Assembly (NCBI GenBank): GCA_046328995.1
Contig: JAXLVN010000001.1
Location: 542,593-606,592, forward strand
DNA: 64,000 nucleotides
From: Candidatus Kapaibacterium sp.
GTDB taxonomy: Bacteria > Bacteroidota > Ignavibacteria > Kapaibacteriales > UBA961
Direction: 5' to 3'
This document shows, one piece after another, positions 1 through 64,000 of this stretch. The stretch's first letter is position 1. Every line of letters starts with the position of its first letter. Under the pieces are notes generated by a model. That model did no database searches, was not told where the DNA came from, and was given only the letters and a program-made list of their open reading frames with translations. The position numbers and the translations under genes are program-made.

Positions 1-786
1 ATTGGCTTCACTCAGTGCATCGACATCAATCAGTTGTGGGTTTTCAATTCCGTGTAATATCAGGTTCATAGCACCAATACGTATCATCGTCGGGTCAAAC
101 TCCATACCCATAAACATTGCATTCTGGAAATGTTCGTGGTGTGTGTCATTATACAAGTCTGTTTTGTAATGTTCTCGTATATATTCACTTACTGCTACAA
201 GGAAGCCGCATGTTCCCGAGCTTGGGTCACACATCACATCATCCAAGGTCGGCTCGACCATATCGACCATCATTCGAATTATATGCCGTGGAGTGCGGAA
301 TTGTCCATTTTGTCCGGCGCTTGCAATTTTGCTAAGCAGGTATTCATAGACATCGCCTTTCGTATCGCGGTCCACCATATCGACATTGGATATCATTTCC
401 ACGACTTGTGCCAGCAATCGTGGAGTAGGTATCATGAACGTGGCGCCTTTCATAAATTTAGAGAAAGCGGCACTACGATTACCGATATTCCTAAGAAAGT
501 CAAACACGCCATCATTTTTCGTGAAGGTGCGATGCATCACTTCGGGATCCATGTTTTTGAAGTAGCTCCAGCGCAGTTCATTTTCTTCGGGTTGATAGAT
601 GGGTTCTTCGATGGGTGTTTTCAGGAGGTTGGCTTTAGCTTCTTTCTGAATTTGCAATTCATCCAATCGCCGAATAAAGAGCAGGTAGGTCATTTGTTCG
701 ATCACGGTTATCGGATTGGACAGTCCACCTGTCCAAAACGCTTCCCATACTTTATCTATTTGAGATTTTAGTTCGCCTGTTATCAT
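1..786 (-). CDS. hsdM: Type I restriction-modification DNA methyltransferase subunit HsdM, N-terminal 262 codons (3' part lies beyond the left window edge)
   Basis: Absent from the ORF track because it runs off the edge. Reverse-strand ATG at 784-786. My translation MITGELKSQIDKVWEAFWTGGLSNPITVIEQMTYLLFIRRLDE... is the HsdM N-terminal domain signature. It continues to ...FRTPRHIIRMMVDMVEPTLDDVMCDPSSGTCGFLV (SAM-binding motif I) with no stop down to position 1. Track ORF 130..771(+) is its antisense shadow. Confidence 0.85.
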   Translation of the reverse strand, partial: MITGELKSQIDKVWEAFWTGGLSNPITVIEQMTYLLFIRRLDELQIQKEAKANLLKTPIEEPIYQPEENELRWSYFKNMDPEVMHRTFTKNDGVFDFLRNIGNRSAAFSKFMKGATFMIPTPRLLAQVVEMISNVDMVDRDTKGDVYEYLLSKIASAGQNGQFRTPRHIIRMMVDMVEPTLDDVMCDPSSGTCGFLVAVSEYIREHYKTDLYNDTHHEHFQNAMFMGMEFDPTMIRIGAMNLILHGIENPQLIDVDALSEAN

Positions 787-982
787 GGAGTTGTTGTGTG
801 TGTTGTGTATAGTGTGTGTTTGAATGTATTTCATTCCATCTAGTTTATATAACTAATCGCAGTTACTCTCTTAAGTAAGTTAACCATCACTCAAAGTTTT
901 CCTATCAAAAATTATATTCAATTGATGAGTTCAATATTAGTTTGTATCAAGTTGCTAAAGTAACACAGGATGCAGGATTAGT

Positions 983-1882
983 TTAATTGACCAAGTCTTC
1001 CCATTTCTCTCCTAATTCGAATCCCTCGACTGTATTCTTTATATAATCAATTGCCATTTCTTCACAATTTCTTGTACTGAAATATTGAATCGTTCCTTTA
1101 ATTATTAACTTCATATATTCAAAATAATGTATTCCATAGTCATAATGATTAAGAGCTTTCCATAAGTTAACAGCAGGGACAAAGAGTTTTGAAAAATCTC
1201 CAATTTCCAATTTAGGGTCGTTTTGGTCATGATATATTGATGAAGTCCAATAAATCTCATATAACTCACCCAGCTTTATTGTACCAATATATTTATCTTT
1301 TATTTTTACAGATAATTGATCAACAAATTTACTATTACAAATTAACCTGGGTCCTTTATAGGGTTTCTCTAGACCAATTGCTTCAATTACTGCTTTTCCT
1401 ATTAAATTAGCCGACTGAATCAATTCACCATTTACTATCGAAGAGTTTTCTGTAACATAAGCTTCTCCAAAACTTACTCCACCTCTGAACAAAACTGGGT
1501 AATGTTCAACTGTTTTTCTTTCATTTGGTGCTCCTCCTAAATTCGGAATAGAAACTTCAAGCAGATTTAAATGGCTGACTGGATTTCTGTATTGTTCCGA
1601 ATTAATTAAAAACGAATCAGAGAGAAGATGTGACACTTGCTCAACAAATCTATTTGGATCTTTTGAAGTAATAAAAATTGAATCACTACAAGGTAGAAAT
1701 GTTTCAAAACTATCTATACATAATTTTATGTTCTTATCTAATAATTGAGGATGATAAGTTTGATCATGTATTTTATTTTTTATTATTTCATTGTAGTCCG
1801 ATAAAAGCTCACTTGCACCACTAATATCTTTTTTTACATAATTTTTGAAGCCTAATAAGTCTAAAAATGCTACAGTTTTCAT
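983..1882 (-). CDS. Hypothetical protein with an ordered series of class III nucleotidyl-cyclase / GGDEF-palm-like motifs (function unknown)
   Basis: 299-aa ORF, very AT-rich, 197 bp upstream of hsdM on the same strand. Motifs in order: AFLDLLGFKNY (cf. FxD[IV]xGFT), LPCSDSIFITS (cf. GDA/GDS second Asp), LFRGGVSFGEAYV (cf. R[IV]G[IV]HxG), NLIGKAVIEAIGLEK..RLICNSKF (cf. GxxVNxAARLE...IxVS). Recognised by eye only. Confidence 0.35.
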   Translation of the reverse strand: MKTVAFLDLLGFKNYVKKDISGASELLSDYNEIIKNKIHDQTYHPQLLDKNIKLCIDSFETFLPCSDSIFITSKDPNRFVEQVSHLLSDSFLINSEQYRNPVSHLNLLEVSIPNLGGAPNERKTVEHYPVLFRGGVSFGEAYVTENSSIVNGELIQSANLIGKAVIEAIGLEKPYKGPRLICNSKFVDQLSVKIKDKYIGTIKLGELYEIYWTSSIYHDQNDPKLEIGDFSKLFVPAVNLWKALNHYDYGIHYFEYMKLIIKGTIQYFSTRNCEEMAIDYIKNTVEGFELGEKWEDLVN

Positions 1883-2228
1883 AGAATATAAAGATTTTTA
1901 TAAAAATGTTTACTATCTTAATTCAGTCGGGTCAATAGATACAACTAATCGTAAATAGTTGCCTGAAAATTTACTTGTGATATTTTACACTTCTTTTCAA
2001 GTTTATGCATTCAGAGTTGTATTTAATCTCCCTTGGCACAAAAGCTGATTATAAACAGTCTAACTCCACAATCAAGCTAACATTTCATAGGTAGATATTT
2101 ACGACCACTAGTAATAACTTTCCGGTCGGAAAAGTCCAGATATGCTGCTTGAAAATCGAATATCCATACTTTTGTTTATCGGCGGACATTGCACAAATAA
2201 CTTAATTTAAATTCAATGAGTTACCATT

Positions 2229-2546
2229 CTAATTGTTATCATCTTTCTCCTCCTCACTTTCCCACATCTCCCTATACGCCTCAATATATCCGACAGTAGC
2301 AACAAGATTAATCGTAAAATAATAGCGGCAGAGCTTTTTGTAGAGGTCGAGCATTTCAGGAGAAAAGCAGTAACTCAGCATCCAATCGAGAGTATGCTCG
2401 ATATGCTTTTCATTTTGATCCGAGGTTAGGATAATCTGCTCAACAATCGGAGTATAAATACTGACTGCTTGCTCGCCTATTCCCGATAATTGGGAAACAA
2501 GCTCTCTCATAGGATTGAGTATGTCCTCAGGTAATGGTTGTTCCAT
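2229..2546 (-). CDS. Hypothetical small protein with an acidic C-terminus
   Basis: 105-aa ORF on the same strand as its neighbours. No recognisable domain. C-terminal ESEEEKDDNN tail. Confidence 0.4.
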   Translation of the reverse strand: MEQPLPEDILNPMRELVSQLSGIGEQAVSIYTPIVEQIILTSDQNEKHIEHTLDWMLSYCFSPEMLDLYKKLCRYYFTINLVATVGYIEAYREMWESEEEKDDNN

Positions 2547-2634
2547 GGAGAATCACTTTCATGTATTCTACCTCGTCGGGAGGCAGCGCATTATGAAATC
2601 AGGATGTAAGTCTAAGCAACGGATAAAGAAACGT

Positions 2635-2660
2635 GATTGATTCCTCGCTTGGAATCAATC
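2635..2660. repeat. Perfect 10-bp inverted repeat (stem-loop)
   Basis: GATTGATTCC (2635-2644), loop TCGCTT, GGAATCAATC (2651-2660). No adjacent U-tract on either strand. Confidence 0.6.
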
Positions 2661-2839
2661 TTCCTGTGTGCGGAAGTAGTACTAGAGATATCGGAAGTAG
2701 TCCGGCAGCGTATCAATTTCATCATACAAAATCCTGCGAATAAAGGTTAGGATTAAGGGGTGTCAGCGTTTGTTTCTTGCAAGATACGGAGTTTTGATGA
2801 GTGGTGCAAGAGAGGGTGTGGGATTTTCTTCCGAGAGTT

Positions 2840-3228
2840 CAACGGAATAAATTCCGTTGCTACAATTTGCTACGTTCCTACCGGAACTCCACAATGTTGA
2901 AAAAATGTCGCAGACGTTTCAAAACAAAAGAGAGCCGGCGGCTCGACCAAATTGTAGGGCTGGATTTCAATCCGGTCCATCCGGTCGTGTATTTCATTGA
3001 GAGCATCACTCGGAAGAGATACTCTCAAAGAAGAATCATTCAACGGATTACAATCCGTTGCTGCAATTTGCTACGTTCCTACCGGAACTCCACAACGTTG
3101 TAAAAATGTCGCAGACGTTTCAAAACAAAAGAGAGCCGGCGGTTCGACCAAATTGTAGGGCTGGATTTCAATCCGGTCCATCCGGTCGTGCATTTCATTG
3201 AGAGCATCACTCGGAAGTGATACTCTCA
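2840..3228. repeat. Two tandem copies of a 201-bp structured intergenic repeat
   Basis: Copy 1 starts at 2840 and copy 2 at 3041, nearly identical. Each opens with a 9-bp hairpin: CAACGGAAT-aa-ATTCCGTTG versus CAACGGATT-ac-AATCCGTTG (a compensated change). ORFs 2801..3103(+) and 3071..3280(-) are translations of this repeat. Confidence 0.85.
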
Positions 3229-3251
3229 GGCGGTACAGTAGGATAATGCTG

Positions 3252-4487
3252 TTATCGTGCTCTATTCTTGATAATGACATCCACTCGATAGACCAATGCG
3301 ATGGTTACCACCATAATGCCGGTCGCTATCATTGCCAGTGTATCGAAATGTTCGAGCGGGGAGAAATTATCTTTCTGCACTATAATCACCCCGGCGAGCA
3401 TTGCGCCGAATCCTCCGGCCATTTGTTGTAATGAAGAATTGATACTCATGAATGCTCCCCTGTCTTCCGGTGCCGGAATAGCAGAGGTGAGAGCCGTGGA
3501 GGGCACCATCCTGCTCATAATCGTCATCATCATCAGGATGTTGGTCAGGAGTACCAGTCCGAAGGGAGTGTTCGATAAATGCGCATACACGTTGATCACC
3601 ACGACTGCCGAGAGCGTTGCTGCGGTGAAGAGTTTGAATTTATCGATCCTGTCACTCAGCTTCCCGATGATCGGCATCGACACGAGAGTCGCGACACCGG
3701 ATGCCATGAAGAGGAACGGAAGTTGCTCGGGAGTGAGCTTTAAATTATTGATGGCAAATGCACTGCCGAAAGGCATCATCATAAATCCTCCGATGGAGAG
3801 CAGTGCCGTGGCGAGAAAACCTATCCTGTAGTTCTTCTGCGATACCGTGTGGAACAAATGCCGCACCGGTGAGCGCGATTGCTGCAGGTGTAAATGTCCC
3901 GCAATCGGCTTCAGTTTGACGAATAAGAGCAGTGATAAGAGTCCGGCGAGCACGGCTATTCCCCAAAATGGCACTTGCCAACCGTAGGCATTGGCAAAAT
4001 ATAAACCGATCGGTATTCCCAATACCTGACTCACGCCGAATCCCATCTGTACGAATCCCATGACCTTGCCGCGCTGCTGCAGTACGAAGTGATCGGCGAC
4101 AATTGCCATGGAAATCGATCCTATGACGCCACCGAAAACGCCGGTGAAGATTCGTGCTGCTACAAGTAAGGGATACGAACCCGCGAGCGCGCAGAACATC
4201 GTGCCGATAGTAAAGCCGATGTAAAAGAATAGTAAGAGTTTTTTTCGGTCAAACTTATCGGCAAATCCTGCCGTGAGGAGTCCGGAGAGCCCCGCGCTGA
4301 AAGCATAGGCACTGACCGCCACGCCAAATTGCGATGCAGTGATGTGGAGCGTTTTCATCATAATATCGCCGAGAGGTGACATCACCATGAAGTCGAGTAC
4401 GACGGTAAAGAGCGTCATTGCCAGCACGGCTATGACAAATTTTTGGTATCCGGTAAAGGTAGTGGCTTCTTGTTCAATCGGTTTCAT
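3252..4487 (-). CDS. MFS transporter (drug/proton antiporter-like)
   Basis: About 12 predicted hydrophobic helices and an MFS-type layout. ATG at 4487 is preferred over TTG at 4511 because it leaves a 5-nt gap after the upstream ORF stop (4493). Confidence 0.8.
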   Translation of the reverse strand: MKPIEQEATTFTGYQKFVIAVLAMTLFTVVLDFMVMSPLGDIMMKTLHITASQFGVAVSAYAFSAGLSGLLTAGFADKFDRKKLLLFFYIGFTIGTMFCALAGSYPLLVAARIFTGVFGGVIGSISMAIVADHFVLQQRGKVMGFVQMGFGVSQVLGIPIGLYFANAYGWQVPFWGIAVLAGLLSLLLFVKLKPIAGHLHLQQSRSPVRHLFHTVSQKNYRIGFLATALLSIGGFMMMPFGSAFAINNLKLTPEQLPFLFMASGVATLVSMPIIGKLSDRIDKFKLFTAATLSAVVVINVYAHLSNTPFGLVLLTNILMMMTIMSRMVPSTALTSAIPAPEDRGAFMSINSSLQQMAGGFGAMLAGVIIVQKDNFSPLEHFDTLAMIATGIMVVTIALVYRVDVIIKNRAR

Positions 4488-4492
4488 AAGGG

Positions 4493-4720
4493 TTATTCGA
4501 GTTCGGTACAATGATAGTTATGGTTGGTTATAAGTGTAATGACATCGCCGGCAGATAAATCGTTCGTGACCACACGCAGCACGCAATCTCTATCCTGCTG
4601 ATCAATAGTCCAGGAGAGAATGGCGCTGTGTGTATCAAGCGAAGGATGAATCTGCGCTTTGTCGTGTGCTGTTTTGATATTAGTGGCAAACACCAATATA
4701 TTATCGAGGTTATCTTCCAT
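4493..4720 (-). CDS. Small HMA-fold-like protein lacking the CxxC metal site
   Basis: 75 aa. The pattern F-x-TNI...P-x-LD...I-x-W-x-ID...VLRV..LSAGDVI mirrors small Bacteroidota HMA-domain proteins. Sits between the TetR and MFS genes in one operon. Confidence 0.35.
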   Translation of the reverse strand: MEDNLDNILVFATNIKTAHDKAQIHPSLDTHSAILSWTIDQQDRDCVLRVVTNDLSAGDVITLITNHNYHCTELE

Positions 4721-4735
4721 AGAGTATGCTCGCTG

Positions 4736-5326
4736 TTAGGGTGTTAAGGATTTAAGAACCAAGCGGAGAGTTTCTTCCTGAATATCTTTCGTGAGTGTAA
4801 AGGGTGCGCCGCCCATGCTTTTGCCTTTGACATGAAATCGCAGCAAGGCATACAATGGTCCATAGGCAATACTCCAAAACACATCTTTCGAGACCGGTAT
4901 CATTTCGTTACGCTGTTGCGCAGTATGGAAAAACTCCGACATCACGGTCTTGAAATCTTTCATCGTTTCGTGCATGATATACTCACTGTAGATGGAGTTC
5001 TGCAGCACTTCCCAGCAGGCGACTTCATTCGTATGCTCCAGCATGAAATTTGCCCGATTCTCCCATTGCTTGCGCAGACCATCTTCGAAATGCATATCCG
5101 GCGTGAAGTCTTTCATCATCGCACCGAAGAAATTCTTCCCGATTTCCACGGCGATTTTCTTGATGAGGTCTTCTTTGTCCCGATAATATATGTATAAGGT
5201 TGCCACCGACACGCCGCATTCCTTGGCAAGCTGATTCATTCCGAATCCCTCAATGCCGAGGCGCACAAGCATTTCAATCGCTTTTTGCTTGACAAGTTCT
5301 TCTTTAATTGTATTTCTCGTTCGCAT
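4736..5326 (-). CDS. TetR/AcrR family transcriptional regulator
   Basis: N-terminal HTH (FGMNQLAKECGVSVATLYIYYRDKEDL) and a size of 196 aa. Heads the HMA-like/MFS operon. Confidence 0.85.
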   Translation of the reverse strand: MRTRNTIKEELVKQKAIEMLVRLGIEGFGMNQLAKECGVSVATLYIYYRDKEDLIKKIAVEIGKNFFGAMMKDFTPDMHFEDGLRKQWENRANFMLEHTNEVACWEVLQNSIYSEYIMHETMKDFKTVMSEFFHTAQQRNEMIPVSKDVFWSIAYGPLYALLRFHVKGKSMGGAPFTLTKDIQEETLRLVLKSLTP

Positions 5327-5866
5327 TGCCTTCCCTTCTTCAAGTATTGAACATCAATTGCACTGCAAATATACATATAATAAATGAGCGTTCGCTTACT
5401 TTTAACGTTATAAATTGATAATAGTGAGTAATTTTTCTCTGCTGGCGATGCTTTTACGACGAGCTACATTGCAGGTAATACATTGCAGTGCAATAGGTTG
5501 TTGGTAATCGGAGGGTGAGCGAAGGAGTCACGAAAATTAGGACAGCTTTTTCCGTGCGTTGGGTATGTGGTGCCAATAGTCCCGTAGGGACGCTCTATCG
5601 GTAGTAAACGAGATTCTGCTATGACCCAAAGTCCCGCAGGGACGACATGTCACGACTATACCGTTCCGTCCCTACCGGACTTACTCGTGCACCCGCCAAC
5701 ATGTCCTACCGATATGTCATCGCTACTGCGATGGAGGACGTCGATGAGTCGGTAGCTACTCAACCACAAAGATTGTCAGAGAACAGTTTATTTTTATCTA
5801 CCGAAGCAGCATCAAGAGTATTGGGTACCCTTCCCTTTTCACCCTTTCACCACTTGCTTGGGTTTG

Positions 5867-7093
5867 CTACGAAGTCATCACAAGTTCTGCCAGCTTTGGT
5901 GCTACCTGCCAGGTGTTCATTTCCTCGCGAACTTTCTTCTCGTAGTCAGAGCCGGGAACGGTAGGATTCTTCTCGGCTTTAATCATAATGTTTTTGAGGG
6001 TATGTTCGGGCGAGATGAACTCCATCAGATGCGCTGCATATCCTTTCGATGCCAGAATATCTCGTCGCATCGAGTCGGTGAGCATATCGGCAAACCGTTC
6101 GCGGGTGATACCGTCGGTGAGCAGTAAGCGCACGGACTCCGGCGCAGTTGCGGGCTTCAGACGTTCATTGACATAATGATGGCAGCACGGTGCCGACAAG
6201 ATAGCTGTTGCCTTGCTGCCAATTCCAAGCGCGAGGGCATCATCGGTCGCAGTGTCGCAGGCATGAAGCGCGATTAAAATGTCAAGTTCGGTTGGTGGTG
6301 GAATGGAATTAATCAGACCACACGTAAAGGACATTCCATCATACTCAAGTGTACGGGCAGTGCGCGTGCAGAAGGATATGACATGTTGATTAGAGTCTAT
6401 GCCGTGCAGCTTGACATTCAATCCGCGAAGGTTCGTCAGCCAGTGGTAGAGGGCAAAGCTGAGATATGCTTTCCCGCACCCGCAGTCGATCACGTTGAGA
6501 ACGTCGGGAGGTGTTTTGAGTACGTCGAGCGTGGAAGCGATTGTCAGGAAATGATTGATTTGTTTGAACTTCGCCTGCATGCTCGGCACCACATTCCCCT
6601 TGCTGTCGAGGATGGATAATGCTTCAAGCAAATCGAGCGAGTTTTGTGGGTTAATGATGTAGTTTTTCTGTTCATCATGGGTAATCGACTCCCATTGTTT
6701 CTTCGACGGCGGCGTGGATTTCACGGATAATTGTCTGCCTTTGCCACCGGCGGCACGGCAATAGAGATCGCCGTTTGGTGATTGAAGATGCGCCTGACCG
6801 AAGGGTTCGCGGAGGACAAGCGCTACCGCATCATAACACGACAGTTCGAGCGGCAAGGTTTTGGTAAAATGTTGTTTCTGTGTATACGCAGATATCTGAA
6901 AGCGGAATTCACCACGGAGAATAATGGTTTTGAGGGTAATTTTCTGCGGCATTTCGGGGAGATTGAGGAGTTCGGTTACGCCGTTTTCCGGTCCGGGAGT
7001 ACCATAGTCCCGTTGACTGACTGTGAGATTACAACGAAGATGTTCATCCGTTTTGATACAATTAACAAGGCGTTGTGTAGCTTCTGTGAGCAT
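5867..7093 (-). CDS. Class I SAM-dependent methyltransferase
   Basis: 408 aa with a motif I-like VIDCGCGKAYLSFALY and downstream acidic-loop motifs. Substrate unknown. Confidence 0.65.
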   Translation of the reverse strand: MLTEATQRLVNCIKTDEHLRCNLTVSQRDYGTPGPENGVTELLNLPEMPQKITLKTIILRGEFRFQISAYTQKQHFTKTLPLELSCYDAVALVLREPFGQAHLQSPNGDLYCRAAGGKGRQLSVKSTPPSKKQWESITHDEQKNYIINPQNSLDLLEALSILDSKGNVVPSMQAKFKQINHFLTIASTLDVLKTPPDVLNVIDCGCGKAYLSFALYHWLTNLRGLNVKLHGIDSNQHVISFCTRTARTLEYDGMSFTCGLINSIPPPTELDILIALHACDTATDDALALGIGSKATAILSAPCCHHYVNERLKPATAPESVRLLLTDGITRERFADMLTDSMRRDILASKGYAAHLMEFISPEHTLKNIMIKAEKNPTVPGSDYEKKVREEMNTWQVAPKLAELVMTS

Positions 7094-7433
7094 AGTTTTG
7101 GAGAATAATGAACGAATTTTCTACAAAAATGGTCAAAAATTGGGTACTATACGTTGTTACGGTGAATTTTAACGCAAAGACAAAGTGGCGCGGAGAGTTC
7201 TCTGCGACCTTTGCGGCTTTGCGTTAAAAAGTCACACGCTGAATTCCTGATACGTTATCAGCGAGAATCATAAGGAATCATAAAAAATCAGCGGGCCATT
7301 CCTCAGCAAGTTCAGTTATAACGTAAAGACGCAGAGGATATGCCGCAACGTTCGCAGAGGTAGATTGGTGGGTTTGGGAATATTATCCTATTTTCGCGGA
7401 AATTACTTCAATCATAAAAATTCATACAAACAC

Positions 7434-8024
7434 ATGGACACACAATCTCTCACACGCTGCGGTTGGACCGGCGGGCGTGACCTTGATACACACTATCATG
7501 ATCTCGAGTGGGGCGTTCCCCTGCATGATGATCGCAAGCATTTTGAATTTATAATATTAGACGGTTTTCAGGCCGGACTCAGTTGGGCGACGATTCTCAA
7601 GAAACGGGAGAATTTCAGGCGTGCTTTTGATGATTTTGATGTCGAAAAAGTAGCAAATTACGGTGAGGAAAAGCTCGCTGACCTCATGCAGGACGCCGGC
7701 ATTATCCGCAACAAACTCAAAATCCATTCAGCAGTCCGCAATGCGCGAGCGTTTATTGAAGTCCAGAAGGAATTTGGTTCTTTTGACACCTATATCTGGC
7801 AATTCACCGGTGGAAAAACGATCGTCAATTCCTGGAAAACGATGAAAGAGATACCGGCGCGCACCCAAGAGTCGGATGCCATGAGCAAGGATTTACTCAA
7901 GCGCGGGTTTAAGTTTGTGGGTTCGACAATATGCTACGCATATATGCAGGCCGCAGGCATGGTCAATGATCATTTGGTGGGTTGTTTTCGGTATGAGGAG
8001 GTGCATTTCGGCTATGGGCAATGA
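7434..8024 (+). CDS. tag: DNA-3-methyladenine glycosylase I
   Basis: RCGWTGGRDLDTHYHDLEWGVPLHDDRKHFEFIILDGFQAGLSWATILKKRENFRRAF is the Tag signature. ATG at 7434 is preferred to the TTG at 7365 used by the track. Confidence 0.9.
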   Translation: MDTQSLTRCGWTGGRDLDTHYHDLEWGVPLHDDRKHFEFIILDGFQAGLSWATILKKRENFRRAFDDFDVEKVANYGEEKLADLMQDAGIIRNKLKIHSAVRNARAFIEVQKEFGSFDTYIWQFTGGKTIVNSWKTMKEIPARTQESDAMSKDLLKRGFKFVGSTICYAYMQAAGMVNDHLVGCFRYEEVHFGYGQ

Positions 8025-8200
8025 CCTTTTCTTTGAAACCTGTCCGTTTTAAGAAGAACGTACAGGTTGGGGAGGGATGGTTGTTGTTTTGTGCGTTGAG
8101 TCCATTATGCCCTTTGTGTCTCTTCTGTCGTTCGACTCTTCCTAAATAGATAAGCCGGTAAAAATACAATTATAATCTACGCGTAGGATGAAGTATATAT

Positions 8201-8620
8201 CTACAGAACCCATTCCGATATAGTCAATTCCTGGGAACCATGTTTCCAGATGACGGTACCAAGTTCTTGAAGTAGATGTCTATCTTCTTCAACCACTTTT
8301 GCAAAGATATTGCAGGCATCAATTCCTTTTCCTTCTCCATAATAAATGCCGAAGCAATTGGCGGTTTTGGTTCTGCTTGGTTTCGATGGTCCTACGACCA
8401 CTTCTCCCGGTTCAGTAAATACCGATGCATTTTCTTGAATGATATCAAGAGAGGGCACATTATCTATCCATATTTCCTGACCGGACATGCGAGCGTGGTA
8501 GAACGTTCTGGTAAACGGCAGAATGGCAAGGAATGCAGCTGACGTCACCGGTGCAGTCTCTCTGTAGAGTTCGAACCGAATTTTCAGTCCGTCTTGTGTT
8601 GTGAGTACAAATCCGTTCAT
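8201..8620 (-). CDS. Cyclophilin-like fold protein (DUF3830-like)
   Basis: 139 aa. The overall pattern (LYRETAPVTSAAF..., GEVVVGP) recalls DUF3830. Recognised from memory only. Confidence 0.4.
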   Translation of the reverse strand: MNGFVLTTQDGLKIRFELYRETAPVTSAAFLAILPFTRTFYHARMSGQEIWIDNVPSLDIIQENASVFTEPGEVVVGPSKPSRTKTANCFGIYYGEGKGIDACNIFAKVVEEDRHLLQELGTVIWKHGSQELTISEWVL

Positions 8621-8671
8621 AGTTTTTTATGTTGAGGGTTCCAATAGTTGAGTAGAAACTCTTGGTAAGAT

Positions 8672-9166
8672 TTAATTCACTTGTATTTTGCCATTCGTAA
8701 TCGTAAAACTGTATAATTCTGAAACATCAACCGGCGTTCCATTGATTTTTCCGGGTGTCCAACGCTTTAATTCTGCAAACACTGCAACGATTTGACTATC
8801 CAATTCTGCACTTTTCGTTTTAATATCAATTTGACACCGTACGAGCTCACCCTTGCAGTTAATAATTAAATTAACCATACCCTTATCTTCATAATTTGGT
8901 TTATCGTTAAGGAACTTTACCCTGGAATTCAGTTCTTGCATAATTTCTTCCTTGGTTTTAGGTGCTTTTGCTGTCTCTTGTGCATTACCCGGGAACGGTA
9001 GAATTGCAATTACATTTTCATTGTCACAAACACCCGGTATGGGTTCTTTTACTTCAAGTCGTGCGACAAAGTTACCGATGCTGCTTTTTTGGGGGGTGGC
9101 ACAAGAACTCAGTATTCCAACACCGAGTAAACCGATCAGATTCATTGTAAGTATGTTGTTTTTCAT
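8672..9166 (-). CDS. Hypothetical lipoprotein
   Basis: 164 aa with a signal peptide and lipobox (GILSSC). No confident domain. Confidence 0.5.
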   Translation of the reverse strand: MKNNILTMNLIGLLGVGILSSCATPQKSSIGNFVARLEVKEPIPGVCDNENVIAILPFPGNAQETAKAPKTKEEIMQELNSRVKFLNDKPNYEDKGMVNLIINCKGELVRCQIDIKTKSAELDSQIVAVFAELKRWTPGKINGTPVDVSELYSFTITNGKIQVN

Positions 9167-9416
9167 ATTTGTATAAAGTTATGTATAAGTATAATTTGAT
9201 TGATTTCTGTTTCGATGATTATAAATGATTTTGCTTTATGAACGGTTAGTCCTAAGAGCTGACTGTAATGATGTACCAATATGGCGTCTGCAAGAATATC
9301 GTGCAGTCATACCGTATAGAAAGTTTTAGGATTTACCTTCTAACCGGATGTTGGATACAAAGTATGGATGAGCAAAAAACATAACAACGGTAATAAGGTT
9401 TTATCTATGCGTTCCA

Positions 9417-9823
9417 CTTTTGCTACTAAGGTTTTTCGTTTGGACGTTTAACTCTTTTGCTACTGAGGTTTTTCGTTCGGGCGTTTATTTCTTTTGCTAC
9501 TGAGGTTTTTCGTTCGGGCGTTTAACTCTTTTGCTACTGAGGTTTTTCGTTCGGGCGTTTAACTCTTTTGCTACTGAGGTTTTTCGTTCGGGCGTTTATT
9601 TCTTTTGCTACTGAGATTTTTCGTTTGGACGTTTAACTCTTTTGCTGCTGAGGTTTTTCGTTCAGGCGTTTATTTCTTTTGCTACTGAGGTTTTTCGTTC
9701 AGGCGTTTATTTCTTTTGCTACTGAGGTTTTTCGTTTGGACGTTTATTTCTTTTGCTACTGAGGTTTTTCGTTTGGACGTTTATTTCTTTTGCTACTGAG
9801 GTTTTTCGTTTGGACGTATAACC
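9417..9823. repeat. Tandem array of 11 x 37-bp units with no spacers
   Basis: Unit CTTTTGCTACTGAGGTTTTTCGTTCGGGCGTTTAACT starts at 9417 and recurs every 37 bp to 9787. Units differ only by point variants (TTAACTC/TTATTTC, TCGGGCG/TTGGACG/TCAGGCG). Stops occur in all frames. Confidence 0.95.
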
Positions 9824-9922
9824 TCCCTTCTGCCCCAAATCCACCCTATCTCCTACTCTTAAAATATGCTTCCAAATTCACGCATGTTGATAATAACTTA
9901 TTACCAGATTTCACTGGATGTT

Positions 9923-10672
9923 TTATGGATATCCAAGGAGTCCTATCGTCGGCGTGATTTTTTTCTGATTCTCCAGTTGCGTTGGATCGACACTCCACTT
10001 CCCTGCCAGCTTCATGATAAATTCTTCGTCGGGAATGACGAGGCCATTTGTTTCAAAATAATGTTCGTTTTTTGCTTCTTTTGAAAAAGTATTGATGAGG
10101 TGATACTGTTTTTCAAATTCTGTGGGAATACCTTCGATCATAATATTGGCACCATCTTCGCCGGAAAACGAATACACTCTCGTTACTTTTCCGTTCAACG
10201 CTCTTATCCAGCAGTGGAGTTCTACTACTCGATGCGTGCAAAAGTACTGTGCTTCTCCGAACTCAGAACTCATCGCCGATAGTATCTGCTTAATTTCATT
10301 AATACGTTCTTTGCTGTCACCACCACCCGGTAAACCTAGGCCACAGGCGAGAGTCCAGCCATTAATAGGTGGTGTGATATAGACGGCACCTTCATACGCT
10401 TTGTCGATACCTACTCTCCAGTTACATGTTGCTACGTTTTTCAGTTTCAGCATCTCTGCAATCCGTTGTTGGTTACTTGTTTTTACGGCGAACCACATAC
10501 ACTTATAACCAAAGCTAACAGGCGAGTCAGTAATAGTCTGATCAATTTCAACTGTTTGAAGAGATGGCACCGTTGTATTCGAAGCAGATGATTGCCTACG
10601 TTGCTGTTTTGAAAAATAGAGAAATCCTACCAATGCTACGAGCACTATCAAAATTAGTATTTTTGTTGTCAT
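9923..10672 (-). CDS. Hypothetical membrane-anchored protein (duplicate copy 1, module gene A)
   Basis: 249 aa with one N-terminal TM helix. Near-identical paralogue at 12246..12992. Confidence 0.6.
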   Translation of the reverse strand: MTTKILILIVLVALVGFLYFSKQQRRQSSASNTTVPSLQTVEIDQTITDSPVSFGYKCMWFAVKTSNQQRIAEMLKLKNVATCNWRVGIDKAYEGAVYITPPINGWTLACGLGLPGGGDSKERINEIKQILSAMSSEFGEAQYFCTHRVVELHCWIRALNGKVTRVYSFSGEDGANIMIEGIPTEFEKQYHLINTFSKEAKNEHYFETNGLVIPDEEFIMKLAGKWSVDPTQLENQKKITPTIGLLGYP

Positions 10673-10758
10673 AGTCGTATTAAAAAAAATGATAAGAAGG
10701 TCAGTCGTTTAACTTCAATAGTCTTTCATTTATTGAGAGTTGATATTTTTCACGTCAA

Positions 10759-11124
10759 TTATGTATAGTCCGGAGGGCATTCAAGTTTGACAAGTACATT
10801 ATATTCATCAAGTGCATCTTTCGAAATATACTCTTTGTTGATTGCTATAAGATTCAATATAATCGGTGTCAGCGTATCTTGGTCTATCTTGTCTTTGTTA
10901 AGCTCATCGATGAATTTTGTAGATAACTCCGAATTAAGAACATTAGCATTGTCTGGAAGCACACTACAGCCGTAACCGTCAAACGAGATTCGCTTCAAGG
11001 AGATTAATCTGTCACTCGTATAGTTGAAATCCATAAAAATACAACTGTCAAGGCAACCCAGATGAAAGTCTGATTTTCTACTCTCCGGCATTGTTGTTTT
11101 GAAAAAACCAAAATCGTGTGTCAT
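10759..11124 (-). CDS. Hypothetical Cys-containing small protein (duplicate copy 1, module gene B)
   Basis: 121 aa starting MTHDFGFF. The ATG at 11124 overlaps the TGA of the upstream gene (ATGA). Faint NifU/IscU-like pattern (HLGCLDSC...DGYGCS). Paralogue at 13079..13444. Confidence 0.55.
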   Translation of the reverse strand: MTHDFGFFKTTMPESRKSDFHLGCLDSCIFMDFNYTSDRLISLKRISFDGYGCSVLPDNANVLNSELSTKFIDELNKDKIDQDTLTPIILNLIAINKEYISKDALDEYNVLVKLECPPDYT

Positions 11125-11432
11125 TCTATATTCTCTAAAGAGTAATCGCATTCTGCTTGTAATCCTGATTCATACATGCGTTTAAGTATTGATTTGTCCT
11201 TTCCTCCGTAACGTATTCCAGCAATACAAGATACACTCATAGCATTGATTGCTCTTTCAATTTCTTCTTGTGTCTCGGGTTGTTTTTTAAAATAGCAATG
11301 TCCGTAATCGAGTTTGGAATGCTCAATTAAATCCGGTGCTTCGGCTTGTGGTGCGCCGCAGGAAATACAAGCTTGATTGATAACATAAAAGTCACCCGGT
11401 ACATTTTCGGGATACCTATCAATTGCATTCAT
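11121..11432 (-). CDS. Ferredoxin-like small protein (module gene C, single full copy)
   Basis: 103 aa from the ATG at 11432. PGDFYVINQACISCGAPQAEAPDL plus two further Cys (GHCYF, VSCIAG) suggest single-cluster ferredoxin-like ligands. Confidence 0.5.
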   Translation of the reverse strand: MNAIDRYPENVPGDFYVINQACISCGAPQAEAPDLIEHSKLDYGHCYFKKQPETQEEIERAINAMSVSCIAGIRYGGKDKSILKRMYESGLQAECDYSLENIE

Positions 11433-11553
11433 AACATTGTTTCCTTTTTCTATTGTTAATTGATATATACAGGAGTTATCCTTCAGTAACATGGCTATTA
11501 TACCAACATATCGGTCTATAAAGAAGGTAATAAGGTTATATCTGTGCGCTCCA

Positions 11554-12145
11554 CTTTTGCTACTAAGGTTTTTCGTTCGGGCGTTTATTTCTTTTGCTAC
11601 TGAGGTTTTTCGTTCGGGCGTTTAACTCTTTTGCTACTGAGGTTTTTCGTTCGGACGTTTAACTCTTTTGCTGCTGAGGTTTTTCGTTTGGGCGTTTATT
11701 TCTTTTGCTACTGAGGTTTTTCGTTCGGGCGTCTATTTCTTTTGCTACTAAGGTTTTTCGTTCGGACGTTTAACTCTTTTTCTACTGAGGTTCTTCGTTC
11801 GGACGTTTAACTCTTTTGCTACTGAGGTTTTTCGTTCGGGCGATTTTTTCTTTTGCTACTGAGGTTTTTCGTTCGGGCGTTTATTTCTTTTGCTACTGAG
11901 GTTTTTCGTTCGGACGTTTATTTCTTTTGCTACTGAGGTTTTTCGTTCGGGCGTTTAACTCTTTTGCTACTGAGGTTTTTCGTTCGGGCGATTATTTCTT
12001 TTGCTACTGAGGTTTTTCGTTCGGACGTTTAACTCTTTTGCTACTGAGGTTTTTCGTTTGGACGTTTATTTCTTTTGCTACTGAGGTTTTTCGTTCGGGC
12101 GTTTAACTCTTTTGCTACTGAGGTTTTTCGTTCGGGCGTTTAACC
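11554..12145. repeat. Tandem array of 16 x 37-bp units, same family as 9417..9823
   Basis: Units start at 11554 and recur every 37 bp to 12109. Both flanks are the same as for array 1. Confidence 0.95.
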
Positions 12146-12245
12146 TCCCTTCTGCCCCAAATCCACCCTATCTCCTACTCTTAAATTACGATTCCAAATT
12201 CACACAATGTTGATAATAACTTATTACCAGATTTCACTGGATGTT

Positions 12246-12992
12246 TTATGGATATCCAAGGAGTCCTATCGTCGTGATTTTTTTCTGATTCTCCAGTTGC
12301 GTTGGATCGACACTCCACTTCCCTGCCAGCTTCATGATAAATTCTTCGTCGGGAATGACGAGGCCATTTGTTTCAAAATAATGTTCGTTTTTTGCTTCTT
12401 TTGAAAAAGTATTGATGAGGTGATACTGTTTTTCAAATTCCGTGGGAATACCTTCGATCATAATATTGGCACCATCTTCGCCGGAAAACGAATACACTCT
12501 CGTTACTTTTCCTTTCAACGCTCTTATCCAGCAGTGGAGTTCTACTACTCGATGCGTGCAAAAGTACTGTGCTTCTCCGAACTCAGAACTCATCGCCGAT
12601 AGTATCTGCTTAATATCATTAATACGTTCTTTGCTGTCACCACCACCCGGTAAACCTAGGCCACAGGCGAGAGTCCAGCCATTAATAGGTGGTGTGATAT
12701 AGACGGCACCTTCATACGCTTTGTCGATACCTACTCTCCAGTTACATGTTGCTATGTTTTTCAGTTTCAGCATCTCTGCAATCCGTTGTTGGTTACTTGT
12801 TTTTACGGCGAACCACATACACTTATAACCAAAGCTAACAGGCGAATCAGCAATAGTCTGATCAATTTCAACTGTTTGAAGAGATGGCACTGTTGCATTC
12901 GAAGCAGATGATTGCCTACGTTGCTGTTTTGAAAAATAGAGAAATCCTACCAATGCTACGAGCACTATCAAAATTAGTATTTCTGTTGTCAT
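12246..12992 (-). CDS. Hypothetical membrane-anchored protein (duplicate copy 2 of gene A)
   Basis: 248 aa. Differs from copy 1 by six amino-acid substitutions, one codon deletion and three synonymous changes (hand alignment). Confidence 0.6.
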   Translation of the reverse strand: MTTEILILIVLVALVGFLYFSKQQRRQSSASNATVPSLQTVEIDQTIADSPVSFGYKCMWFAVKTSNQQRIAEMLKLKNIATCNWRVGIDKAYEGAVYITPPINGWTLACGLGLPGGGDSKERINDIKQILSAMSSEFGEAQYFCTHRVVELHCWIRALKGKVTRVYSFSGEDGANIMIEGIPTEFEKQYHLINTFSKEAKNEHYFETNGLVIPDEEFIMKLAGKWSVDPTQLENQKKITTIGLLGYP

Positions 12993-13078
12993 AGTCGTAT
13001 TAAAAAAAATGATAAGAAGGTCAGTCGTTTAACTTCAATAGTCTTTCATTTATTGAGAGTTGATATTTTTCACGTCAA

Positions 13079-13444
13079 TTATGTATGGTCCGGAGGGCAT
13101 TCAAGTTTGACAAGTACATTATATTCATCAAGTGCATCTTTCGAAATATACTCTTTGTTGATTGCTATAAGATTCAATATAATCGGTGTCAGCGTATCTT
13201 GGTCTAACTTATCTTTGTTAAGCTCATCGATGAATTTTGTAGATAACTCCGAATTAAGAACATTAGCATTGTCTGGAAGCACACTACAGCCGTAACCGTC
13301 AAACAAGATTCGCTTCAAGGAGATTAATCTGTCACTCGTATAGTTGAAATCCATAAAAATACAACTGTCAAGGCAACCCAGATGAAAGTCTGCTTTTCTA
13401 CTCTCCGGCATTGTCGTTTTGAAAAAACCGAAATCGTGTGTCAT
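13079..13444 (-). CDS. Hypothetical Cys-containing small protein (duplicate copy 2 of gene B)
   Basis: 121 aa. Upstream of it only the last ~12 codons of gene C survive (..KYDYSLKNIE*), preceded by an in-frame TAA. Confidence 0.55.
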   Translation of the reverse strand: MTHDFGFFKTTMPESRKADFHLGCLDSCIFMDFNYTSDRLISLKRILFDGYGCSVLPDNANVLNSELSTKFIDELNKDKLDQDTLTPIILNLIAINKEYISKDALDEYNVLVKLECPPDHT

Positions 13445-13531
13445 TCTATATTCTTCAAAGAGTAATCGTATTTAGTCTGTTATTCTATATAAAACAATCA
13501 TTTACACAATAAAAAACCGTTCAGCTGTACC

Positions 13532-14212
13532 TTATACTGGTTTGTACACTATTGTAACACCGTCACCACAGAAAAATGCAGAATTGTCTTTCTTGTTGAA
13601 TATGATATCTTTATCATGCGAGATTTCCAGTGTCGAATTGTCAAGCCAAATTGCCGAAATACTTTTTCCTTTTTCAGTATAGTACAACTCAGCCCCTCCA
13701 CCATTTTCCCACATCATTAGGCCGTATGTGTGTAGGTATTGTTTATTTGTATCTACTTCATGTACACAGAACTTTTTCTTGTTGTCTGGTGCAACTGCTT
13801 CCACAAGGTCAATGATTTCAGAGTCATTCTTGAGTCTAATTCTCCTTTTGGGATTTTCACGGGGCACCGATATTTTCGTAAGAAACTTGTTGAGAATAGA
13901 CTTCCGTTGTTTTATCATCATTTCATCAGCACCCAGAATTTTCCAGACTTCAAGGTCTTTGTCATTATCGATAATCTCTTTTACGAGTTCGTAAATCCTC
14001 TCGTCCAGTGTTTTAGTATCCCATTGTGCTAAAGCCAGGGCGAATAAACAATTATTTCTGTCATCATGATCGTTGAACATTGCACCAAAATCATCTTGTA
14101 TTTGCTTAGAGATATCCTTAGGACTTTTTCCTTGGTTATATAAGCTGAAGAAGTTTTGATAAATATCTTGAAATGTATCGTTACCTTCAATTGTATTGTT
14201 CCAGGTTCCCAT
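13532..14212 (-). CDS. Hypothetical protein, DUF4259-like N-terminus
   Basis: 226 aa. MGTWNNTIEGNDTFQDIY resembles the MGxWGxGxFxND start of DUF4259. From memory only. Confidence 0.4.
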   Translation of the reverse strand: MGTWNNTIEGNDTFQDIYQNFFSLYNQGKSPKDISKQIQDDFGAMFNDHDDRNNCLFALALAQWDTKTLDERIYELVKEIIDNDKDLEVWKILGADEMMIKQRKSILNKFLTKISVPRENPKRRIRLKNDSEIIDLVEAVAPDNKKKFCVHEVDTNKQYLHTYGLMMWENGGGAELYYTEKGKSISAIWLDNSTLEISHDKDIIFNKKDNSAFFCGDGVTIVYKPV

Positions 14213-14264
14213 ATGAGCTTATGTTTGATTATTTAATAATTTGGTTGATAGCCTATACCCCACC

Positions 14265-16538
14265 CTATCTCCGACTCTTAAAATACGCTTCCAAATTCAT
14301 ACAGGACGATAAATCATCGCTATACTGAGGATAACGAGATTTGAGTTCTTTGTACGTACTGCCTATATTATACCGTGCATACTCTTCCATTCGCAGGCAT
14401 AAGGCCTTGAATTTGTCGGTTTTCGCATTGTCATACGCTAAATGATAATATTGTTGGGCAAGTGTGCCGTTCCTGTATTCAATTTCATCGGTGTAGGATT
14501 CGTTGTTTCCTTCGGTATAATTCGTTGTTGATGAAAATCTCCGCATCATCCAGGAATGACCGTATTGAGTCATATTCATATAACAGGTTGCAATTACAAA
14601 GTAATAGTAATCCCTGTTCTCGGTTTTGGGATTGTTGGCTTTTTCGAGGTACTTGATTAAGTGATTGGTTACCGATAATTTCGTCACCACGTACTTTTCC
14701 TCATGCGGAATAAATGACTGTGTATAGTTGATGTCATAAAACGGATTCTTCTCAAACATATAGTATTCATCGTACTTATCACGTTCCCAAGCATTGTAGT
14801 TTTCCTCCCAATACCGCTTGGAAGCCGACGCAAATGCCTTCTGCGCTGCCAAAAGATTGTTTTCCCGAATATACTTGGTGCCGAGTAAGTCCTTGAGTTG
14901 ATCTTCATCGTGCTCAACCTGATGATAGATAACGTTATAAAAACCATCGTGTTTGGTGGAAGTAAGCGAATTAACCACCGTCTTCACCTCTGCAGCACTA
15001 TACACAAAATCCAGGTATTCAAAATAGTGATAAAAATACTTCAAATTGCCCGATGTTCGCAATCTATTTCCCTGCCACTCGACGGAGTTATTAACTATAG
15101 GTTCATAGTAGTCATCATTACCATACCCATTAGCTACTGACAGCAATGCAACTGCATCGGGAAGATTATTGAGATACTCAAGTTCTCTGCCAATGGCAAA
15201 TATAAAATGTGCATCATGGATGTATTTCAAAATACATGACTTGACTTCATTCTTAATAATTGCCTTCCCGGCTTCCTGATGAGCAATGATGCATAATGCC
15301 TGTATTTTTTCTAGTTCGGGAATGATCTTTTCATGGGCATAGCGTTTTGTAAAAGCATCCACAGCCCGTAAACATGCATCATACTTTCTCGAAATAAACA
15401 AGAGTTGAATCTCGGCTGCTTTCCAGAGTGGTGCATCGATAATCGTCGAAGGATCAACGGATTGCACAAATTCAAGAAGTTGCTGCGCATAGATCCTGTC
15501 TTTTTCTGAACGTGCGCGGAGGGTATGTGTTGAGAGAATGTCGGCATGTTCATAATTCAAACGATCCGAAGCAAACTCCACAGAAGGAAGGTAATTTGTG
15601 TAATACGGTGTATAGACCCAATCTTCAATTTTATTCATTTCCCGCAGGAGTAAGAAGTCGAGAATTCTTGACTTGCCATTCAAATAATATATTTTTTTGA
15701 GGTAGTTCAGAGTAGGTTCTAAGCGCTGCACCGACGCAAATGCATAGACCGCTGCACTATCAGCCGGAGTTGAAGACTCTGTAAGTGCTTTCTCAAGCGT
15801 AAATTGCCGGTGAAAGTAATAATAAGCAGCATACTTTTTTTCTGCCGAATGAGCCATAATATTCGCAATATCAACGCTTCGGTTAGTACTCTCAAACACA
15901 TCAAAATACAAGGCCCAATAGTAGAGATAATCTTTCTTCCCTTGCGCAAAATAGAAGGTAAACAGCGAGTGGATGAGTGCGTAGTCTTGCCCATAATAGG
16001 CAGCGCGGATGGTCAAAAAGGCGTATTTTCTCTTGAGATAGTCACTTTTCTCGGCGAGTGTCAACTTCTGCAATTCAACTAAAAATACTCGATAGTCACG
16101 AACGGGCTGGAGGTTACGTTCCCATTCATCATCGAAATAGGATGTGTTGTACTCTTCACATTTCTTGGCAGTGCGCAGGTAGGCAATCACATCAACGAGT
16201 TTGTTGGCATAGAGATACCGCACGAACTGATTCGATGATTCACTTTGAATATCGGTGTACGTCAAGGTATTCAAGCACGTATTAATCTCATCCAACGCGA
16301 CTTGATTCTTCGTAAAAGCATACCAGTCATAGACATTGGATTCGTATTGATGTTGGTAATAATATCTGTATCCAAACGATGGTGAATTGTAATTAAATGC
16401 ACTGAAATCCTGATAGTTGAAATACTCGGGTAGGAACAACGAGAACCGAATATCCTCACCATACGGAGAATAACCGCAAGAGTACGAGTTCGAAAAATTA
16501 CTTAGTAAAATCGCTAAAAAAACGAGATAGTTCTTCAT
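14265..16538 (-). CDS. Large secreted/lipoprotein of unknown function (Tyr/Asn-rich)
   Basis: 757 aa from the ATG at 16538 (MKNYLVFLAILLSNFSNSYSCG signal/lipobox). No recognisable domain. Overlaps the upstream gene by 41 nt. Confidence 0.6.
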   Translation of the reverse strand: MKNYLVFLAILLSNFSNSYSCGYSPYGEDIRFSLFLPEYFNYQDFSAFNYNSPSFGYRYYYQHQYESNVYDWYAFTKNQVALDEINTCLNTLTYTDIQSESSNQFVRYLYANKLVDVIAYLRTAKKCEEYNTSYFDDEWERNLQPVRDYRVFLVELQKLTLAEKSDYLKRKYAFLTIRAAYYGQDYALIHSLFTFYFAQGKKDYLYYWALYFDVFESTNRSVDIANIMAHSAEKKYAAYYYFHRQFTLEKALTESSTPADSAAVYAFASVQRLEPTLNYLKKIYYLNGKSRILDFLLLREMNKIEDWVYTPYYTNYLPSVEFASDRLNYEHADILSTHTLRARSEKDRIYAQQLLEFVQSVDPSTIIDAPLWKAAEIQLLFISRKYDACLRAVDAFTKRYAHEKIIPELEKIQALCIIAHQEAGKAIIKNEVKSCILKYIHDAHFIFAIGRELEYLNNLPDAVALLSVANGYGNDDYYEPIVNNSVEWQGNRLRTSGNLKYFYHYFEYLDFVYSAAEVKTVVNSLTSTKHDGFYNVIYHQVEHDEDQLKDLLGTKYIRENNLLAAQKAFASASKRYWEENYNAWERDKYDEYYMFEKNPFYDINYTQSFIPHEEKYVVTKLSVTNHLIKYLEKANNPKTENRDYYYFVIATCYMNMTQYGHSWMMRRFSSTTNYTEGNNESYTDEIEYRNGTLAQQYYHLAYDNAKTDKFKALCLRMEEYARYNIGSTYKELKSRYPQYSDDLSSCMNLEAYFKSRR

Positions 16539-17565
16539 GGGTATATTGTGCAAAAGTGCTGTCGTCCAAATCAAATAAACTAACGGTAATATTCTTGTCT
16601 AATGCGACATTCTTCTTAATTATCGAAATGACTTCCGTAATCGCAGCTGCCGGCACATCTTCACATTTCAGCTGATCTCCGGCTTTGAGATAAATGTTAT
16701 AATTAATACTCGTATCACGTTCGACCTGATACCACAAGGGTTTGACCGCCGTCGCAAACTTCTTGACTTCATTCGTACTAATATCCATGAGCCGGATAAA
16801 GCGATTATTCTGATAATGCTGCGTCCAATAAAAAGTCGGCAAGGCGATATCGGTATGTACGGGATAGCTTCGAAACTCATTCAGGTATTTTTTCAATTCC
16901 TCGATATCAAGAATGGAATTTTTGGACTGCTGTGAGAGGGGTTTGATGAGGTTATAGCACATGAGGGTAACTTTATCCACCGGCGGAACACCCATAATAT
17001 CCGGGTACTTGTACGGATAGAGCCGCACTGTACAGCTTATCTTTTTCTTCGATAATTCTTTGATTTTCTTCAGAAGATAGAAGTATTTTTCTTTGGTGGA
17101 TTTGGTCCAGTCGCAGTCTAGTTGAATTTCATCGTAGGAAAATATATTCGCTTTCCCGCCATACAACTCTTCCGAACTATACTTTTGAACAAGATAAACG
17201 ATGTTATCGGCAAGCTTGTCGAGCGATTGTTCATCATTATACGGGAATATTTCATTCTTGATAAATATCGTCGGTACAAAGGTAATCGAATCATAATCCT
17301 TGTAATCATAACCACTTGGTCGATTCTTCGAATACGGAAAATTACCACGGGCTTCACTATAATCGACTTCAAACAATTTGACATAGATTTTCCGAATGCT
17401 GAGGCGGTTAACTTCCTTACTATTTTCAAGCCGAAGCGAACTCTTTTTCCAAAAGTAGAAGGCAGGTTCAACGGTCTCTACTTTCTTGGTGTTTGTACAG
17501 GAAATGAAGCACGTTGCGAGGATGAGCAGGAGGAGGGAATGTTTCACGGGGTAACGATATGTCAT
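16498..17565 (-). CDS. Hypothetical lipoprotein
   Basis: 355 aa with signal peptide and lipobox (CFISC). Forms an operon with 14265..16538. Confidence 0.6.
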   Translation of the reverse strand: MTYRYPVKHSLLLLILATCFISCTNTKKVETVEPAFYFWKKSSLRLENSKEVNRLSIRKIYVKLFEVDYSEARGNFPYSKNRPSGYDYKDYDSITFVPTIFIKNEIFPYNDEQSLDKLADNIVYLVQKYSSEELYGGKANIFSYDEIQLDCDWTKSTKEKYFYLLKKIKELSKKKISCTVRLYPYKYPDIMGVPPVDKVTLMCYNLIKPLSQQSKNSILDIEELKKYLNEFRSYPVHTDIALPTFYWTQHYQNNRFIRLMDISTNEVKKFATAVKPLWYQVERDTSINYNIYLKAGDQLKCEDVPAAAITEVISIIKKNVALDKNITVSLFDLDDSTFAQYTHEELSRFFSDFTK

Positions 17566-17661
17566 AGAGGTTGTGTCTTGATAATGATGATTATTTGTTG
17601 GGTATGAAGTAAGAGTAATTATAAAGAAATTCGCCTTTACGCATGTTGTGTATGAGAGGCT

Positions 17662-18297
17662 TTATGCATCCCAGAATTTTTCATATAATCTAGGACATAA
17701 TTTCTTCATTGTTTCTGGTTTATCATCTTGCCATGTATCTTCTAAACCCGGATATTGTCCTTCTTTTGTTGTAAACTTATCGTTGTCTATATAATCATAC
17801 AAGTCCTTACCGGTTTTATTGTTAAATGCAACAAGCGCAACATACCAAAAACTTTCAAAATCGTAGATCTCTGTATCATCGTTCACTTCGCTGATTAAAC
17901 TGTCCGGGTTTTGTTTCGCTTTGTAATATGTTGACTTGCCTCGAGAAATAACCCAATTTCTAAAATATTCGAACCCATCATCAGAGCATCCACCATTCAT
18001 TAAATACCCGGCGCACCACATTTCTGAAGTATAGGTGTCATAAAGCAACTTGTCTGTTCGTAAGCGAAAACCAACTATTTCTTTTGGAGTCAGATTTTCG
18101 ATTTCTTGTATTAAAACCTGCTCTTGTTCATCTTGATTAGTGAAGTTTTGTAATGACGTATCAATTATTGACCAAAATAAATCTTCGTCCAACATATCTG
18201 CAGTTTCAGCAAGTTCTGAATTTTCAGTATCGGCAGAACTGATTTTCGTATGCTGGGGCGCTTCTTTCTTCCCAAATAGTTTGTCAAATAATCCCAT
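17662..18297 (-). CDS. DUF4240-like protein
   Basis: 211 aa. DEDLFWSIID...EMWCAGYLMNGGCSDDGFEYFRNWVISRGKSTYYKAKQNPDSL matches the DUF4240 pattern as I recall it. Confidence 0.55.
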   Translation of the reverse strand: MGLFDKLFGKKEAPQHTKISSADTENSELAETADMLDEDLFWSIIDTSLQNFTNQDEQEQVLIQEIENLTPKEIVGFRLRTDKLLYDTYTSEMWCAGYLMNGGCSDDGFEYFRNWVISRGKSTYYKAKQNPDSLISEVNDDTEIYDFESFWYVALVAFNNKTGKDLYDYIDNDKFTTKEGQYPGLEDTWQDDKPETMKKLCPRLYEKFWDA

Positions 18298-18340
18298 TTA
18301 ATATCCTTTTTAGAACAATGATTTGTAAAGCTATGTACTT

Positions 18341-18473
18341 ATATTTTCAGTAGATTCGGTTTTATAAACGGATTGTAAACACTTGCCGCTGAGACGTTTG
18401 CACGTTGATTGATAAGTATGTTTCTTAGAATATGTTTGTCGGGCAAATTTAAAAACTGCACGGACTGGAAATT
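18341..18473. repeat. Cassette-junction repeat, copy A (outlier, partly degenerate)
   Basis: Contains GTAAACACTTGCCGCTGAGACGTTTGCACGTTGA ... GTCGGGCAAATTTAAAAACTGCACGGACTGGAAAT. Same order and orientation as the 24.6-31.1 kb copies. The main hairpin is broken. Confidence 0.65.
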
Positions 18474-18506
18474 CATCTTTGCATTGCTACAGGATTCCAA
18501 TCCAAT

Positions 18507-19445
18507 TCACGGCTTCTTCGGCAATGTTTGAAGCATTTTCATGAAATTATCCGGTGGGAAGAACTGTAGTTTATTGTCTTCAATTGTGTACGGAAGGTTT
18601 TCAACTTGCCCTTCATAGTACCAAAATAGATGATTGCTTATTGAACCGGGACCTTCTGCATTCATCCCGTATATTGTTGGAATTAGTTGGTTTATCGCCG
18701 TCACGACTTCTAAATTCTCAATTCGATATAGAACTACAGAATGCCTATGGGGAATGCCGATAAGTGTGCCTTTCGTCCCTATGAGTTTTGGATAGTTGAC
18801 TAAATCAAACACTACATTCGGGGTGAAGAAATGGTCGCCTTGAACGAACCATATTTTAAACGAATTGAATTTTTGGAGTGATATATCGAATTGATATTTG
18901 TTTTTACAATTTTGGAGTCCCACCTCAAACAACTCATCCATCCCCTTCCCCCATTTCTCCGCTTGTTCAGGCCGAACATTGATTACACTATCCGGAAAGT
19001 CGAAAACAAGCATTGCGTAAATGTCTCCTGCATAATCTTTTCCAATGGTTGATTCCTTTCCAATATGAGCAGCATAGTCATTGGGATATAGGCGAACGCC
19101 AATATAGTGCTTGACGCTGTCATAGTCGTGAACGATTGTAGCAAACTCAGCGTCAAACTGATTTGCTCGTACCATCGACTGAAAATGTTCGTACACGAGT
19201 CTTTCGTAGTTTCTTGGTTTATTTTGTTTGCAAACTTGAGCAATGTTTGTCAATCCAAGCATTGAAAATCCGAAATCATTTACACCAACGGTTACCATGC
19301 CATCAGTACATTCGTAGGCAAGATTCTCTTTTTTAAAATATGCATCTACTGCTTGAAGGAAAGATTCATACTCGTTATTGTTAAAGAACGCTGCCCATTC
19401 AGGAACGTCGGTGTTTACTTTATTTTTTTTGAATAATGAAAACAT
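18507..19445 (-). CDS. Hypothetical protein
   Basis: 312-aa ORF with no confident domain. Confidence 0.5.
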   Translation of the reverse strand: MFSLFKKNKVNTDVPEWAAFFNNNEYESFLQAVDAYFKKENLAYECTDGMVTVGVNDFGFSMLGLTNIAQVCKQNKPRNYERLVYEHFQSMVRANQFDAEFATIVHDYDSVKHYIGVRLYPNDYAAHIGKESTIGKDYAGDIYAMLVFDFPDSVINVRPEQAEKWGKGMDELFEVGLQNCKNKYQFDISLQKFNSFKIWFVQGDHFFTPNVVFDLVNYPKLIGTKGTLIGIPHRHSVVLYRIENLEVVTAINQLIPTIYGMNAEGPGSISNHLFWYYEGQVENLPYTIEDNKLQFFPPDNFMKMLQTLPKKP

Positions 19446-19463
19446 AGTTGATTTTGTATGTAG

Positions 19464-19818
19464 TTACTTAAACATAAACGGAATCCATGTATCGTGTATG
19501 CTTTTTCTTTCTGCGCCGGCGCCGAGAGGAAGTTCGTAAAGATCATTGATGGTCTTGTCAATTTTAGTTGCTTCTTCGAGTGAAATCACTTTAGCATTAG
19601 CATCTGTATGATCACTTTGACCGCAAAGGAACTGCCAGGAGCCATCATCCTTGTCGTGAGTAACATACAAAATTTGTCTCTTTTTACGGAATACATGGTC
19701 ACAAACAAAGCACGCAGTATTTCCGGGCTCTTTAAATTTATATACTGACTTTTTTGAATTGTTGTACCCTTGGCCGAATACAGTAACCATACAGCACAAT
19801 GAAATGATGAAGAAAAAT
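19464..19818 (-). pseudogene. 3' part of a small secreted-protein gene interrupted by the IS element
   Basis: The reading frame continues upstream of the track start (TTG 19799) to the IS boundary, where it meets a TGA formed at the junction. It joins in frame with the fragment at 21117..21139. Confidence 0.75.
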
Positions 19819-21116
19819 CACTAGTGTCCACTAAAAATTTAGAGAAAATTGATTTAAGCCAAGTTCTTTGACATCATTAAAATCTGATTTATAAAATAGC
19901 TCATTAATTGGCGTTTTATCTAGTAACGAAATACTTAAAACCTGCAAAACTTCGTATGTTGATTTATTAATCATAAGTTCTTTTTCAATAATAGCAACTA
20001 AGCAATATGATATTATGGCACAATAAATTTGAATTTTAACAGCATTCTCACTATTGCCCCAAAAGGATTTAATTTTTAGATGCTGTTTAATCCATTTAAA
20101 AAATAGTTCAACTTGCCAACGATTTTTATAAAGTAGTGCAATTTGCTCAGCAGTAAGCTCCATATTATTAGATAAATATGAAAACGTTTTGTCACTTTCT
20201 TTATCATAGTAGATAACTTGGCGAATTTCATTAGGATAATCTTTTGACGCATAAAACCCTGTTAGTGTTCCTACTTGATCGCTTATTACTCCTGTGTTCT
20301 CATTGATTTTATTGAGCCGATTACATTTGAATTTAAGGTTTTTTTTAGCTCGAACAACAAAATATGCTGAGTGGTTACAAATCTTATTAAGTCTTTTAAA
20401 ATCAATATATCCACGGTCAAAAACGTAATAAGCACCATACTCATAAGGAATAACATCCATTGCATTCATATCATTAACAGAGGCTTCAGTTATATGAATA
20501 AAAGCTGGTATTTGAGTACAAATGTCATAGAGTGTATGAATCTTGATCCCGGCTTTAAATTTGCGAAATTTTGCCCACCAAAATACGCTCAGACATAAAT
20601 CAATTGTAGTAGAATCGAAAGCATAGACTTTACCTTGAATCTCAAAGTCACTATTGGCTCTCTTGTTACGTGCAATGTCAATCATATAATAAGCATATTC
20701 TTCGAAAATTTTGTTGTTTCGATTTTCGTTTGCTTTAGATAGATTACTTCTGGTACTATTCTTACCAAAACCTAAGTGATACCTTTTTCGATAATGAGCT
20801 TCAAAAGCTATAATCAAATCGCGTAAACTATCGCGACGTGTGAGTTGCCCAAACATCATAGCAAGCAAATGATTCCAGCAAGTGAAATGCTTTACATACT
20901 TATTGCCTTCATATTTCGTGACAATACTGTCGAAAACTCGTTGCGGCAAAAAGTCAACAAGTTGCGAAAAAACATATTTTCCTGTATTCATTTCTGAAAT
21001 CTAATGATTTCAGATTAAATATTAAATTCAAATCGTCACGTAAATATTTTTGACGTAAACTTCAGATTTATAAATGATTTCAAAGAACTATATTTTTGTT
21101 TTAGTGGACACTAGTG
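19819..21116 (-). mobile_element. IS4-family insertion sequence (1298 bp)
   Basis: Perfect 18-bp terminal inverted repeats: CACTAGTGTCCACTAAAA (19819-19836) and TTTTAGTGGACACTAGTG (21099-21116). A 9-bp direct target duplication AAGAAAAAT lies at 19810-19818 and 21117-21125. Confidence 0.9.
19831..20991 (-). CDS. IS4-family DDE transposase
   Basis: 386 aa. The N-terminus MNTGKYVFSQLVDFLPQRVFDSIV..FTCWNHLLAMMFGQL is typical of the DUF4372 + DDE_Tnp_1 transposases of Bacteroidota. Confidence 0.85.
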   Translation of the reverse strand: MNTGKYVFSQLVDFLPQRVFDSIVTKYEGNKYVKHFTCWNHLLAMMFGQLTRRDSLRDLIIAFEAHYRKRYHLGFGKNSTRSNLSKANENRNNKIFEEYAYYMIDIARNKRANSDFEIQGKVYAFDSTTIDLCLSVFWWAKFRKFKAGIKIHTLYDICTQIPAFIHITEASVNDMNAMDVIPYEYGAYYVFDRGYIDFKRLNKICNHSAYFVVRAKKNLKFKCNRLNKINENTGVISDQVGTLTGFYASKDYPNEIRQVIYYDKESDKTFSYLSNNMELTAEQIALLYKNRWQVELFFKWIKQHLKIKSFWGNSENAVKIQIYCAIISYCLVAIIEKELMINKSTYEVLQVLSISLLDKTPINELFYKSDFNDVKELGLNQFSLNF

Positions 21117-21139
21117 AAGAAAAATAGTAGTTTGTTCAT
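21117..21139 (-). pseudogene. 5' fragment (start codon and first signal-peptide codons) of the IS-disrupted gene
   Basis: ATG at 21139. After removing the IS and one TSD copy, the ORF reads MNKLLFFFIISLCCMVTVFGQGYNN..., 123 codons in frame (355+23-9 = 369 nt). Confidence 0.75.
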
Positions 21140-21220
21140 TGTTGAATTCCTATGAATGTTCGTTCTTAGTCGAAACTACACTTGAATTGCAAGTATTTCC
21201 TAATATACCTTCCTGACTGC

Positions 21221-22915
21221 TTACGGATTTGATTGAATAAAAGCACTTTTCCAAATCCCTTTGGCAATTCTCGCCATTTTATCTTGCCGAAGAGCGATCA
21301 CTTCAGGATCGAATTTTTCATAATCGCAATAGGTATTGCTGAGTGTATAGGTTGACGTTTTATATGCTTGTACTTTTTCATCATACCGCATTTCATTGTG
21401 CAGCTTTTTATTGATACTTGCTTCCAGTAAAGTGTAGTTTCCCAAGCGGTAGATATAGTCTTCCTGCAATGTCATCGGGAAATGCTCACTCCAAACATCG
21501 CCGGGATTTTCGGGTAAGATATGCTCAATCGTAGCAATTGCTTCTTCGGGTTGATAATCGGTGCCTGCTATCTGGTTTTCGAGTTTAATTATGATATACT
21601 TTACTAACTCTTTCTTCCTTTTTGTATTCACACTTACAGTCGAAAATGCCTGTTCGAAATTATCATCCGGCACATAGATATTTTTCAGAGCCAGTACTGC
21701 ATCTTTTGCCGTCTTGATGGAGGAATTAGCGATATCATTGGCTACTTTACTAAACACCCTCTCGGCTTCATTAGGATTCAGGTCGCTGATATTATAGCGA
21801 AAAACTATGACAGCCAATTCGCGTAACAGGATTTTGAATTCAGTCCTCGGTAAATACGTAATTGCCGAAATCATCAACGAAAAACATGTCGTTACGGTAA
21901 GAATATCTATCACTTTCAAATGCTTAGTTTCTTCTTTGTCCCAAAGTTCATCATGAGGATTGGTAAAAGCGGTATAATACGGGCTAATCTTTTCCAAAGA
22001 ATCCAAGAATTCGAATGCTTGTTGTGGAGTGTGTATTTCACGTTTGATAGCCTTAAACAACCCTTGTTGTCTTTCCTGCTTATATCTACTATTCCAATAA
22101 TGTCGTATAAAGGTAGTTAAATCATGGGTTTTGATGGTATCATTGATATTTTGCCATCTACGTTCGGCTTCTTCTAAATCGATTGCACCCAACTGATGAG
22201 TAAAATTAAACAAGTAATTTTTTAACAGGTCGGCGGTCGAAAGCTTCACTCCCCGAGCGTTGAGCGTTTCGAATACTTTAAATGCATCGAGATCATTACT
22301 GACTATTATCTGAGTAAACACAATTCCATTACCGACAATTTTTTCTAGAAAATCTGAGACTTCAGCACCAGATTTATTTTCTTTAAATCTTGCTTGTACC
22401 TGATCATAATAATAATTAAATGCTTTTTGTAATAATCGTTGAGAAGGTTTAAGTTTTGCAATCGCTGACGGTGATCGATAATTCAACAACCAACTTTTGT
22501 AGTAATCATCGTTATTTCTGTTTAATGTAATTTTAGGACTGATGGTTAGCTTCGACAGTGAATAATTGCCTATATATCTCTCGGTAAGTTTCTCTTTTCT
22601 AATAGTATTATCATTAGTATCAATGCCAACTTTCGACCAATTATCCAATAGCGCTATCACTGCAAGCGCCAATATTGACAACGTCGTTAAGCGCTGCTGC
22701 CCATCAATTACCCAAAATGATTCTTCTCTTCCATCAACCGTGGGTTGTAACACCAAATATCCGAGATAATGCGTTTTGTCGTTGGGAATTTCCTGTATGT
22801 CATTCCATAGATCCTCCCAGTCATCCCTATCCCAAGAATAGTCTCGTTGAAAGATAGGTACTTGATAGGACTTGCCATTACCGATAATTGTATTGAATGT
22901 AATAAATTGTGACAT
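21221..22915 (-). CDS. GmrSD-family DUF262/DUF1524 protein (putative type IV modification-dependent restriction nuclease)
   Basis: 564 aa. The N-terminal part has YQVPIFQRDYSWDRDDWEDLWNDI and VIDGQQRLTTLSIL (DUF262/ParB-like). The C-terminal part has IEHILPENPG...YRLGNYTLLEASINKKLHN (DUF1524 His-Me finger). Confidence 0.8.
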   Translation of the reverse strand: MSQFITFNTIIGNGKSYQVPIFQRDYSWDRDDWEDLWNDIQEIPNDKTHYLGYLVLQPTVDGREESFWVIDGQQRLTTLSILALAVIALLDNWSKVGIDTNDNTIRKEKLTERYIGNYSLSKLTISPKITLNRNNDDYYKSWLLNYRSPSAIAKLKPSQRLLQKAFNYYYDQVQARFKENKSGAEVSDFLEKIVGNGIVFTQIIVSNDLDAFKVFETLNARGVKLSTADLLKNYLFNFTHQLGAIDLEEAERRWQNINDTIKTHDLTTFIRHYWNSRYKQERQQGLFKAIKREIHTPQQAFEFLDSLEKISPYYTAFTNPHDELWDKEETKHLKVIDILTVTTCFSLMISAITYLPRTEFKILLRELAVIVFRYNISDLNPNEAERVFSKVANDIANSSIKTAKDAVLALKNIYVPDDNFEQAFSTVSVNTKRKKELVKYIIIKLENQIAGTDYQPEEAIATIEHILPENPGDVWSEHFPMTLQEDYIYRLGNYTLLEASINKKLHNEMRYDEKVQAYKTSTYTLSNTYCDYEKFDPEVIALRQDKMARIAKGIWKSAFIQSNP

Positions 22916-23072
22916 GTTTTATCGTTGTCCTTTCGGTTGTATAGTAAAGTAATACTACTTTATACAATTTTATTTTATTGTCCCGCTACTTTTGAGCATT
23001 CGATTCACAGGCGAGTATTTCCGTGCTATTGCTGAGGCAGTACAGAACAGGAATGCCTTGATATATACCATC

Positions 23073-23519
23073 TTATCCAATAGCCCGACCAACAACATGC
23101 CACCCCGCAAACGGTTTTACCGTTCCACAAGTAGGTCCATTGTCTTTTCCGGTGCCATGCACTCTTGCTACTAGCATGAGTGAACTAGTAGTGGATAATG
23201 CCCGGATAGTATCCCAATCAATCCCGATTAAAGGAATTTTCATTCTGCGACTCCAGTGGGTGTGTTGACCGGCGCTAGCACCGATATCAATATACACAAA
23301 ACGTTGATTCGTCGGACCTTGAACGAAGGCACCCAGAAAGTTGGGAAGTCCATCTTTTGCAGGCTTTACCGTAATTGTGAACTCAAACTCGAGATTTTTA
23401 TCACCCGAACGCTGAATTTGAATGGTATCGTAGGTGTTCCCACTTCCCTTCTGTAATCCAAAGTCGATGCCGGCTGGTGCATGTTCTATTATAATTTTTA
23501 GGGGTATTTCTTGCGTCAT
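23073..23519 (-). CDS. Hypothetical protein (DUF5990-like)
   Basis: 148 aa from the ATG at 23519 (MTQEIPLKIIIEHAP..). The pattern GIDFGLQKG...FVQGP..QRFVYIDIG...W.RRMKIPL recalls DUF5990. From memory only. Confidence 0.35.
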   Translation of the reverse strand: MTQEIPLKIIIEHAPAGIDFGLQKGSGNTYDTIQIQRSGDKNLEFEFTITVKPAKDGLPNFLGAFVQGPTNQRFVYIDIGASAGQHTHWSRRMKIPLIGIDWDTIRALSTTSSLMLVARVHGTGKDNGPTCGTVKPFAGWHVVGRAIG

Positions 23520-23635
23520 GATGGTTTGGGAATTAATAAGAAATGCTTGTAATCCTATAGCCAATAGATCTACAGCGTGGAGCTTTATCAGATACTTAGT
23601 TCAAAAGTTGCATGTGTTGCTTTTTCAAGTGTATT

Positions 23636-24562
23636 TTATTTAGTCCATTTTTGATTTTCTCGTAATTCAAACAACAACTGATATATTCTGTCAAGCCCAA
23701 ATGTTCCAATTAAGCCATAATCGCTTATTGATTTTACCTTACCATTGTCATATGTAATTGTTAATATTGAAGATTGGTCGTCAGTCCAATTCACTGCATA
23801 CCTATCTTTAAGAGTTTCGAAATCTATATAATTCAACAAGTTTGTTAATTCTTCAAATTTGTCCTGAGCTATCACTGTTTGAAATTTTCCTTTCCATTCC
23901 TGTTTATCAATATCGTTATACTCTACCGCATCCCATTTTGCAGTTTTGTCTGAATTGATTGATAATTTGAATATTGGGCAAGTTCCATAACAACCGGTGG
24001 TTGCATATTCAATTTTCTCAATCTTATGATTCGATGGTGTTTGATTTTCTTCAATGAAGTCGCCAAATTTATAGATCAGAGTTATCTTTATTAGTTTTCT
24101 TGGCACATTCCATTTCCCTGATTCTGGCTCACCTTCGTAATAATAGGTAATAGCATGCTTTTCAACAATTGGGAACGTACAATCCTGAAAACTTCTTCTC
24201 GTGATGCGCTTGATTTCATATTTCCCCTGTTTGTCTAATATGCACAGAACAGAATGGTCATACCATTTACCAACGACTAATATATCAGTCAATCCATTAT
24301 TGTCAAAATCCGCTTTTGTCCAAGGTAGAACTTTTAGACTGTCACTCAACTTTTGACATTTTTTATCCCTAAATTGCAGTTTGTCTTTGAGTTTGAACTC
24401 TTTGTAACTACTATCAATTGTTAACAGTAAGTCTGTAATTTGTTTTGCGTTCTGAATACTGTCAATGTAATTAGTTTTACTTGAAACACTATTTTCAGTT
24501 TGTGCATAACTTGAATGAATTAGTGTCATGAAGATTATTAATTGAAAAATAGCTTTGATCAT
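23636..24562 (-). CDS. Secreted protein with a DUF6438-like C-terminal region
   Basis: 308 aa from the ATG at 24562 (MIKAIFQLIIFMTLIHSSYAQ signal peptide). Has an FDNNGLTDILVVG FG-GAP-like segment and a GCYGTCPIFKLSINSDKTAKW motif. Confidence 0.5.
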   Translation of the reverse strand: MIKAIFQLIIFMTLIHSSYAQTENSVSSKTNYIDSIQNAKQITDLLLTIDSSYKEFKLKDKLQFRDKKCQKLSDSLKVLPWTKADFDNNGLTDILVVGKWYDHSVLCILDKQGKYEIKRITRRSFQDCTFPIVEKHAITYYYEGEPESGKWNVPRKLIKITLIYKFGDFIEENQTPSNHKIEKIEYATTGCYGTCPIFKLSINSDKTAKWDAVEYNDIDKQEWKGKFQTVIAQDKFEELTNLLNYIDFETLKDRYAVNWTDDQSSILTITYDNGKVKSISDYGLIGTFGLDRIYQLLFELRENQKWTK

Positions 24563-24646
24563 ATTCTTATTCAATTCAATTGGTGGATAAAATTTTGACT
24601 TTTGTGGTTTGGTAACCGTTGTTCCGAAAGTCACCGACAAAACTAA

Positions 24647-24775
24647 ATATTTTTCCGTCTTATCATTTTTATACAGACTGTAAATACTTGCAGCTGAAAC
24701 GGTTGCACGTTGAAAAGCAGTACTTATTATAGGTCAGTGTTGACGGGTAGTTCTATGAACTGCCCGGATTCTAAA
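24647..24775. repeat. Cassette-junction repeat, copy B
   Basis: CTGTAAATACTTGCAGCTGAAACGGTTGCACGTTGAAAAG...ATAGGTCAGTGTTGACGGGTAGTTCTATGAACTGCCCGGATTCTAAAT. Confidence 0.8.
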
Positions 24776-24954
24776 TTTAACAAAGCGATAGCTTGTTCTT
24801 TAGTCACGGTTGGAAAGTCTTCGAGAAAGGAGTCCAAAGAAATGCCCGCCTCAAGATGATCAAATTAGGATTCTACAGGCACACGTGTTCCTTTAAAAAC
24901 AGTTTGCCCGCCAAGTATGTCATTGTCGATTGTGATTAGTTCTTTAATATCCAT
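24727..24954 (-). pseudogene. DUF433-family (antitoxin-like) gene with an in-frame TAA
   Basis: Below the track size cut-off. Reads MDIKELITIDNDILGGQTVFKGTRVPVES*FDHLEAGISLDSFLEDFPTVTKEQAIALLNLESGQFIELPVNTDL*. The internal TAA is at 24865-24867. The last ~16 codons lie inside repeat copy B. Confidence 0.7.
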
Positions 24955-25004
24955 GGCTTAAATTTACGAAATAATATTCAATAGTAATGTGCTCTAAAAT
25001 TTGC

Positions 25005-25125
25005 ACATGTTCCGTTTTATAACTGATTGCAATCGCATAACACGTAAACGTATTCAGGTTGAAAGAGCAGCATGTTTATAGGTTATTGTTGCCGGGCAGT
25101 ACAAAAACTGCCCGGACAGGATTTA
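25005..25125. repeat. Cassette-junction repeat, copy C
   Basis: Divergent left half. Has a perfect 9-bp hairpin: CCGGGCAGT (25092-25100), loop ACAAAA, ACTGCCCGG (25107-25115). Confidence 0.75.
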
Positions 25126-25150
25126 AAACCGTTCTCCTTCCAAAACCATA

Positions 25151-25609
25151 TTAATCTTCACAAATTTCTTTTAACGTATCAAGTGCCTTCGGATAGGTCT
25201 CGTTCATAAAATCCACAAAATCGTCGGTGGTATCCAAGTCAACAGTCACCAAAGTACTTCCATCATGTTCTTCAAACGTATAATTTTCAAATCCGTTTGC
25301 CCATTTTTCCACTGCAGGTCCTTCCGTGATTTCTTCATTTCCCTGTACCATTCCGTAATGGCGAATTGAAATAAATCGGTTGGGAATATTCTCAGCAATC
25401 TCTGAAACCATTCCACCTTTTTCTCCCTTTTCATCGGTGCCGACGAAGAGCATTTTGCTGCCTTTATCCCAACTGCCCTCATAAGTCGATGTAGGATTGA
25501 AGGCCGCAGTCCATCGCTTATACGTTGATTTGGAGGTAATACCCAACATTACATCATAGACGTTGCTTGCAGGCGCACTGATTTGAATCGTGTATTGTAT
25601 TTTTTTCAT
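25151..25609 (-). CDS. SRPBCC/AHSA1-family protein
   Basis: 152 aa. MKKIQYTIQISAPASNVYDVMLG... and the overall pattern are typical of Activator-of-Hsp90-ATPase-like SRPBCC proteins. Confidence 0.75.
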   Translation of the reverse strand: MKKIQYTIQISAPASNVYDVMLGITSKSTYKRWTAAFNPTSTYEGSWDKGSKMLFVGTDEKGEKGGMVSEIAENIPNRFISIRHYGMVQGNEEITEGPAVEKWANGFENYTFEEHDGSTLVTVDLDTTDDFVDFMNETYPKALDTLKEICED

Positions 25610-25645
25610 GGTTATAACCTTTATGTTTAGTACACAGTTAAACAG

Positions 25646-26008
25646 TTACTTTCGTAGAATTTTTTCCATTTTCCTACCCTTCGCCAATTCATCCACTAAT
25701 TTGTCGAGATATCGAACGTGCTTTGTTAGTTGATTTTCAATGTCTTCTATTCGATAACCACAAATCATTCCGGTAATCATCGCTGCGTTTGAGTGTAATG
25801 ATGCCTCCTCAAAAAATACTTCAAACGTTGCCTTCCTATCAATCAGCTCCTGAATTCGCTTGTCGTCATAACCTGTCAACCACTCAATGACTTGATGTAA
25901 TTCTTCAATCGTTCTGCCTTTCTTCTCCACTTTTGTCACATAATGTGGATAGACAGACGCAAACGTCATTGTTGCCATGCGTCGGTTATGTTCAGGCGTA
26001 ACGTTCAT
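25646..26008 (-). CDS. DUF2200 family protein
   Basis: 120 aa. MTFASVYPHYVTKVEKKGRTIEELHQVIEWLTGYDD is the DUF2200 signature. Confidence 0.8.
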   Translation of the reverse strand: MNVTPEHNRRMATMTFASVYPHYVTKVEKKGRTIEELHQVIEWLTGYDDKRIQELIDRKATFEVFFEEASLHSNAAMITGMICGYRIEDIENQLTKHVRYLDKLVDELAKGRKMEKILRK

Positions 26009-26017
26009 AGTTTAGTT

Positions 26018-26252
26018 TAGGGTTTCCGCATCAAATTTTTAAGGGGAAATAATCCATTTCTTTAGCCCTAGAAGGGCGAAATAGTAATAGAACACGTACA
26101 TCCTATTATTCAAGAAGCTCCATCGGATCGATACAGGTGGTGGATTGGTCGTATTTATTTCGCTCCTATGGAGCTTTATTTCTACGAATTGTCCATTTTC
26201 TATTACGATTTCGCTCCTATGGAGCTATTAGAATTGTGATGCGGAAACCCTA
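26018..26252. mobile_element. 235-bp MITE with perfect 16-bp terminal inverted repeats and a 10-bp target-site duplication
   Basis: TIRs are TAGGGTTTCCGCATCA (26018-26033) and TGATGCGGAAACCCTA (26237-26252). Flanking direct repeats TAGTTTAGTT lie at 26008-26017 and 26253-26262. The interior is self-complementary, with two copies of TTTCGCTCCTATGGAGCT. Confidence 0.85.
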
Positions 26253-26256
26253 TAGT

Positions 26257-26664
26257 TTAGTTGGATTCTGTATATTTCTTAAAATTATCCAGAATCGCCT
26301 GCCAACCTTGTCTTTGAAGATCGACAGAGTGTACCGTTTCAGGGTCGAAGGTTACTGTTACCTGCGTCTTTCCTTCATGTTCGCTAAACTCTACGGATGC
26401 GGCACGTTCGCCAAATACATACCTAAAGCTTTGTCCTTCATTGATTTCAGAATACGTAGCGTCAAAGTCAAAGCCAAAACTCCCGTCTTTAGCTTCCATT
26501 CTCGCGACATATCTTCCACCCACTTTTAAATCGTTTGAGGCAGTCGGACAGCACCAATCATCACTTGCAAAATTCCATTTTGTGATATGCTCAGGCAATG
26601 TATAATAGTCCCACACTTTTTGTTTGTCCGCTGTGATTGTTGCTTGTACTGTTATCCTATCCAT
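26257..26664 (-). CDS. SRPBCC/AHSA1-family protein
   Basis: 135 aa. ITVQATITADKQKVWDYYTLPEHITKWNFASDDWCCP...GGRYVARMEAKDGSFGFDF is typical of the YndB/AHSA1-like SRPBCC family. Confidence 0.8.
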   Translation of the reverse strand: MDRITVQATITADKQKVWDYYTLPEHITKWNFASDDWCCPTASNDLKVGGRYVARMEAKDGSFGFDFDATYSEINEGQSFRYVFGERAASVEFSEHEGKTQVTVTFDPETVHSVDLQRQGWQAILDNFKKYTESN

Positions 26665-26698
26665 TGTAGTTGTGATTTGTTGATAAATGATAGTTTTT

Positions 26699-26842
26699 AG
26701 TATTTCCTTGTCATTTTACGTCTGCTTAGTTATTCAAACCGACCGTAAATACTTACTGATGAAACGGTTGTATGTTGAAAGTAAAGTACGATTCAATGGT
26801 ATATGTTGACGGGTTGTATTAAGTCTGCCAGAATCGAATTTA
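26699..26842. repeat. Cassette-junction repeat, copy D
   Basis: CCGTAAATACTTACTGATGAAACGGTTGTATGTTGAAAG...TATGTTGACGGGTTGTATTAAGTCTGCC. The distal hairpin is degenerate. The repeat abuts the stop codon of 26843..27628. Confidence 0.75.
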
Positions 26843-27628
26843 TCAAGTATCTGTCGGTGTCTCGTCCCAATTGTTATTACGCGCGAATCCACATAACCAA
26901 TTTAAAGCAAAATGTCTTTCAATTATTATTGAAGTTGCTTCCAGAAAATCATCTGCGCCTAAATCACGAAATGGTATTCCTTTCAAAACAAAATCCTGAT
27001 CCATTATTTCTTTAATATCACCATTTTCATACGCTGATTTTGCTGCCATTTTAACTATATCATCCAAGCTGTTTATTCCAGCTTTTTTCATATTCTCATC
27101 CGGTTCAAACTTATAATTATTTTGAATCAGCCTGCGAGTGTTTACTCTCCAATGCCATGCCTCAATAATGTCTCTCATTTTACTGATCTCATTATAAGGT
27201 CTCAGTTTCAAGTCACTGAAGAATAGACCAATCCTCTTTATTGGTATCTTTTGCAATCTTTCAGGATTTGCTTGTTCGTTTAAATCCGGAAAGTGGTTTT
27301 CTATGTTTAAAGCCCACATAAGAACTACAGCAGCTTCCATTCTCCAGGTAGCATTCATTTGTGATGTACCATCAATATTTGAACCATAGGTGGAAAGAAA
27401 GTCTTTCTCAGATTGTGTTGTGTATTTCCATAATCCGAAATCCTTTATTGATGATACTGTTTCCTCCATATTTTTTTGAAGTACGTTCTCATAATCTTCT
27501 TTATCGGCTACGGTCCAGTTTACAGTGTTTTGTTTCATCACATCAACCGGAACGTTTCGATAAGAATGTGAGATTACATACTTAAGAACCATTAATCTTC
27601 TATAAACATCTTTTGAGCTTGGTTTCAT
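26843..27628 (-). CDS. Hypothetical protein (possibly DUF4272-like)
   Basis: 261 aa from the ATG at 27628 (MKPSSKDVYRRLM). ATWRMEAAVVLMWAL resembles the DUF4272 core as I recall it. Confidence 0.4.
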   Translation of the reverse strand: MKPSSKDVYRRLMVLKYVISHSYRNVPVDVMKQNTVNWTVADKEDYENVLQKNMEETVSSIKDFGLWKYTTQSEKDFLSTYGSNIDGTSQMNATWRMEAAVVLMWALNIENHFPDLNEQANPERLQKIPIKRIGLFFSDLKLRPYNEISKMRDIIEAWHWRVNTRRLIQNNYKFEPDENMKKAGINSLDDIVKMAAKSAYENGDIKEIMDQDFVLKGIPFRDLGADDFLEATSIIIERHFALNWLCGFARNNNWDETPTDT

Positions 27629-27639
27629 TAATGTATCTC

Positions 27640-27768
27640 CTCTCGGACAGATTTTCAAACTTGCCGTAAATACTTACATTGGAACGGCTGTATTTTGTAA
27701 GTGCTCAATGGTTCATGGGTTTGTGTTGACGGGCAGTTCTAAAAACTATATGGACCGGAAATTCTACG
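27640..27768. repeat. Cassette-junction repeat, copy E
   Basis: CCGTAAATACTTACATTGGAACGGCTGTATTTTG...TTGTGTTGACGGGCAGTTCTAAAAACTATATGGACCGGAAATTC. Confidence 0.75.
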
Positions 27769-27774
27769 TCCGTT

Positions 27775-27890
27775 AGGTTTTTAAACAAACCGTAAGTACT
27801 TACTTCTAATACGTTTGCTCGTTGAATGTGCTGTACAGATGACAGTTAAGTGATACTATACATTTTTAAGAACAGTCCGGTCTGGGGTTC
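27775..27890. repeat. Cassette-junction repeat, copy F (degenerate, directly follows copy E)
   Basis: CCGTAAGTACTTACTTCTAATACGTTTGCTCGTTGAATG...TTTTTAAGAACAGTCCGGTCTGG. No ORF lies between E and F. Confidence 0.6.
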
Positions 27891-27895
27891 ACTTT

Positions 27896-28225
27896 TTATA
27901 ATTTTCTTGCTTGGTATTTATAGCGTTCAACAAACTCTCTGGCATCTCTGAGGTTTTCAGGGTATGCAACAAGATTTTGAAATGAAGTTATTCCGTTGTT
28001 AGTTTCTACAGTCTCGTAAATGTGCTGGAAGTAAAAACCATTATCAATCAGTAATTTAACAGTTTCCCACTTTTTGTCATCCGATTTTTTAGGCGGTCGA
28101 AACCTGTGAGATAAAAGCAGCATCGGTTTGCCACATGTTGGACAGTTGGCTTCTCTTCTGTTATTCAAGTCAGTACCTTGACTAAATGATATTCTGCAGT
28201 CTAAACAAACTACTTTATGTCCCAT
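27896..28225 (-). CDS. Hypothetical zinc-ribbon protein
   Basis: 109 aa with CLDC...CPTC (a CxxC-x18-CxxC pattern). Confidence 0.5.
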   Translation of the reverse strand: MGHKVVCLDCRISFSQGTDLNNRREANCPTCGKPMLLLSHRFRPPKKSDDKKWETVKLLIDNGFYFQHIYETVETNNGITSFQNLVAYPENLRDAREFVERYKYQARKL

Positions 28226-28239
28226 TGTCGTAATGTTGT

Positions 28240-28370
28240 AATATTTTGCCCTGTCAGTTTTTTAAAATGGCCGTAAATACTTACTGCTGAAACAGTTGCA
28301 AGTTGAAAGAACATTGAACTTCATAGGTTAGTGTTGACGGGCAGTTCTAAGAACTGCACGGACTGTAAGA
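28240..28370. repeat. Cassette-junction repeat, copy G (near-consensus)
   Basis: CCGTAAATACTTACTGCTGAAACAGTTGCAAGTTGAAAGAAC...ATAGGTTAGTGTTGACGGGCAGTTCTAAGAACTGCACGGACTGTAAGA. Its right end abuts the stop codon at 28371. Confidence 0.85.
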
Positions 28371-29327
28371 TTATTTAGATAAGCAGTGTATTCTTTCTGT
28401 CACTTTATATACTTTACCGGTGTCAGCGGGTTGAGAGTAATCAAATTTGTAATACTTTTCAACATAGCAGCTACAGTTATTGTTCTTCAAAGTCACGCTA
28501 ATAATTTTAGATCCTCCAAAATTTGATTGTCTGATTGTTGTTACAGCATATCCATTTGCTTTACACTTTTCAACGAGTTCAATTCTTTGGTTTGGGTCGT
28601 TTATATAAGCTTGAGAATCATTATAAATATCAGTAAATTCGAGTGGTTTTTTATTACAAAGCTTCAAATTCTTAAAATCGAAACTTTGGAAACTAGTTTC
28701 AACAAACTCATCACTTTTAATCGTGCCATATTGGTAATTGTAATTTTTGTCCTTCCCTTCAGATCCATTAATTACTTTAAACGATTCAATATCAACCCCA
28801 TATACGATGTCATTGTTATTCACTATTTGTTTTTTAGTCTTTCCCCAATCTTCGTCGATAGGAATAAACTCGTTGATATCTTCAAGATAAACAGTGTCTC
28901 GCCCATGAATTAATAAATTGCCTGCTTTTGCCCATGGATATGTAAGTAATTCGATTTTATGAGGATTAATTCCTTTAATGACACAATCATTCAAACTGTT
29001 GTAAAATCCAAAAAAATACGCACTGTTTTTATCGGCAAAAATATAATTCCCTATGAATTTAAAAGTCGAGGGGTCGATATTTTTCATTGGTATTCCATCC
29101 ATGAATATATGTTTTTTATCTTTTCCAAAAGCAAAATTACAATCACAATTGAATTCTACTTTTTGAAAAGATTTTGCATCTGCTTCTTCAATGAGACGTT
29201 TTCCTTGCCCACTAGCCTCGTTCCAATATTCATAATAAACCTTCTGATTTTCTATTTTGTAACCTCTTCTGCAACCTGCCAACAAACAAATTGATAAAAC
29301 TATAAAGAATACTTGCCTAAATGTCAT
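28371..29327 (-). CDS. DKNYY-family lipoprotein
   Basis: 318 aa with lipobox LLAGC. Has repeated DKN-type motifs (GKDKKHIFMDG, DKNSAYFFG, GKDKNYNYQYG). Confidence 0.55.
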   Translation of the reverse strand: MTFRQVFFIVLSICLLAGCRRGYKIENQKVYYEYWNEASGQGKRLIEEADAKSFQKVEFNCDCNFAFGKDKKHIFMDGIPMKNIDPSTFKFIGNYIFADKNSAYFFGFYNSLNDCVIKGINPHKIELLTYPWAKAGNLLIHGRDTVYLEDINEFIPIDEDWGKTKKQIVNNNDIVYGVDIESFKVINGSEGKDKNYNYQYGTIKSDEFVETSFQSFDFKNLKLCNKKPLEFTDIYNDSQAYINDPNQRIELVEKCKANGYAVTTIRQSNFGGSKIISVTLKNNNCSCYVEKYYKFDYSQPADTGKVYKVTERIHCLSK

Positions 29328-29344
29328 TTTAGATTACCTTTTAT

Positions 29345-29400
29345 AATTACCGCCGAAATCTGAACAATTGCAACCGTTGCATTATACCCTAACACAGTCA
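29345..29400. repeat. Possible decayed remnant of the cassette-junction repeat (copy J)
   Basis: ACCGCCGAAATCTGAACAATTGCAACCGTTGCATT loosely matches the ACCGCTGAAACGGTTGC core. No distal hairpin. Confidence 0.3.
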
Positions 29401-29464
29401 TTTATATCTACCTAATTCCCTTCCGGCTTTATCGAATCTATCGGAATCTTATACAACTTTGGTT

Positions 29465-29857
29465 CTACGTGCGCATTACTCTTTGTCGAAGTTTCTCTTG
29501 TAACCGCCCACCTTCCCTGCTTAAATACTCCTCTCCTTTTCTCGTAAGTTTGATTGAATAGACTTCGTTGCATGGATACCAATTTGCAGGATTGTTTAAC
29601 ACCTGCTCAATATCCTGTAACTCAACTTTCTCAATCGGCTCGGAAGCATACGACTCGGCAAACTTTTCTATAATGATCAATTCATCTGTGAGCAAATCAA
29701 CAAGCAGTTCGTGAGCTATTCTGTATTTGTCTTCAATTGTCAAAGGAAAATGCCCAAGCTCCCACGTTAACATATAAATTCCCGGATTTCCATCGAAAGC
29801 ATTTTCAAGGAAAACAAGTTTTTCAATATCAAGGTCAATGTCACGATAGTTTGCCAT
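29465..29857 (-). CDS. Hypothetical protein
   Basis: 130-aa ORF with no recognised domain. Confidence 0.5.
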   Translation of the reverse strand: MANYRDIDLDIEKLVFLENAFDGNPGIYMLTWELGHFPLTIEDKYRIAHELLVDLLTDELIIIEKFAESYASEPIEKVELQDIEQVLNNPANWYPCNEVYSIKLTRKGEEYLSREGGRLQEKLRQRVMRT

Positions 29858-29900
29858 TGTTTTTATGAGTATTCTTTGTTAGAAGTACATTTTTGTTCAA

Positions 29901-30031
29901 TTTTTCTGTCCGGTCAGTTTTTTAAACTGACTGTAAATACTTACCGCTGAAACGGTTGCGTGTTGAACGAGCAGTATGTTTTACAGGTTTATGTTGAGGG
30001 GCAGTTCTAAGAACTGCTCGGACTGGAAAAT
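29901..30031. repeat. Cassette-junction repeat, copy H (near-consensus, strongest terminal inverted repeats)
   Basis: The left end TTTTTCTGTCCGGTCAGTTTTTTAAAC is the inverted match of the right end GAACTGCTCGGACTGGAAAAT. The core is as in copy G. Confidence 0.85.
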
Positions 30032-30064
30032 CCCATGTTAGTGGCTGGCTTTTTTTCTTCGTAT

Positions 30065-30538
30065 TTATTCATCTTCTAGTTCTCCGTCATTATAACTTAC
30101 TCTCGTCAGCCCTCGTCCATTCTTAAAAACAAGTTGTAGTCCGTGTTCTTCTTCCCATTTACAACCACATTCAACTAAAACAAAAACTTCACCTTTTTCA
30201 TTCTGGTATAGAATTATATCTGTCGGATAAACATAATCCCAAATTTCATTGTCGGATTTTAATTCAAGTCTTGGCGTATAGTCAAAAATTAAATTCTGTT
30301 TATAGTTCTCTATGATTTGAGAAGAATGGTTATGTCGTTCAGAAATTGAAAGTTGCATAAAATTATCAAGTGCAATGTCTGCAAGTGTAAAATAGCTTTC
30401 ATTTTCAGCTTCTGTAAAAACAATATTCAGTCGTTTATTTTGAAAATATGGTATTTCAATTAATTCGCTATTCCACCATTCTTCAAAGTTTTCGTCTTGT
30501 ATTAGTTGCCCTGCAATTTTTGAAATCATATTTACCAT
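30065..30538 (-). CDS. Hypothetical protein (DUF6985-like C-terminus)
   Basis: 157 aa. ECGCKWEEEHGLQLVFKNGRGLTRV resembles the DUF6985 C-terminal motif (from memory). Its start overlaps the upstream stop by 7 nt. Confidence 0.4.
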   Translation of the reverse strand: MVNMISKIAGQLIQDENFEEWWNSELIEIPYFQNKRLNIVFTEAENESYFTLADIALDNFMQLSISERHNHSSQIIENYKQNLIFDYTPRLELKSDNEIWDYVYPTDIILYQNEKGEVFVLVECGCKWEEEHGLQLVFKNGRGLTRVSYNDGELEDE

Positions 30539-30996
30539 TCAATTTGTTCTGTAAATGCTTTGTCTTTATAATTCTTAAAGTCACAAATCTTAAAGTGTGA
30601 TTTGTCCAAAATATTAAGTTCCCATATTGAAGAATTGTCTGCCCAAGGATCAATTAAAATTTGAACACTATTTAGATTTATTTGTCTAATTCTACAAGCC
30701 CAATACAATTCGTCAACTTCTAGTTCAGTTGTTTCTTTTGTAGTCCAAATTATTACAGTAGAACCACCAATTACACACCATTTATTGTCTTGGTCAATAA
30801 GCCCACAGCTTGGGTCGCCATACATACTACCTAATTCATATCTCTCATTTGTTTCTTTGTCGAATAAGTATGTTTCTTCAAAAATATGACCAAGAACATA
30901 CTTATTAGTTTCGTTTAAAATTTTAAAATTGTCGTCCACTGTTTTTGTTATGTAGAGTGTCTCTGAAGCTTGCGACCAAAATCTGAATGAACGCAA
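30532..30996 (-). CDS. Hypothetical protein (TTG start or 5'-truncated)
   Basis: 154-aa ORF. The only in-frame start is TTG at 30996, with a TAA three codons upstream. Translationally coupled to 30065..30538. Confidence 0.4.
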   Translation of the reverse strand: MRSFRFWSQASETLYITKTVDDNFKILNETNKYVLGHIFEETYLFDKETNERYELGSMYGDPSCGLIDQDNKWCVIGGSTVIIWTTKETTELEVDELYWACRIRQINLNSVQILIDPWADNSSIWELNILDKSHFKICDFKNYKDKAFTEQIEW

Positions 30997-31097
30997 CTTT
31001 TGAGTTTATATCCTAAATATTTTCGTTCGCATCTACCTTATTCCCATTCGGTTAGTCGTTTCTTACCTGCCAAAAACCATCAAGCAATCTTTTCATT

Positions 31098-31140
31098 GGC
31101 AAGTACTTACGGGCTGTTGTAGCAACAGCCCGGACGAAAA
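31098..31140. repeat. Cassette-junction repeat, short form (copy I)
   Basis: GGCAAGTACTTAC is joined directly to the hairpin GGGCTGTTG-TAG-CAACAGCCC (31111-31131), followed by GGACGAAAA. Lies 50 nt downstream of the ABC transporter stop. Confidence 0.6.
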
Positions 31141-31189
31141 CAAACACCACCAGCCGTTCATTGAACAAAGCCGAAATGGCCGAAATTAC

Positions 31190-33376
31190 TTAATTCCCCA
31201 ACTCCAACTGATTCTTCACCAGATGATAATACATTCCCCGTGCTGCGGTGAGTTCGTCGTGGGTGCCGCGCTCGACGATTGTTCCTCGGTCGAGAACGAG
31301 GATTTGGTCGGCGTTTTTGACAGTGCTGAGGCGGTGGGCGATGACGAGAACCGTCTTGCCGGCGCAGAATTTGCTGAGCTTTTCCATGATGGCGCGTTCG
31401 TTGTTGGCGTCTAAGGCGCTTGTGGCTTCGTCGAAGAAGAGATAATCGGGGTTTTTATAGACTGCACGTGCGATGAGTATCCGTTGCTTTTGTCCCTGAC
31501 TTAGTCCATGCCCGTCCTGCCCTATTTTCGTCGTGTAACCGAGCGGAAGAGATTCGATAAATTCTTTGATATTCGCTACTTCCACGGCATACATGAGGCG
31601 TTCGCGGTTGATGTGTTCGTCTCCAGGCGCCACATTTCGGGCAATCGTATCCGAGAAAATAAACCCGTCCTGCATCACCACCCCGCAATGCTCCCGCCAT
31701 ACTTTGGTGCTGAGATTGTCGATAGATGTATTGCCGATGCGAATATCACCGGTAGTGGGCTTGTAGAATTTCAGGAGTAACTTCAGGAGTGTTGTTTTCC
31801 CGCTTCCACTTACGCCGACGATTGCTGTCGTCTTCCCTGCCGGAATCGTGCAGTCAATTCCCGACAAAGTCGGCTCGGCATGAGGATTATCATAATGGAA
31901 ATTCACGCTGCTCATACGGATCGTTTTGTCATTCGGCATCTCCTCGAGCAGCTCCGCTTCGTCATTTTCCTCATCGTCTTTCGTGTGAATCTCTTTGATC
32001 CGCTCAAGACTCAGGCGCGCATCCTGCGCTGTCGAGAAGAATCCAAGTAATTGATCTATAGGACTATTAAGCGCGCCGATGATATAGGACACCGACATCA
32101 TCATACCAAGCGTCATGTTACCGTGAATTACTTCACTTGCCGCCAGAAAGGTAATGATGATATTTTTCAACTCATTGATAAATAAGAGTCCCGCTTGCTG
32201 ATATTGCCCCAAGCTCAAGCTTTTCACCGTAATCTGGAATAAATTCGCCTGCAAACGTTCCCATTCCCAGCGTTTTTCTGTTTCGATGGTGTTGAGCTTG
32301 ATTTCCTGCATGCCGTTGATGAGTTGGATGAGCGAACTCTGATTCTCACTCATTTTTGCGAACCGTCTATAGTCGAGTTCGGCTCGCTTGCGCATAAATA
32401 CAAACACCCAGCCAACAGCCGCACAGCTTCCGATACCGAAAATCAGCGCCATTTTCATACTATAGACAGCCATTAATATTCCAAAAACTACGATATTAAT
32501 GATGGAGAAAATGACATTTAATCCGTTGCTGGTCAGGAATCCTTCGACGCGCTTATGGTCGCCGATTCTCTGCAAAATATCGCCGATCATTTTTGTATCA
32601 AAATACGACATCGGGAGCTTCATGAGCTTCATCAGGAAGTCGGAAACGATGGAGATATTTATTCGTGCGCCGATGTGGAGTAATATCCAACTGCGTATGA
32701 ATTCAACACTTGTGCGACTCACAAACAGCACAAGCTGCGCTACGAGCATGAGCGTGACAAAGTCAGTATTCTGCGTGTTTACTCCATAATCAACCAGCGA
32801 TTGGGTAAGAAGCGGAAAGAGTAAACCGATCAGACTCCCCACCACTGCGCCCAACACAAGCTGCACGATATGCCGTTTATATCCTGTGAGATAGGCAAAT
32901 AAAAACCCGAATCCTTTCCCTGCCTGATTACGTTCGTCCTTCATGGCTTTGAAGTCAGGAGTCGGCTCGAGCATGAGCACTATTCCCTGTTCTTTCCCGC
33001 TACTCGCCCATTCATCGAGGAAATCTTTCTTCGTATAGGTGATGATACCATGCGCGGGATCGCCAATCGTGAGCACATTACCCGCTACTTTATACAGCAC
33101 GACAAAGTGATTCTGCCGCCAATGAAGAATACATGGTAAGGGAATTTCCTGTAATTGGTCAAAGTGAATACGCCCGGCTCTTGTTTTAAAGCCGATCGAC
33201 TCAGCAGCATCGCTGAGCCCGCGTAAAGGAACGCCTTCGCGGGTGATATAGCTCCGGTCGCGGAGGGTTTGGAGTCGGTAGGTCTTGCCGTAATACTTGG
33301 CAATCATTCGCACACAGGTCGGACCACAATCTTTCGAATCATATTGTTTATAAAAGGGATAACGTAACCTAACCAT
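31190..33376 (-). CDS. Peptidase C39 domain-containing ABC transporter (bacteriocin/peptide processing-export type)
   Basis: 728 aa. Features: an N-terminal C39 domain (YKQYDSKDCGPTCVRMIAKYYG, NHFVVLY), six TM helices, Walker A GVSGSGKTT, signature LSQGQKQR and Walker B LFFDEATSALD. Confidence 0.9.
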   Translation of the reverse strand: MVRLRYPFYKQYDSKDCGPTCVRMIAKYYGKTYRLQTLRDRSYITREGVPLRGLSDAAESIGFKTRAGRIHFDQLQEIPLPCILHWRQNHFVVLYKVAGNVLTIGDPAHGIITYTKKDFLDEWASSGKEQGIVLMLEPTPDFKAMKDERNQAGKGFGFLFAYLTGYKRHIVQLVLGAVVGSLIGLLFPLLTQSLVDYGVNTQNTDFVTLMLVAQLVLFVSRTSVEFIRSWILLHIGARINISIVSDFLMKLMKLPMSYFDTKMIGDILQRIGDHKRVEGFLTSNGLNVIFSIINIVVFGILMAVYSMKMALIFGIGSCAAVGWVFVFMRKRAELDYRRFAKMSENQSSLIQLINGMQEIKLNTIETEKRWEWERLQANLFQITVKSLSLGQYQQAGLLFINELKNIIITFLAASEVIHGNMTLGMMMSVSYIIGALNSPIDQLLGFFSTAQDARLSLERIKEIHTKDDEENDEAELLEEMPNDKTIRMSSVNFHYDNPHAEPTLSGIDCTIPAGKTTAIVGVSGSGKTTLLKLLLKFYKPTTGDIRIGNTSIDNLSTKVWREHCGVVMQDGFIFSDTIARNVAPGDEHINRERLMYAVEVANIKEFIESLPLGYTTKIGQDGHGLSQGQKQRILIARAVYKNPDYLFFDEATSALDANNERAIMEKLSKFCAGKTVLVIAHRLSTVKNADQILVLDRGTIVERGTHDELTAARGMYYHLVKNQLELGN

Positions 33377-33624
33377 GAATGCGCTTTGGAATTACTGGAG
33401 AGAAGAATGGGTCTAGATAATCTGTCAGTATGCAATTTATGGAAAATTCTTGTGGTAGAGTACTGCCGTCCTGCGGAATTGAGTGCAATCCTCATCGGTC
33501 ATTGATTTTTGGTAAATAATGAACGCTCATTTTTCTACTTCCTAAAAAAACGATAAATTACTCACAAACTATGGTGTTGTGACTGAACTTTGTTCCTTCT
33601 TCGTTCCTAATTCTTGAGATACGT

Positions 33625-35634
33625 ATGCGCTTTGTTTTCTGTTTGCTTCTCCTCGTTGTCGGCTCTTCTCTCCCGTCCTTCGCCGCTGTCTCCCGCCTTG
33701 ACTCCTTGAAAACCGTATTGCAGCGTTCGCCGATGGATACTTCCCGTACGCGGCTCATGACCGAAATTGCGGCTGAATATTTCTCTCTCGGTCAGGCAGA
33801 AGCATGCCGTGCACTTGCGGAAGAATTACGCGTGTACGGCATGAAGATCGGCGACAACACAGCATTAGGTAAATCATTGATGATACTGGGTAATATTGCC
33901 TTTCAGCAGAAAAAACATGACAGCGCTCAGCATTATTTTTTACGCGCGTTTTCTGCTGCTTCTCCCATACATGATGATGTAACGGCAGGCCGTGGACTCT
34001 TAGGCGCAGGTCTTGTGGAACGGGAGTATAGCAATCTCGATAAAGCATTAGACTATTTTCTACAAGCCAAGCCGTTTCTGCTGCGTTCGAAGAATGCTCG
34101 CTATGTCAATTACCTGTACAATAATATCGGCGGTGTCTATACCTTCAAAGCAGACCTTGCGGGTGAAGTTCAAGTGAGGAAAGAACTCTTCGCCTGGAAT
34201 ACGTCCATGCATGATACCGTCTATATGGCGCAGACCTGTAATGGTATTGCGTTGCTCTACGCCTACAAGGGACTCTATAAAGAAGCAATTCCATGGGCAG
34301 AGAAAGCTGTGCGATTGTATAAATCGTTGCAACGCTTTGCAGATGTGTCGAACTCGTATCTTACGATCGGCGAAGCGCATTTAAAGCTTGGTCATTATGA
34401 CATTGCCATCGAAAAGTATCTTGAATGCTATTCCCTTGCCGAGAAAGCCGGCAGCATGGAAGGCATGGCCAACACGCTTACAAATATCGCCGGAATCTAC
34501 TACGACTTACATAATTATGATGAGTCCAAGCGCTATTTTGAGAGAGCACTCGCGATCTATTCCTCAATGCCTGTCATCGATCGTATTGAAAATAATAAAG
34601 CCATTTGCCATAATGCAATCGGTGAGATTTACTTTCAACAGGGAAAGTATGACAAAGCATTACAAGAATTCAATGCAGCTCTTCTTCAGCTCTCCCTGCA
34701 TCCCAATATCTCCACGACTGCATCCTGTAAGCAGTATATTTCTCAAGTCTATTATGTGAAGAAAGACTATGCGACTGCTCTTGAATATCTGCGCGAGTCA
34801 CTTCGCCTCTACGAGTCAGTCATTGAAAATGAAGGTATAGCTTCCTCGCTTGCTTCCATGGCTGAAGTCCATTTTGCACTCAAAAATTATGACTCGACCG
34901 TGTTTTTTGGAGAAAAAAGTCTGACCTATTCTACGCTCACGAATATTCAAAAGCAACTTCAGGTAACGTACGATATCCTGAGTCAGGCGTATCATGCCAA
35001 GCACAACGAACCAAAAGCGTACAGCTACCTTCTCCGTGCATATCAACTAAAAGACAGTTTGCTGACCTTCGATAAAACCCGTGAAATCGGCAAGATAGAA
35101 GCGAGCTATCAAATGAAGAAAAAGCAGGAAGAAGAGCAGCGCGCGCAGGAAATCCGCTTCAGACAGACAGAAGAAGCCCGTCAACGGAAAAATAATATTG
35201 AATATCTCGGGATTTTGATATTTGTGATTGGTTCGCTGGTGCTATTATACTTCATCCGCAAAACAGGTGTGAAGGCCACGCTAATTGAACGCTATGTGTT
35301 CCTGCTCTTTTTATTGGTCTTCGAATTTGTCGGCCTGCTGCTCAATGATCCTATCAACAGTATAGCCGGTGGCGATCAACTTATCAATCTTCTGGCTGCC
35401 GTGGTAATAGCAGTCATCCTCACTCCTATTCATACTGTACTTCATACCTTTATCGTTAAGAAACTTTTGCCGAAACAGGTCAATGCCAAGATGTATGAAC
35501 AGTCAATACTATCGGATGTCGGGAATAGGAAGAAGTCATTTCCACCGTTGAGTTCATCGAGTATTGACAATAAAGCCCACGACACACCAAGCCCTACAAA
35601 CGATGACTCAACTCCCGGACCGCCTTTATCATAA
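33625..35634 (+). CDS. Tetratricopeptide-repeat protein with a C-terminal membrane region
   Basis: 669 aa with a signal peptide, many TPR-like repeats, a coiled-coil KKQEEEQRAQEIRFRQTEEARQRK, then three hydrophobic helices. No kinase or other output domain. Confidence 0.7.
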   Translation: MRFVFCLLLLVVGSSLPSFAAVSRLDSLKTVLQRSPMDTSRTRLMTEIAAEYFSLGQAEACRALAEELRVYGMKIGDNTALGKSLMILGNIAFQQKKHDSAQHYFLRAFSAASPIHDDVTAGRGLLGAGLVEREYSNLDKALDYFLQAKPFLLRSKNARYVNYLYNNIGGVYTFKADLAGEVQVRKELFAWNTSMHDTVYMAQTCNGIALLYAYKGLYKEAIPWAEKAVRLYKSLQRFADVSNSYLTIGEAHLKLGHYDIAIEKYLECYSLAEKAGSMEGMANTLTNIAGIYYDLHNYDESKRYFERALAIYSSMPVIDRIENNKAICHNAIGEIYFQQGKYDKALQEFNAALLQLSLHPNISTTASCKQYISQVYYVKKDYATALEYLRESLRLYESVIENEGIASSLASMAEVHFALKNYDSTVFFGEKSLTYSTLTNIQKQLQVTYDILSQAYHAKHNEPKAYSYLLRAYQLKDSLLTFDKTREIGKIEASYQMKKKQEEEQRAQEIRFRQTEEARQRKNNIEYLGILIFVIGSLVLLYFIRKTGVKATLIERYVFLLFLLVFEFVGLLLNDPINSIAGGDQLINLLAAVVIAVILTPIHTVLHTFIVKKLLPKQVNAKMYEQSILSDVGNRKKSFPPLSSSSIDNKAHDTPSPTNDDSTPGPPLS

Positions 35635-35701
35635 TTGTCACGCCAAGTAGCAGGTTTATTATCAAGTTATAAAGATATTCATATAGTAATTATTACCATA
35701 C

Positions 35702-35814
35702 TGTCATTCTGAGCCCTTCTTAGGGTGAAGAATCGAAACTTGCTGTATGACCCTACCCTTTACGACATCAACACGTTTCGATTCTTCAGCCCCTTCGACT
35801 CCTTACCAATGACA
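35702..35814. repeat. 113-bp inverted-repeat (MITE/REP-like) element, copy 1
   Basis: TGTCATTCTGAGCCCTTCTTAGGGTGAAGAATCGAAAC ... GTTTCGATTCTTCAGCCCCTTCGACTCCTTACCAATGACA. A second copy lies at 38346..38454. Confidence 0.75.
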
Positions 35815-36013
35815 GTTTATAACGTGTTCATTTTATATGACTTGCATTCGTATAAGAGAAAGAGTTTCCCACAGAGTTTCACAGAGTTTTTCACAGAGTT
35901 CACAGCGGAATACTGCTGTGTGTGACTCTGTGAGCATACCCTTTTTAAAAGTTTTTAATTAGGCCTTCAGAATGACATACTTTTTAATCTATTTTCGTAG
36001 TACACGACCAATA

Positions 36014-36397
36014 TTACCGTTTCAATTCCTGCTGCGCCCGTCGCTGCGCAGAATCCATAATCGCTTTTAGTACTTCGGGTGTATGTGAATATTCCATAAA
36101 CTGCTGCCCGAAGCTGCGCTGGTCATAGCCGTGCTTTGCCATGATACTGGTCACTCCGCTATCTGCCTTGATGCTGTCCTGGATCTGTTCGCGGGCGATG
36201 AGGATTTCCATGTAGGTTTGGGTAAAATTCTCTTTTTTGTCCGTCCAGCCGTCTTCGGAACAGCTTGTGAGACTACAAAATATGCTCACTAGAAGAACTA
36301 AAAGAACGCCTGGACGGCAAGGGTGACCGCAAACTGTCGATGGGATTTGAGCTGAGGGAATCAATTGATTCATGAAATAATAATAGCCGATTCGCAT
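36014..36397 (-). CDS. Hypothetical lipoprotein
   Basis: 127-aa ORF with hydrophobic N-terminus and lipobox (SLTSC). Start uncertain (36397 or 36373). Confidence 0.45.
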   Translation of the reverse strand: MRIGYYYFMNQLIPSAQIPSTVCGHPCRPGVLLVLLVSIFCSLTSCSEDGWTDKKENFTQTYMEILIAREQIQDSIKADSGVTSIMAKHGYDQRSFGQQFMEYSHTPEVLKAIMDSAQRRAQQELKR

Positions 36398-36520
36398 ATA
36401 TTTTGAGTAGATTGTTTGATAGTTGCTCGAAATTTTGTTTATTGCCGTTTGATTTGCTGTAAAATTACGGCAAAATTGAAGAACAATGACCTTTTACAAA
36501 CTACTTGACGGAATCGAACA

Positions 36521-38299
36521 ATGATTTTTAGGAAAAGAACGCACACGTGTGGTGAATTGCGCACGGAGAATTCGGGTGAGAAAATTGTCCTCAACGGCTG
36601 GGTGAATTCCCATAGAAATATGGGAGGTCTGATGTTTATCGATGTGCGAGACCGTTATGGTATCACACAAGCGGTAATCCTCCCGGATGTCGCCCCCGAG
36701 CTCGCTGAACGTGCCAAGGAAATCCGTTCGGAATTCGTTGTGTGGATCGCCGGCACCGTGCGCGAGCGCGAGAACCCGAACAAAAACATCCCAACCGGCC
36801 TCATCGAAGTGCTCGTCGAGGAATTCGAGATTATCAACCGTTCGGAAGTGCCCCCATTTGAAATTTCGTCCGAAACCAATGCCAACGAAGAGCTTCGTCT
36901 CACCTATCGTTACCTCGATATGCGCCGCCCTGATTTACAGAAAAAGTTTATCCTCCGGAATCATCTCTATCAGATTACTCATCAATACTTTGCGCAGCAT
37001 AACTTTCTCGAATTCGAGACGCCGATATTGACCAAATCAACTCCTGAAGGCGCGCGCGATTATCTTGTGCCAAGCCGCGTGCACAAGGGTAATTTTTATG
37101 CCCTGCCGCAATCGCCGCAACTCTACAAACAAATTCTGATGATGAGCGGTTTTGATAGATATATGCAGATTGTAAAGTGTTTTAGAGATGAAGACTTACG
37201 CGCCGACCGCCAACCGGAATTCACCCAAATTGACGTGGAAATGTCATTCATCGAACAAGATGATATCCTCACCATTGCCGAGAATTTCACGGCAAAAGCT
37301 TGGAAAGAAATTCTTGGGTATGAAGTAGCCACACCTTTCAAACGCATGACGTTCAACGAATGTATGACACGTTATGGAAGCGACAAACCGGACCTTCGTT
37401 ATGGTCTTGAGCTTACAGAAATTACTGATATTGTTCGGAATTCCGGCTTTTCGGTATTCACAAATGCAATTGCCAAGAAAGACGGTACTGTAGCTCTCCT
37501 CAATGCCAAAGGATGCGCTGAATTCTCCCGTAAACAGCTCGATGAACTCACCGATTACGCCAAAAAATATGGAGCCGGCGGACTCGCGTGGATGAAATTT
37601 ACGGATGGCGCGGTGACGAGTCCGATCGCGAAATTCCTTACCGAAGATGAGATTGCAGCGATTAAGTCTGCCTCGAATGCTGTCGATGGTGATTTACTCT
37701 TGATTGCAGCTGATGAGTGGGAACGTTGTTTTACGATTCTCGGAGCATTGCGCACCGAAGTAGCTCGCAGAACCGGAATATTGGACAGTGTAAAGGGTAC
37801 ATTTTCGTTCCATTGGGTGGTGGAATTCCCGCTTTTGGAGTATTCTGAAGAGGAAAACCGCTACATCGCGCGGCATCATCCGTTCACGGCACCGATGGCG
37901 GAAGACGTTCATTTGCTCGACACGACGCCCGAAAAAGCGCGCGCGCAGACACATGATTTGGTGATAAACGGCTATGAAGCAGCAGGCGGAAGTATAAGAA
38001 TTCATCAGAATGCGGTGCAGCAGAGAATGTTTGATTTGATTGGGCTTACAATAGAAGAAGCAGAACAGAAATTCGGCTTTTTGCTTACTGCACTCAAGTT
38101 CGGCGCTCCTCCTCATGGTGGAATTGCCTTTGGATTAGACAGACTTGCGATGTTGCTGGCAAGCACAGATAATATCCGCGAAGTAATTGCATTTCCTAAA
38201 ACAACGAGCGCTCTTTCGCTGATGGATGGATGTCCGTCAGAAGTCGTCGATGAGCAATTGAAGAATTTGGGAATTGCGCTGCGTACGGTGGAGAAGTAA
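36521..38299 (+). CDS. aspS: Aspartate--tRNA ligase
   Basis: 592 aa. RTHTCGELR, an OB-fold N-terminus, class II motifs (FRDEDLRADRQPEFTQID, GGSIRIH, GLDRLAML) and the GAD insertion. Confidence 0.95.
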   Translation: MIFRKRTHTCGELRTENSGEKIVLNGWVNSHRNMGGLMFIDVRDRYGITQAVILPDVAPELAERAKEIRSEFVVWIAGTVRERENPNKNIPTGLIEVLVEEFEIINRSEVPPFEISSETNANEELRLTYRYLDMRRPDLQKKFILRNHLYQITHQYFAQHNFLEFETPILTKSTPEGARDYLVPSRVHKGNFYALPQSPQLYKQILMMSGFDRYMQIVKCFRDEDLRADRQPEFTQIDVEMSFIEQDDILTIAENFTAKAWKEILGYEVATPFKRMTFNECMTRYGSDKPDLRYGLELTEITDIVRNSGFSVFTNAIAKKDGTVALLNAKGCAEFSRKQLDELTDYAKKYGAGGLAWMKFTDGAVTSPIAKFLTEDEIAAIKSASNAVDGDLLLIAADEWERCFTILGALRTEVARRTGILDSVKGTFSFHWVVEFPLLEYSEEENRYIARHHPFTAPMAEDVHLLDTTPEKARAQTHDLVINGYEAAGGSIRIHQNAVQQRMFDLIGLTIEEAEQKFGFLLTALKFGAPPHGGIAFGLDRLAMLLASTDNIREVIAFPKTTSALSLMDGCPSEVVDEQLKNLGIALRTVEK

Positions 38300-38345
38300 T
38301 ACTACAATGCTGTTAAAATTTGATACTAATGTATTTTAACAACGC

Positions 38346-38454
38346 TGTCATTCTTTGCCCTTCTTAGGGCGAAGAATCGAAACTTGCTGTACGGTCAATC
38401 TATTCCCATCCTCAAGTTTCGATTCTTCAGTCGAAGACTCCTTCAGAATAACAT
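38346..38454. repeat. Inverted-repeat (MITE/REP-like) element, copy 2
   Basis: TGTCATTCTTTGCCCTTCTTAGGGCGAAGAATCGAAAC ... GTTTCGATTCTTCAGTCGAAGACTCCTTCAGAATAACA. Same orientation as copy 1. Confidence 0.75.
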
Positions 38455-38544
38455 GCTTTATATGTACTATTCGACGAAGCAAAAACCTTTACAAAACAAA
38501 CAAAAATTACCTATAACAAACCCAATTAACAGAAAGAAAAATTG

Positions 38545-40443
38545 ATGAGAAAATGGCGAACAGAAGACGCGGCTGAATTATATAATGTCAATGGCTGGGG
38601 AATTAACTACTTTGGAATCAACGACAAAGGCAATGTGACGGTGAGTCCGCGGAAGTCCAAGGGTCCGGCGATTGACCTCAAAGAACTAGTCGAAGACTTA
38701 ATGCTGCGGGACGTCGCGCTTCCGGTGTTGCTCCGCTTCCCCGATATTTTGGATAACCGTATTGAGAAGATATCCGGGTGTTTTCATATCGCATCCGAGG
38801 AATACAACTATCAGGGTAATTACTATAATGTCTATCCGATTAAAGTCAATCAGCAGCGTCCGGTGGTCGAGGAAATCGTTCGTCATGGCAAGAAATTCCA
38901 TATTGGACTTGAGGCCGGCTCGAAACCCGAGCTTCATGCCGTACTTGCGATTATGGATAATCCCGACGCACTTATTATCTGTAATGGCTATAAAGATGAG
39001 GAATTTATCGAGCTTGCACTGCTTGCGCAGAAAATGGGTAAACGCATCTTTATCGTTGTCGAAAAGCTCAACGAACTCAAGCTCATCAAGTCGGTGGCAG
39101 AACGTGTGAATGTACGACCGAATATCGGTATCCGCATCAAGCTTGCGGCATCCGGAAGCGGCAAATGGGAAGAATCCGGCGGCGATCAGAGTAAATTTGG
39201 TCTCACGGCAAGTGAATTACTTGAAGCTATTACCTACGCACGCGAAGCCGATATTCTTGAGTGTATCAAGTTGATTCACTTTCATTTAGGCAGTCAAATT
39301 ACGAATATCCGTAAAATCAAATCCGGACTCCGTGAAGTAGCGCAATTTTATATTCAAATTCAGCAACTTGGTTGTTCGATTGAATTTGTCGATATCGGTG
39401 GCGGTTTAGGCGTCGATTACGACGGTTCACGTTCAAGCGCAAATAACAGTATCAATTACTCAATTCAGGAGTATGCCAATGATGCTATATACACGCTTAA
39501 AGACGCAGCCGACAAAAATGGACTTCCCCATCCTCATTTAATTACGGAGTCGGGGCGCGCGCTGACGGCGCATCATTCGGTATTGGTGTTCAATGTGCTC
39601 GAGACCTCTACTCCACCAAATCTCAGTGAAGAACATCGCAAGATACAGGATAATGATCATGATATCACGCGCGAACTCAAGAAAATTCTCATGAATTTAT
39701 CTAGCAGGAGTATGATCGAGTCGTGGCATGATGCGCAGCAAATGAGAGAAGAAGCGCTCGATTTGTTTAGTCTTGGCCTGCTCGACCTGACAATACGTGC
39801 TCAAGTGGAGAGTTTGTATTGGACAATAGCCGGTGAAGTACGTCGCTTGACTGCGGAAATGAAACATCCTCCGGAGGAATTACGCACATTACCCAAGATG
39901 CTTGCAGATAAGTACTTCTGTAATTTCTCGCTCTTTCAGTCATTGCCGGATTCGTGGGCAATTGATCAGCTCTTCCCTATTATGCCGATACATCGCTTGC
40001 AGGAAAAACCAATGCGTGAGGCAACGCTTCAGGATATAACCTGCGATTCCGACGGTAAGATTGATAAATTTGTCGGACCGAGGGATTTTGTGCCGTATAT
40101 CCCGGTGCATGACTTGAAGGAAGGCGAACCGTATTATTTGGCGGTGTTCTTGGTAGGCGCGTATCAGGAAATTTTGGGTGATTTGCATAATCTCTTCGGC
40201 GATACAAATGCAGTACACGTCATCACCGACGGTGATGGTTATGAAATCCAGCAAATCCTTGATGGTGAAACGGTTGCCGATGTGCTTGATTATGTGCAGT
40301 TCAGCGCTAAGAAGTTAGTTCGGACCATGGAAACGTGGGTAAGTAATTCGGTCAAAGAAGGCAAGATTTCAGTACTCGAAGGCAAAGAATTCTTAACGAT
40401 TTACCGTTCGGGTTTGTATGGATATACATATCTCGAAGTATAA
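38545..40443 (+). CDS. speA: Biosynthetic arginine decarboxylase
   Basis: 632 aa from the ATG at 38545. WRTEDAAELYNVNGWG.., VYPIKVNQQ, HFHLGSQI and GGGLGVDYDG are SpeA signatures. Confidence 0.95.
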   Translation: MRKWRTEDAAELYNVNGWGINYFGINDKGNVTVSPRKSKGPAIDLKELVEDLMLRDVALPVLLRFPDILDNRIEKISGCFHIASEEYNYQGNYYNVYPIKVNQQRPVVEEIVRHGKKFHIGLEAGSKPELHAVLAIMDNPDALIICNGYKDEEFIELALLAQKMGKRIFIVVEKLNELKLIKSVAERVNVRPNIGIRIKLAASGSGKWEESGGDQSKFGLTASELLEAITYAREADILECIKLIHFHLGSQITNIRKIKSGLREVAQFYIQIQQLGCSIEFVDIGGGLGVDYDGSRSSANNSINYSIQEYANDAIYTLKDAADKNGLPHPHLITESGRALTAHHSVLVFNVLETSTPPNLSEEHRKIQDNDHDITRELKKILMNLSSRSMIESWHDAQQMREEALDLFSLGLLDLTIRAQVESLYWTIAGEVRRLTAEMKHPPEELRTLPKMLADKYFCNFSLFQSLPDSWAIDQLFPIMPIHRLQEKPMREATLQDITCDSDGKIDKFVGPRDFVPYIPVHDLKEGEPYYLAVFLVGAYQEILGDLHNLFGDTNAVHVITDGDGYEIQQILDGETVADVLDYVQFSAKKLVRTMETWVSNSVKEGKISVLEGKEFLTIYRSGLYGYTYLEV

Positions 40444-40470
40444 ACAAGAATCATACGATACAATTAGGGA

Positions 40471-40497
40471 AGCCGGTTACACGACCGGCTTTTTTTA
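40471..40497 (+). terminator. Intrinsic terminator downstream of speA
   Basis: AGCCGGT-TACACG-ACCGGCT followed by TTTTTTT. Overlaps the last codons of the convergent gene. Confidence 0.75.
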
Positions 40498-41634
40498 TTG
40501 CCCTTGATAATACGCGCGTACCGCTTCGATTACTCGTGCTTGTGAGTGTTCATCGAGCCCATAAAACAACGGTAAACGCACCAGACATTCCGAGAAGCGG
40601 TCGGCATTCGGGAGCTGACGACCATCATGCTTTGAATGGAAATATGCACTCTTGTGCAATGACTGATAGTGAAATGCAGATTGAATATGCTTGCTTTTAA
40701 GGGAATTCATGAGGTTGGTACGCTCTTCCGGTGAACGGCATACGAGGTAAAACAGATGTGCATTATGACGAGCGTAGTGTGGCACGAGAGGGATACCCAC
40801 TCCATACGTAGTGTGTAATGATATCAATTCATTATAATAATTGAGCCAAAGTTTTGCGCGGCGTGACTGTATATCGTCGAGTTCCATAAGTTGCGCGTAG
40901 AGCAGAGCCGCAAGGATATCCGACGGCAAGAACGATGACCCTACATCTACCCAACCGTATTTGTTAATTTCACCCCGAAAAAACGCTGATCGGTTCGTTC
41001 CCTTTTCGCGAATAATTTCGGCACGCTTGCCCACCTTGGGATCATTGACGATCAGCAGACCGCCTTCACCGCAGATGATATTCTTTGTTTCGTGAAATGA
41101 AAGAGCGCCAAGATCTCCTATTCCTCCCAACGGCTTATCATTATGAAATGCATCAATTCCCTGCGCTGCATCTTCAACTACTCGAATACGATAGCGTTCA
41201 GCAAGGTTCATAATCGACGACATATCACAGGCAATACCGGCATAATGCACCACGACAATCGCTTTAGTACGTGGCGTAATAAGCGCTTCAATTGCTACCG
41301 GATCGATATTGGGATTATCGGGATAACTATCGGCAAAGACAATCTTTGCACCTCGGAGTATAAATGGATTCGCCGATGAAACGAAGGTATAGGACGGCAT
41401 TATAACTTCATCACCCTCTTGTATTTCAAGGAGTAACGCACAGATTTCGAGCGCATCGGTGCATGATGTGGTGAGCATCGTTTTAGGGAATTGATAGCGG
41501 GATTCGAAGTAGTCCGAACATAATTTCGTGAACGGTCCATCCCCTGAAATTTTCCCCGTTTGCAATGATTGGGAGATTGTGCTGAGTTCTTTTGTTGTGA
41601 AGTGCGGCTTGTTAAATGGAATCAATGATGGCAT
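40495..41634 (-). CDS. wecE: DegT/DnrJ/EryC1/StrS aminotransferase (dTDP-4-amino-4,6-dideoxygalactose transaminase-like)
   Basis: 379 aa. IPFNKPHFTTKELSTISQSLQTGKISGDGPFTKLC and SFHETKNI (PLP lysine) match WecE-type enzymes. Confidence 0.8.
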   Translation of the reverse strand: MPSLIPFNKPHFTTKELSTISQSLQTGKISGDGPFTKLCSDYFESRYQFPKTMLTTSCTDALEICALLLEIQEGDEVIMPSYTFVSSANPFILRGAKIVFADSYPDNPNIDPVAIEALITPRTKAIVVVHYAGIACDMSSIMNLAERYRIRVVEDAAQGIDAFHNDKPLGGIGDLGALSFHETKNIICGEGGLLIVNDPKVGKRAEIIREKGTNRSAFFRGEINKYGWVDVGSSFLPSDILAALLYAQLMELDDIQSRRAKLWLNYYNELISLHTTYGVGIPLVPHYARHNAHLFYLVCRSPEERTNLMNSLKSKHIQSAFHYQSLHKSAYFHSKHDGRQLPNADRFSECLVRLPLFYGLDEHSQARVIEAVRAYYQGQ

Positions 41635-41639
41635 GTACG

Positions 41640-42821
41640 TTACTTTCCTGATGTTGCTGTATATGCATGATAATAGAGTCGTTTATGCTGTTCTATCGTC
41701 GTTGTCCATTGATGCTTCAGTCGTACCCATTGCGAAGCATTTGCTGCACTGCTTCGGCGCAGCTCCGGATGCTCGGCATACGTCTCCACTGCTTCTGCAA
41801 TTGCTTGCGGGCTATGGGGTTCGATCAACAGACCTCTTCCATCCGTCAATTGCTCCGTCGTGCCGCTTCTATCGGTGCCGATTACGGGCACATTCATCAG
41901 CATTGCATCGAGAACGGAAAGAGAGTACATTTCACCGTACGACGGGAGGACAAATATGTCCATTGAGCCGAGAACGGGCAGATATTCTTTCTGAAATCCA
42001 CGTCGAATAATCTTCGTTTCCAGGCCATTTTCTTTCGTAAAATGTTCTATCCATTCATGCAATTCCCTACCGGACTCTTCATACACGACCGTCCCATCGG
42101 GTAATGTTTCGGCGATAGACGGTTCACCAATGACCCAATATTCGACCTGAGTTTTGACATCCTGCTTGAGGAGAGGATATGATGCGACGAACTCTCTAAT
42201 TCCTTTCAGCACATCAATTCTACTGAGCGTGCCGACGACGATTTTATCGTTTGTTTTTCTGCCAATTGCGCCACGAATTTCCTCGCGTTTTGTATCATCC
42301 AACGTATATTTTTCGACTTCACGGCCGTAGGGCATGAGGTGGATTTTGTTCGGCTTGACAGGTAAATACTTGGCAATATTACGATTGGTATAGTCTGCGG
42401 TTGAACATACTGCATCAATTTTGCTGTAAATATACCGGCTGAGAATGTCTTTTTTGGCGAGTGGTACATTCATATAAATCGAATGGATTTGTCCATAGCG
42501 TTTCGGCGTATTGGCCACGGAAGTAATCCATAGATCTTTACTTTGATGCGTGTGGATTGCTTGGATTGGATAGGAACGAAGGATCCGGCGTAACTGCTTG
42601 ATATTCTGACGGTTCAACCGTCCCATTTCCTGCGTTCGTACGAGAATAATATGAGGAAGTGCAGACAGATACGTATCGACCTCCGAGCCGGCATACACAA
42701 AGGCGATAATAGATTCTCCGCCGGCTAAAAGCTGCTCAATGAGCTGACACACGTAGAGTTCGAGGCCTCCAAATGCCTGAGATATCAGTACATGGAGGAT
42801 AAAGGAGGATACTTGAGCCAT
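41640..42821 (-). CDS. Glycosyltransferase family 4
   Basis: 393 aa with a GT-B fold pattern and a C-terminal EMYSLSVLDAMLMNVPVIGTDRSG (E-x7-E-like) motif. Confidence 0.8.
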   Translation of the reverse strand: MAQVSSFILHVLISQAFGGLELYVCQLIEQLLAGGESIIAFVYAGSEVDTYLSALPHIILVRTQEMGRLNRQNIKQLRRILRSYPIQAIHTHQSKDLWITSVANTPKRYGQIHSIYMNVPLAKKDILSRYIYSKIDAVCSTADYTNRNIAKYLPVKPNKIHLMPYGREVEKYTLDDTKREEIRGAIGRKTNDKIVVGTLSRIDVLKGIREFVASYPLLKQDVKTQVEYWVIGEPSIAETLPDGTVVYEESGRELHEWIEHFTKENGLETKIIRRGFQKEYLPVLGSMDIFVLPSYGEMYSLSVLDAMLMNVPVIGTDRSGTTEQLTDGRGLLIEPHSPQAIAEAVETYAEHPELRRSSAANASQWVRLKHQWTTTIEQHKRLYYHAYTATSGK

Positions 42822-42860
42822 AAAAAAAGAGGGCGATTTCCCGGATAAGAAAATCGCCCT
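42822..42860 (-). terminator. Intrinsic terminator downstream of the CAP/T9SS gene
   Basis: On the minus strand: AGGGCGATTT-tcttatccggg-AAATCGCCCT followed by CTTTTTTTA. Confidence 0.8.
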
Positions 42861-42877
42861 AAAGACTAATTAAACAA

Positions 42878-45154
42878 TTATCGTACTAGTACAATCGGGT
42901 ACGTGAGTACCGAATTACCGAACCGCAATTGATAGTAATACATGCCTTGTGCTGCGTTGTCGGCATTCCATACATAGACTTGTTTGCCGCTTTGCATACC
43001 ATTGCTGAGGACGGTCATCGTCTGTCCGAGCGGATTGAGAATGCTGAGCGTTGCGACTTGAGGAGTCGGCAATTCGAACGTGATGGCTACATCACCGGAG
43101 GTTGGATTCGGAGAAGCAGTTAAATTAATTGCTTGAGCGATATAATCTTCTTGTACACCGCCCGCTGTTTCGATAGTAATTGAGCGAACGTCGCTGAAGT
43201 CGCCCCATCCATTATAATTGCTGGCTCTGACTCTCCAATAGTAAGTATTGCCGCGTTGGAGTACGGAAATGAGCTTCGAGGTGTCTTTGAGGGCTGAATC
43301 ATTGAAGACTAATTTCTTCATCTCAGCATCATACGCGATTTGTAACCAATAGGTATCATTATTCGGCGTGGACTTCCACCCAAAACGTACCCCAGGATTC
43401 TTCGTCGTAAATCCATCAGCAGGATATACTTGCTGACCTTTGTCGGGAAGCAGCAGTCGGGTAAACGTTCGTACTTCCGAAAATTCTCCCCACAGAGCAT
43501 CATTCATAGCAGCAACACGATAAAAATACGTGCTGTCATATTTAAGATTTTTGAATGTATAGCTCGTTGTTTCTACGACTGACGAGTCGTTCACTGCCAT
43601 AAACTCATCAATAAATACATCATTATTAACCGCTAACTGCACTAAATATCGTGTGATTGTCGAATCACCTTTTTTCCATGCAATCGTATAGGTGTCATTC
43701 TTGGTTGATGTGACATTCTCAGAGGTAAGTTCAACCTGACCCGGAATAATTGTAATCGTAAAATCATTTGCTAATGAGAAATCACCCCATCCTGCACCGG
43801 TCTGCGCCTTGACATGCCAGTAATACGTTGTTCCGTTCTTCAAATCTTTCACATCAATCATCGTATCAGTGAGTGCCTGATTGGTAACGATCGGATTTAA
43901 GAAGTCTTCATTGTCAGCCAGCTCGAACCAATATGCCGACACATTGCCGGGGCTCTTGTACCAGCGGAAGGTAACTGCTTTTTTCGCGAGTAATTCCGAC
44001 AAGCCGGGATATTCAAGTGATACCTGACCCGGAAGCGGAGAAGTAAAGTCAACTTTAACATTTTGACCGGAAAGAACTGCATTTTTTACAACAGTTGAAC
44101 CAAGAGCGCCGCCTTTTGCTTCAATCGTAATTGAGCCAGTTGTGCCAGGAGCTATCGAAATAGCATATCCTCCCGATGTGGAGGTTACTGCATAAAAATT
44201 TCCCTTTGAAGGTGTAATTGTAACTCCGGAAAGTCCTTCACCAATATCATAGAATCCGTTGTTATTATTATCTTTATAGACAACTCCACATATAAAAGAA
44301 GTATCCCGTGCTCCAAAATCTTCGGTAATTGCCATTTTGCCGGAATGCTTTGTAATACCGATACCGATTTCTTTAAAAACGCTACCATCAAAATTCAAGC
44401 AATTTCTGCGGTGGCCGAGTTCGATTTCGTTGGTCGGTCCCCAGTCCACCAGGAATCCAGCATGACCATACCATGGGCTCGATGCATCTTTGAAGATATT
44501 CTCTCCTGCGCTACTCCATCCTGTATATCCTGCAGCATTCATTCTGTCAAATGGCGAGCTGCCATTGCGACCGGTGTGGTCCTGAATACCTGTCTCGACC
44601 ATCCAATCCGAATGCAAGCGGGCTGCTGTAATAATTTTTGAGTTAAATGCCAGAGGCGGCTGCACCGGATAGCTGGCAAAGTCATTTTTGAGTTTTGTCA
44701 AATTCACTTTCCAATAGCTGAATGCTTGTAATAAATCGGCATCTTTCGTCGTAGCGATGCGAATTCCTTCTTCTTTCGGATTCGAGCGGGCACGATTGAT
44801 GTATTCCAGGATGAGCTGCTCTTCCGGAGTAGGATCTCCGTGAGAATAGAGAGTGAGGGCGGGCTTGAGCGCTTTTTCGCTTTTAGCAGTAGGCTGCGCT
44901 TCGACAACGGGCTTCACCATGACCGGCGGATGCGGTGCCGGCTGCGGATATTTTGAATTTTCAAGAGTTTGCGCCGATACCGGTTGGAGATTTTTAGGAA
45001 TAGCGGAACTATATTTCACCATCAATTGCTGAGAATTACCGGTGTAATTCTGTGGCACATACGGCTTTTCCTTGGCCGTTTCCCCTGCAATTGTCAGCTG
45101 GAATGATGCAGTCAGCATACATGCCACCGACAACCAAAACGTATTTTTTTTCAT
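42878..45154 (-). CDS. Secreted CAP (SCP/PR-1-like) domain protein with a T9SS type A C-terminal sorting domain
   Basis: 758 aa with a signal peptide. The CAP region contains EEQLILEYINRARSNP...GHRRN, followed by repeated Ig/FN3-like modules. C-terminal tail ..MYYYQLRFGNSVLTYPIVLVR. Confidence 0.75.
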   Translation of the reverse strand: MKKNTFWLSVACMLTASFQLTIAGETAKEKPYVPQNYTGNSQQLMVKYSSAIPKNLQPVSAQTLENSKYPQPAPHPPVMVKPVVEAQPTAKSEKALKPALTLYSHGDPTPEEQLILEYINRARSNPKEEGIRIATTKDADLLQAFSYWKVNLTKLKNDFASYPVQPPLAFNSKIITAARLHSDWMVETGIQDHTGRNGSSPFDRMNAAGYTGWSSAGENIFKDASSPWYGHAGFLVDWGPTNEIELGHRRNCLNFDGSVFKEIGIGITKHSGKMAITEDFGARDTSFICGVVYKDNNNNGFYDIGEGLSGVTITPSKGNFYAVTSTSGGYAISIAPGTTGSITIEAKGGALGSTVVKNAVLSGQNVKVDFTSPLPGQVSLEYPGLSELLAKKAVTFRWYKSPGNVSAYWFELADNEDFLNPIVTNQALTDTMIDVKDLKNGTTYYWHVKAQTGAGWGDFSLANDFTITIIPGQVELTSENVTSTKNDTYTIAWKKGDSTITRYLVQLAVNNDVFIDEFMAVNDSSVVETTSYTFKNLKYDSTYFYRVAAMNDALWGEFSEVRTFTRLLLPDKGQQVYPADGFTTKNPGVRFGWKSTPNNDTYWLQIAYDAEMKKLVFNDSALKDTSKLISVLQRGNTYYWRVRASNYNGWGDFSDVRSITIETAGGVQEDYIAQAINLTASPNPTSGDVAITFELPTPQVATLSILNPLGQTMTVLSNGMQSGKQVYVWNADNAAQGMYYYQLRFGNSVLTYPIVLVR

Positions 45155-45221
45155 GCGATAAATCCTTACCGAATAGTTGAAAACTGTAATAGTTACACAA
45201 TAATTTGCAATTTACGAAATT

Positions 45222-46460
45222 TCAGGAAATTGAATGATATACTGTTTTCCACAGTTCAATTTCTTCCTCAGTAGGCACACAATTCCTGCGTTTCATGACC
45301 GTGCATGCGACCTCGATAGCCTTGTCTAGTATAAAACGGTCTTGATTGTCTCCCCATGTAAAGGAAGGAATCTCAGTCGGTTTATACCCTGTTCCGAAGA
45401 TATTTGCAAAAATACCTGCGACTGTTCCTGTGGAAAACATAGTAGAAATGCCACTTTTGGAGTGATCACCGCACAGTAGTCCTAAATACATAGAGCCCGT
45501 ATCGACTTTTGCAGAATTGAGCAGAACAGATATATTTCCATACGTATTCTTGAGGTCTGAAGTATTGGTGTCTGCCCCCAGATTCACCCATTCTCCGATA
45601 TAGGAATGACCAAGAAAACCGTCGTGCTGCTTATTGCTGTAGGATTGGAGAATTGAGTTCTCGACTTCCCCACCGACCTTACACCAGGGTCCGATACTTG
45701 TCTGAGGATAAATTTTAGCCCCGATTTTAACGATAGAATTGTCTCCGATCGAACACGGTCCGACGAGTGTTGCCTGCGCCATTATACGCACATTTTTCCC
45801 GAGGATAATTGGACCATCGGTAGCATCAAGAACGACTCCCGGTGAGATTGAGCAATTCTCAGCCGCCAAGACTCCATCGGGGTTCTCGACATAGACCCCC
45901 GCCTGTGGACTACTTTGGAGCGGCTCATACTCATCAAAGACTTGTGCATCATCTTGAATGGCAACGCCATTATAGTCGATTGCATCCCACAGATACGAAA
46001 TAACATCTGCCTCTACCTCGTATGAGCGGGCGTTCTGAAGATGTGGATGGGCGGCAAAACCTTCAAAAAAACATGATCTTGGTTGAAAGACAGTCTCCGT
46101 TTGTGGCAGATAATACGCAATCGGACTATCCTTCGATGTCACAATCATTGGAGTATCCGGCTTGGAATGGAGCTTCGATTCAAGCAGCCGCACCAGACCC
46201 GACGTCAGCAAAAGTGTCGCCTTGACGACCAGGAGATTCCCGGTGGGAAATGCTTGTGTTTCCGGTAGTTCGCGAGCAATAAACGATTGTAGATGTGACC
46301 CGCGGCCAATAAAGTACAACGGATTGTCCGGAAATCGTTTTTCAAACTTTTCGAATAATCGTAGAGCCCCGCACCGCACCTCCCATGCGCAGTGCAGGAG
46401 TGAGAATGGATATAAATTCTGAACCGATTCCGGTTCGGCAAGGAGAATTGAGAATGACAT
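45222..46460 (-). CDS. Putative sugar nucleotidyltransferase with left-handed beta-helix (GlmU-like)
   Basis: 412 aa. The N-terminus ILLAEPESVQNLYPFSLLHCAWEVRCG is followed by hexapeptide repeats in the C-terminal half. Confidence 0.6.
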   Translation of the reverse strand: MSFSILLAEPESVQNLYPFSLLHCAWEVRCGALRLFEKFEKRFPDNPLYFIGRGSHLQSFIARELPETQAFPTGNLLVVKATLLLTSGLVRLLESKLHSKPDTPMIVTSKDSPIAYYLPQTETVFQPRSCFFEGFAAHPHLQNARSYEVEADVISYLWDAIDYNGVAIQDDAQVFDEYEPLQSSPQAGVYVENPDGVLAAENCSISPGVVLDATDGPIILGKNVRIMAQATLVGPCSIGDNSIVKIGAKIYPQTSIGPWCKVGGEVENSILQSYSNKQHDGFLGHSYIGEWVNLGADTNTSDLKNTYGNISVLLNSAKVDTGSMYLGLLCGDHSKSGISTMFSTGTVAGIFANIFGTGYKPTEIPSFTWGDNQDRFILDKAIEVACTVMKRRNCVPTEEEIELWKTVYHSIS

Positions 46461-46478
46461 ACTGAGGATTTTCCCTAA

Positions 46479-46871
46479 TTATTTTACACTTAAAAGTTCA
46501 ACATCAAAAATGAGCGTCGAATTGGCAGGAATGCCGGGCCGGGCCACGCTCCCGTAGCCAAGTGATGGTGGAATAACGAGCTTGCGCTTACCCCCAACCT
46601 TCATCCCCGGAATACCTTTTTCCCATCCCTGTATCATTTCACCGGCTCCAAGCGTGAAGCTTAATGGCTGAAATCGATCGCGGGAAGAGTCGAATTTCGT
46701 GCCGTTGGTCAGCGTGCCGACATAATGCACAGTAATATACCTGCCATTCGTGGCTTCCGCTCCTGTGCCAACGAGCGTGTCGGTAATTTCGACTGTTCCC
46801 TCAGGTTCTGTTGAACACGATACCACACCAACACATACCAATACCGAAAGCAGCAATGCAATTATTTTCAT
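46479..46871 (-). CDS. FKBP-type peptidyl-prolyl cis-trans isomerase (lipoprotein)
   Basis: 130 aa from the ATG at 46871 (MKIIALLLSVLVCVGVVSCS). VHYVGTLTNGTKFDSSRDR..FTLGAGEMIQGWEKGIPGMKVGGKRKLVIPP is the FKBP core. The longer track ORF would overlap the next gene. Confidence 0.85.
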   Translation of the reverse strand: MKIIALLLSVLVCVGVVSCSTEPEGTVEITDTLVGTGAEATNGRYITVHYVGTLTNGTKFDSSRDRFQPLSFTLGAGEMIQGWEKGIPGMKVGGKRKLVIPPSLGYGSVARPGIPANSTLIFDVELLSVK

Positions 46872-46876
46872 ATTGT

Positions 46877-47554
46877 TCAAGAAGGTTGTTGATTTTTTCC
46901 TGGAATTTGCGCAGCAAGCATCCCCTTTTTCCATGCTACGAACAGCAAAATTACAACAGAAATCACTGCCCCGATACCTGCGCACGACATATCGCGGTAC
47001 CCGTCCCATATATCTCCTTGTAATCCAACGAACGGATCGTACTGTTCGGGTGGCAACGACCACGCCGTCGCCGCTTCGATGATTTCATACAACGCACTAT
47101 AGGAGATGATGAACTCCACCGGCAGTACATACCACCACACCGAACGAAAACTCGAATACCGACGCAGCACATCATGGAAAATATATCCGAACACTACTCC
47201 AAACAGAAAATGAACCAACCGATCATACACATTCGGACGCGCAAAGCCAAAGGTCTTCGACATCCAAAAGCCGAGTCCGACATTGGAGTAACTGTCATGC
47301 GCGCCAACAGCATGAAAACACATAAAAATGGTGAGCAGTAGGTAGGAAACGTCAGAAAGCGGATACTTGCGGTAGGTAGCAATGATGACTGCAACGATGG
47401 CAAAGACAAGATAATTATCCAGCCACCACTGAGGCCGCCAAATAGGATTTATCGCGTAGTATATCCAGAAAATCAAATAGCCAAGTGCTAGGATAATCTG
47501 AAATTTATTTTTTAAGAATGTTTTGCCAAGCGGGGTAAAAACGGAGGAGAGCAT
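46877..47554 (-). CDS. DUF2238 (YjdF-like) membrane protein
   Basis: 225 aa with multiple TM helices. The pattern NPIWRPQWWLDNYLV..CFHAVGAHDSYSNV fits DUF2238. Confidence 0.65.
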   Translation of the reverse strand: MLSSVFTPLGKTFLKNKFQIILALGYLIFWIYYAINPIWRPQWWLDNYLVFAIVAVIIATYRKYPLSDVSYLLLTIFMCFHAVGAHDSYSNVGLGFWMSKTFGFARPNVYDRLVHFLFGVVFGYIFHDVLRRYSSFRSVWWYVLPVEFIISYSALYEIIEAATAWSLPPEQYDPFVGLQGDIWDGYRDMSCAGIGAVISVVILLFVAWKKGMLAAQIPGKNQQPS

Positions 47555-47602
47555 TCCTTACTCACGATAATTCAACATACTATGAATGTACTAGTTACTT
47601 CG

Positions 47603-50551
47603 TTATTCACGTACAACAAACGGTTTGTATATTATTTCACCATTTCCAAAGCGAAGCTGACAAGAGTACACCCCACGCGGTAGCTGTGGGATTGTATACT
47701 CTTCGTGCGAACTCAGCGCGTCCTCAGCAAGAAGTATTTCCTGACCGAGAAGCGTAATTATTCGAAGGCTATACTGCTCGGTTTGCGGGAAATTTACCGT
47801 GATAAGTCCTTGATGGACTAGTGGATTGGGTGTAATTGACAGATAAGATTGATGTACCATTTCCACTTGACCTTCGACACTTGTTACTGTATCGGTAACG
47901 GTAATATACGCTGCCTTTTCGAGCACATCAACCGTCGAATCGACGCCTGTTTCAGGTGGACAATACGTTTTCAATGTAACGGTATATTTCCCTGCTTTTC
48001 CATACACATGCTTCGGCAGTCGCTCATTGGATGTGGTGCCATCGCCGAAGTCCCATTCATACCGGCAGCCGGAGTTCACCGGAATACTTGTATTAAAAAA
48101 CTGCACGGTATCACCCTTGACTTTATTCTTATCGGATTGAGGTGCGATAAATTCTATCTTCTTGGTAATACTCAGTTTCGGTGTTTGCCACAGCGTTACG
48201 ATACCTCCTGTATCACCGGTAGCAAATGACTTTCCATCTTTCGCGATTGCAATCGAGGAAATGATAAAATTCGCTTTGAAATACTGCATGTATTTTTTGG
48301 TGAGGGTATTAAATATTGCTACTGTGTCTGACTTGGGATACATCACGAGCAAATGCACGCCATCCGGAAACACTTCAAATCTCCGCGCCGAGAGTAACGG
48401 TAATGAATCCAAACGTTTACCATCAGCAAAACTCCATACGCCATCACTTGTAAAGCTATGATATTGATCCGGAGAGTGCCGGAGAATCGTGCCTTTGGTC
48501 GGGTATTTTGCAATAAGGTCGAAGGTGCCGTAGCGGATGTGGTGGACGCTGTTGTTAGCAATGATGAAGTAGGAGGTAGAGTTATAGGGCAAGCCTCCGC
48601 GAATTGAATAAACATTCAAATTACACAACGCATCAGATCCCTTTAAATATAAAGGATTTACAGGGTAGGTTCCTATGTATGGTGATCGCCCGTTATCATA
48701 AAGTATCGAATCATTTGCTATAGTTAATGTCCCAGAGTAACAGCCTATTGATTCACCACTTATCGTATTATTCGGTGGAATTCCACCGGACCATAGAAAA
48801 CTAGCTTTACCAAAATTGGAATAGTGAATGTGAAGTGAATCGTATGAGAGTGCAAGCGAAGGAAAGCCTCCTGTACTATTCGTTTCATAAAAAGTAGCAT
48901 CATTGGGATAATTACCAAACATGAACCCCGGTTTACCAACTTCTATTTTATTAACAACAGATGGTTGATCCAATGTAATTTTTCTGATGAACGTAAAGGC
49001 TGAAGTACCTTTCGGTACTCCAAGTACATAGAGATTATTTGTATGTTGGTTATAAACTATGTCTTTGTAATGAAGGATACCAATTTGATTCTGATAATCA
49101 TTTGCAATTTGATAGGAGACTTGATTATGTTCTAGTAAGTATTTTCCCAGCCTACCATCATTCATTACAGAAAATACCGAGCCATCATTTGTTCCTGCAA
49201 AAATACTATCTTTCACAAAAGCTAACGAGGTAATCCAACCATTCGTATATTTTTTTGACCAAAGAGCGTCCGTCGGCTTAGAAAGGTCCTTATAATTTAT
49301 ATACTTTACTTTCAGCATCTCGGACGTGTCACCTGAAGTCATAAGTTTAAGCCGGACTGAGTAGATACCAGGTGATGCATATACATGCTTCGGATGCAAA
49401 AGCGATGAGGTATCACCGTCACCGAACTCCCATAATACTTGATATTTACTATCGGTAATGTAAGAATTGTTGCGAAACTGAATACTACCGCCTTTATAAG
49501 TTGACGTATAGTCTGAAGTGAAATCAGCATGAAGCTTCGCCTGTTGTACTTCCGGTAGATTATAAACTGTTAGTAATTTCGAATTTGTAACTACTACAAT
49601 TCTTCGACTGTCTGCGCTGAGATGACAAGCTGATATCTTTCCTTCACAATGAATTGTTAGTATTGGAGTATCATCGTAGCGTAATACAAATAATGAATCC
49701 CCTTTTACAGTAATATAAAAGTCGTAATTATCTGAACACGAATGATAATTCCCTGTTTCAGGAGTTGTGAGATTTCGTACATAATCGCCTGTTGGTACGT
49801 GATATAAGGAATGGTCGAGTATTATGTAATTTGTGTCATGACATACACTTACACTTGAAAAATAAGATGGTAAAGAAAGCACTGCTTTGTTTGTGGTTAA
49901 CGAAATTGCCTTCGTATATGGATTCACGGTGGGAGTACTTCGTTGCGGTACATCCTGTGATTTCCCTGACGCTATTACATGATTCGTTGAAATATTTGAG
50001 CTTAATTGTTCTACTACTTCACCGACAAGTTCCTTTGTTTGTACTCCATCCACGTTAAGAATGCCTACTCTACCTCGACTGAATGTCGCAGAAGTGATTG
50101 TAATGACCGTATAAGAATATCCAAAGAGTAATGATAAAGAATCCTGTGTGGGTTGTAAGAATCTGAAGGTAGGGTTAACAGTAAATAGTCCACCATTTAG
50201 ATTATTTGGCAACTCCTTTAATGGTCGAAAGTAAACTGTATCATCATGTAGAGGAACCACATATATTCCATGTATTGAATTCACGATTCCGAGACAATAT
50301 ACAGTATCATTGTTTTTGGAAATAACGGGAGGCGAATTGAAGTTTAACGTAACGAATTTTACGTAAGAGTTCGAATCTTTTCGCCAGACATACAGTGATC
50401 CTTTGGAAAGACTTGCAAGAGTCGAACCATCCTGGGAAATCGCAAGATAATCGATGGTGGTCGGCGAAGTCGCCTCCCACACTTTGGTTTGTCCAAAGAG
50501 TGAGAGGCTACTTGACGTTAGGAGGAGGATCAGCAGTAGGAGGGTTTTCAT
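47603..50551 (-). CDS. Large secreted PKD-domain / beta-propeller-like protein with a T9SS C-terminal sorting domain
   Basis: 982 aa with a signal peptide. Two PKD motifs (WEFGDGDTSSLLHPKHVYASPGIYSV and WDFGDGTTSNERLPKHVYGKAGKYTV). C-terminal tail ..GVYSCQLRFGNGEIIYKPFVVRE. Confidence 0.75.
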   Translation of the reverse strand: MKTLLLLILLLTSSSLSLFGQTKVWEATSPTTIDYLAISQDGSTLASLSKGSLYVWRKDSNSYVKFVTLNFNSPPVISKNNDTVYCLGIVNSIHGIYVVPLHDDTVYFRPLKELPNNLNGGLFTVNPTFRFLQPTQDSLSLLFGYSYTVITITSATFSRGRVGILNVDGVQTKELVGEVVEQLSSNISTNHVIASGKSQDVPQRSTPTVNPYTKAISLTTNKAVLSLPSYFSSVSVCHDTNYIILDHSLYHVPTGDYVRNLTTPETGNYHSCSDNYDFYITVKGDSLFVLRYDDTPILTIHCEGKISACHLSADSRRIVVVTNSKLLTVYNLPEVQQAKLHADFTSDYTSTYKGGSIQFRNNSYITDSKYQVLWEFGDGDTSSLLHPKHVYASPGIYSVRLKLMTSGDTSEMLKVKYINYKDLSKPTDALWSKKYTNGWITSLAFVKDSIFAGTNDGSVFSVMNDGRLGKYLLEHNQVSYQIANDYQNQIGILHYKDIVYNQHTNNLYVLGVPKGTSAFTFIRKITLDQPSVVNKIEVGKPGFMFGNYPNDATFYETNSTGGFPSLALSYDSLHIHYSNFGKASFLWSGGIPPNNTISGESIGCYSGTLTIANDSILYDNGRSPYIGTYPVNPLYLKGSDALCNLNVYSIRGGLPYNSTSYFIIANNSVHHIRYGTFDLIAKYPTKGTILRHSPDQYHSFTSDGVWSFADGKRLDSLPLLSARRFEVFPDGVHLLVMYPKSDTVAIFNTLTKKYMQYFKANFIISSIAIAKDGKSFATGDTGGIVTLWQTPKLSITKKIEFIAPQSDKNKVKGDTVQFFNTSIPVNSGCRYEWDFGDGTTSNERLPKHVYGKAGKYTVTLKTYCPPETGVDSTVDVLEKAAYITVTDTVTSVEGQVEMVHQSYLSITPNPLVHQGLITVNFPQTEQYSLRIITLLGQEILLAEDALSSHEEYTIPQLPRGVYSCQLRFGNGEIIYKPFVVRE

Positions 50552-50662
50552 GTTGTGACCCTTTTGTCGTTGATTTGATAGAATTGAGTAGAGTTGTAAT
50601 CAATTCACTCTAAACTACCTACCCGGCTATTTTTGTTCCCTATGCGGTATCTATTCGCAATT

Positions 50663-52279
50663 TCACTCATCTTTCCCGGCATTTTTCCGACTCAAAGCTG
50701 CCTTGATGAATGCGATGAAGAGAGGATGTCCGCTCACGGCGCGTGATTTTAATTCCGGGTGGAATTGCACACCCACGAACCACGGATGATTCGGAAGCTC
50801 GATGATTTCGACAAGCGTGGTATCCGGCGAGAGTCCGCTGAGAATCATACCGTGTTCTTCAAGCGTTCTGCGGTATGTGTTATTGACTTCATAGCGATGG
50901 CGGTGGCGTTCGTTGATGAACTCCGAACCATACGCTGCCGCCGCATGACTTCCCTTTTTGAGCACGCACGGATAGGCACCAAGACGCATCGTGCCGCCTT
51001 TGTCAGTCACATTACGCTGATCCGGCATCAGGTCAATCACATTATTCTTCGTTTTTTTGAATTCCTTGGAATTGGCGTCACTTAAGCCACAGACATTTCT
51101 TGCAAATTCTATCACCGCACATTGCATCCCAAGGCAAATACCGAAGAATGGAATGCCATTTTCACGGATGAGCTTGAGGGCGTGGAGCTTACCTTCAATC
51201 CCTCTCGAACCGAATCCGGGAGCGACCAAGACTCCATCCAAGCCGTGAAGGAGTTCTGCCGCGTTTTCTGCTGTGATGTGTTCAGAATCGAGCCACCGCA
51301 CGTTCACCTTCGTATTATTAATCGCGCCGGCATGAATGAATGCTTCCAGAATACTTTTGTACGAATCCTGTACTTGCGTGTATTTCCCGACGAGTCCGAT
51401 AGTTACTTCATGCTTTGGACTTTTGATACGATGCACGAATTTCGTCCAGTTTTCCATTTCGAGTTCGGGCGTTTTGACATGTAATTTACGGAGCACGATA
51501 TCATCCAGGCTGCGCTTGGCGAGTGACATCGGAACTTCATAAATTGTTTCTGCGTCAAGGGCTTCGATGACGGAGTCTTCCTCAACATTACAGAAGAGTC
51601 CGATCTTGGAACGTACTTCTTTGTTGAGCTTTTGTTCGGTGCGGCAAAGGAGAATATCGGGTCTGATCCCGACCTCCATCAGCACTTTCACGGAGTGTTG
51701 CGTCGGCTTGGTCTTGAGTTCGCCGGCAGACTTGATATACGGTACATACGTAAGATGTATATTCAGCGTATTCCGACTTCCCCGCTCATGGCAAATCTGC
51801 CGAACAGCTTCGAGGAATGGAAGCGATTCAATATCGCCGACCGTGCCGCCGATTTCAATGAGCACTACATCAACCTGCTTGTCGAATAAGGTCATGCGAC
51901 GCTTAATTTCGTCGGTAATATGCGGTATCACCTGCACAGTTTTCCCGAGATAATGTCCGCGGCGTTCACGTTGAATTACTTCGAAATATACTTGTCCGGC
52001 AGAGGCGCTATTACTCCGTGACGTCGAAATATCGAGAAAGCGTTCATAATGTCCGAGATCGAGATCTGTTTCGGCGCCGTCATCGGTGACATACACTTCA
52101 CCATGTTGATGCGGGCTCATCGTCCCGGGATCGATATTGATATAGGGGTCAAGTTTCATGACCGTCACGCTCAGGCCCCGTCTTTTCAGGAGTAAACCAA
52201 GCGATGCAGAAGCGATTCCTTTGCCGAGGGAAGATAATACACCACCGGTAATAAAGATAAATTTTGTTTTATGTGTCAC
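50663..52279 (-). CDS. pyrG: CTP synthase
   Basis: 538 aa with a GTG start. [17 protein letters not shown], and a glutaminase domain with GICLGMQ and HRHRYEVN. Confidence 0.95.
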
Positions 52280-52372
52280 AAGATAGATTTTTTGAAATTG
52301 AAGTACAGGATATTTAACTTTAATTTTACCGGTTTATTCTCTACGATTTACAATGCCTGTAATTATTTAAAG

Positions 52373-52729
52373 CTATGCAATTATGAAATTAACGATTGTT
52401 TGTTCAATCTGCTTCATATCGTATGTTGAAATAGTACCCAGTTTTTTGATAACATTTGTGTGCTCTAATGTTGCAAGCTTCATTCTAAACATTGAAGGTT
52501 TAGGAAGCCCTGAAATCTGCCAGTCGCGAATGTGGCAATCTCCAATTCTGTTAGCAACATTAACATTACTCGTTATAAACCCAATGAGAATATCAAGTGT
52601 GGAATTATAAGCATCAGGAGAAATAACCAAAGCAGGTCTTTTTTTGGTACCACTTTGGTTTGTAAAAGGAAATGGTACGAGAACAATATCTCCTTTACTA
52701 TAGAGAATCATAAATTTCATCCTCTTCAT
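52373..52729 (-). CDS. PemK/MazF-family type II toxin
   Basis: KGDIVLVPFPFTNQSGTKKRPALVIS is the MazF/PemK signature. The true start may be an internal Met (52720 or 52711). Confidence 0.8.
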   Translation of the reverse strand: MKRMKFMILYSKGDIVLVPFPFTNQSGTKKRPALVISPDAYNSTLDILIGFITSNVNVANRIGDCHIRDWQISGLPKPSMFRMKLATLEHTNVIKKLGTISTYDMKQIEQTIVNFIIA

Positions 52730-52895
52730 TATCCCACTCTTGGAAACTTGGTTCAGAAAGCTTCGACATCTGAGAAACTATGATTTGTTCGTCGGTATAT
52801 TCTTGATGTACAAGTAGTTCTACAAGTTGCAGCACCTGATTTTTATGTTCATCTGACAGATGCTCTATCTTATCGAGTAGTTCTTCCCTGCCCAT
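52698..52895 (-). CDS. Putative antitoxin (DUF2281-like)
   Basis: 65 aa, immediately upstream of and overlapping the MazF-like gene. Acidic C-terminus (EWDNEEDEIYD). Confidence 0.6.
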   Translation of the reverse strand: MGREELLDKIEHLSDEHKNQVLQLVELLVHQEYTDEQIIVSQMSKLSEPSFQEWDNEEDEIYDSL

Positions 52896-52928
52896 AATAA
52901 CTCCTCAGTAGTTTTGAAGATTTTCTGT

Positions 52929-54197
52929 TTACATCTTCCCGATCACTGCACTGCCGAATTCCGAACATTTCACTTCCGTTGCGCCATCCATGAGTCGGGC
53001 GAAGTCGTAGGTAACCGTTTTAGCAGCAATTGCGCCATTGATACCTTTGATAATCAGGTCTGCTGCTTCGTTCCAGCCGAGATAGCGGAGCATCATTTCA
53101 CCGGAGAGAATGACCGACCCGGGATTGACTTTGTCGAGTCCAGCGTATTTCGGAGCAGTTCCGTGGGTTGCTTCAAAAATTGCATACCCGTTGTCATAAT
53201 TAATATTTGCGCCTGGCGCGATACCGATACCGCCGACTTGTGCTGCGAGAGCGTCGGAGATATAGTCACCGTTGAGATTCATACAGGCGATCACATCATA
53301 TTCAGCCGGACGGGTAAGGATTTGCTGCAGGAATGCATCGGCAATGACATCTTTTACGAGTAATTTATCACCGGGATTGCCATTGCAATCATCCCAGCCA
53401 ACAGCGACGTCGCTAAATTCATCACGCACAAGCTGATACGACCAGTCACGGAATGAGCCTTCCGTAAATTTCATGATATTTCCTTTGTGAACGATCGTGA
53501 GGTTTTTACGGCCTTGGCTGAGCGCGTAGCGGAGTGCGGCACGAACGAGGCGTTTGGTGCCCGGTACAGAGACCGGCTTGATACCAATTCCGACTTCGGT
53601 AGGAGCTTCAGCACCAAAACGAATCTTTTTTGCCATAGCCGGGAAATTCTCCTGTAAAAATTCGAGCATTTTGGTTGCTTCCGGTGTACCAGCTTGGAAT
53701 TCAATTCCCGCATAAATATCTTCCGTATTCTCACGGAAAATTACCATATCAACGAGGTCAGGACGCTTAACGGGAGACGGCACACCATCGAACCAGCGAA
53801 CAGGGCGAAGGCAGACATACAAGTCCATCAACTGACGTAATGCCACGTTAATAGAACGAATTCCTCCACCGACAGGAGTTGTAAGGGGACCTTTAATCCC
53901 AACAATATATTCTCTAATTGCCGTAAGAGTATCTTCAGGAAGCCATGTGTTTGGACCATAGACATCGTTAGATTTTTCACCGGCATACACTTCGAACCAT
54001 TCGATTTTGCGGGTGCCGTTATACGCTTTTTCTACTGCTGCATCGATTACTCTCACCGAAGCCGCCCAGATGTCGGCACCTGTACCGTCACCTTCGATAA
54101 ACGGGATAATTGGATTATTCGGAACGTTCAATGTTCCATCGGAATTAACGGAAATTTTCTCACCGTTTGTCGGGGGCGTCAGCTTCGTGTAGGACAT
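52929..54197 (-). CDS. icd: NADP-dependent isocitrate dehydrogenase
   Basis: 422 aa. [29 protein letters not shown] and [25 protein letters not shown] are Icd signatures. Confidence 0.95.
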
Positions 54198-54482
54198 AGC
54201 GTTGTCTTTCTGGAAATGTAGGAAATATTGAGAGGGTTAATTTTGAGAAGGCGCAAAATTACTTAAATTCAGGCACGTAAGCAAAGATTTGGCAGGTAGG
54301 ACGCTGATTTTTAGATGGGGTGAAGGTCAAGTGTTGGCTTCTATGTTCCGAATAACCACTGAGCATTACGGTAAAAGTGGCGGACAGCGCAGATCGGCAG
54401 GCAAATAGTAGTAAGAACAAAAATAAAACAGTATTTTTGAATTACCCTTCAAGTCATATATCTCAGTAATTATCTATACAAT

Positions 54483-55184
54483 ATGCTTTCAGCTCAGCTT
54501 CCTCCAGATGAACGCCGGCGTTTGGACGCCTTGCGTTTGTATGATATTCTCGACTCCGAGCCTGAACAAAGTTATGACGACTTGACCTACATAGCGTCCG
54601 TAATTTGTCAAATGCCCATCGTCCTTGTGAGTCTCGTTGATGAGCATCGGCAATGGTTCAAGTCCAAGAGGGGGCTTAATGTAGCAGAAACTCCCCGGGA
54701 GACTTCATTTTGCGCGCATGCAATTCTTGATAGTGGAGTCATGATTGTGCCGGATGCGAATCAGGACCAACGATTTATTGATAATCCATTGGTCGTTGGA
54801 GATCCTTCGATACGTTTTTATGCCGGTGCGCCGTTGTATTCATCGGATGGATTGGCACTTGGAACATTGTGCGTCATCGACAGGGTGCCGCGCACGCTAA
54901 CCATGGATCAGATAAAAGCATTGGAAGCGCTAGCAAGGCAGGTAAGCACTCTGATTCAGATGCGCCACACGTTGCATGAATTACACACCGCTGTCAGCAC
55001 CATCAAGCTGCTTGGAGGAATTGTACCGATGTGTGCTTCGTGTAAGAAAATACGGGAAGCAGACAACCGGTGGCTGCCACTCGAAGAATACATAGCAGGT
55101 CATACGGAAGCGCAGGTCAGCCATGGTATTTGCCCTGAATGTGCCGGTGTGCTCTATCCACAGTATTTTCCGACCCAACCGTAA
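54483..55184 (+). CDS. GAF-domain protein with a C-terminal four-Cys module
   Basis: 233 aa. ERRRLDALRLYDILDSEPEQSYDDLT..LVDEHRQWFKSKRGL..FCAHAI is a GAF sensor region. The C-terminus PMCASCKKIREADNRWLPLEEYIAGHTEAQVSHGICPECAG has a CxxC...CxxC pattern. Confidence 0.7.
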   Translation: MLSAQLPPDERRRLDALRLYDILDSEPEQSYDDLTYIASVICQMPIVLVSLVDEHRQWFKSKRGLNVAETPRETSFCAHAILDSGVMIVPDANQDQRFIDNPLVVGDPSIRFYAGAPLYSSDGLALGTLCVIDRVPRTLTMDQIKALEALARQVSTLIQMRHTLHELHTAVSTIKLLGGIVPMCASCKKIREADNRWLPLEEYIAGHTEAQVSHGICPECAGVLYPQYFPTQP

Positions 55185-55197
55185 TTCTGAGATTGTC

Positions 55198-56472
55198 TTA
55201 TTGGATATATGCCCCGCAGAGCCGCATAAAGCGATCTTTTTTGTCATGCGGCACCGTGATTTCTATCGTACTGCCATCATCTCCATCCTTGCGGGAATGC
55301 ACTTCACCGGATTCATAGATGATTTTTTGTAAGTTCATCTCAGAATAAGGTATTACTACCGTTAGGGTCGTACTTCCCCGCTCTGCCGCCTGCTGCATTG
55401 CCAGTAGAAGTACATCGATATGGAGTCCTTTCTCGGCTGATACCAGCAACGAGCTCGGGAATTCAATTTCCAGTTGATGACGTTCATCGAGTGGTAGTGC
55501 GTCGCATTTGTTGAGCACAAGAATCGTCGATTTTGCACCAATTTCAAGGTCATCGAGCGTTTGATTGACGACGGCAATTTGTTCGCGAAACGCCGGGTGA
55601 GATGCATCGACGACATGGAGCAGCACATCGGCCTCAGCCGCTTCAGCAAGAGTACTACGGAATGATGCTATGAGATGAGTGGGTAATTTTCGAATAAATC
55701 CAACAGTATCAGAAAGTACCGATTGACGTCCATTGGGTAATTCGAGCGCGCGAACCGTGGTATCGAGTGTAGCAAAGAGCTGGTCTTTGACATATACACC
55801 GGAACGGGTCAAGGTATTCATCAGCGTAGATTTTCCGGCATTGGTATAGCCGACAAGTGCAAATTTCACCATATTTGCGCGAGATTTCCGCTGTTCATGC
55901 CGCTGTGTGGCAATTGTACGTAATTTATCTTTCAGCAGATCGATTCTATCTCGTACCAGCCGTCGATCGGTCTCAATCTGTGTTTCACCCGGTCCTTTGG
56001 TTCCAATTCCCCCGAGCTGCTTTGAAAGGTGTGTCCACAAACGGGTAAGTCGCGGCAATAAATACTGCAGCTGCGCAAGCTCGACCTGCGTTTTTGCTTC
56101 TGCCGAGCGCGCCCGCGAAGCAAAAATATCAAGAATCAGACCACTCCGATCGAGTATTTTCACTTCCAGTTCTTTTTCTAAATTTCGCACCTGCACCGGC
56201 GTCAGGTCGTCATCAAAAATGACAAGAGTAACTCTGTTTTCCTCGATAAGCTCTTTGATTTCTATTACTTTTCCTTTTCCTATTGCAGTGGCCCCACTTG
56301 GCTTATCCAACTCCTGATACATCTTTGCAATCACCTCTGCTCCGCATGTCTCTGCGAGGAATGCAAGCTCGTCCAAGTGGTCAAGTGCCATTGTACGATA
56401 ACTGCCTTTGCGCCCTACCGAGACGGCGATTGCTCGCTCGACTGGGACTTCTGTGCTGTTTAATTCTTTCAT
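55198..56472 (-). CDS. hflX: GTPase HflX
   Basis: 424 aa with the HflX N-terminal domain. G motifs VGYTNAGKST, DTVGF and NKCD. Confidence 0.92.
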   Translation of the reverse strand: MKELNSTEVPVERAIAVSVGRKGSYRTMALDHLDELAFLAETCGAEVIAKMYQELDKPSGATAIGKGKVIEIKELIEENRVTLVIFDDDLTPVQVRNLEKELEVKILDRSGLILDIFASRARSAEAKTQVELAQLQYLLPRLTRLWTHLSKQLGGIGTKGPGETQIETDRRLVRDRIDLLKDKLRTIATQRHEQRKSRANMVKFALVGYTNAGKSTLMNTLTRSGVYVKDQLFATLDTTVRALELPNGRQSVLSDTVGFIRKLPTHLIASFRSTLAEAAEADVLLHVVDASHPAFREQIAVVNQTLDDLEIGAKSTILVLNKCDALPLDERHQLEIEFPSSLLVSAEKGLHIDVLLLAMQQAAERGSTTLTVVIPYSEMNLQKIIYESGEVHSRKDGDDGSTIEITVPHDKKDRFMRLCGAYIQ

Positions 56473-56496
56473 ATATATTGGGTTAAGTGGGAATAA

Positions 56497-57411
56497 TTAT
56501 CGTTTTTCACGGTAAAAGGCAGCCAGCAACTCAAACATTTTCTGTTTTGTCTCCAGTTGTCGTGACGTACGCACCCGTCGGATACCTTTACTGATACTAC
56601 TTTTGAATGTATAATTTGCAATTTCAATACGTATGAACCAACGGACATGACGTGGCGAAAAGTGTTTTCGCATGTAGTGCACCTTGGATGTCACTAATTT
56701 TTGGAGTGCTTTTTCGGAAAAATTCAATTCTGAACCCGAGCTCGCACCACGGATATGCATGACTGTCGATGTCGGCACATAATGCACATACCAACCTTTG
56801 TTGTGCAGCCGGTAACAAAAATCTGTTTCCTCAGAATAAAAGTTGAAACTCTCATCGAATCCTCCGACATCGGCAAAAGCTGATCTTCGAATGGCAAGTA
56901 CTGCCCCATCACAGTATCCGACACTCCGTGGACGCCGGAACATAAGCCTAGGATATAGAAGGCGCTTGAAATAATCACGAATGCCATAGAGAAGCAGCAT
57001 GTCTTTAATAGCAGTGCCGACGCTTGGCAAAGGACCGAAACAATACTGCCAGGTACCGTCGGGATACACCTGCTGTGGAGAGCAGACTCCAACGCGTGAA
57101 TGTGCCTGTAAATAGGCAATCATGGTGGCAACTGCACCAGCATAGAACTCGACGTCGGCATTACAAACAATTGTATATTCAGAAGTTGTGGAATTCATAC
57201 CAATATTCACTGCATTGGAATAACTCTTGTTCTCGGGTGAGACAATCATTCGCACGGCAGGATATTCCCTACGAACAGCTTGCACCGTATCGTCGGGAGA
57301 GCGATTATCGACGACCACTATTTCTGCTTCAGGATAGGTAGTAACTATGGATGCAATACAGTTCAGGGTCAGTCGGCAGGTATTGTAGGAGATAATGATA
57401 ATACTGACCAT
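56497..57411 (-). CDS. Glycosyltransferase family 2
   Basis: 304 aa. VSIIIISYNT...VVDNRSPDDT...CNADVEF is the GT-A DxD pattern. Confidence 0.8.
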   Translation of the reverse strand: MVSIIIISYNTCRLTLNCIASIVTTYPEAEIVVVDNRSPDDTVQAVRREYPAVRMIVSPENKSYSNAVNIGMNSTTSEYTIVCNADVEFYAGAVATMIAYLQAHSRVGVCSPQQVYPDGTWQYCFGPLPSVGTAIKDMLLLYGIRDYFKRLLYPRLMFRRPRSVGYCDGAVLAIRRSAFADVGGFDESFNFYSEETDFCYRLHNKGWYVHYVPTSTVMHIRGASSGSELNFSEKALQKLVTSKVHYMRKHFSPRHVRWFIRIEIANYTFKSSISKGIRRVRTSRQLETKQKMFELLAAFYREKR

Positions 57412-57441
57412 AAATGTAGTAATTTTTTAGCAATAATGCAC

Positions 57442-60400
57442 TTACTCGAGCACGAAGCGAACGTTGTTGGGACCGAAAATCTGCGTCAGCGCATTTGTTG
57501 ACTCCTGCGTAAGTGGTAATTTGGCAGGCGCATAGAATTGTGAACGTCGGCTGCCTTCTTCCATCACCGAGAACACGATTTTACTGTCTGCCTTCGCTAC
57601 ACACAGGGGTTTGATACGTTCGATATCCTCCCGTGTAACCGTGGCTGCATTGATTGAAATATTAAATCCTTTGGCAAACTTCGGCACGGTCTCTTCTATT
57701 GGAATTACCTCTTCGACGATAATTTTAAGAGAATCGGCGTTTAGTTCGGATTTCCCCCGCACCATGACTACAGTATCTTCGTGTAAATATTGCCCCCATT
57801 TTTTATATGCATCGCTCCAGAAAATACACTCTGCTTTACCGTAAAAGTCTTCGATCATGACAAAGGCGATGGTTTGTTCTTTTTTATCGAGCCGGGTCCG
57901 AACAGCAGTAATTAACCCACAGCATCGGACGGGCTTACCGATAAGCGGACTATCTTTTTTATTGAGGATAAGTGTCGAAAACGATGCAAGATGCGGACGA
58001 TACTTCATCAGCGGATGACCACTGAGATAAAAATTCAGCACTTCTTTCTCTTTTTCGAGGCGTTCGGTTTCACTCCAGTTTGGAATAGTCGGCAGCTTGG
58101 GCTCGACGATATCGAGTTCTGCGACTCCCCCGCCGAACATACTATTGGTATCGCTCTGAGCAGCACCTGATTTTTTGGCAAATTCAAGGGCTGAATCTAT
58201 AGCTGCAAACAGCTGCGCACGATGTCCGATTTTCAACGAATCGAACGCACCGGAAGAGATAAGTGCTTCAAGTACCCGGCGATTAATGACTTTATTGTCA
58301 CAACGTGCTGCAAAATCATAAAAGGATGTAAACGGCTTTTCTTCCCGGGCTTTGATAATCGACTCGACCGCGCTGATGCCGACACCTTTGATACCGGCGA
58401 GCCCGAAGACGATATTTTTCGAGTCAATGGCCATAAATGTTGCCACCGATTTATTCACATCAGGAGGAAGCGTATTAATTTCAAATGCTTTGGCTTCATC
58501 AATTAAAGCCACTACTTTATCCAAATCATTAATTTCGGCCGTCATGTTTGCTGCAAGAAACTCTGCAGTGTAATGTGCTTTGAGCCACGCAGTCTGAAAG
58601 GCAAGGTAGGCATAGGCACACGAGTGGGATTTATTAAAGCCGTATGACGCAAATTTGATAAGGAGTTCGAAAATTTCTTCGGCAATCTTCTTGGGAATAT
58701 CCTTGCCTTCTGCCCCTTCGATAAATTGAATCTTCAGCTTCAGCATTTCGGCTGCATCTTTCTTACCCATCGCGCGGCGGATAGAGTCGGCCTGTGCAAG
58801 GGTGAATCCCGCGATATCCTGCACCAGCTGCATTACCTGTTCCTGATAGACAATAATTCCATAGGTCTTTTTCAGGCATTTTTCCATAACCGGATGAATA
58901 TACTCTATTTGCTTGCGTCCATGCTTCCGGTCAATAAAGTCAGGAATATTCTCCATTGGTCCCGGACGATAGAGAGCATTCATAGCGATGAGATCTTCCA
59001 AATCCGTTGGCTTGAGCTTCATGAGCGACTCTTGCATCTTGCCGGATTCGAACTGAAACACCGCCTGAGTCTTCCCTTTCCCGAGCATATCGTAGGTAAG
59101 CTTGTCTTCGAGGTCTATGGTATCGAGGTCGATTGTCAGGCCATGATTCCGCTTAATCTGATCGAGAGTATTATCAATGATTGACAGGGTTCGCAGGCCC
59201 AAAAAGTCCATTTTGAGCAGCCCTGCATCTTCGAGGTCTTTCATTGTATATTGTGTCGCGAGTCCTGAATCTCCCGATTTATACAGCGGAACAAACTCAT
59301 TGATGTCACCGGGCGCGATGACTACACCGGCAGCGTGAAGCGATGAATTACGAGCCATTCCTTCAAGGGTGGACGCATATTCGATGAGTTCTTTCAGCTT
59401 TGGGTCATCGGTCTCTTTCAGCCATCGTAAATCCGGTAATTCCATTGCATCTTTGATCTTGGTAACTTTACCCTGAAAGACAGGAATTTTCTCGGTGATG
59501 GAATTGATGGTAGAAAGAGGCACACCGAGAACGCGTCCTACATCCTTGAGCACTGCACGGCTCGAAAGCGTCCCGAAAGTAATAATCTGCGCTACGGATT
59601 TTTCACCGTATTTTTCTTTCACGTAGTCGATGACCACATCGCGCTTGTCGTCGCTGAAGTCAATATCAATATCAGGCATCGATACACGGTCAGGATTGAG
59701 GAAGCGTTCAAAAAGTAGGTCATACTTGATTGGATCGACATTAATAATTCCTAGTGCATAGGCTACGACGCTGCCGGCAGCTGACCCCCGTCCGGGACCA
59801 ACGCGAACGCCTTTTTTCTGCGCCTGAATGATAAAATCCTGTACGATAAGAAAATACCCTGCATATCCCATCCGCTTGATGACACCAAGTTCGAATTTTA
59901 CTCTATCGAGAATTTCGGCAGTTTGGACCGGATAACGACGCTCAAGACCGGCATACGTCAATTCCTCAAGATACTCTTCCAAGGTCGTGGCTTTTGATTC
60001 CTGAGGAATTGGGAAGGTCGGCATTTTTATATCAGACTTCAAGGTCACATCACATTTTTCGGCTACTTCAAGAGTATTCTCAAATGCCTGAGGGAAGTCT
60101 TTGAAAATTTTAGACATTTCCTCCGATGACTTAAAGTACATTTCGGGTTTTCCGTAGCGTAATTCATGGATATTATTCACCCCTTTAATACCTGAATCCT
60201 TGATATGGAGCAGCACATTGTGCGCGACGGCATGTTCTTTTTTGATATAATGACAATCATTCGACACAATGAGCTTGATGCCTAATTCTTCGGCAAGTCT
60301 CGGTGCTTGTGCGAGTACAATTTCGTCGCCGTCGAGACCATGATCCTGTAGCTCGATGTAAAAATCATCGCCGAATAAGTTCTTGTACCAAATAGCGTTA

Positions 60401-60882
60401 TTACGGGCAGTTTCATAATCTCCGGCAAGTAAAGGTGCGTTTATCACGCCGGCAAGGCATGCCGACAATGCTATCAATCCTTCATGATGTTTTTCGAGTA
60501 AATCGGTATCGATACGCGGTCGGTAGTAGAATCCCTCTGTATGCCCAAGTGTGGTGAGCTTCATGAGGTTTTTGTAGCCGATATCATTCTTGGCAAGAAG
60601 GACAAGGTGGAAATAATTCCGTTTTTTGGTCGCTGCCTTCCCTGCTCCACGGTCAAATCGACTGCCGTTCGCAATATAGACTTCGCAGCCGAGAATGGGC
60701 TTGATACCGGCTTTTTTTGCTTTTTTATAAAATTCAAAACAGCCAAACATCACGCCGTGGTCGGTGAGAGCAAGTGCTTTTTGTCCGTCTGCTTTGGCAG
60801 CATTGATGAGCTGATCGGGAGTGCAGGCAGCATCAAGTAAGGAATAATGCGTATGATTATGAAGATGTACAAATTCGGGCAT
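57442..60882 (-). CDS. dnaE: DNA polymerase III subunit alpha
   Basis: 1146 aa from the ATG at 60882 (MPEFVHLHNHTHYSLLD, the PHP domain). Polymerase core motifs (PDIDIDF, GLLKMDFLGL). The track N-terminal extension (to 61020) is not conserved-looking. Confidence 0.95.
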   Translation of the reverse strand: MPEFVHLHNHTHYSLLDAACTPDQLINAAKADGQKALALTDHGVMFGCFEFYKKAKKAGIKPILGCEVYIANGSRFDRGAGKAATKKRNYFHLVLLAKNDIGYKNLMKLTTLGHTEGFYYRPRIDTDLLEKHHEGLIALSACLAGVINAPLLAGDYETARNNAIWYKNLFGDDFYIELQDHGLDGDEIVLAQAPRLAEELGIKLIVSNDCHYIKKEHAVAHNVLLHIKDSGIKGVNNIHELRYGKPEMYFKSSEEMSKIFKDFPQAFENTLEVAEKCDVTLKSDIKMPTFPIPQESKATTLEEYLEELTYAGLERRYPVQTAEILDRVKFELGVIKRMGYAGYFLIVQDFIIQAQKKGVRVGPGRGSAAGSVVAYALGIINVDPIKYDLLFERFLNPDRVSMPDIDIDFSDDKRDVVIDYVKEKYGEKSVAQIITFGTLSSRAVLKDVGRVLGVPLSTINSITEKIPVFQGKVTKIKDAMELPDLRWLKETDDPKLKELIEYASTLEGMARNSSLHAAGVVIAPGDINEFVPLYKSGDSGLATQYTMKDLEDAGLLKMDFLGLRTLSIIDNTLDQIKRNHGLTIDLDTIDLEDKLTYDMLGKGKTQAVFQFESGKMQESLMKLKPTDLEDLIAMNALYRPGPMENIPDFIDRKHGRKQIEYIHPVMEKCLKKTYGIIVYQEQVMQLVQDIAGFTLAQADSIRRAMGKKDAAEMLKLKIQFIEGAEGKDIPKKIAEEIFELLIKFASYGFNKSHSCAYAYLAFQTAWLKAHYTAEFLAANMTAEINDLDKVVALIDEAKAFEINTLPPDVNKSVATFMAIDSKNIVFGLAGIKGVGISAVESIIKAREEKPFTSFYDFAARCDNKVINRRVLEALISSGAFDSLKIGHRAQLFAAIDSALEFAKKSGAAQSDTNSMFGGGVAELDIVEPKLPTIPNWSETERLEKEKEVLNFYLSGHPLMKYRPHLASFSTLILNKKDSPLIGKPVRCCGLITAVRTRLDKKEQTIAFVMIEDFYGKAECIFWSDAYKKWGQYLHEDTVVMVRGKSELNADSLKIIVEEVIPIEETVPKFAKGFNISINAATVTREDIERIKPLCVAKADSKIVFSVMEEGSRRSQFYAPAKLPLTQESTNALTQIFGPNNVRFVLE

Positions 60883-61314
60883 AGGGCTTAGCTGATACAA
60901 GGAAGCTGGATAGAGTTTACGGTGTGCAAAAATACAAAAGCAGGGCATACCAACAGCAAAACACCTCGTGATGGGAGGTCTGATATTAGAGAGTGCAGGT
61001 CGATGTATCGAGCGAATCACCGTACGTTACGTGAGCATGAAATATCTACACCGTATGATAACTGGAGAACATCCAATGCGCTTATTGATGTCAATTCTTT
61101 GCCTCGTTGTCGGTAGAAGTATGTTTTTCTGCTCAATTTCACTTTCCGAGAAAATTTTTCTTGCTTATAGCGTGTGGAGAGCGTACTTTTGCACTATAGT
61201 AGTATCGAGCTACCCCTCTTTTAGTTTCTAGCACTTTCTTGTGAGACGCCATTTGTTCCAACGATACGGTTTTTGTGTACTTCGAAATTCGTTTCATTTT
61301 TCTTTGTAGGACTA

Positions 61315-64000
61315 ATGGTACTTCCCATTCAGCACCTGCGGCAGCATTCTCGTGCCGCTCACGTTGCATTGTGTAGTGTATTATTTTTCATAGCATTATT
61401 CGCGCATTCGGAGAGCTTGGCAGCTGAAATCACCTTGAGTGATCTCACGCTGCTTACCCTGCACATGCCTCTTACTATTCCTGAGCTTGCCTATTTTGTG
61501 CCGGTAGAGACACCGCCGGATAGTACCCGACAACATCCGATTTTCAATCCCCCTCCTCTTTTTCGCGGCTCCATTCTTCCTTCTCAGTACGGTACCAAGC
61601 GACCTGCTTTACCCGCAGGGTACAAGATTACCTCAAAAATCGATACCGCAGGAGCGACATTCTCCCAGCGTGAGTCCTGGAACGGCATCGAGACTGCTGC
61701 GCCGAGCTTTTTATCATTGGATGATTATCTGGTCTATAGGCGCGAGAAAGAACGTCGTAGAATTTGGGATTCGCTGACTGCATCGTATGATCTGAAAAAA
61801 GCACTTTCACGTTCAGGACTCAGCAGCATTTTAGGTGAATTAGATGGACTGAGTATTCCTTTCCCTCCCAATCCTGTATTTGGTATTTTTGGAAAGCCAG
61901 AAATTAGTATCAATGTCACCGGTGATGTGAATGTACGCGCCGGCTGGAGATGGGACTCCCAAAATCTCGGATCTACTTCCGCTTTTGGTCAGACTCAATC
62001 CGGGCCGATTTTTTCGCAGGATATTAATCTGAATGTCAGCGGAAAAATTGGGGACAAACTCAAGCTAGGTGTAGATTGGAATACGAAACAAACCTTTGAG
62101 CTCAATAATAAATTCAATATTGGATTCAGCGGCAATGACGATGATATCGTAAAACGGGTAGAACTTGGAAATATACAGTTCCCCGTGCCATCAACTCTTA
62201 TCGGTGGCGGACAATCGTTATTCGGCGTTCGCGCTGATTTCCAGTTCGGTCCATTATTCTTAAAATCAGTAGCTTCTCAGCGCAGAGGCGAGCGTAAATT
62301 CGTACAAGTACGCGGTGGTGGAGCACTTAAACAGCAGTTTCAGATTCGTGCCTACGATTATGCCAGAAATCACTTTTTTCTCGATACTGTGTATAAGAGA
62401 ATTTATACAGAGTATTTTAAGAATTCGACGCCTGTTATACCCAATGATGCTCTCCAATACCAAATCAAAGAAATAGAAGTATGGGAATCTACCGGTGACG
62501 TAACGGCTACACAGGCTACAGAAGCGATCGCATACGCTGATTTGGAGCCGATTCCGATCGGTACACGATATCCGGATTCTAAGAAATTCGGTACAATTAC
62601 AGCCGGACAAATTGCAAGAGGTCGGTTTTCACAGCTCGACAAAAGCAGATATGATTATGACAAAAGTCTCGGTCGGTTGACAATTTTCAATCTTCGTAAT
62701 GAACGAACCTATGCAGTATCATACCGGATTGATAATCGTAATGCTTTATCCCCCGATGACGATCTTTTATACGGTACACCAGCTGCCAACAGAAGTCCGA
62801 AAGACACGTTAATTTTAAAACTCATCAGCGTGCAAGGACTCCAACCAAGCTTTAAAACGCTATGGTCCCGACAGATGAAAAATATTTACTCCATTGGTCA
62901 AAGTAATGTCAGTACAACAGACGCCAAAATTAACGTATGGTATCTCCGACCCAATAATGACTCATCCGACGTCCTCCCCGGAACAAGCGAGAAAGTAGTA
63001 ACTGTCTTACGCGTTGATCAGGTCAATAATAATTCAGGTGAACAAAAACCGGACGGATTGTTTGATATTACTGCTACACAAATCACCCAAACGCAGCAAC
63101 AACAAATACCTATCAGCGGTCAGCAGAATCCTCCACCGCAAGCGTCGCAATCCTCTCCATTTTTTAATGCCGTCCGCGGTGAGATTATTTTTCCGAGTGT
63201 TGAACCGTTTCGTCAAGGACTACGGGACTATTTTACGACGAAGGGTAATCCTCAGATCGCCGAACAGTATGTGTTTGATGCTGTCTATGACACCACTATC
63301 GAAGTGGCTCGATTACAGACCGGTAGAGATAGATTCATCATCTCCGGAGAAGCTACCGGTAATGCGTCCACAACCGGCAACCGTATTTCGCTCGGTGCGT
63401 TTAACCTCGCTCCCGGTAGTGTACGCGTTACTCTAGACGGCGTAGCTCTCAGGGAGAATGCCGATTATTACGTTGAATACTATACCGGACAAGTGACGTT
63501 GACCAATCCGAGAGCCACCCTCCCAAATGCTAATCTCGGTATTGAATATGAACAACAGGATTTGTTTAATCTAGCAACACGAACTCTCGTCGGGCTACGG
63601 GCCGACATGGATATTTTAAAGCGAAGGAATGTACAGAGTAGCATCGGAATGACATTTATGCTCTTTAATCAATCGCTTGTCCTTGATAGAGTTCGACTCG
63701 GTGATGAACCTGTATCTAATAATATGATCGGTTTTGACGGCTCACTCAATCTCGATGCTCCCTGGCTTACCAAAGCACTCGACGCACTACCCTTTTTGGA
63801 TACAAAAGACAAGTCATACCTCAAGCTGAAAGGGGAAATCGCTGCGATGTTCCCTACACCAAACAAACGACTCTCTGACGTGGCTTCTGATAATGAATCA
63901 CCTGTTGCGTATTTGGATGATTTTGAAGGAGCACAACGCTATATTTCACTCGGCCTCTCACCTTCTCAATGGTCACATTCGTCACAACCTGTTGATTCTT
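61315..64000 (+). CDS. sprA: T9SS translocon / gliding-motility protein SprA, N-terminal ~895 codons (continues beyond the right edge)
   Basis: Absent from the track because it has no stop in the window. ATG at 61315 with a signal peptide (VALCSVLFFIALFAHSESLA). My translation contains FGKPEISINVTGDVNVRAGWRWD, LGVDWNTKQTFELNNKFNIGFSGNDDDIVKRVELGNIQFP, FGVRADFQFGPLFLKSVASQRRGE and AYLDDFEGAQ, all typical of SprA. Confidence 0.85.
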   Translation, partial: MVLPIQHLRQHSRAAHVALCSVLFFIALFAHSESLAAEITLSDLTLLTLHMPLTIPELAYFVPVETPPDSTRQHPIFNPPPLFRGSILPSQYGTKRPALPAGYKITSKIDTAGATFSQRESWNGIETAAPSFLSLDDYLVYRREKERRRIWDSLTASYDLKKALSRSGLSSILGELDGLSIPFPPNPVFGIFGKPEISINVTGDVNVRAGWRWDSQNLGSTSAFGQTQSGPIFSQDINLNVSGKIGDKLKLGVDWNTKQTFELNNKFNIGFSGNDDDIVKRVELGNIQFPVPSTLIGGGQSLFGVRADFQFGPLFLKSVASQRRGERKFVQVRGGGALKQQFQIRAYDYARNHFFLDTVYKRIYTEYFKNSTPVIPNDALQYQIKEIEVWESTGDVTATQATEAIAYADLEPIPIGTRYPDSKKFGTITAGQIARGRFSQLDKSRYDYDKSLGRLTIFNLRNERTYAVSYRIDNRNALSPDDDLLYGTPAANRSPKDTLILKLISVQGLQPSFKTLWSRQMKNIYSIGQSNVSTTDAKINVWYLRPNNDSSDVLPGTSEKVVTVLRVDQVNNNSGEQKPDGLFDITATQITQTQQQQIPISGQQNPPPQASQSSPFFNAVRGEIIFPSVEPFRQGLRDYFTTKGNPQIAEQYVFDAVYDTTIEVARLQTGRDRFIISGEATGNASTTGNRISLGAFNLAPGSVRVTLDGVALRENADYYVEYYTGQVTLTNPRATLPNANLGIEYEQQDLFNLATRTLVGLRADMDILKRRNVQSSIGMTFMLFNQSLVLDRVRLGDEPVSNNMIGFDGSLNLDAPWLTKALDALPFLDTKDKSYLKLKGEIAAMFPTPNKRLSDVASDNESPVAYLDDFEGAQRYISLGLSPSQWSHSSQPVDS

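Follow-up and report, generated by a model that had tools for sequence, protein, structure and literature searches.

How does an array of genes come to look so much like an integron, with what appear to be genuine integron cassettes, and yet lack both the usual recombination sites and an integrase close by (searched for among the window ORFs of at least 120 aa)? The question is raised by a low-GC, one-directional string of genes directly downstream of a C39 ABC-exporter gene in the window, by which is meant the whole 64,000-nucleotide stretch of Candidatus Kapaibacterium DNA analysed here. Its lineage, Ignavibacteria, is one that we take, following GTDB, to belong to the phylum Bacteroidota. 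With moderate confidence, we lean towards a chromosomal integron-type array, CALIN-like and without an adjacent integrase, whose repeated site would be a lineage-specific, non-canonical analogue of attC. The features of the locus are collected in Table 1.

Table 1. Elements of the array and its surroundings, ordered along the coding strand (positions are those of the window).
Feature	Position	Strand	Description
C39-peptidase ABC exporter gene	31190..33376	-	Pfam Peptidase_C39 + ABC_membrane + ABC_tran; conserved core gene, array anchor
Leader	30980..31144	-	Long (~165 nt) left-module variant 3' of ABC exporter; arm matches unit HMM
Cassette 1	30033..30979	-	135-aa ORF (30532-30939) and DUF6985 (30065-30538); begins TTGGTCGCAAGCTT
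Unit H	29900..30032	-	HMM E 3e-40; ssDNA fold z = -4.4; best-preserved 135-nt repeat
Cassette 2 ORF	29465..29857	-	130 aa; no Pfam family
J	29356..29430	-	Second copy of leader right part (ending GCAACGGTTGCAATTGTTCAGATT), read by eye against leader; 3' site of cassette 2
Cassette 3	28371..29355	-	DKNYY gene 28371-29327 (Pfam); 5' end classical-type
Unit G	28239..28370	-	Repeat finding and HMM; begins at DKNYY stop codon
Cassette 4 ORF	27896..28225	-	109 aa; no Pfam family; zinc-ribbon-like CxxC pairs by eye
Unit F	27763-27891	-	Repeat finding and HMM; adjoins unit E
Unit E	27632-27764	-	Repeat finding and HMM; adjoins unit F
Cassette 6 ORF	26843..27625	-	DUF4272 (Pfam)
Unit D	26711..26842	-	Repeat finding and HMM
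Cassette 7	25151..26664	-	AHSA1/SRPBCC 26257-26664, DUF2200 25646-26008, SRPBCC 25151-25609 (Pfam)
TIR element, ~245 nt	26010-26256		Inside cassette 7
Unit C	24995..25126	-	HMM; degenerate
Cassette 8	24776..24954	-	DUF433 pseudogene; in-frame TAA; unit B replaces 3' end
Unit B	24648..24778	-	Repeat finding and HMM
Unit-free block	18507..24640	-	DUF6438, DUF5990, GmrSD, IS4-family transposase (19831-20991), 312-aa ORF (Pfam)
Unit A	18343..18474	-	HMM E 1e-18 though absent from model training; outside the range first described
Last cassette	17662..18297	-	DUF4240; position held by a different 109-aa ORF in L002 and L082
Z	~1935-2135	-	Leader-type solitary element, 29 kb away; HMM hits on both strands; leader comparison by eye

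The repeat family reported in the first-pass annotation, with all its copies in a single orientation, is real. Seven full units of ~135 nt (B, C, D, E, F, G and H) lie at 24.6-30.0 kb, and an eighth (A) is found at 18.35 kb. Units B-H were recovered independently by repeat finding, by motif searches and, with E-values of 1e-28 to 1e-40, by a profile HMM; every copy is on the minus (coding) strand, at positions within a few nucleotides of those first given. The motif GTTGACGGGCAGTTCTAAGAACTGC occurs four times, against 0.00 expected by chance. Across 19 aligned units from six sequences (the window, a sister MAG and four metagenome contigs), the repeat is 132-135 nt long and nearly indel-free, with a mean column identity of 76%. 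The earlier observation that it begins at or near a stop codon also holds, units starting 0-32 nt 3' of the stops. No gene separates units F and E (27632..27891), a pair equivalent to an empty cassette.

Each unit is made up of two modules. The left one (~100 nt) is conserved and sits at the 3' end of the cassette before it: a 9-3-9 palindrome, P1, right after the stop is followed by CCGTCAACAC, by an inner inverted repeat (TGAAACG...CGTTTCA) and by the near-palindromic box GTAAGTATTTAC. The right module (~35 nt) is variable, contains a second palindrome, P2, as well as GGACG-AAAAT, and usually goes with the downstream cassette, as P2 does in the unit sets A/L2c/82_4 and 84_1/88_1/85_1. Between units, identity is 75-91% over columns 1-101 and only 20-46% over columns 102-136. 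The inverted ends seen at first in unit H were recovered, and dyad symmetry extends to the whole family (56-61% of cells paired versus 31-42% when slid). No covariation was detected between the two unit arms (233/500 shuffles), and the two ends of a cassette are only marginally complementary to each other (p = 0.055, n = 10). A sigma-70-type promoter scan, whose coverage does not extend to Bacteroidota promoter types, found none systematically placed at the units.

Where would new cassettes enter? The short copy “I” of the first-pass annotation proved to be the opening arm of a leader that is longer, ~165 nt (31144-30980), and conserved. The ABC exporter upstream has a 92% aa ortholog in the sister-species MAG L002, and the same leader follows the gene in L002, L084 and L088. 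It holds the palindrome “I” (GGGCTGTTGCTACAACAGCCC), terminates in GTTGCGTTCATTCAGATT, and is conserved to the same nucleotide in four genomes, after which come four different first cassettes, all starting with TT (TTGGTCGC, TTTTGTGC, TTAGCTGC and TTAAACGG). Judged from these junctions, the leader appears to be an attI-like insertion point and a hot spot. Its right end is homologous to that of the units only by a weak alignment. As for J, first described as a decayed standard unit, the HMM is negative and the element turns out to duplicate the leader's right part; within it, a CAGATTT motif at 29356-29362 is followed by a canonical cassette start, TCGGCGGTAATTATAAAA.

The resemblance to integrons is in fact closer than first thought, two cassettes being common to the window and to classical attC arrays. 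The two-gene cassette made of the 135-aa ORF and DUF6985 is also found in the classical arrays L090 and L101, from other Bacteroidota, while L089 and L114 carry the DUF6985 cassette with the same boundaries and no 135-aa ORF called. In these arrays it starts at G/TTGGTGGCAAGCTT (L090, L101, L114) or G/TTGATGGCAAGCTT (L089), the slash marking the crossover, and its attC reads GCCAGCCACCAAC. In the window it starts immediately 3' of the leader and ends with a remnant of the classical attC R'' box (GCCAGCCACTAACATGGG, 30033-30050). DKNYY homologs (68-70% aa) likewise occur in the classical attC arrays L105-L107, where the cassette starts at AACG/TTGGTGGCAATTATAAAA; in the window its canonical start comes after J, in parallel to the DUF6985 cassette after the leader. 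By their boundaries, both look like bona fide integron cassettes that start in the window exactly at the canonical G/TT crossover. The units themselves differ from classical attC sites, as had been remarked of their boxes: they have no RYYYAAC/GTTRRRY boxes, lack the R' GTT triplet at the presumed crossover, and fail a surrogate covariance model of classical attC that does detect divergent, AT-rich sites. They also add the outer palindromes P1 and P2 and, on the right side of the presumed crossover, extend for ~35 nt instead of 6 nt.

Cassette-level variation among relatives, proposed at the outset as a check, is indeed observed. The same repeat occupies the same locus in L002 and in five metagenome contigs (L082, L084, L085, L086 and L088), with whole cassettes present, absent or reordered. 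Synteny breaks at unit columns 1-5, 27-33, ~101 and 119-140, or at most ~20 nt from the unit edges. Unit A is orthologous to L002 unit c in its left part and not in its right part, and unit C differs from its L002 ortholog along its entire length. The three genes of cassette 7 stay together in L002 and L082 (87-92% nt identity), DUF5990 is a cassette flanked by units in L082, and the insertion of the IS4-family transposase is missing from L002. Island DNA is 88-95% identical between L002 and the window (BLAST pieces), with ~99% for the DUF433 ORF, versus 82-84% for the flanking core genes, which suggests horizontal exchange between species. Turnover is nevertheless not fast, since contigs from six further samples (seven in all), which encode an identical DUF6985 protein and were taken as the same species, all show the same cassette order.

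The main rival explanation, which we consider rather unlikely, dispenses with a dedicated site-specific recombinase: REPIN/BIME- or MITE-like palindromes, or structural or regulatory 3'-end hairpins, would have piled up in an old, decaying integron-derived island and been shuffled by homologous recombination or gene conversion after DNA uptake. The architecture lends itself to this, the unit consisting of two inverted arms of ~35-37 nt at gene 3' ends, separated by a spacer and each holding a palindrome, as in a REP doublet; the local P1 and P2 hairpins show some compensatory change and the long-range pairing none. The exchange points vary inside the unit (some at the centre, columns 55-65, some in P1, some at the right end) and are not one fixed nucleotide, the left module is precisely missing between two L002 cassettes, other small TIR elements are mobile in such arrays (26010-26256 in the window; an insert in the L090 attC sites), and order is stable within the species. 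The failure to find a recombinase points the same way. As first reported, the window shows no integrase: Pfam identified no recombinase among ORFs of at least 120 aa, and tblastn with IntI1 and XerD queries (approximate sequences) gave no match; none was noted in the annotated or scanned array loci of relatives, most of them short or limited to ±10 kb. However, REPINs disperse, whereas these units keep to one locus and one orientation and delimit exchangeable cassettes: no full copy occurs in the remaining ~40 kb of the window, in the 10-kb upstream flank in L002 or in 78 other ABC-exporter loci, and this locus is the source of all true metagenome hits (5/5). The units lack a RAYT or transposase partner, and P1 has no T-run after it and is therefore not a standard terminator. 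Homology-driven exchange does not predict a leader junction nucleotide-identical in four genomes and abutting canonical TT starts.

It is improbable that the array is simply a decayed classical integron, inactive today, in which the units are fast-diverged attC sites and genomes differ by old deletions. The R'' remnant after DUF6985 fits such an origin, and there are several signs of decay: the IS insertion, a degraded GmrSD in L002, unit-free blocks, and the pseudogenised DUF433, ~99% identical to an intact 79-aa L002 gene that has TTA at the codon now read as TAA (counted from the alignment). But in at least six sequences the units have kept a fixed length and a strong symmetry, and island DNA is closer between species than core DNA; both argue against mere decay, and deletion alone cannot give four different first cassettes unless the leader junction recombines.

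In rAID-1, orphan immunity genes that are co-directional, low in GC and punctuated by repeated intergenic motifs stand behind an XerD-like tyrosine recombinase, and how such arrays grow is not explained (Ross et al., 2019, bioRxiv 10.1101/471110). That the window holds a relative of this Bacteroidales system, separated from its recombinase, is very improbable: the phylum, the co-directional genes (mostly 109-318 aa), an array GC of 32-40% (under the 41% criterion) and the intergenic repeats agree, but the likeness noticed earlier is one of layout only, the 5' gene being an ABC exporter and not a tyrosine recombinase in 4/4 genomes reaching that end, no cassette matching Imm or SUKH, close rAID recombinase homologs being reported only in Bacteroidales, and links to integron cassettes, here two with G/TT boundaries, being unreported for rAID.

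Content is integron-like rather than immunity-like: a miscellany of a reductase, a TetR pair, a pentapeptide protein, GmrSD, a restriction enzyme, an antitoxin-like protein and unknowns. Among the families first assigned by eye, DUF6985, DKNYY, DUF4272, two AHSA1/SRPBCC and DUF2200 were upheld by Pfam, while DUF433 is readable but carries the in-frame TAA. The integron-type reading would place the array near a described class, the CALIN, in which attC sites cluster and no integron integrase accompanies them (Cury et al., 2016, PMC4889954). As in CALINs and sedentary chromosomal integrons, the cassettes are co-oriented, mostly with one ORF apiece, each followed by an imperfect palindromic site of ~100-130 nt that is homogeneous within the array; gain and loss among relatives are concentrated proximally, and no integrase was found within 10 kb, a trait that most CALINs share (PMC4889954). 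Unlike an integron, the array has a housekeeping ABC-exporter gene, and not an intI-attI platform, as its anchor. This recalls the insertion of cassettes by IntI at secondary attG sites (Loot et al., bioRxiv 10.1101/2022.09.11.507474), which also lies outside the integron platform and uses a short GWT-like target that lies downstream of a resident gene, from whose promoter the cassettes can be expressed; the leader ends in CAGATG/TT or TAGACG/TT in two of the genomes. Yet attG sites form a very broad landscape, and the seeding of multi-cassette arrays is not described for them (bioRxiv 10.1101/2022.09.11.507474), whereas the target here is reused in four genomes and is itself a member of the repeat family.

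If the array is indeed of integron type, a putative integron-integrase-type tyrosine recombinase, encoded elsewhere in the genome, would act in trans. Strand exchange would take place where the left module ends on its right side, within the T-run of GTATTTACGG, a point equivalent to the leader's CAGATK/TT; the leader would therefore be the preferred entry site of circular cassettes, which would leave the array by excision between units. The short 5' leaders of the cassettes make their transcription from the ABC operon probable, and some additional shuffling probably comes from homologous exchange between the conserved left modules. Far from the array, the solitary element Z is followed by a 299-aa ORF (983-1882) of 29% GC, and could just possibly represent a second, one-cassette site.

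The repeat family described in the first-pass annotation was recovered independently by repeat finding in the window, at the same positions. Motif searches count 4 occurrences of a 25-nt core, GTTGACGGGCAGTTCTAAGAACTGC, where chance predicts 0.00, and 24 of CCGTAAATACTTAC, where it predicts 5.3. A profile HMM trained on copies B-H of this ~135-nt unit finds them with E-values of 1e-28 to 1e-40 and adds an eighth full copy, A, from outside the training set (E 1e-18). Every full copy lies on the minus strand, the coding strand of all genes in the region. The low-GC island that carries the array has a GC content of 0.32-0.41 (0.32-0.40 over the array stretch) against 0.44-0.49 in the flanks. Pfam annotation of the window's ORFs of at least 120 aa gives housekeeping genes (dnaE, pyrG, icd, hflX, aspS, speA), T9SS-tail proteins and one IS4 transposase; in the array it agrees with the families first proposed, namely DUF6985, DKNYY, DUF4272, two AHSA1/SRPBCC and DUF2200, and three array ORFs have no Pfam match. 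Rfam has no match over 22-34 kb with E <= 1 as the cut-off. Units F and E adjoin back to back with no intervening ORF, which amounts to an empty cassette.

Positions of the features discussed, by sequence
Sequence	Feature	Positions	Strand	Remark
Window	Low-GC island	~8 to 31.1 kb
Window	Array stretch	24-31 kb
Window	Unit A	18343-18474	minus
Window	Units F and E	27632-27891	minus
Window	Unit H	29900-30032	minus
Window	R'' remnant	30033-30050
Window	J	29356-29430
Window	Leader	31144-30980
Window	Z	1935-2135	minus
Window	299-aa ORF after Z	983-1882	minus
Window	DUF433	24776-24954
L002	DUF433	16036-16275
Window	37-nt tandem repeat	9417-9817		10.8 copies
Window	37-nt tandem repeat	11554-12142		15.9 copies
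Window	~0.8-kb segment	9949-10763
Window	~0.8-kb segment	12269-13083
Window	201-nt repeat	2838-3228
Window	~245-nt element	26010-26256
L002	~245-nt element	9711-9878
L002	~245-nt element	16860-17023		inverted
L086	~245-nt element	849-1014
Window	IS4-family element	~19754-21335
Window	Its transposase	19831-20991
L090	Inverted-end element	9270-9568
L090	Inverted-end element	10501-10804
L090	Inverted-end element	from ~11910		third copy
Window	TPR protein gene	33625-35634	plus
Window	~145-nt element	38317-38459
Window	~145-nt element	35695-35787
L086	~145-nt element	1996-2141

The unit is confined to one locus. In the 64 kb, no copy lies outside the island except the leader-like element Z, none is found at 78 other ABC-exporter loci, and all five metagenome matches to the repeat come from the array's own locus. 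Since a self-BLAST repeat screen of those 78 loci made no comparable array evident either, the ABC gene is taken as a mere anchor in this lineage. A strict pattern, CAACNGTTTCANNNGYAAGTAYTTAC, has no match among the genome contigs, and pattern scans of viral contigs found none to the repeat.

Alignment of 19 units from the window and its relatives (136 columns, hardly any indels) gives lengths of 132-135 nt and a mean column identity of 76%. On the coding strand the consensus runs ATTTCCAGTCC, the left palindrome P1 (GGGCAGTTC TTA GAACTGCCC), GTCAACACAAACCTA, TGAAACG, TACTGCTCTTTCAACnTGCAAC, CGTTTCA, GCG, GTAAGTATTTAC, the right palindrome P2 (GGTCAGTTT AAA AAACTGACC), GGACG and AAAAT. Its two outer stretches of ~37 nt, left and right, repeat one another in inverted form, and this dyad symmetry is family-wide, with 56-61% of cells paired against 31-42% with slid partners; the inner repeat TGAAACG/CGTTTCA is also kept (75.5% paired against 23-41%). 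No long-range covariation of the arms was detected, arm complementarity within a unit being no higher than between units (233/500 shuffles), and the local palindromes P1 and P2 have a modest excess of double changes (1/500). Identity between units is 75-91% over columns 1-101 and only 20-46% over columns 102-136, so the unit is treated here as a conserved ~100-nt left module followed by a variable right module. Folding exceeds that of shuffles only for H (both strands), G (plus strand) and three of four isolated left modules (single-strand). A consistent whole-unit hairpin was rejected, because individual units mostly fold no better than shuffles. So was an intrinsic terminator: none of six terminator-like sites falls on a unit, and after P1 comes GTCAACAC, with no T-run.

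How, then, does the array vary among relatives? A search with the ABC exporter led to the sister-species MAG 'Ignavibacteria bacterium Lyne_18-Q3-R50-59_BAT3C.229' (L002), whose exporter has 92% amino acid identity to the window's and whose flanking core genes are syntenic at 82-84% nucleotide identity; downstream of its exporter lie three unit copies, with genes that differ from those of the window. A degenerate pattern scan of JGI metagenomes added five fragments of the same locus (L082, L084, L085, L086 and L088), and two further matches (L083, L087) were rejected as chance. The comparison of strains and MAGs that had been suggested at first reading does reveal variation cassette by cassette: entire cassettes are present, missing or reordered among relatives, they are shuffled in L082 and L085, and synteny breaks fall within units or at most ~20 nt from unit edges.

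Order of genes and units in the coding orientation (cassettes in parentheses)
Locus	Order
Window	ABC - leader - (135aa, DUF6985) - H - (130aa) - J - (DKNYY) - G - (109aa) - F, E - (DUF4272) - D - (AHSA1, DUF2200, SRPBCC) - C - (DUF433 pseudogene) - B - (DUF6438, DUF5990, GmrSD, IS4, 312aa) - A - (DUF4240)
L002	ABC - leader - (178aa) - unit - (aldo/keto reductase) - (AHSA1, DUF2200, SRPBCC) - unit - (DUF433) ... (DUF5990) ... (312aa) - unit - (109aa)
L082	(reductase) - unit - (171aa) - half unit - (AHSA1 trio) - half unit - (272aa) - unit - (DUF5990) - unit - (109aa)
L084	ABC - leader - (168aa) - unit
L085	unit - (152aa) - unit - (reductase) - unit - (TetR, membrane protein) - unit
L088	ABC - leader - (pentapeptide protein) - unit

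BLAST pieces of the island show 88-95% identity between the window and L002, above the core flanks, which points to recent horizontal exchange; the DUF433 sequences reach ~99% (alignment count) against the 82-84% of core genes. The window's DUF433 ORF, reported earlier as a gene of the array, is readable but interrupted: it has an in-frame TAA where L002 reads TTA, and unit B replaces its 3' end. Contigs with an identical DUF6985 protein from six further samples, taken as the same species, have the window's gene order. Turnover is therefore not rapid, and the same-species contigs (L001, 100% identical to the window, and L095-L100), having an identical gene order, are uninformative on cassette variation.

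After the ABC stop codon, ~165 nt (the leader, a long variant of the left module) are kept in the window, L002, L084 and L088 through ...CAGA(T/C)(G/T). Past this shared end stand four unrelated first cassettes, each with an initial TT (TTGGTCGC, TTTTGTGC, TTAGCTGC and TTAAACGG). New cassettes are thus found at the proximal end, as in integrons, the first cassette being different in 4/4 genomes, and the leader appears to be an insertion hot spot. The fragment first listed as a short repeat, I, is real and forms the first part of the leader, GTCCGGGCTGTTGCTACAACAGCCCGTAAGTACTTGCCAATGAAAAG, with a recognisable P1 arm and the next box. J, by contrast with its earlier description as a decayed unit, reads as a further copy of the final ~75 nt of the leader and ends ...TTCAGATT. 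Z is a solitary leader-type element resembling the array leader (GGTCGTAAATATCTACCTATGAAATGTTAGCTTGATTG...TTTCAGGCAACTATTTACG); the 299-aa ORF that follows it lies in 29%-GC DNA and has no Pfam family, and the two, at 29 kb from the array, may constitute another site with a single cassette.

Two cassettes of the window are also found in classical integron arrays. Homologs of its DUF6985 protein (76-87% amino acid identity) are present in Arachidicoccus ginsenosidimutans (L089) and in metagenome contigs of other Bacteroidota (L090, L101, L114/L116, L117), where they occupy co-directional arrays whose intergenic repeats are textbook attC, without variation at R'' AAC and R' CGTT. There the cassette starts at the canonical crossover, ...CCG being followed by TTGGTGGCAAGCTT in L090, L101 and L114, with TTGATGGCAAGCTT in L089 (junctions read), and the attC after the stop codon begins GCCAGCCACCAAC (GCCTGCCACCAAC in L089). 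In the window, cassette 1 (135aa and DUF6985 genes) starts TTGGTCGCAAGCTT directly after the leader and retains GCCAGCCACTAACATGGG past the stop codon, then meets unit H. The DKNYY cassette starts with TTGGTGGCAATTATAAAA after AACG in the classical arrays L105-L107, and with TCGGCGGTAATTATAAAA directly after J in the window. Both cassettes start at the same nucleotide as in the classical arrays (the crossover between G and TT); internal unit-type cassettes start somewhere in the T-run of GTATTTACGG. Given this shared identity and these shared starts, the two window cassettes derive from the classical integron pool, and both join a leader-type element exactly at the cut position expected of an integron integrase. 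In Pedobacter (L111), DKNYY does not form a cassette, and the 315-aa gene divergent from it is no tyrosine recombinase.

The units themselves do not seem to be attC sites by the classical definition. A surrogate covariance model (R1), built from 13 Bacteroidota attC sites of L089, L090, L101, L105 and L106, picks up over 25 attC sites in these loci, untrained ones included, as well as AT-rich attC in L114, L116 and L117 (23-52 bits); this model, which is not IntegronFinder's own, has no match in the window, the units included, nor in L002 and L082-L088 (best E > 8). The R''(RYYYAAC)...R'(GTTRRRY) arrangement with its hairpin architecture is lacking, as the first-pass annotation had said of the boxes, and a regex search returns only an R'' remnant, the sole classical attC fragment in the window. 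By eye, the unit echoes the classical site (CCGTCAACA vs ACCGCCAACA; AACCGTT(TC)AGCGGT vs AACCGTTAGCGGT) and the classical cassette start (TTACGGTCAGTTTAAAA...GGAC vs TTGGCGGTCATTGTAACGGAC); since nhmmer gave no significant homology between unit and classical attC, this resemblance is a lead only. Pfam identifies neither PF00589 nor another tyrosine or serine recombinase among window ORFs of at least 120 aa, in keeping with the integrase-free window noted before; tblastn with IntI1 and XerD queries gave no match, and no integrase was found in the array-bearing loci annotated or scanned. A complete integron has intI adjacent to attI at the array head; here an ABC-exporter gene stands there. The lack of a nearby integrase is as in a CALIN, and the at least two attC sites by model that define one were not returned by the surrogate model.

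Where the upstream cassette is common and the downstream one is not (A and unit c of L002), left modules agree and divergence sets in at P2. Where the downstream cassette is common (unit c of L002 and unit 82_4 of L082; units 84_1, 88_1 and 85_1 of L084, L088 and L085), P2 and the right end are common. From these patterns, the step between columns 101 and 102 and the leader and J junctions, we infer that exchange occurs mainly where the left module ends on its right side, within the T-run of GTATTTACGG. There are exceptions: two unit pairs break centrally (columns 55-65), one breaks at P1, and in two cases the entire unit differs despite a common downstream cassette or both flanking cassettes. 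One fixed crossover nucleotide was rejected from the mosaic pairs, as break positions vary. Pairing of a cassette's own 5' right module with its own 3' left arm is marginal (16.3 vs 15.2 random of 33 positions; p = 0.055). The best fit is site-specific exchange supplemented by homologous recombination, homologous exchange alone being a weaker alternative.

On balance, we lean towards an integron-type cassette array that has no integrase in cis, uses a non-canonical analogue of attC and is anchored at a core gene. A recombinase encoded elsewhere would feed cassettes in at the leader, cleavage would occur at a specific point in the left-module edge, and the cassettes would be transcribed from the ABC operon. 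It is rather unlikely that REPIN/MITE-like repeats and homologous recombination account for the layout: the variable unit breaks, some central or at P1, would suit homologous exchange, but the dispersed copies with a RAYT or transposase that characterize REP, REPIN and MITE families were not seen within the 64 kb, the 78 loci or the 5 metagenome matches. An integron array that is by now inactive and decayed seems improbable. Least credible is a relative of rAID-1, which has, on its 5' side, a tyrosine recombinase resembling XerD, with >44% identity to BF9343_RS08045 (bioRxiv 10.1101/471110): at least two co-directional downstream genes with GC <=41% are present here too, but no tyrosine recombinase is found among the window's ORFs of at least 120 aa, in four genomes an ABC exporter takes the 5' position, and the arrays contain, by Pfam, no Imm or SUKH family, their content being DUFs, SRPBCC, aldo/keto reductase, TetR and a pentapeptide protein.

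For the favoured integron-type array, the nearest known systems are CALIN or sedentary chromosomal integron arrays (PMC4889954), and its anchoring resembles insertion at IntI secondary sites (attG, GWT; bioRxiv 10.1101/2022.09.11.507474). Unlike these, it has its own site family, extended symmetric arms and a long cassette-borne right module, and it differs from attG insertion in that one non-attI target is reused in four genomes. A broader proposal, tentative and less likely than not, is a second class of integron-type sites, ~100 nt long with flanking dyad-symmetric arms and missed by standard attC models; such sites would be served by an integrase of altered specificity, or by another recombinase family, encoded away from the array, and could take up canonical cassettes and convert them, their attC being replaced.

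Integron surveys rest on a single covariance model for attC and on the adjacency of intI to the array, and this integron-like array, two of whose cassettes recur in classical arrays with the crossover at exactly the same nucleotide, would probably escape both. Were the unit a working site, it would broaden the variety of sequence and structure known for cassette-associated sites, imply cassette traffic between canonical and non-canonical arrays and offer a tractable case for attC origin or replacement; cassette 1 has a hybrid 3' end, classical R'' and then the new unit, which bears directly on how cassette sites get replaced. Were the second site class true, cassette platforms in Bacteroidota/Ignavibacteria and metagenomes would be under-counted by current tools, and the 3' end of a housekeeping gene could act as the attI of an array. 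The array may also illuminate the growth of recombinase-associated arrays in gut Bacteroidales.

A 37-nt tandem repeat, CTTTTGCTACTGAGGTTTTTCGTTCGGGCGTTTATTT, forms two intergenic arrays in the window (91-93% matches; the period is no multiple of 3), each placed shortly downstream of a ~0.8-kb segment that has two copies, 2.32 kb apart and 99-100% identical. A 201-nt unit, present in 1.9 copies of 95% identity with GTTGTGGAGTTCCGGTAGGAACGTAGCAAATTG in each, lies upstream of a small ORF. Within a cassette, between AHSA1 and DUF2200, lies a ~245-nt element with perfect 14-bp TIRs (GGGTTTCCGCATCA...TGATGCGGAAACCC), found in L002 and L086 at other positions and orientations and missing at the corresponding place in L082; it resembles a mobile MITE. 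The island's IS4-family element, with a DDE_Tnp_1 + DUF4372 transposase, is missing in the otherwise collinear L002. In L090, an inverted-end element (GCTGTTGCACAAC...GTTGTGCAAC) within a ~300-nt repeat is inserted in classical attC directly after R''-AACAYGGG, the position where unit H abuts the window's R'' remnant, and may target attC. The gene for a 669-aa TPR protein, between the ABC exporter and DUF4296/aspS, is missing at the syntenic position of L002, where a copy of the MITE-like element is found instead. A ~145-nt element, which is a second small mobile repeat family, occupies two intergenic core-region sites in the window and is inserted, in L086, beside the unit upstream of DUF433.
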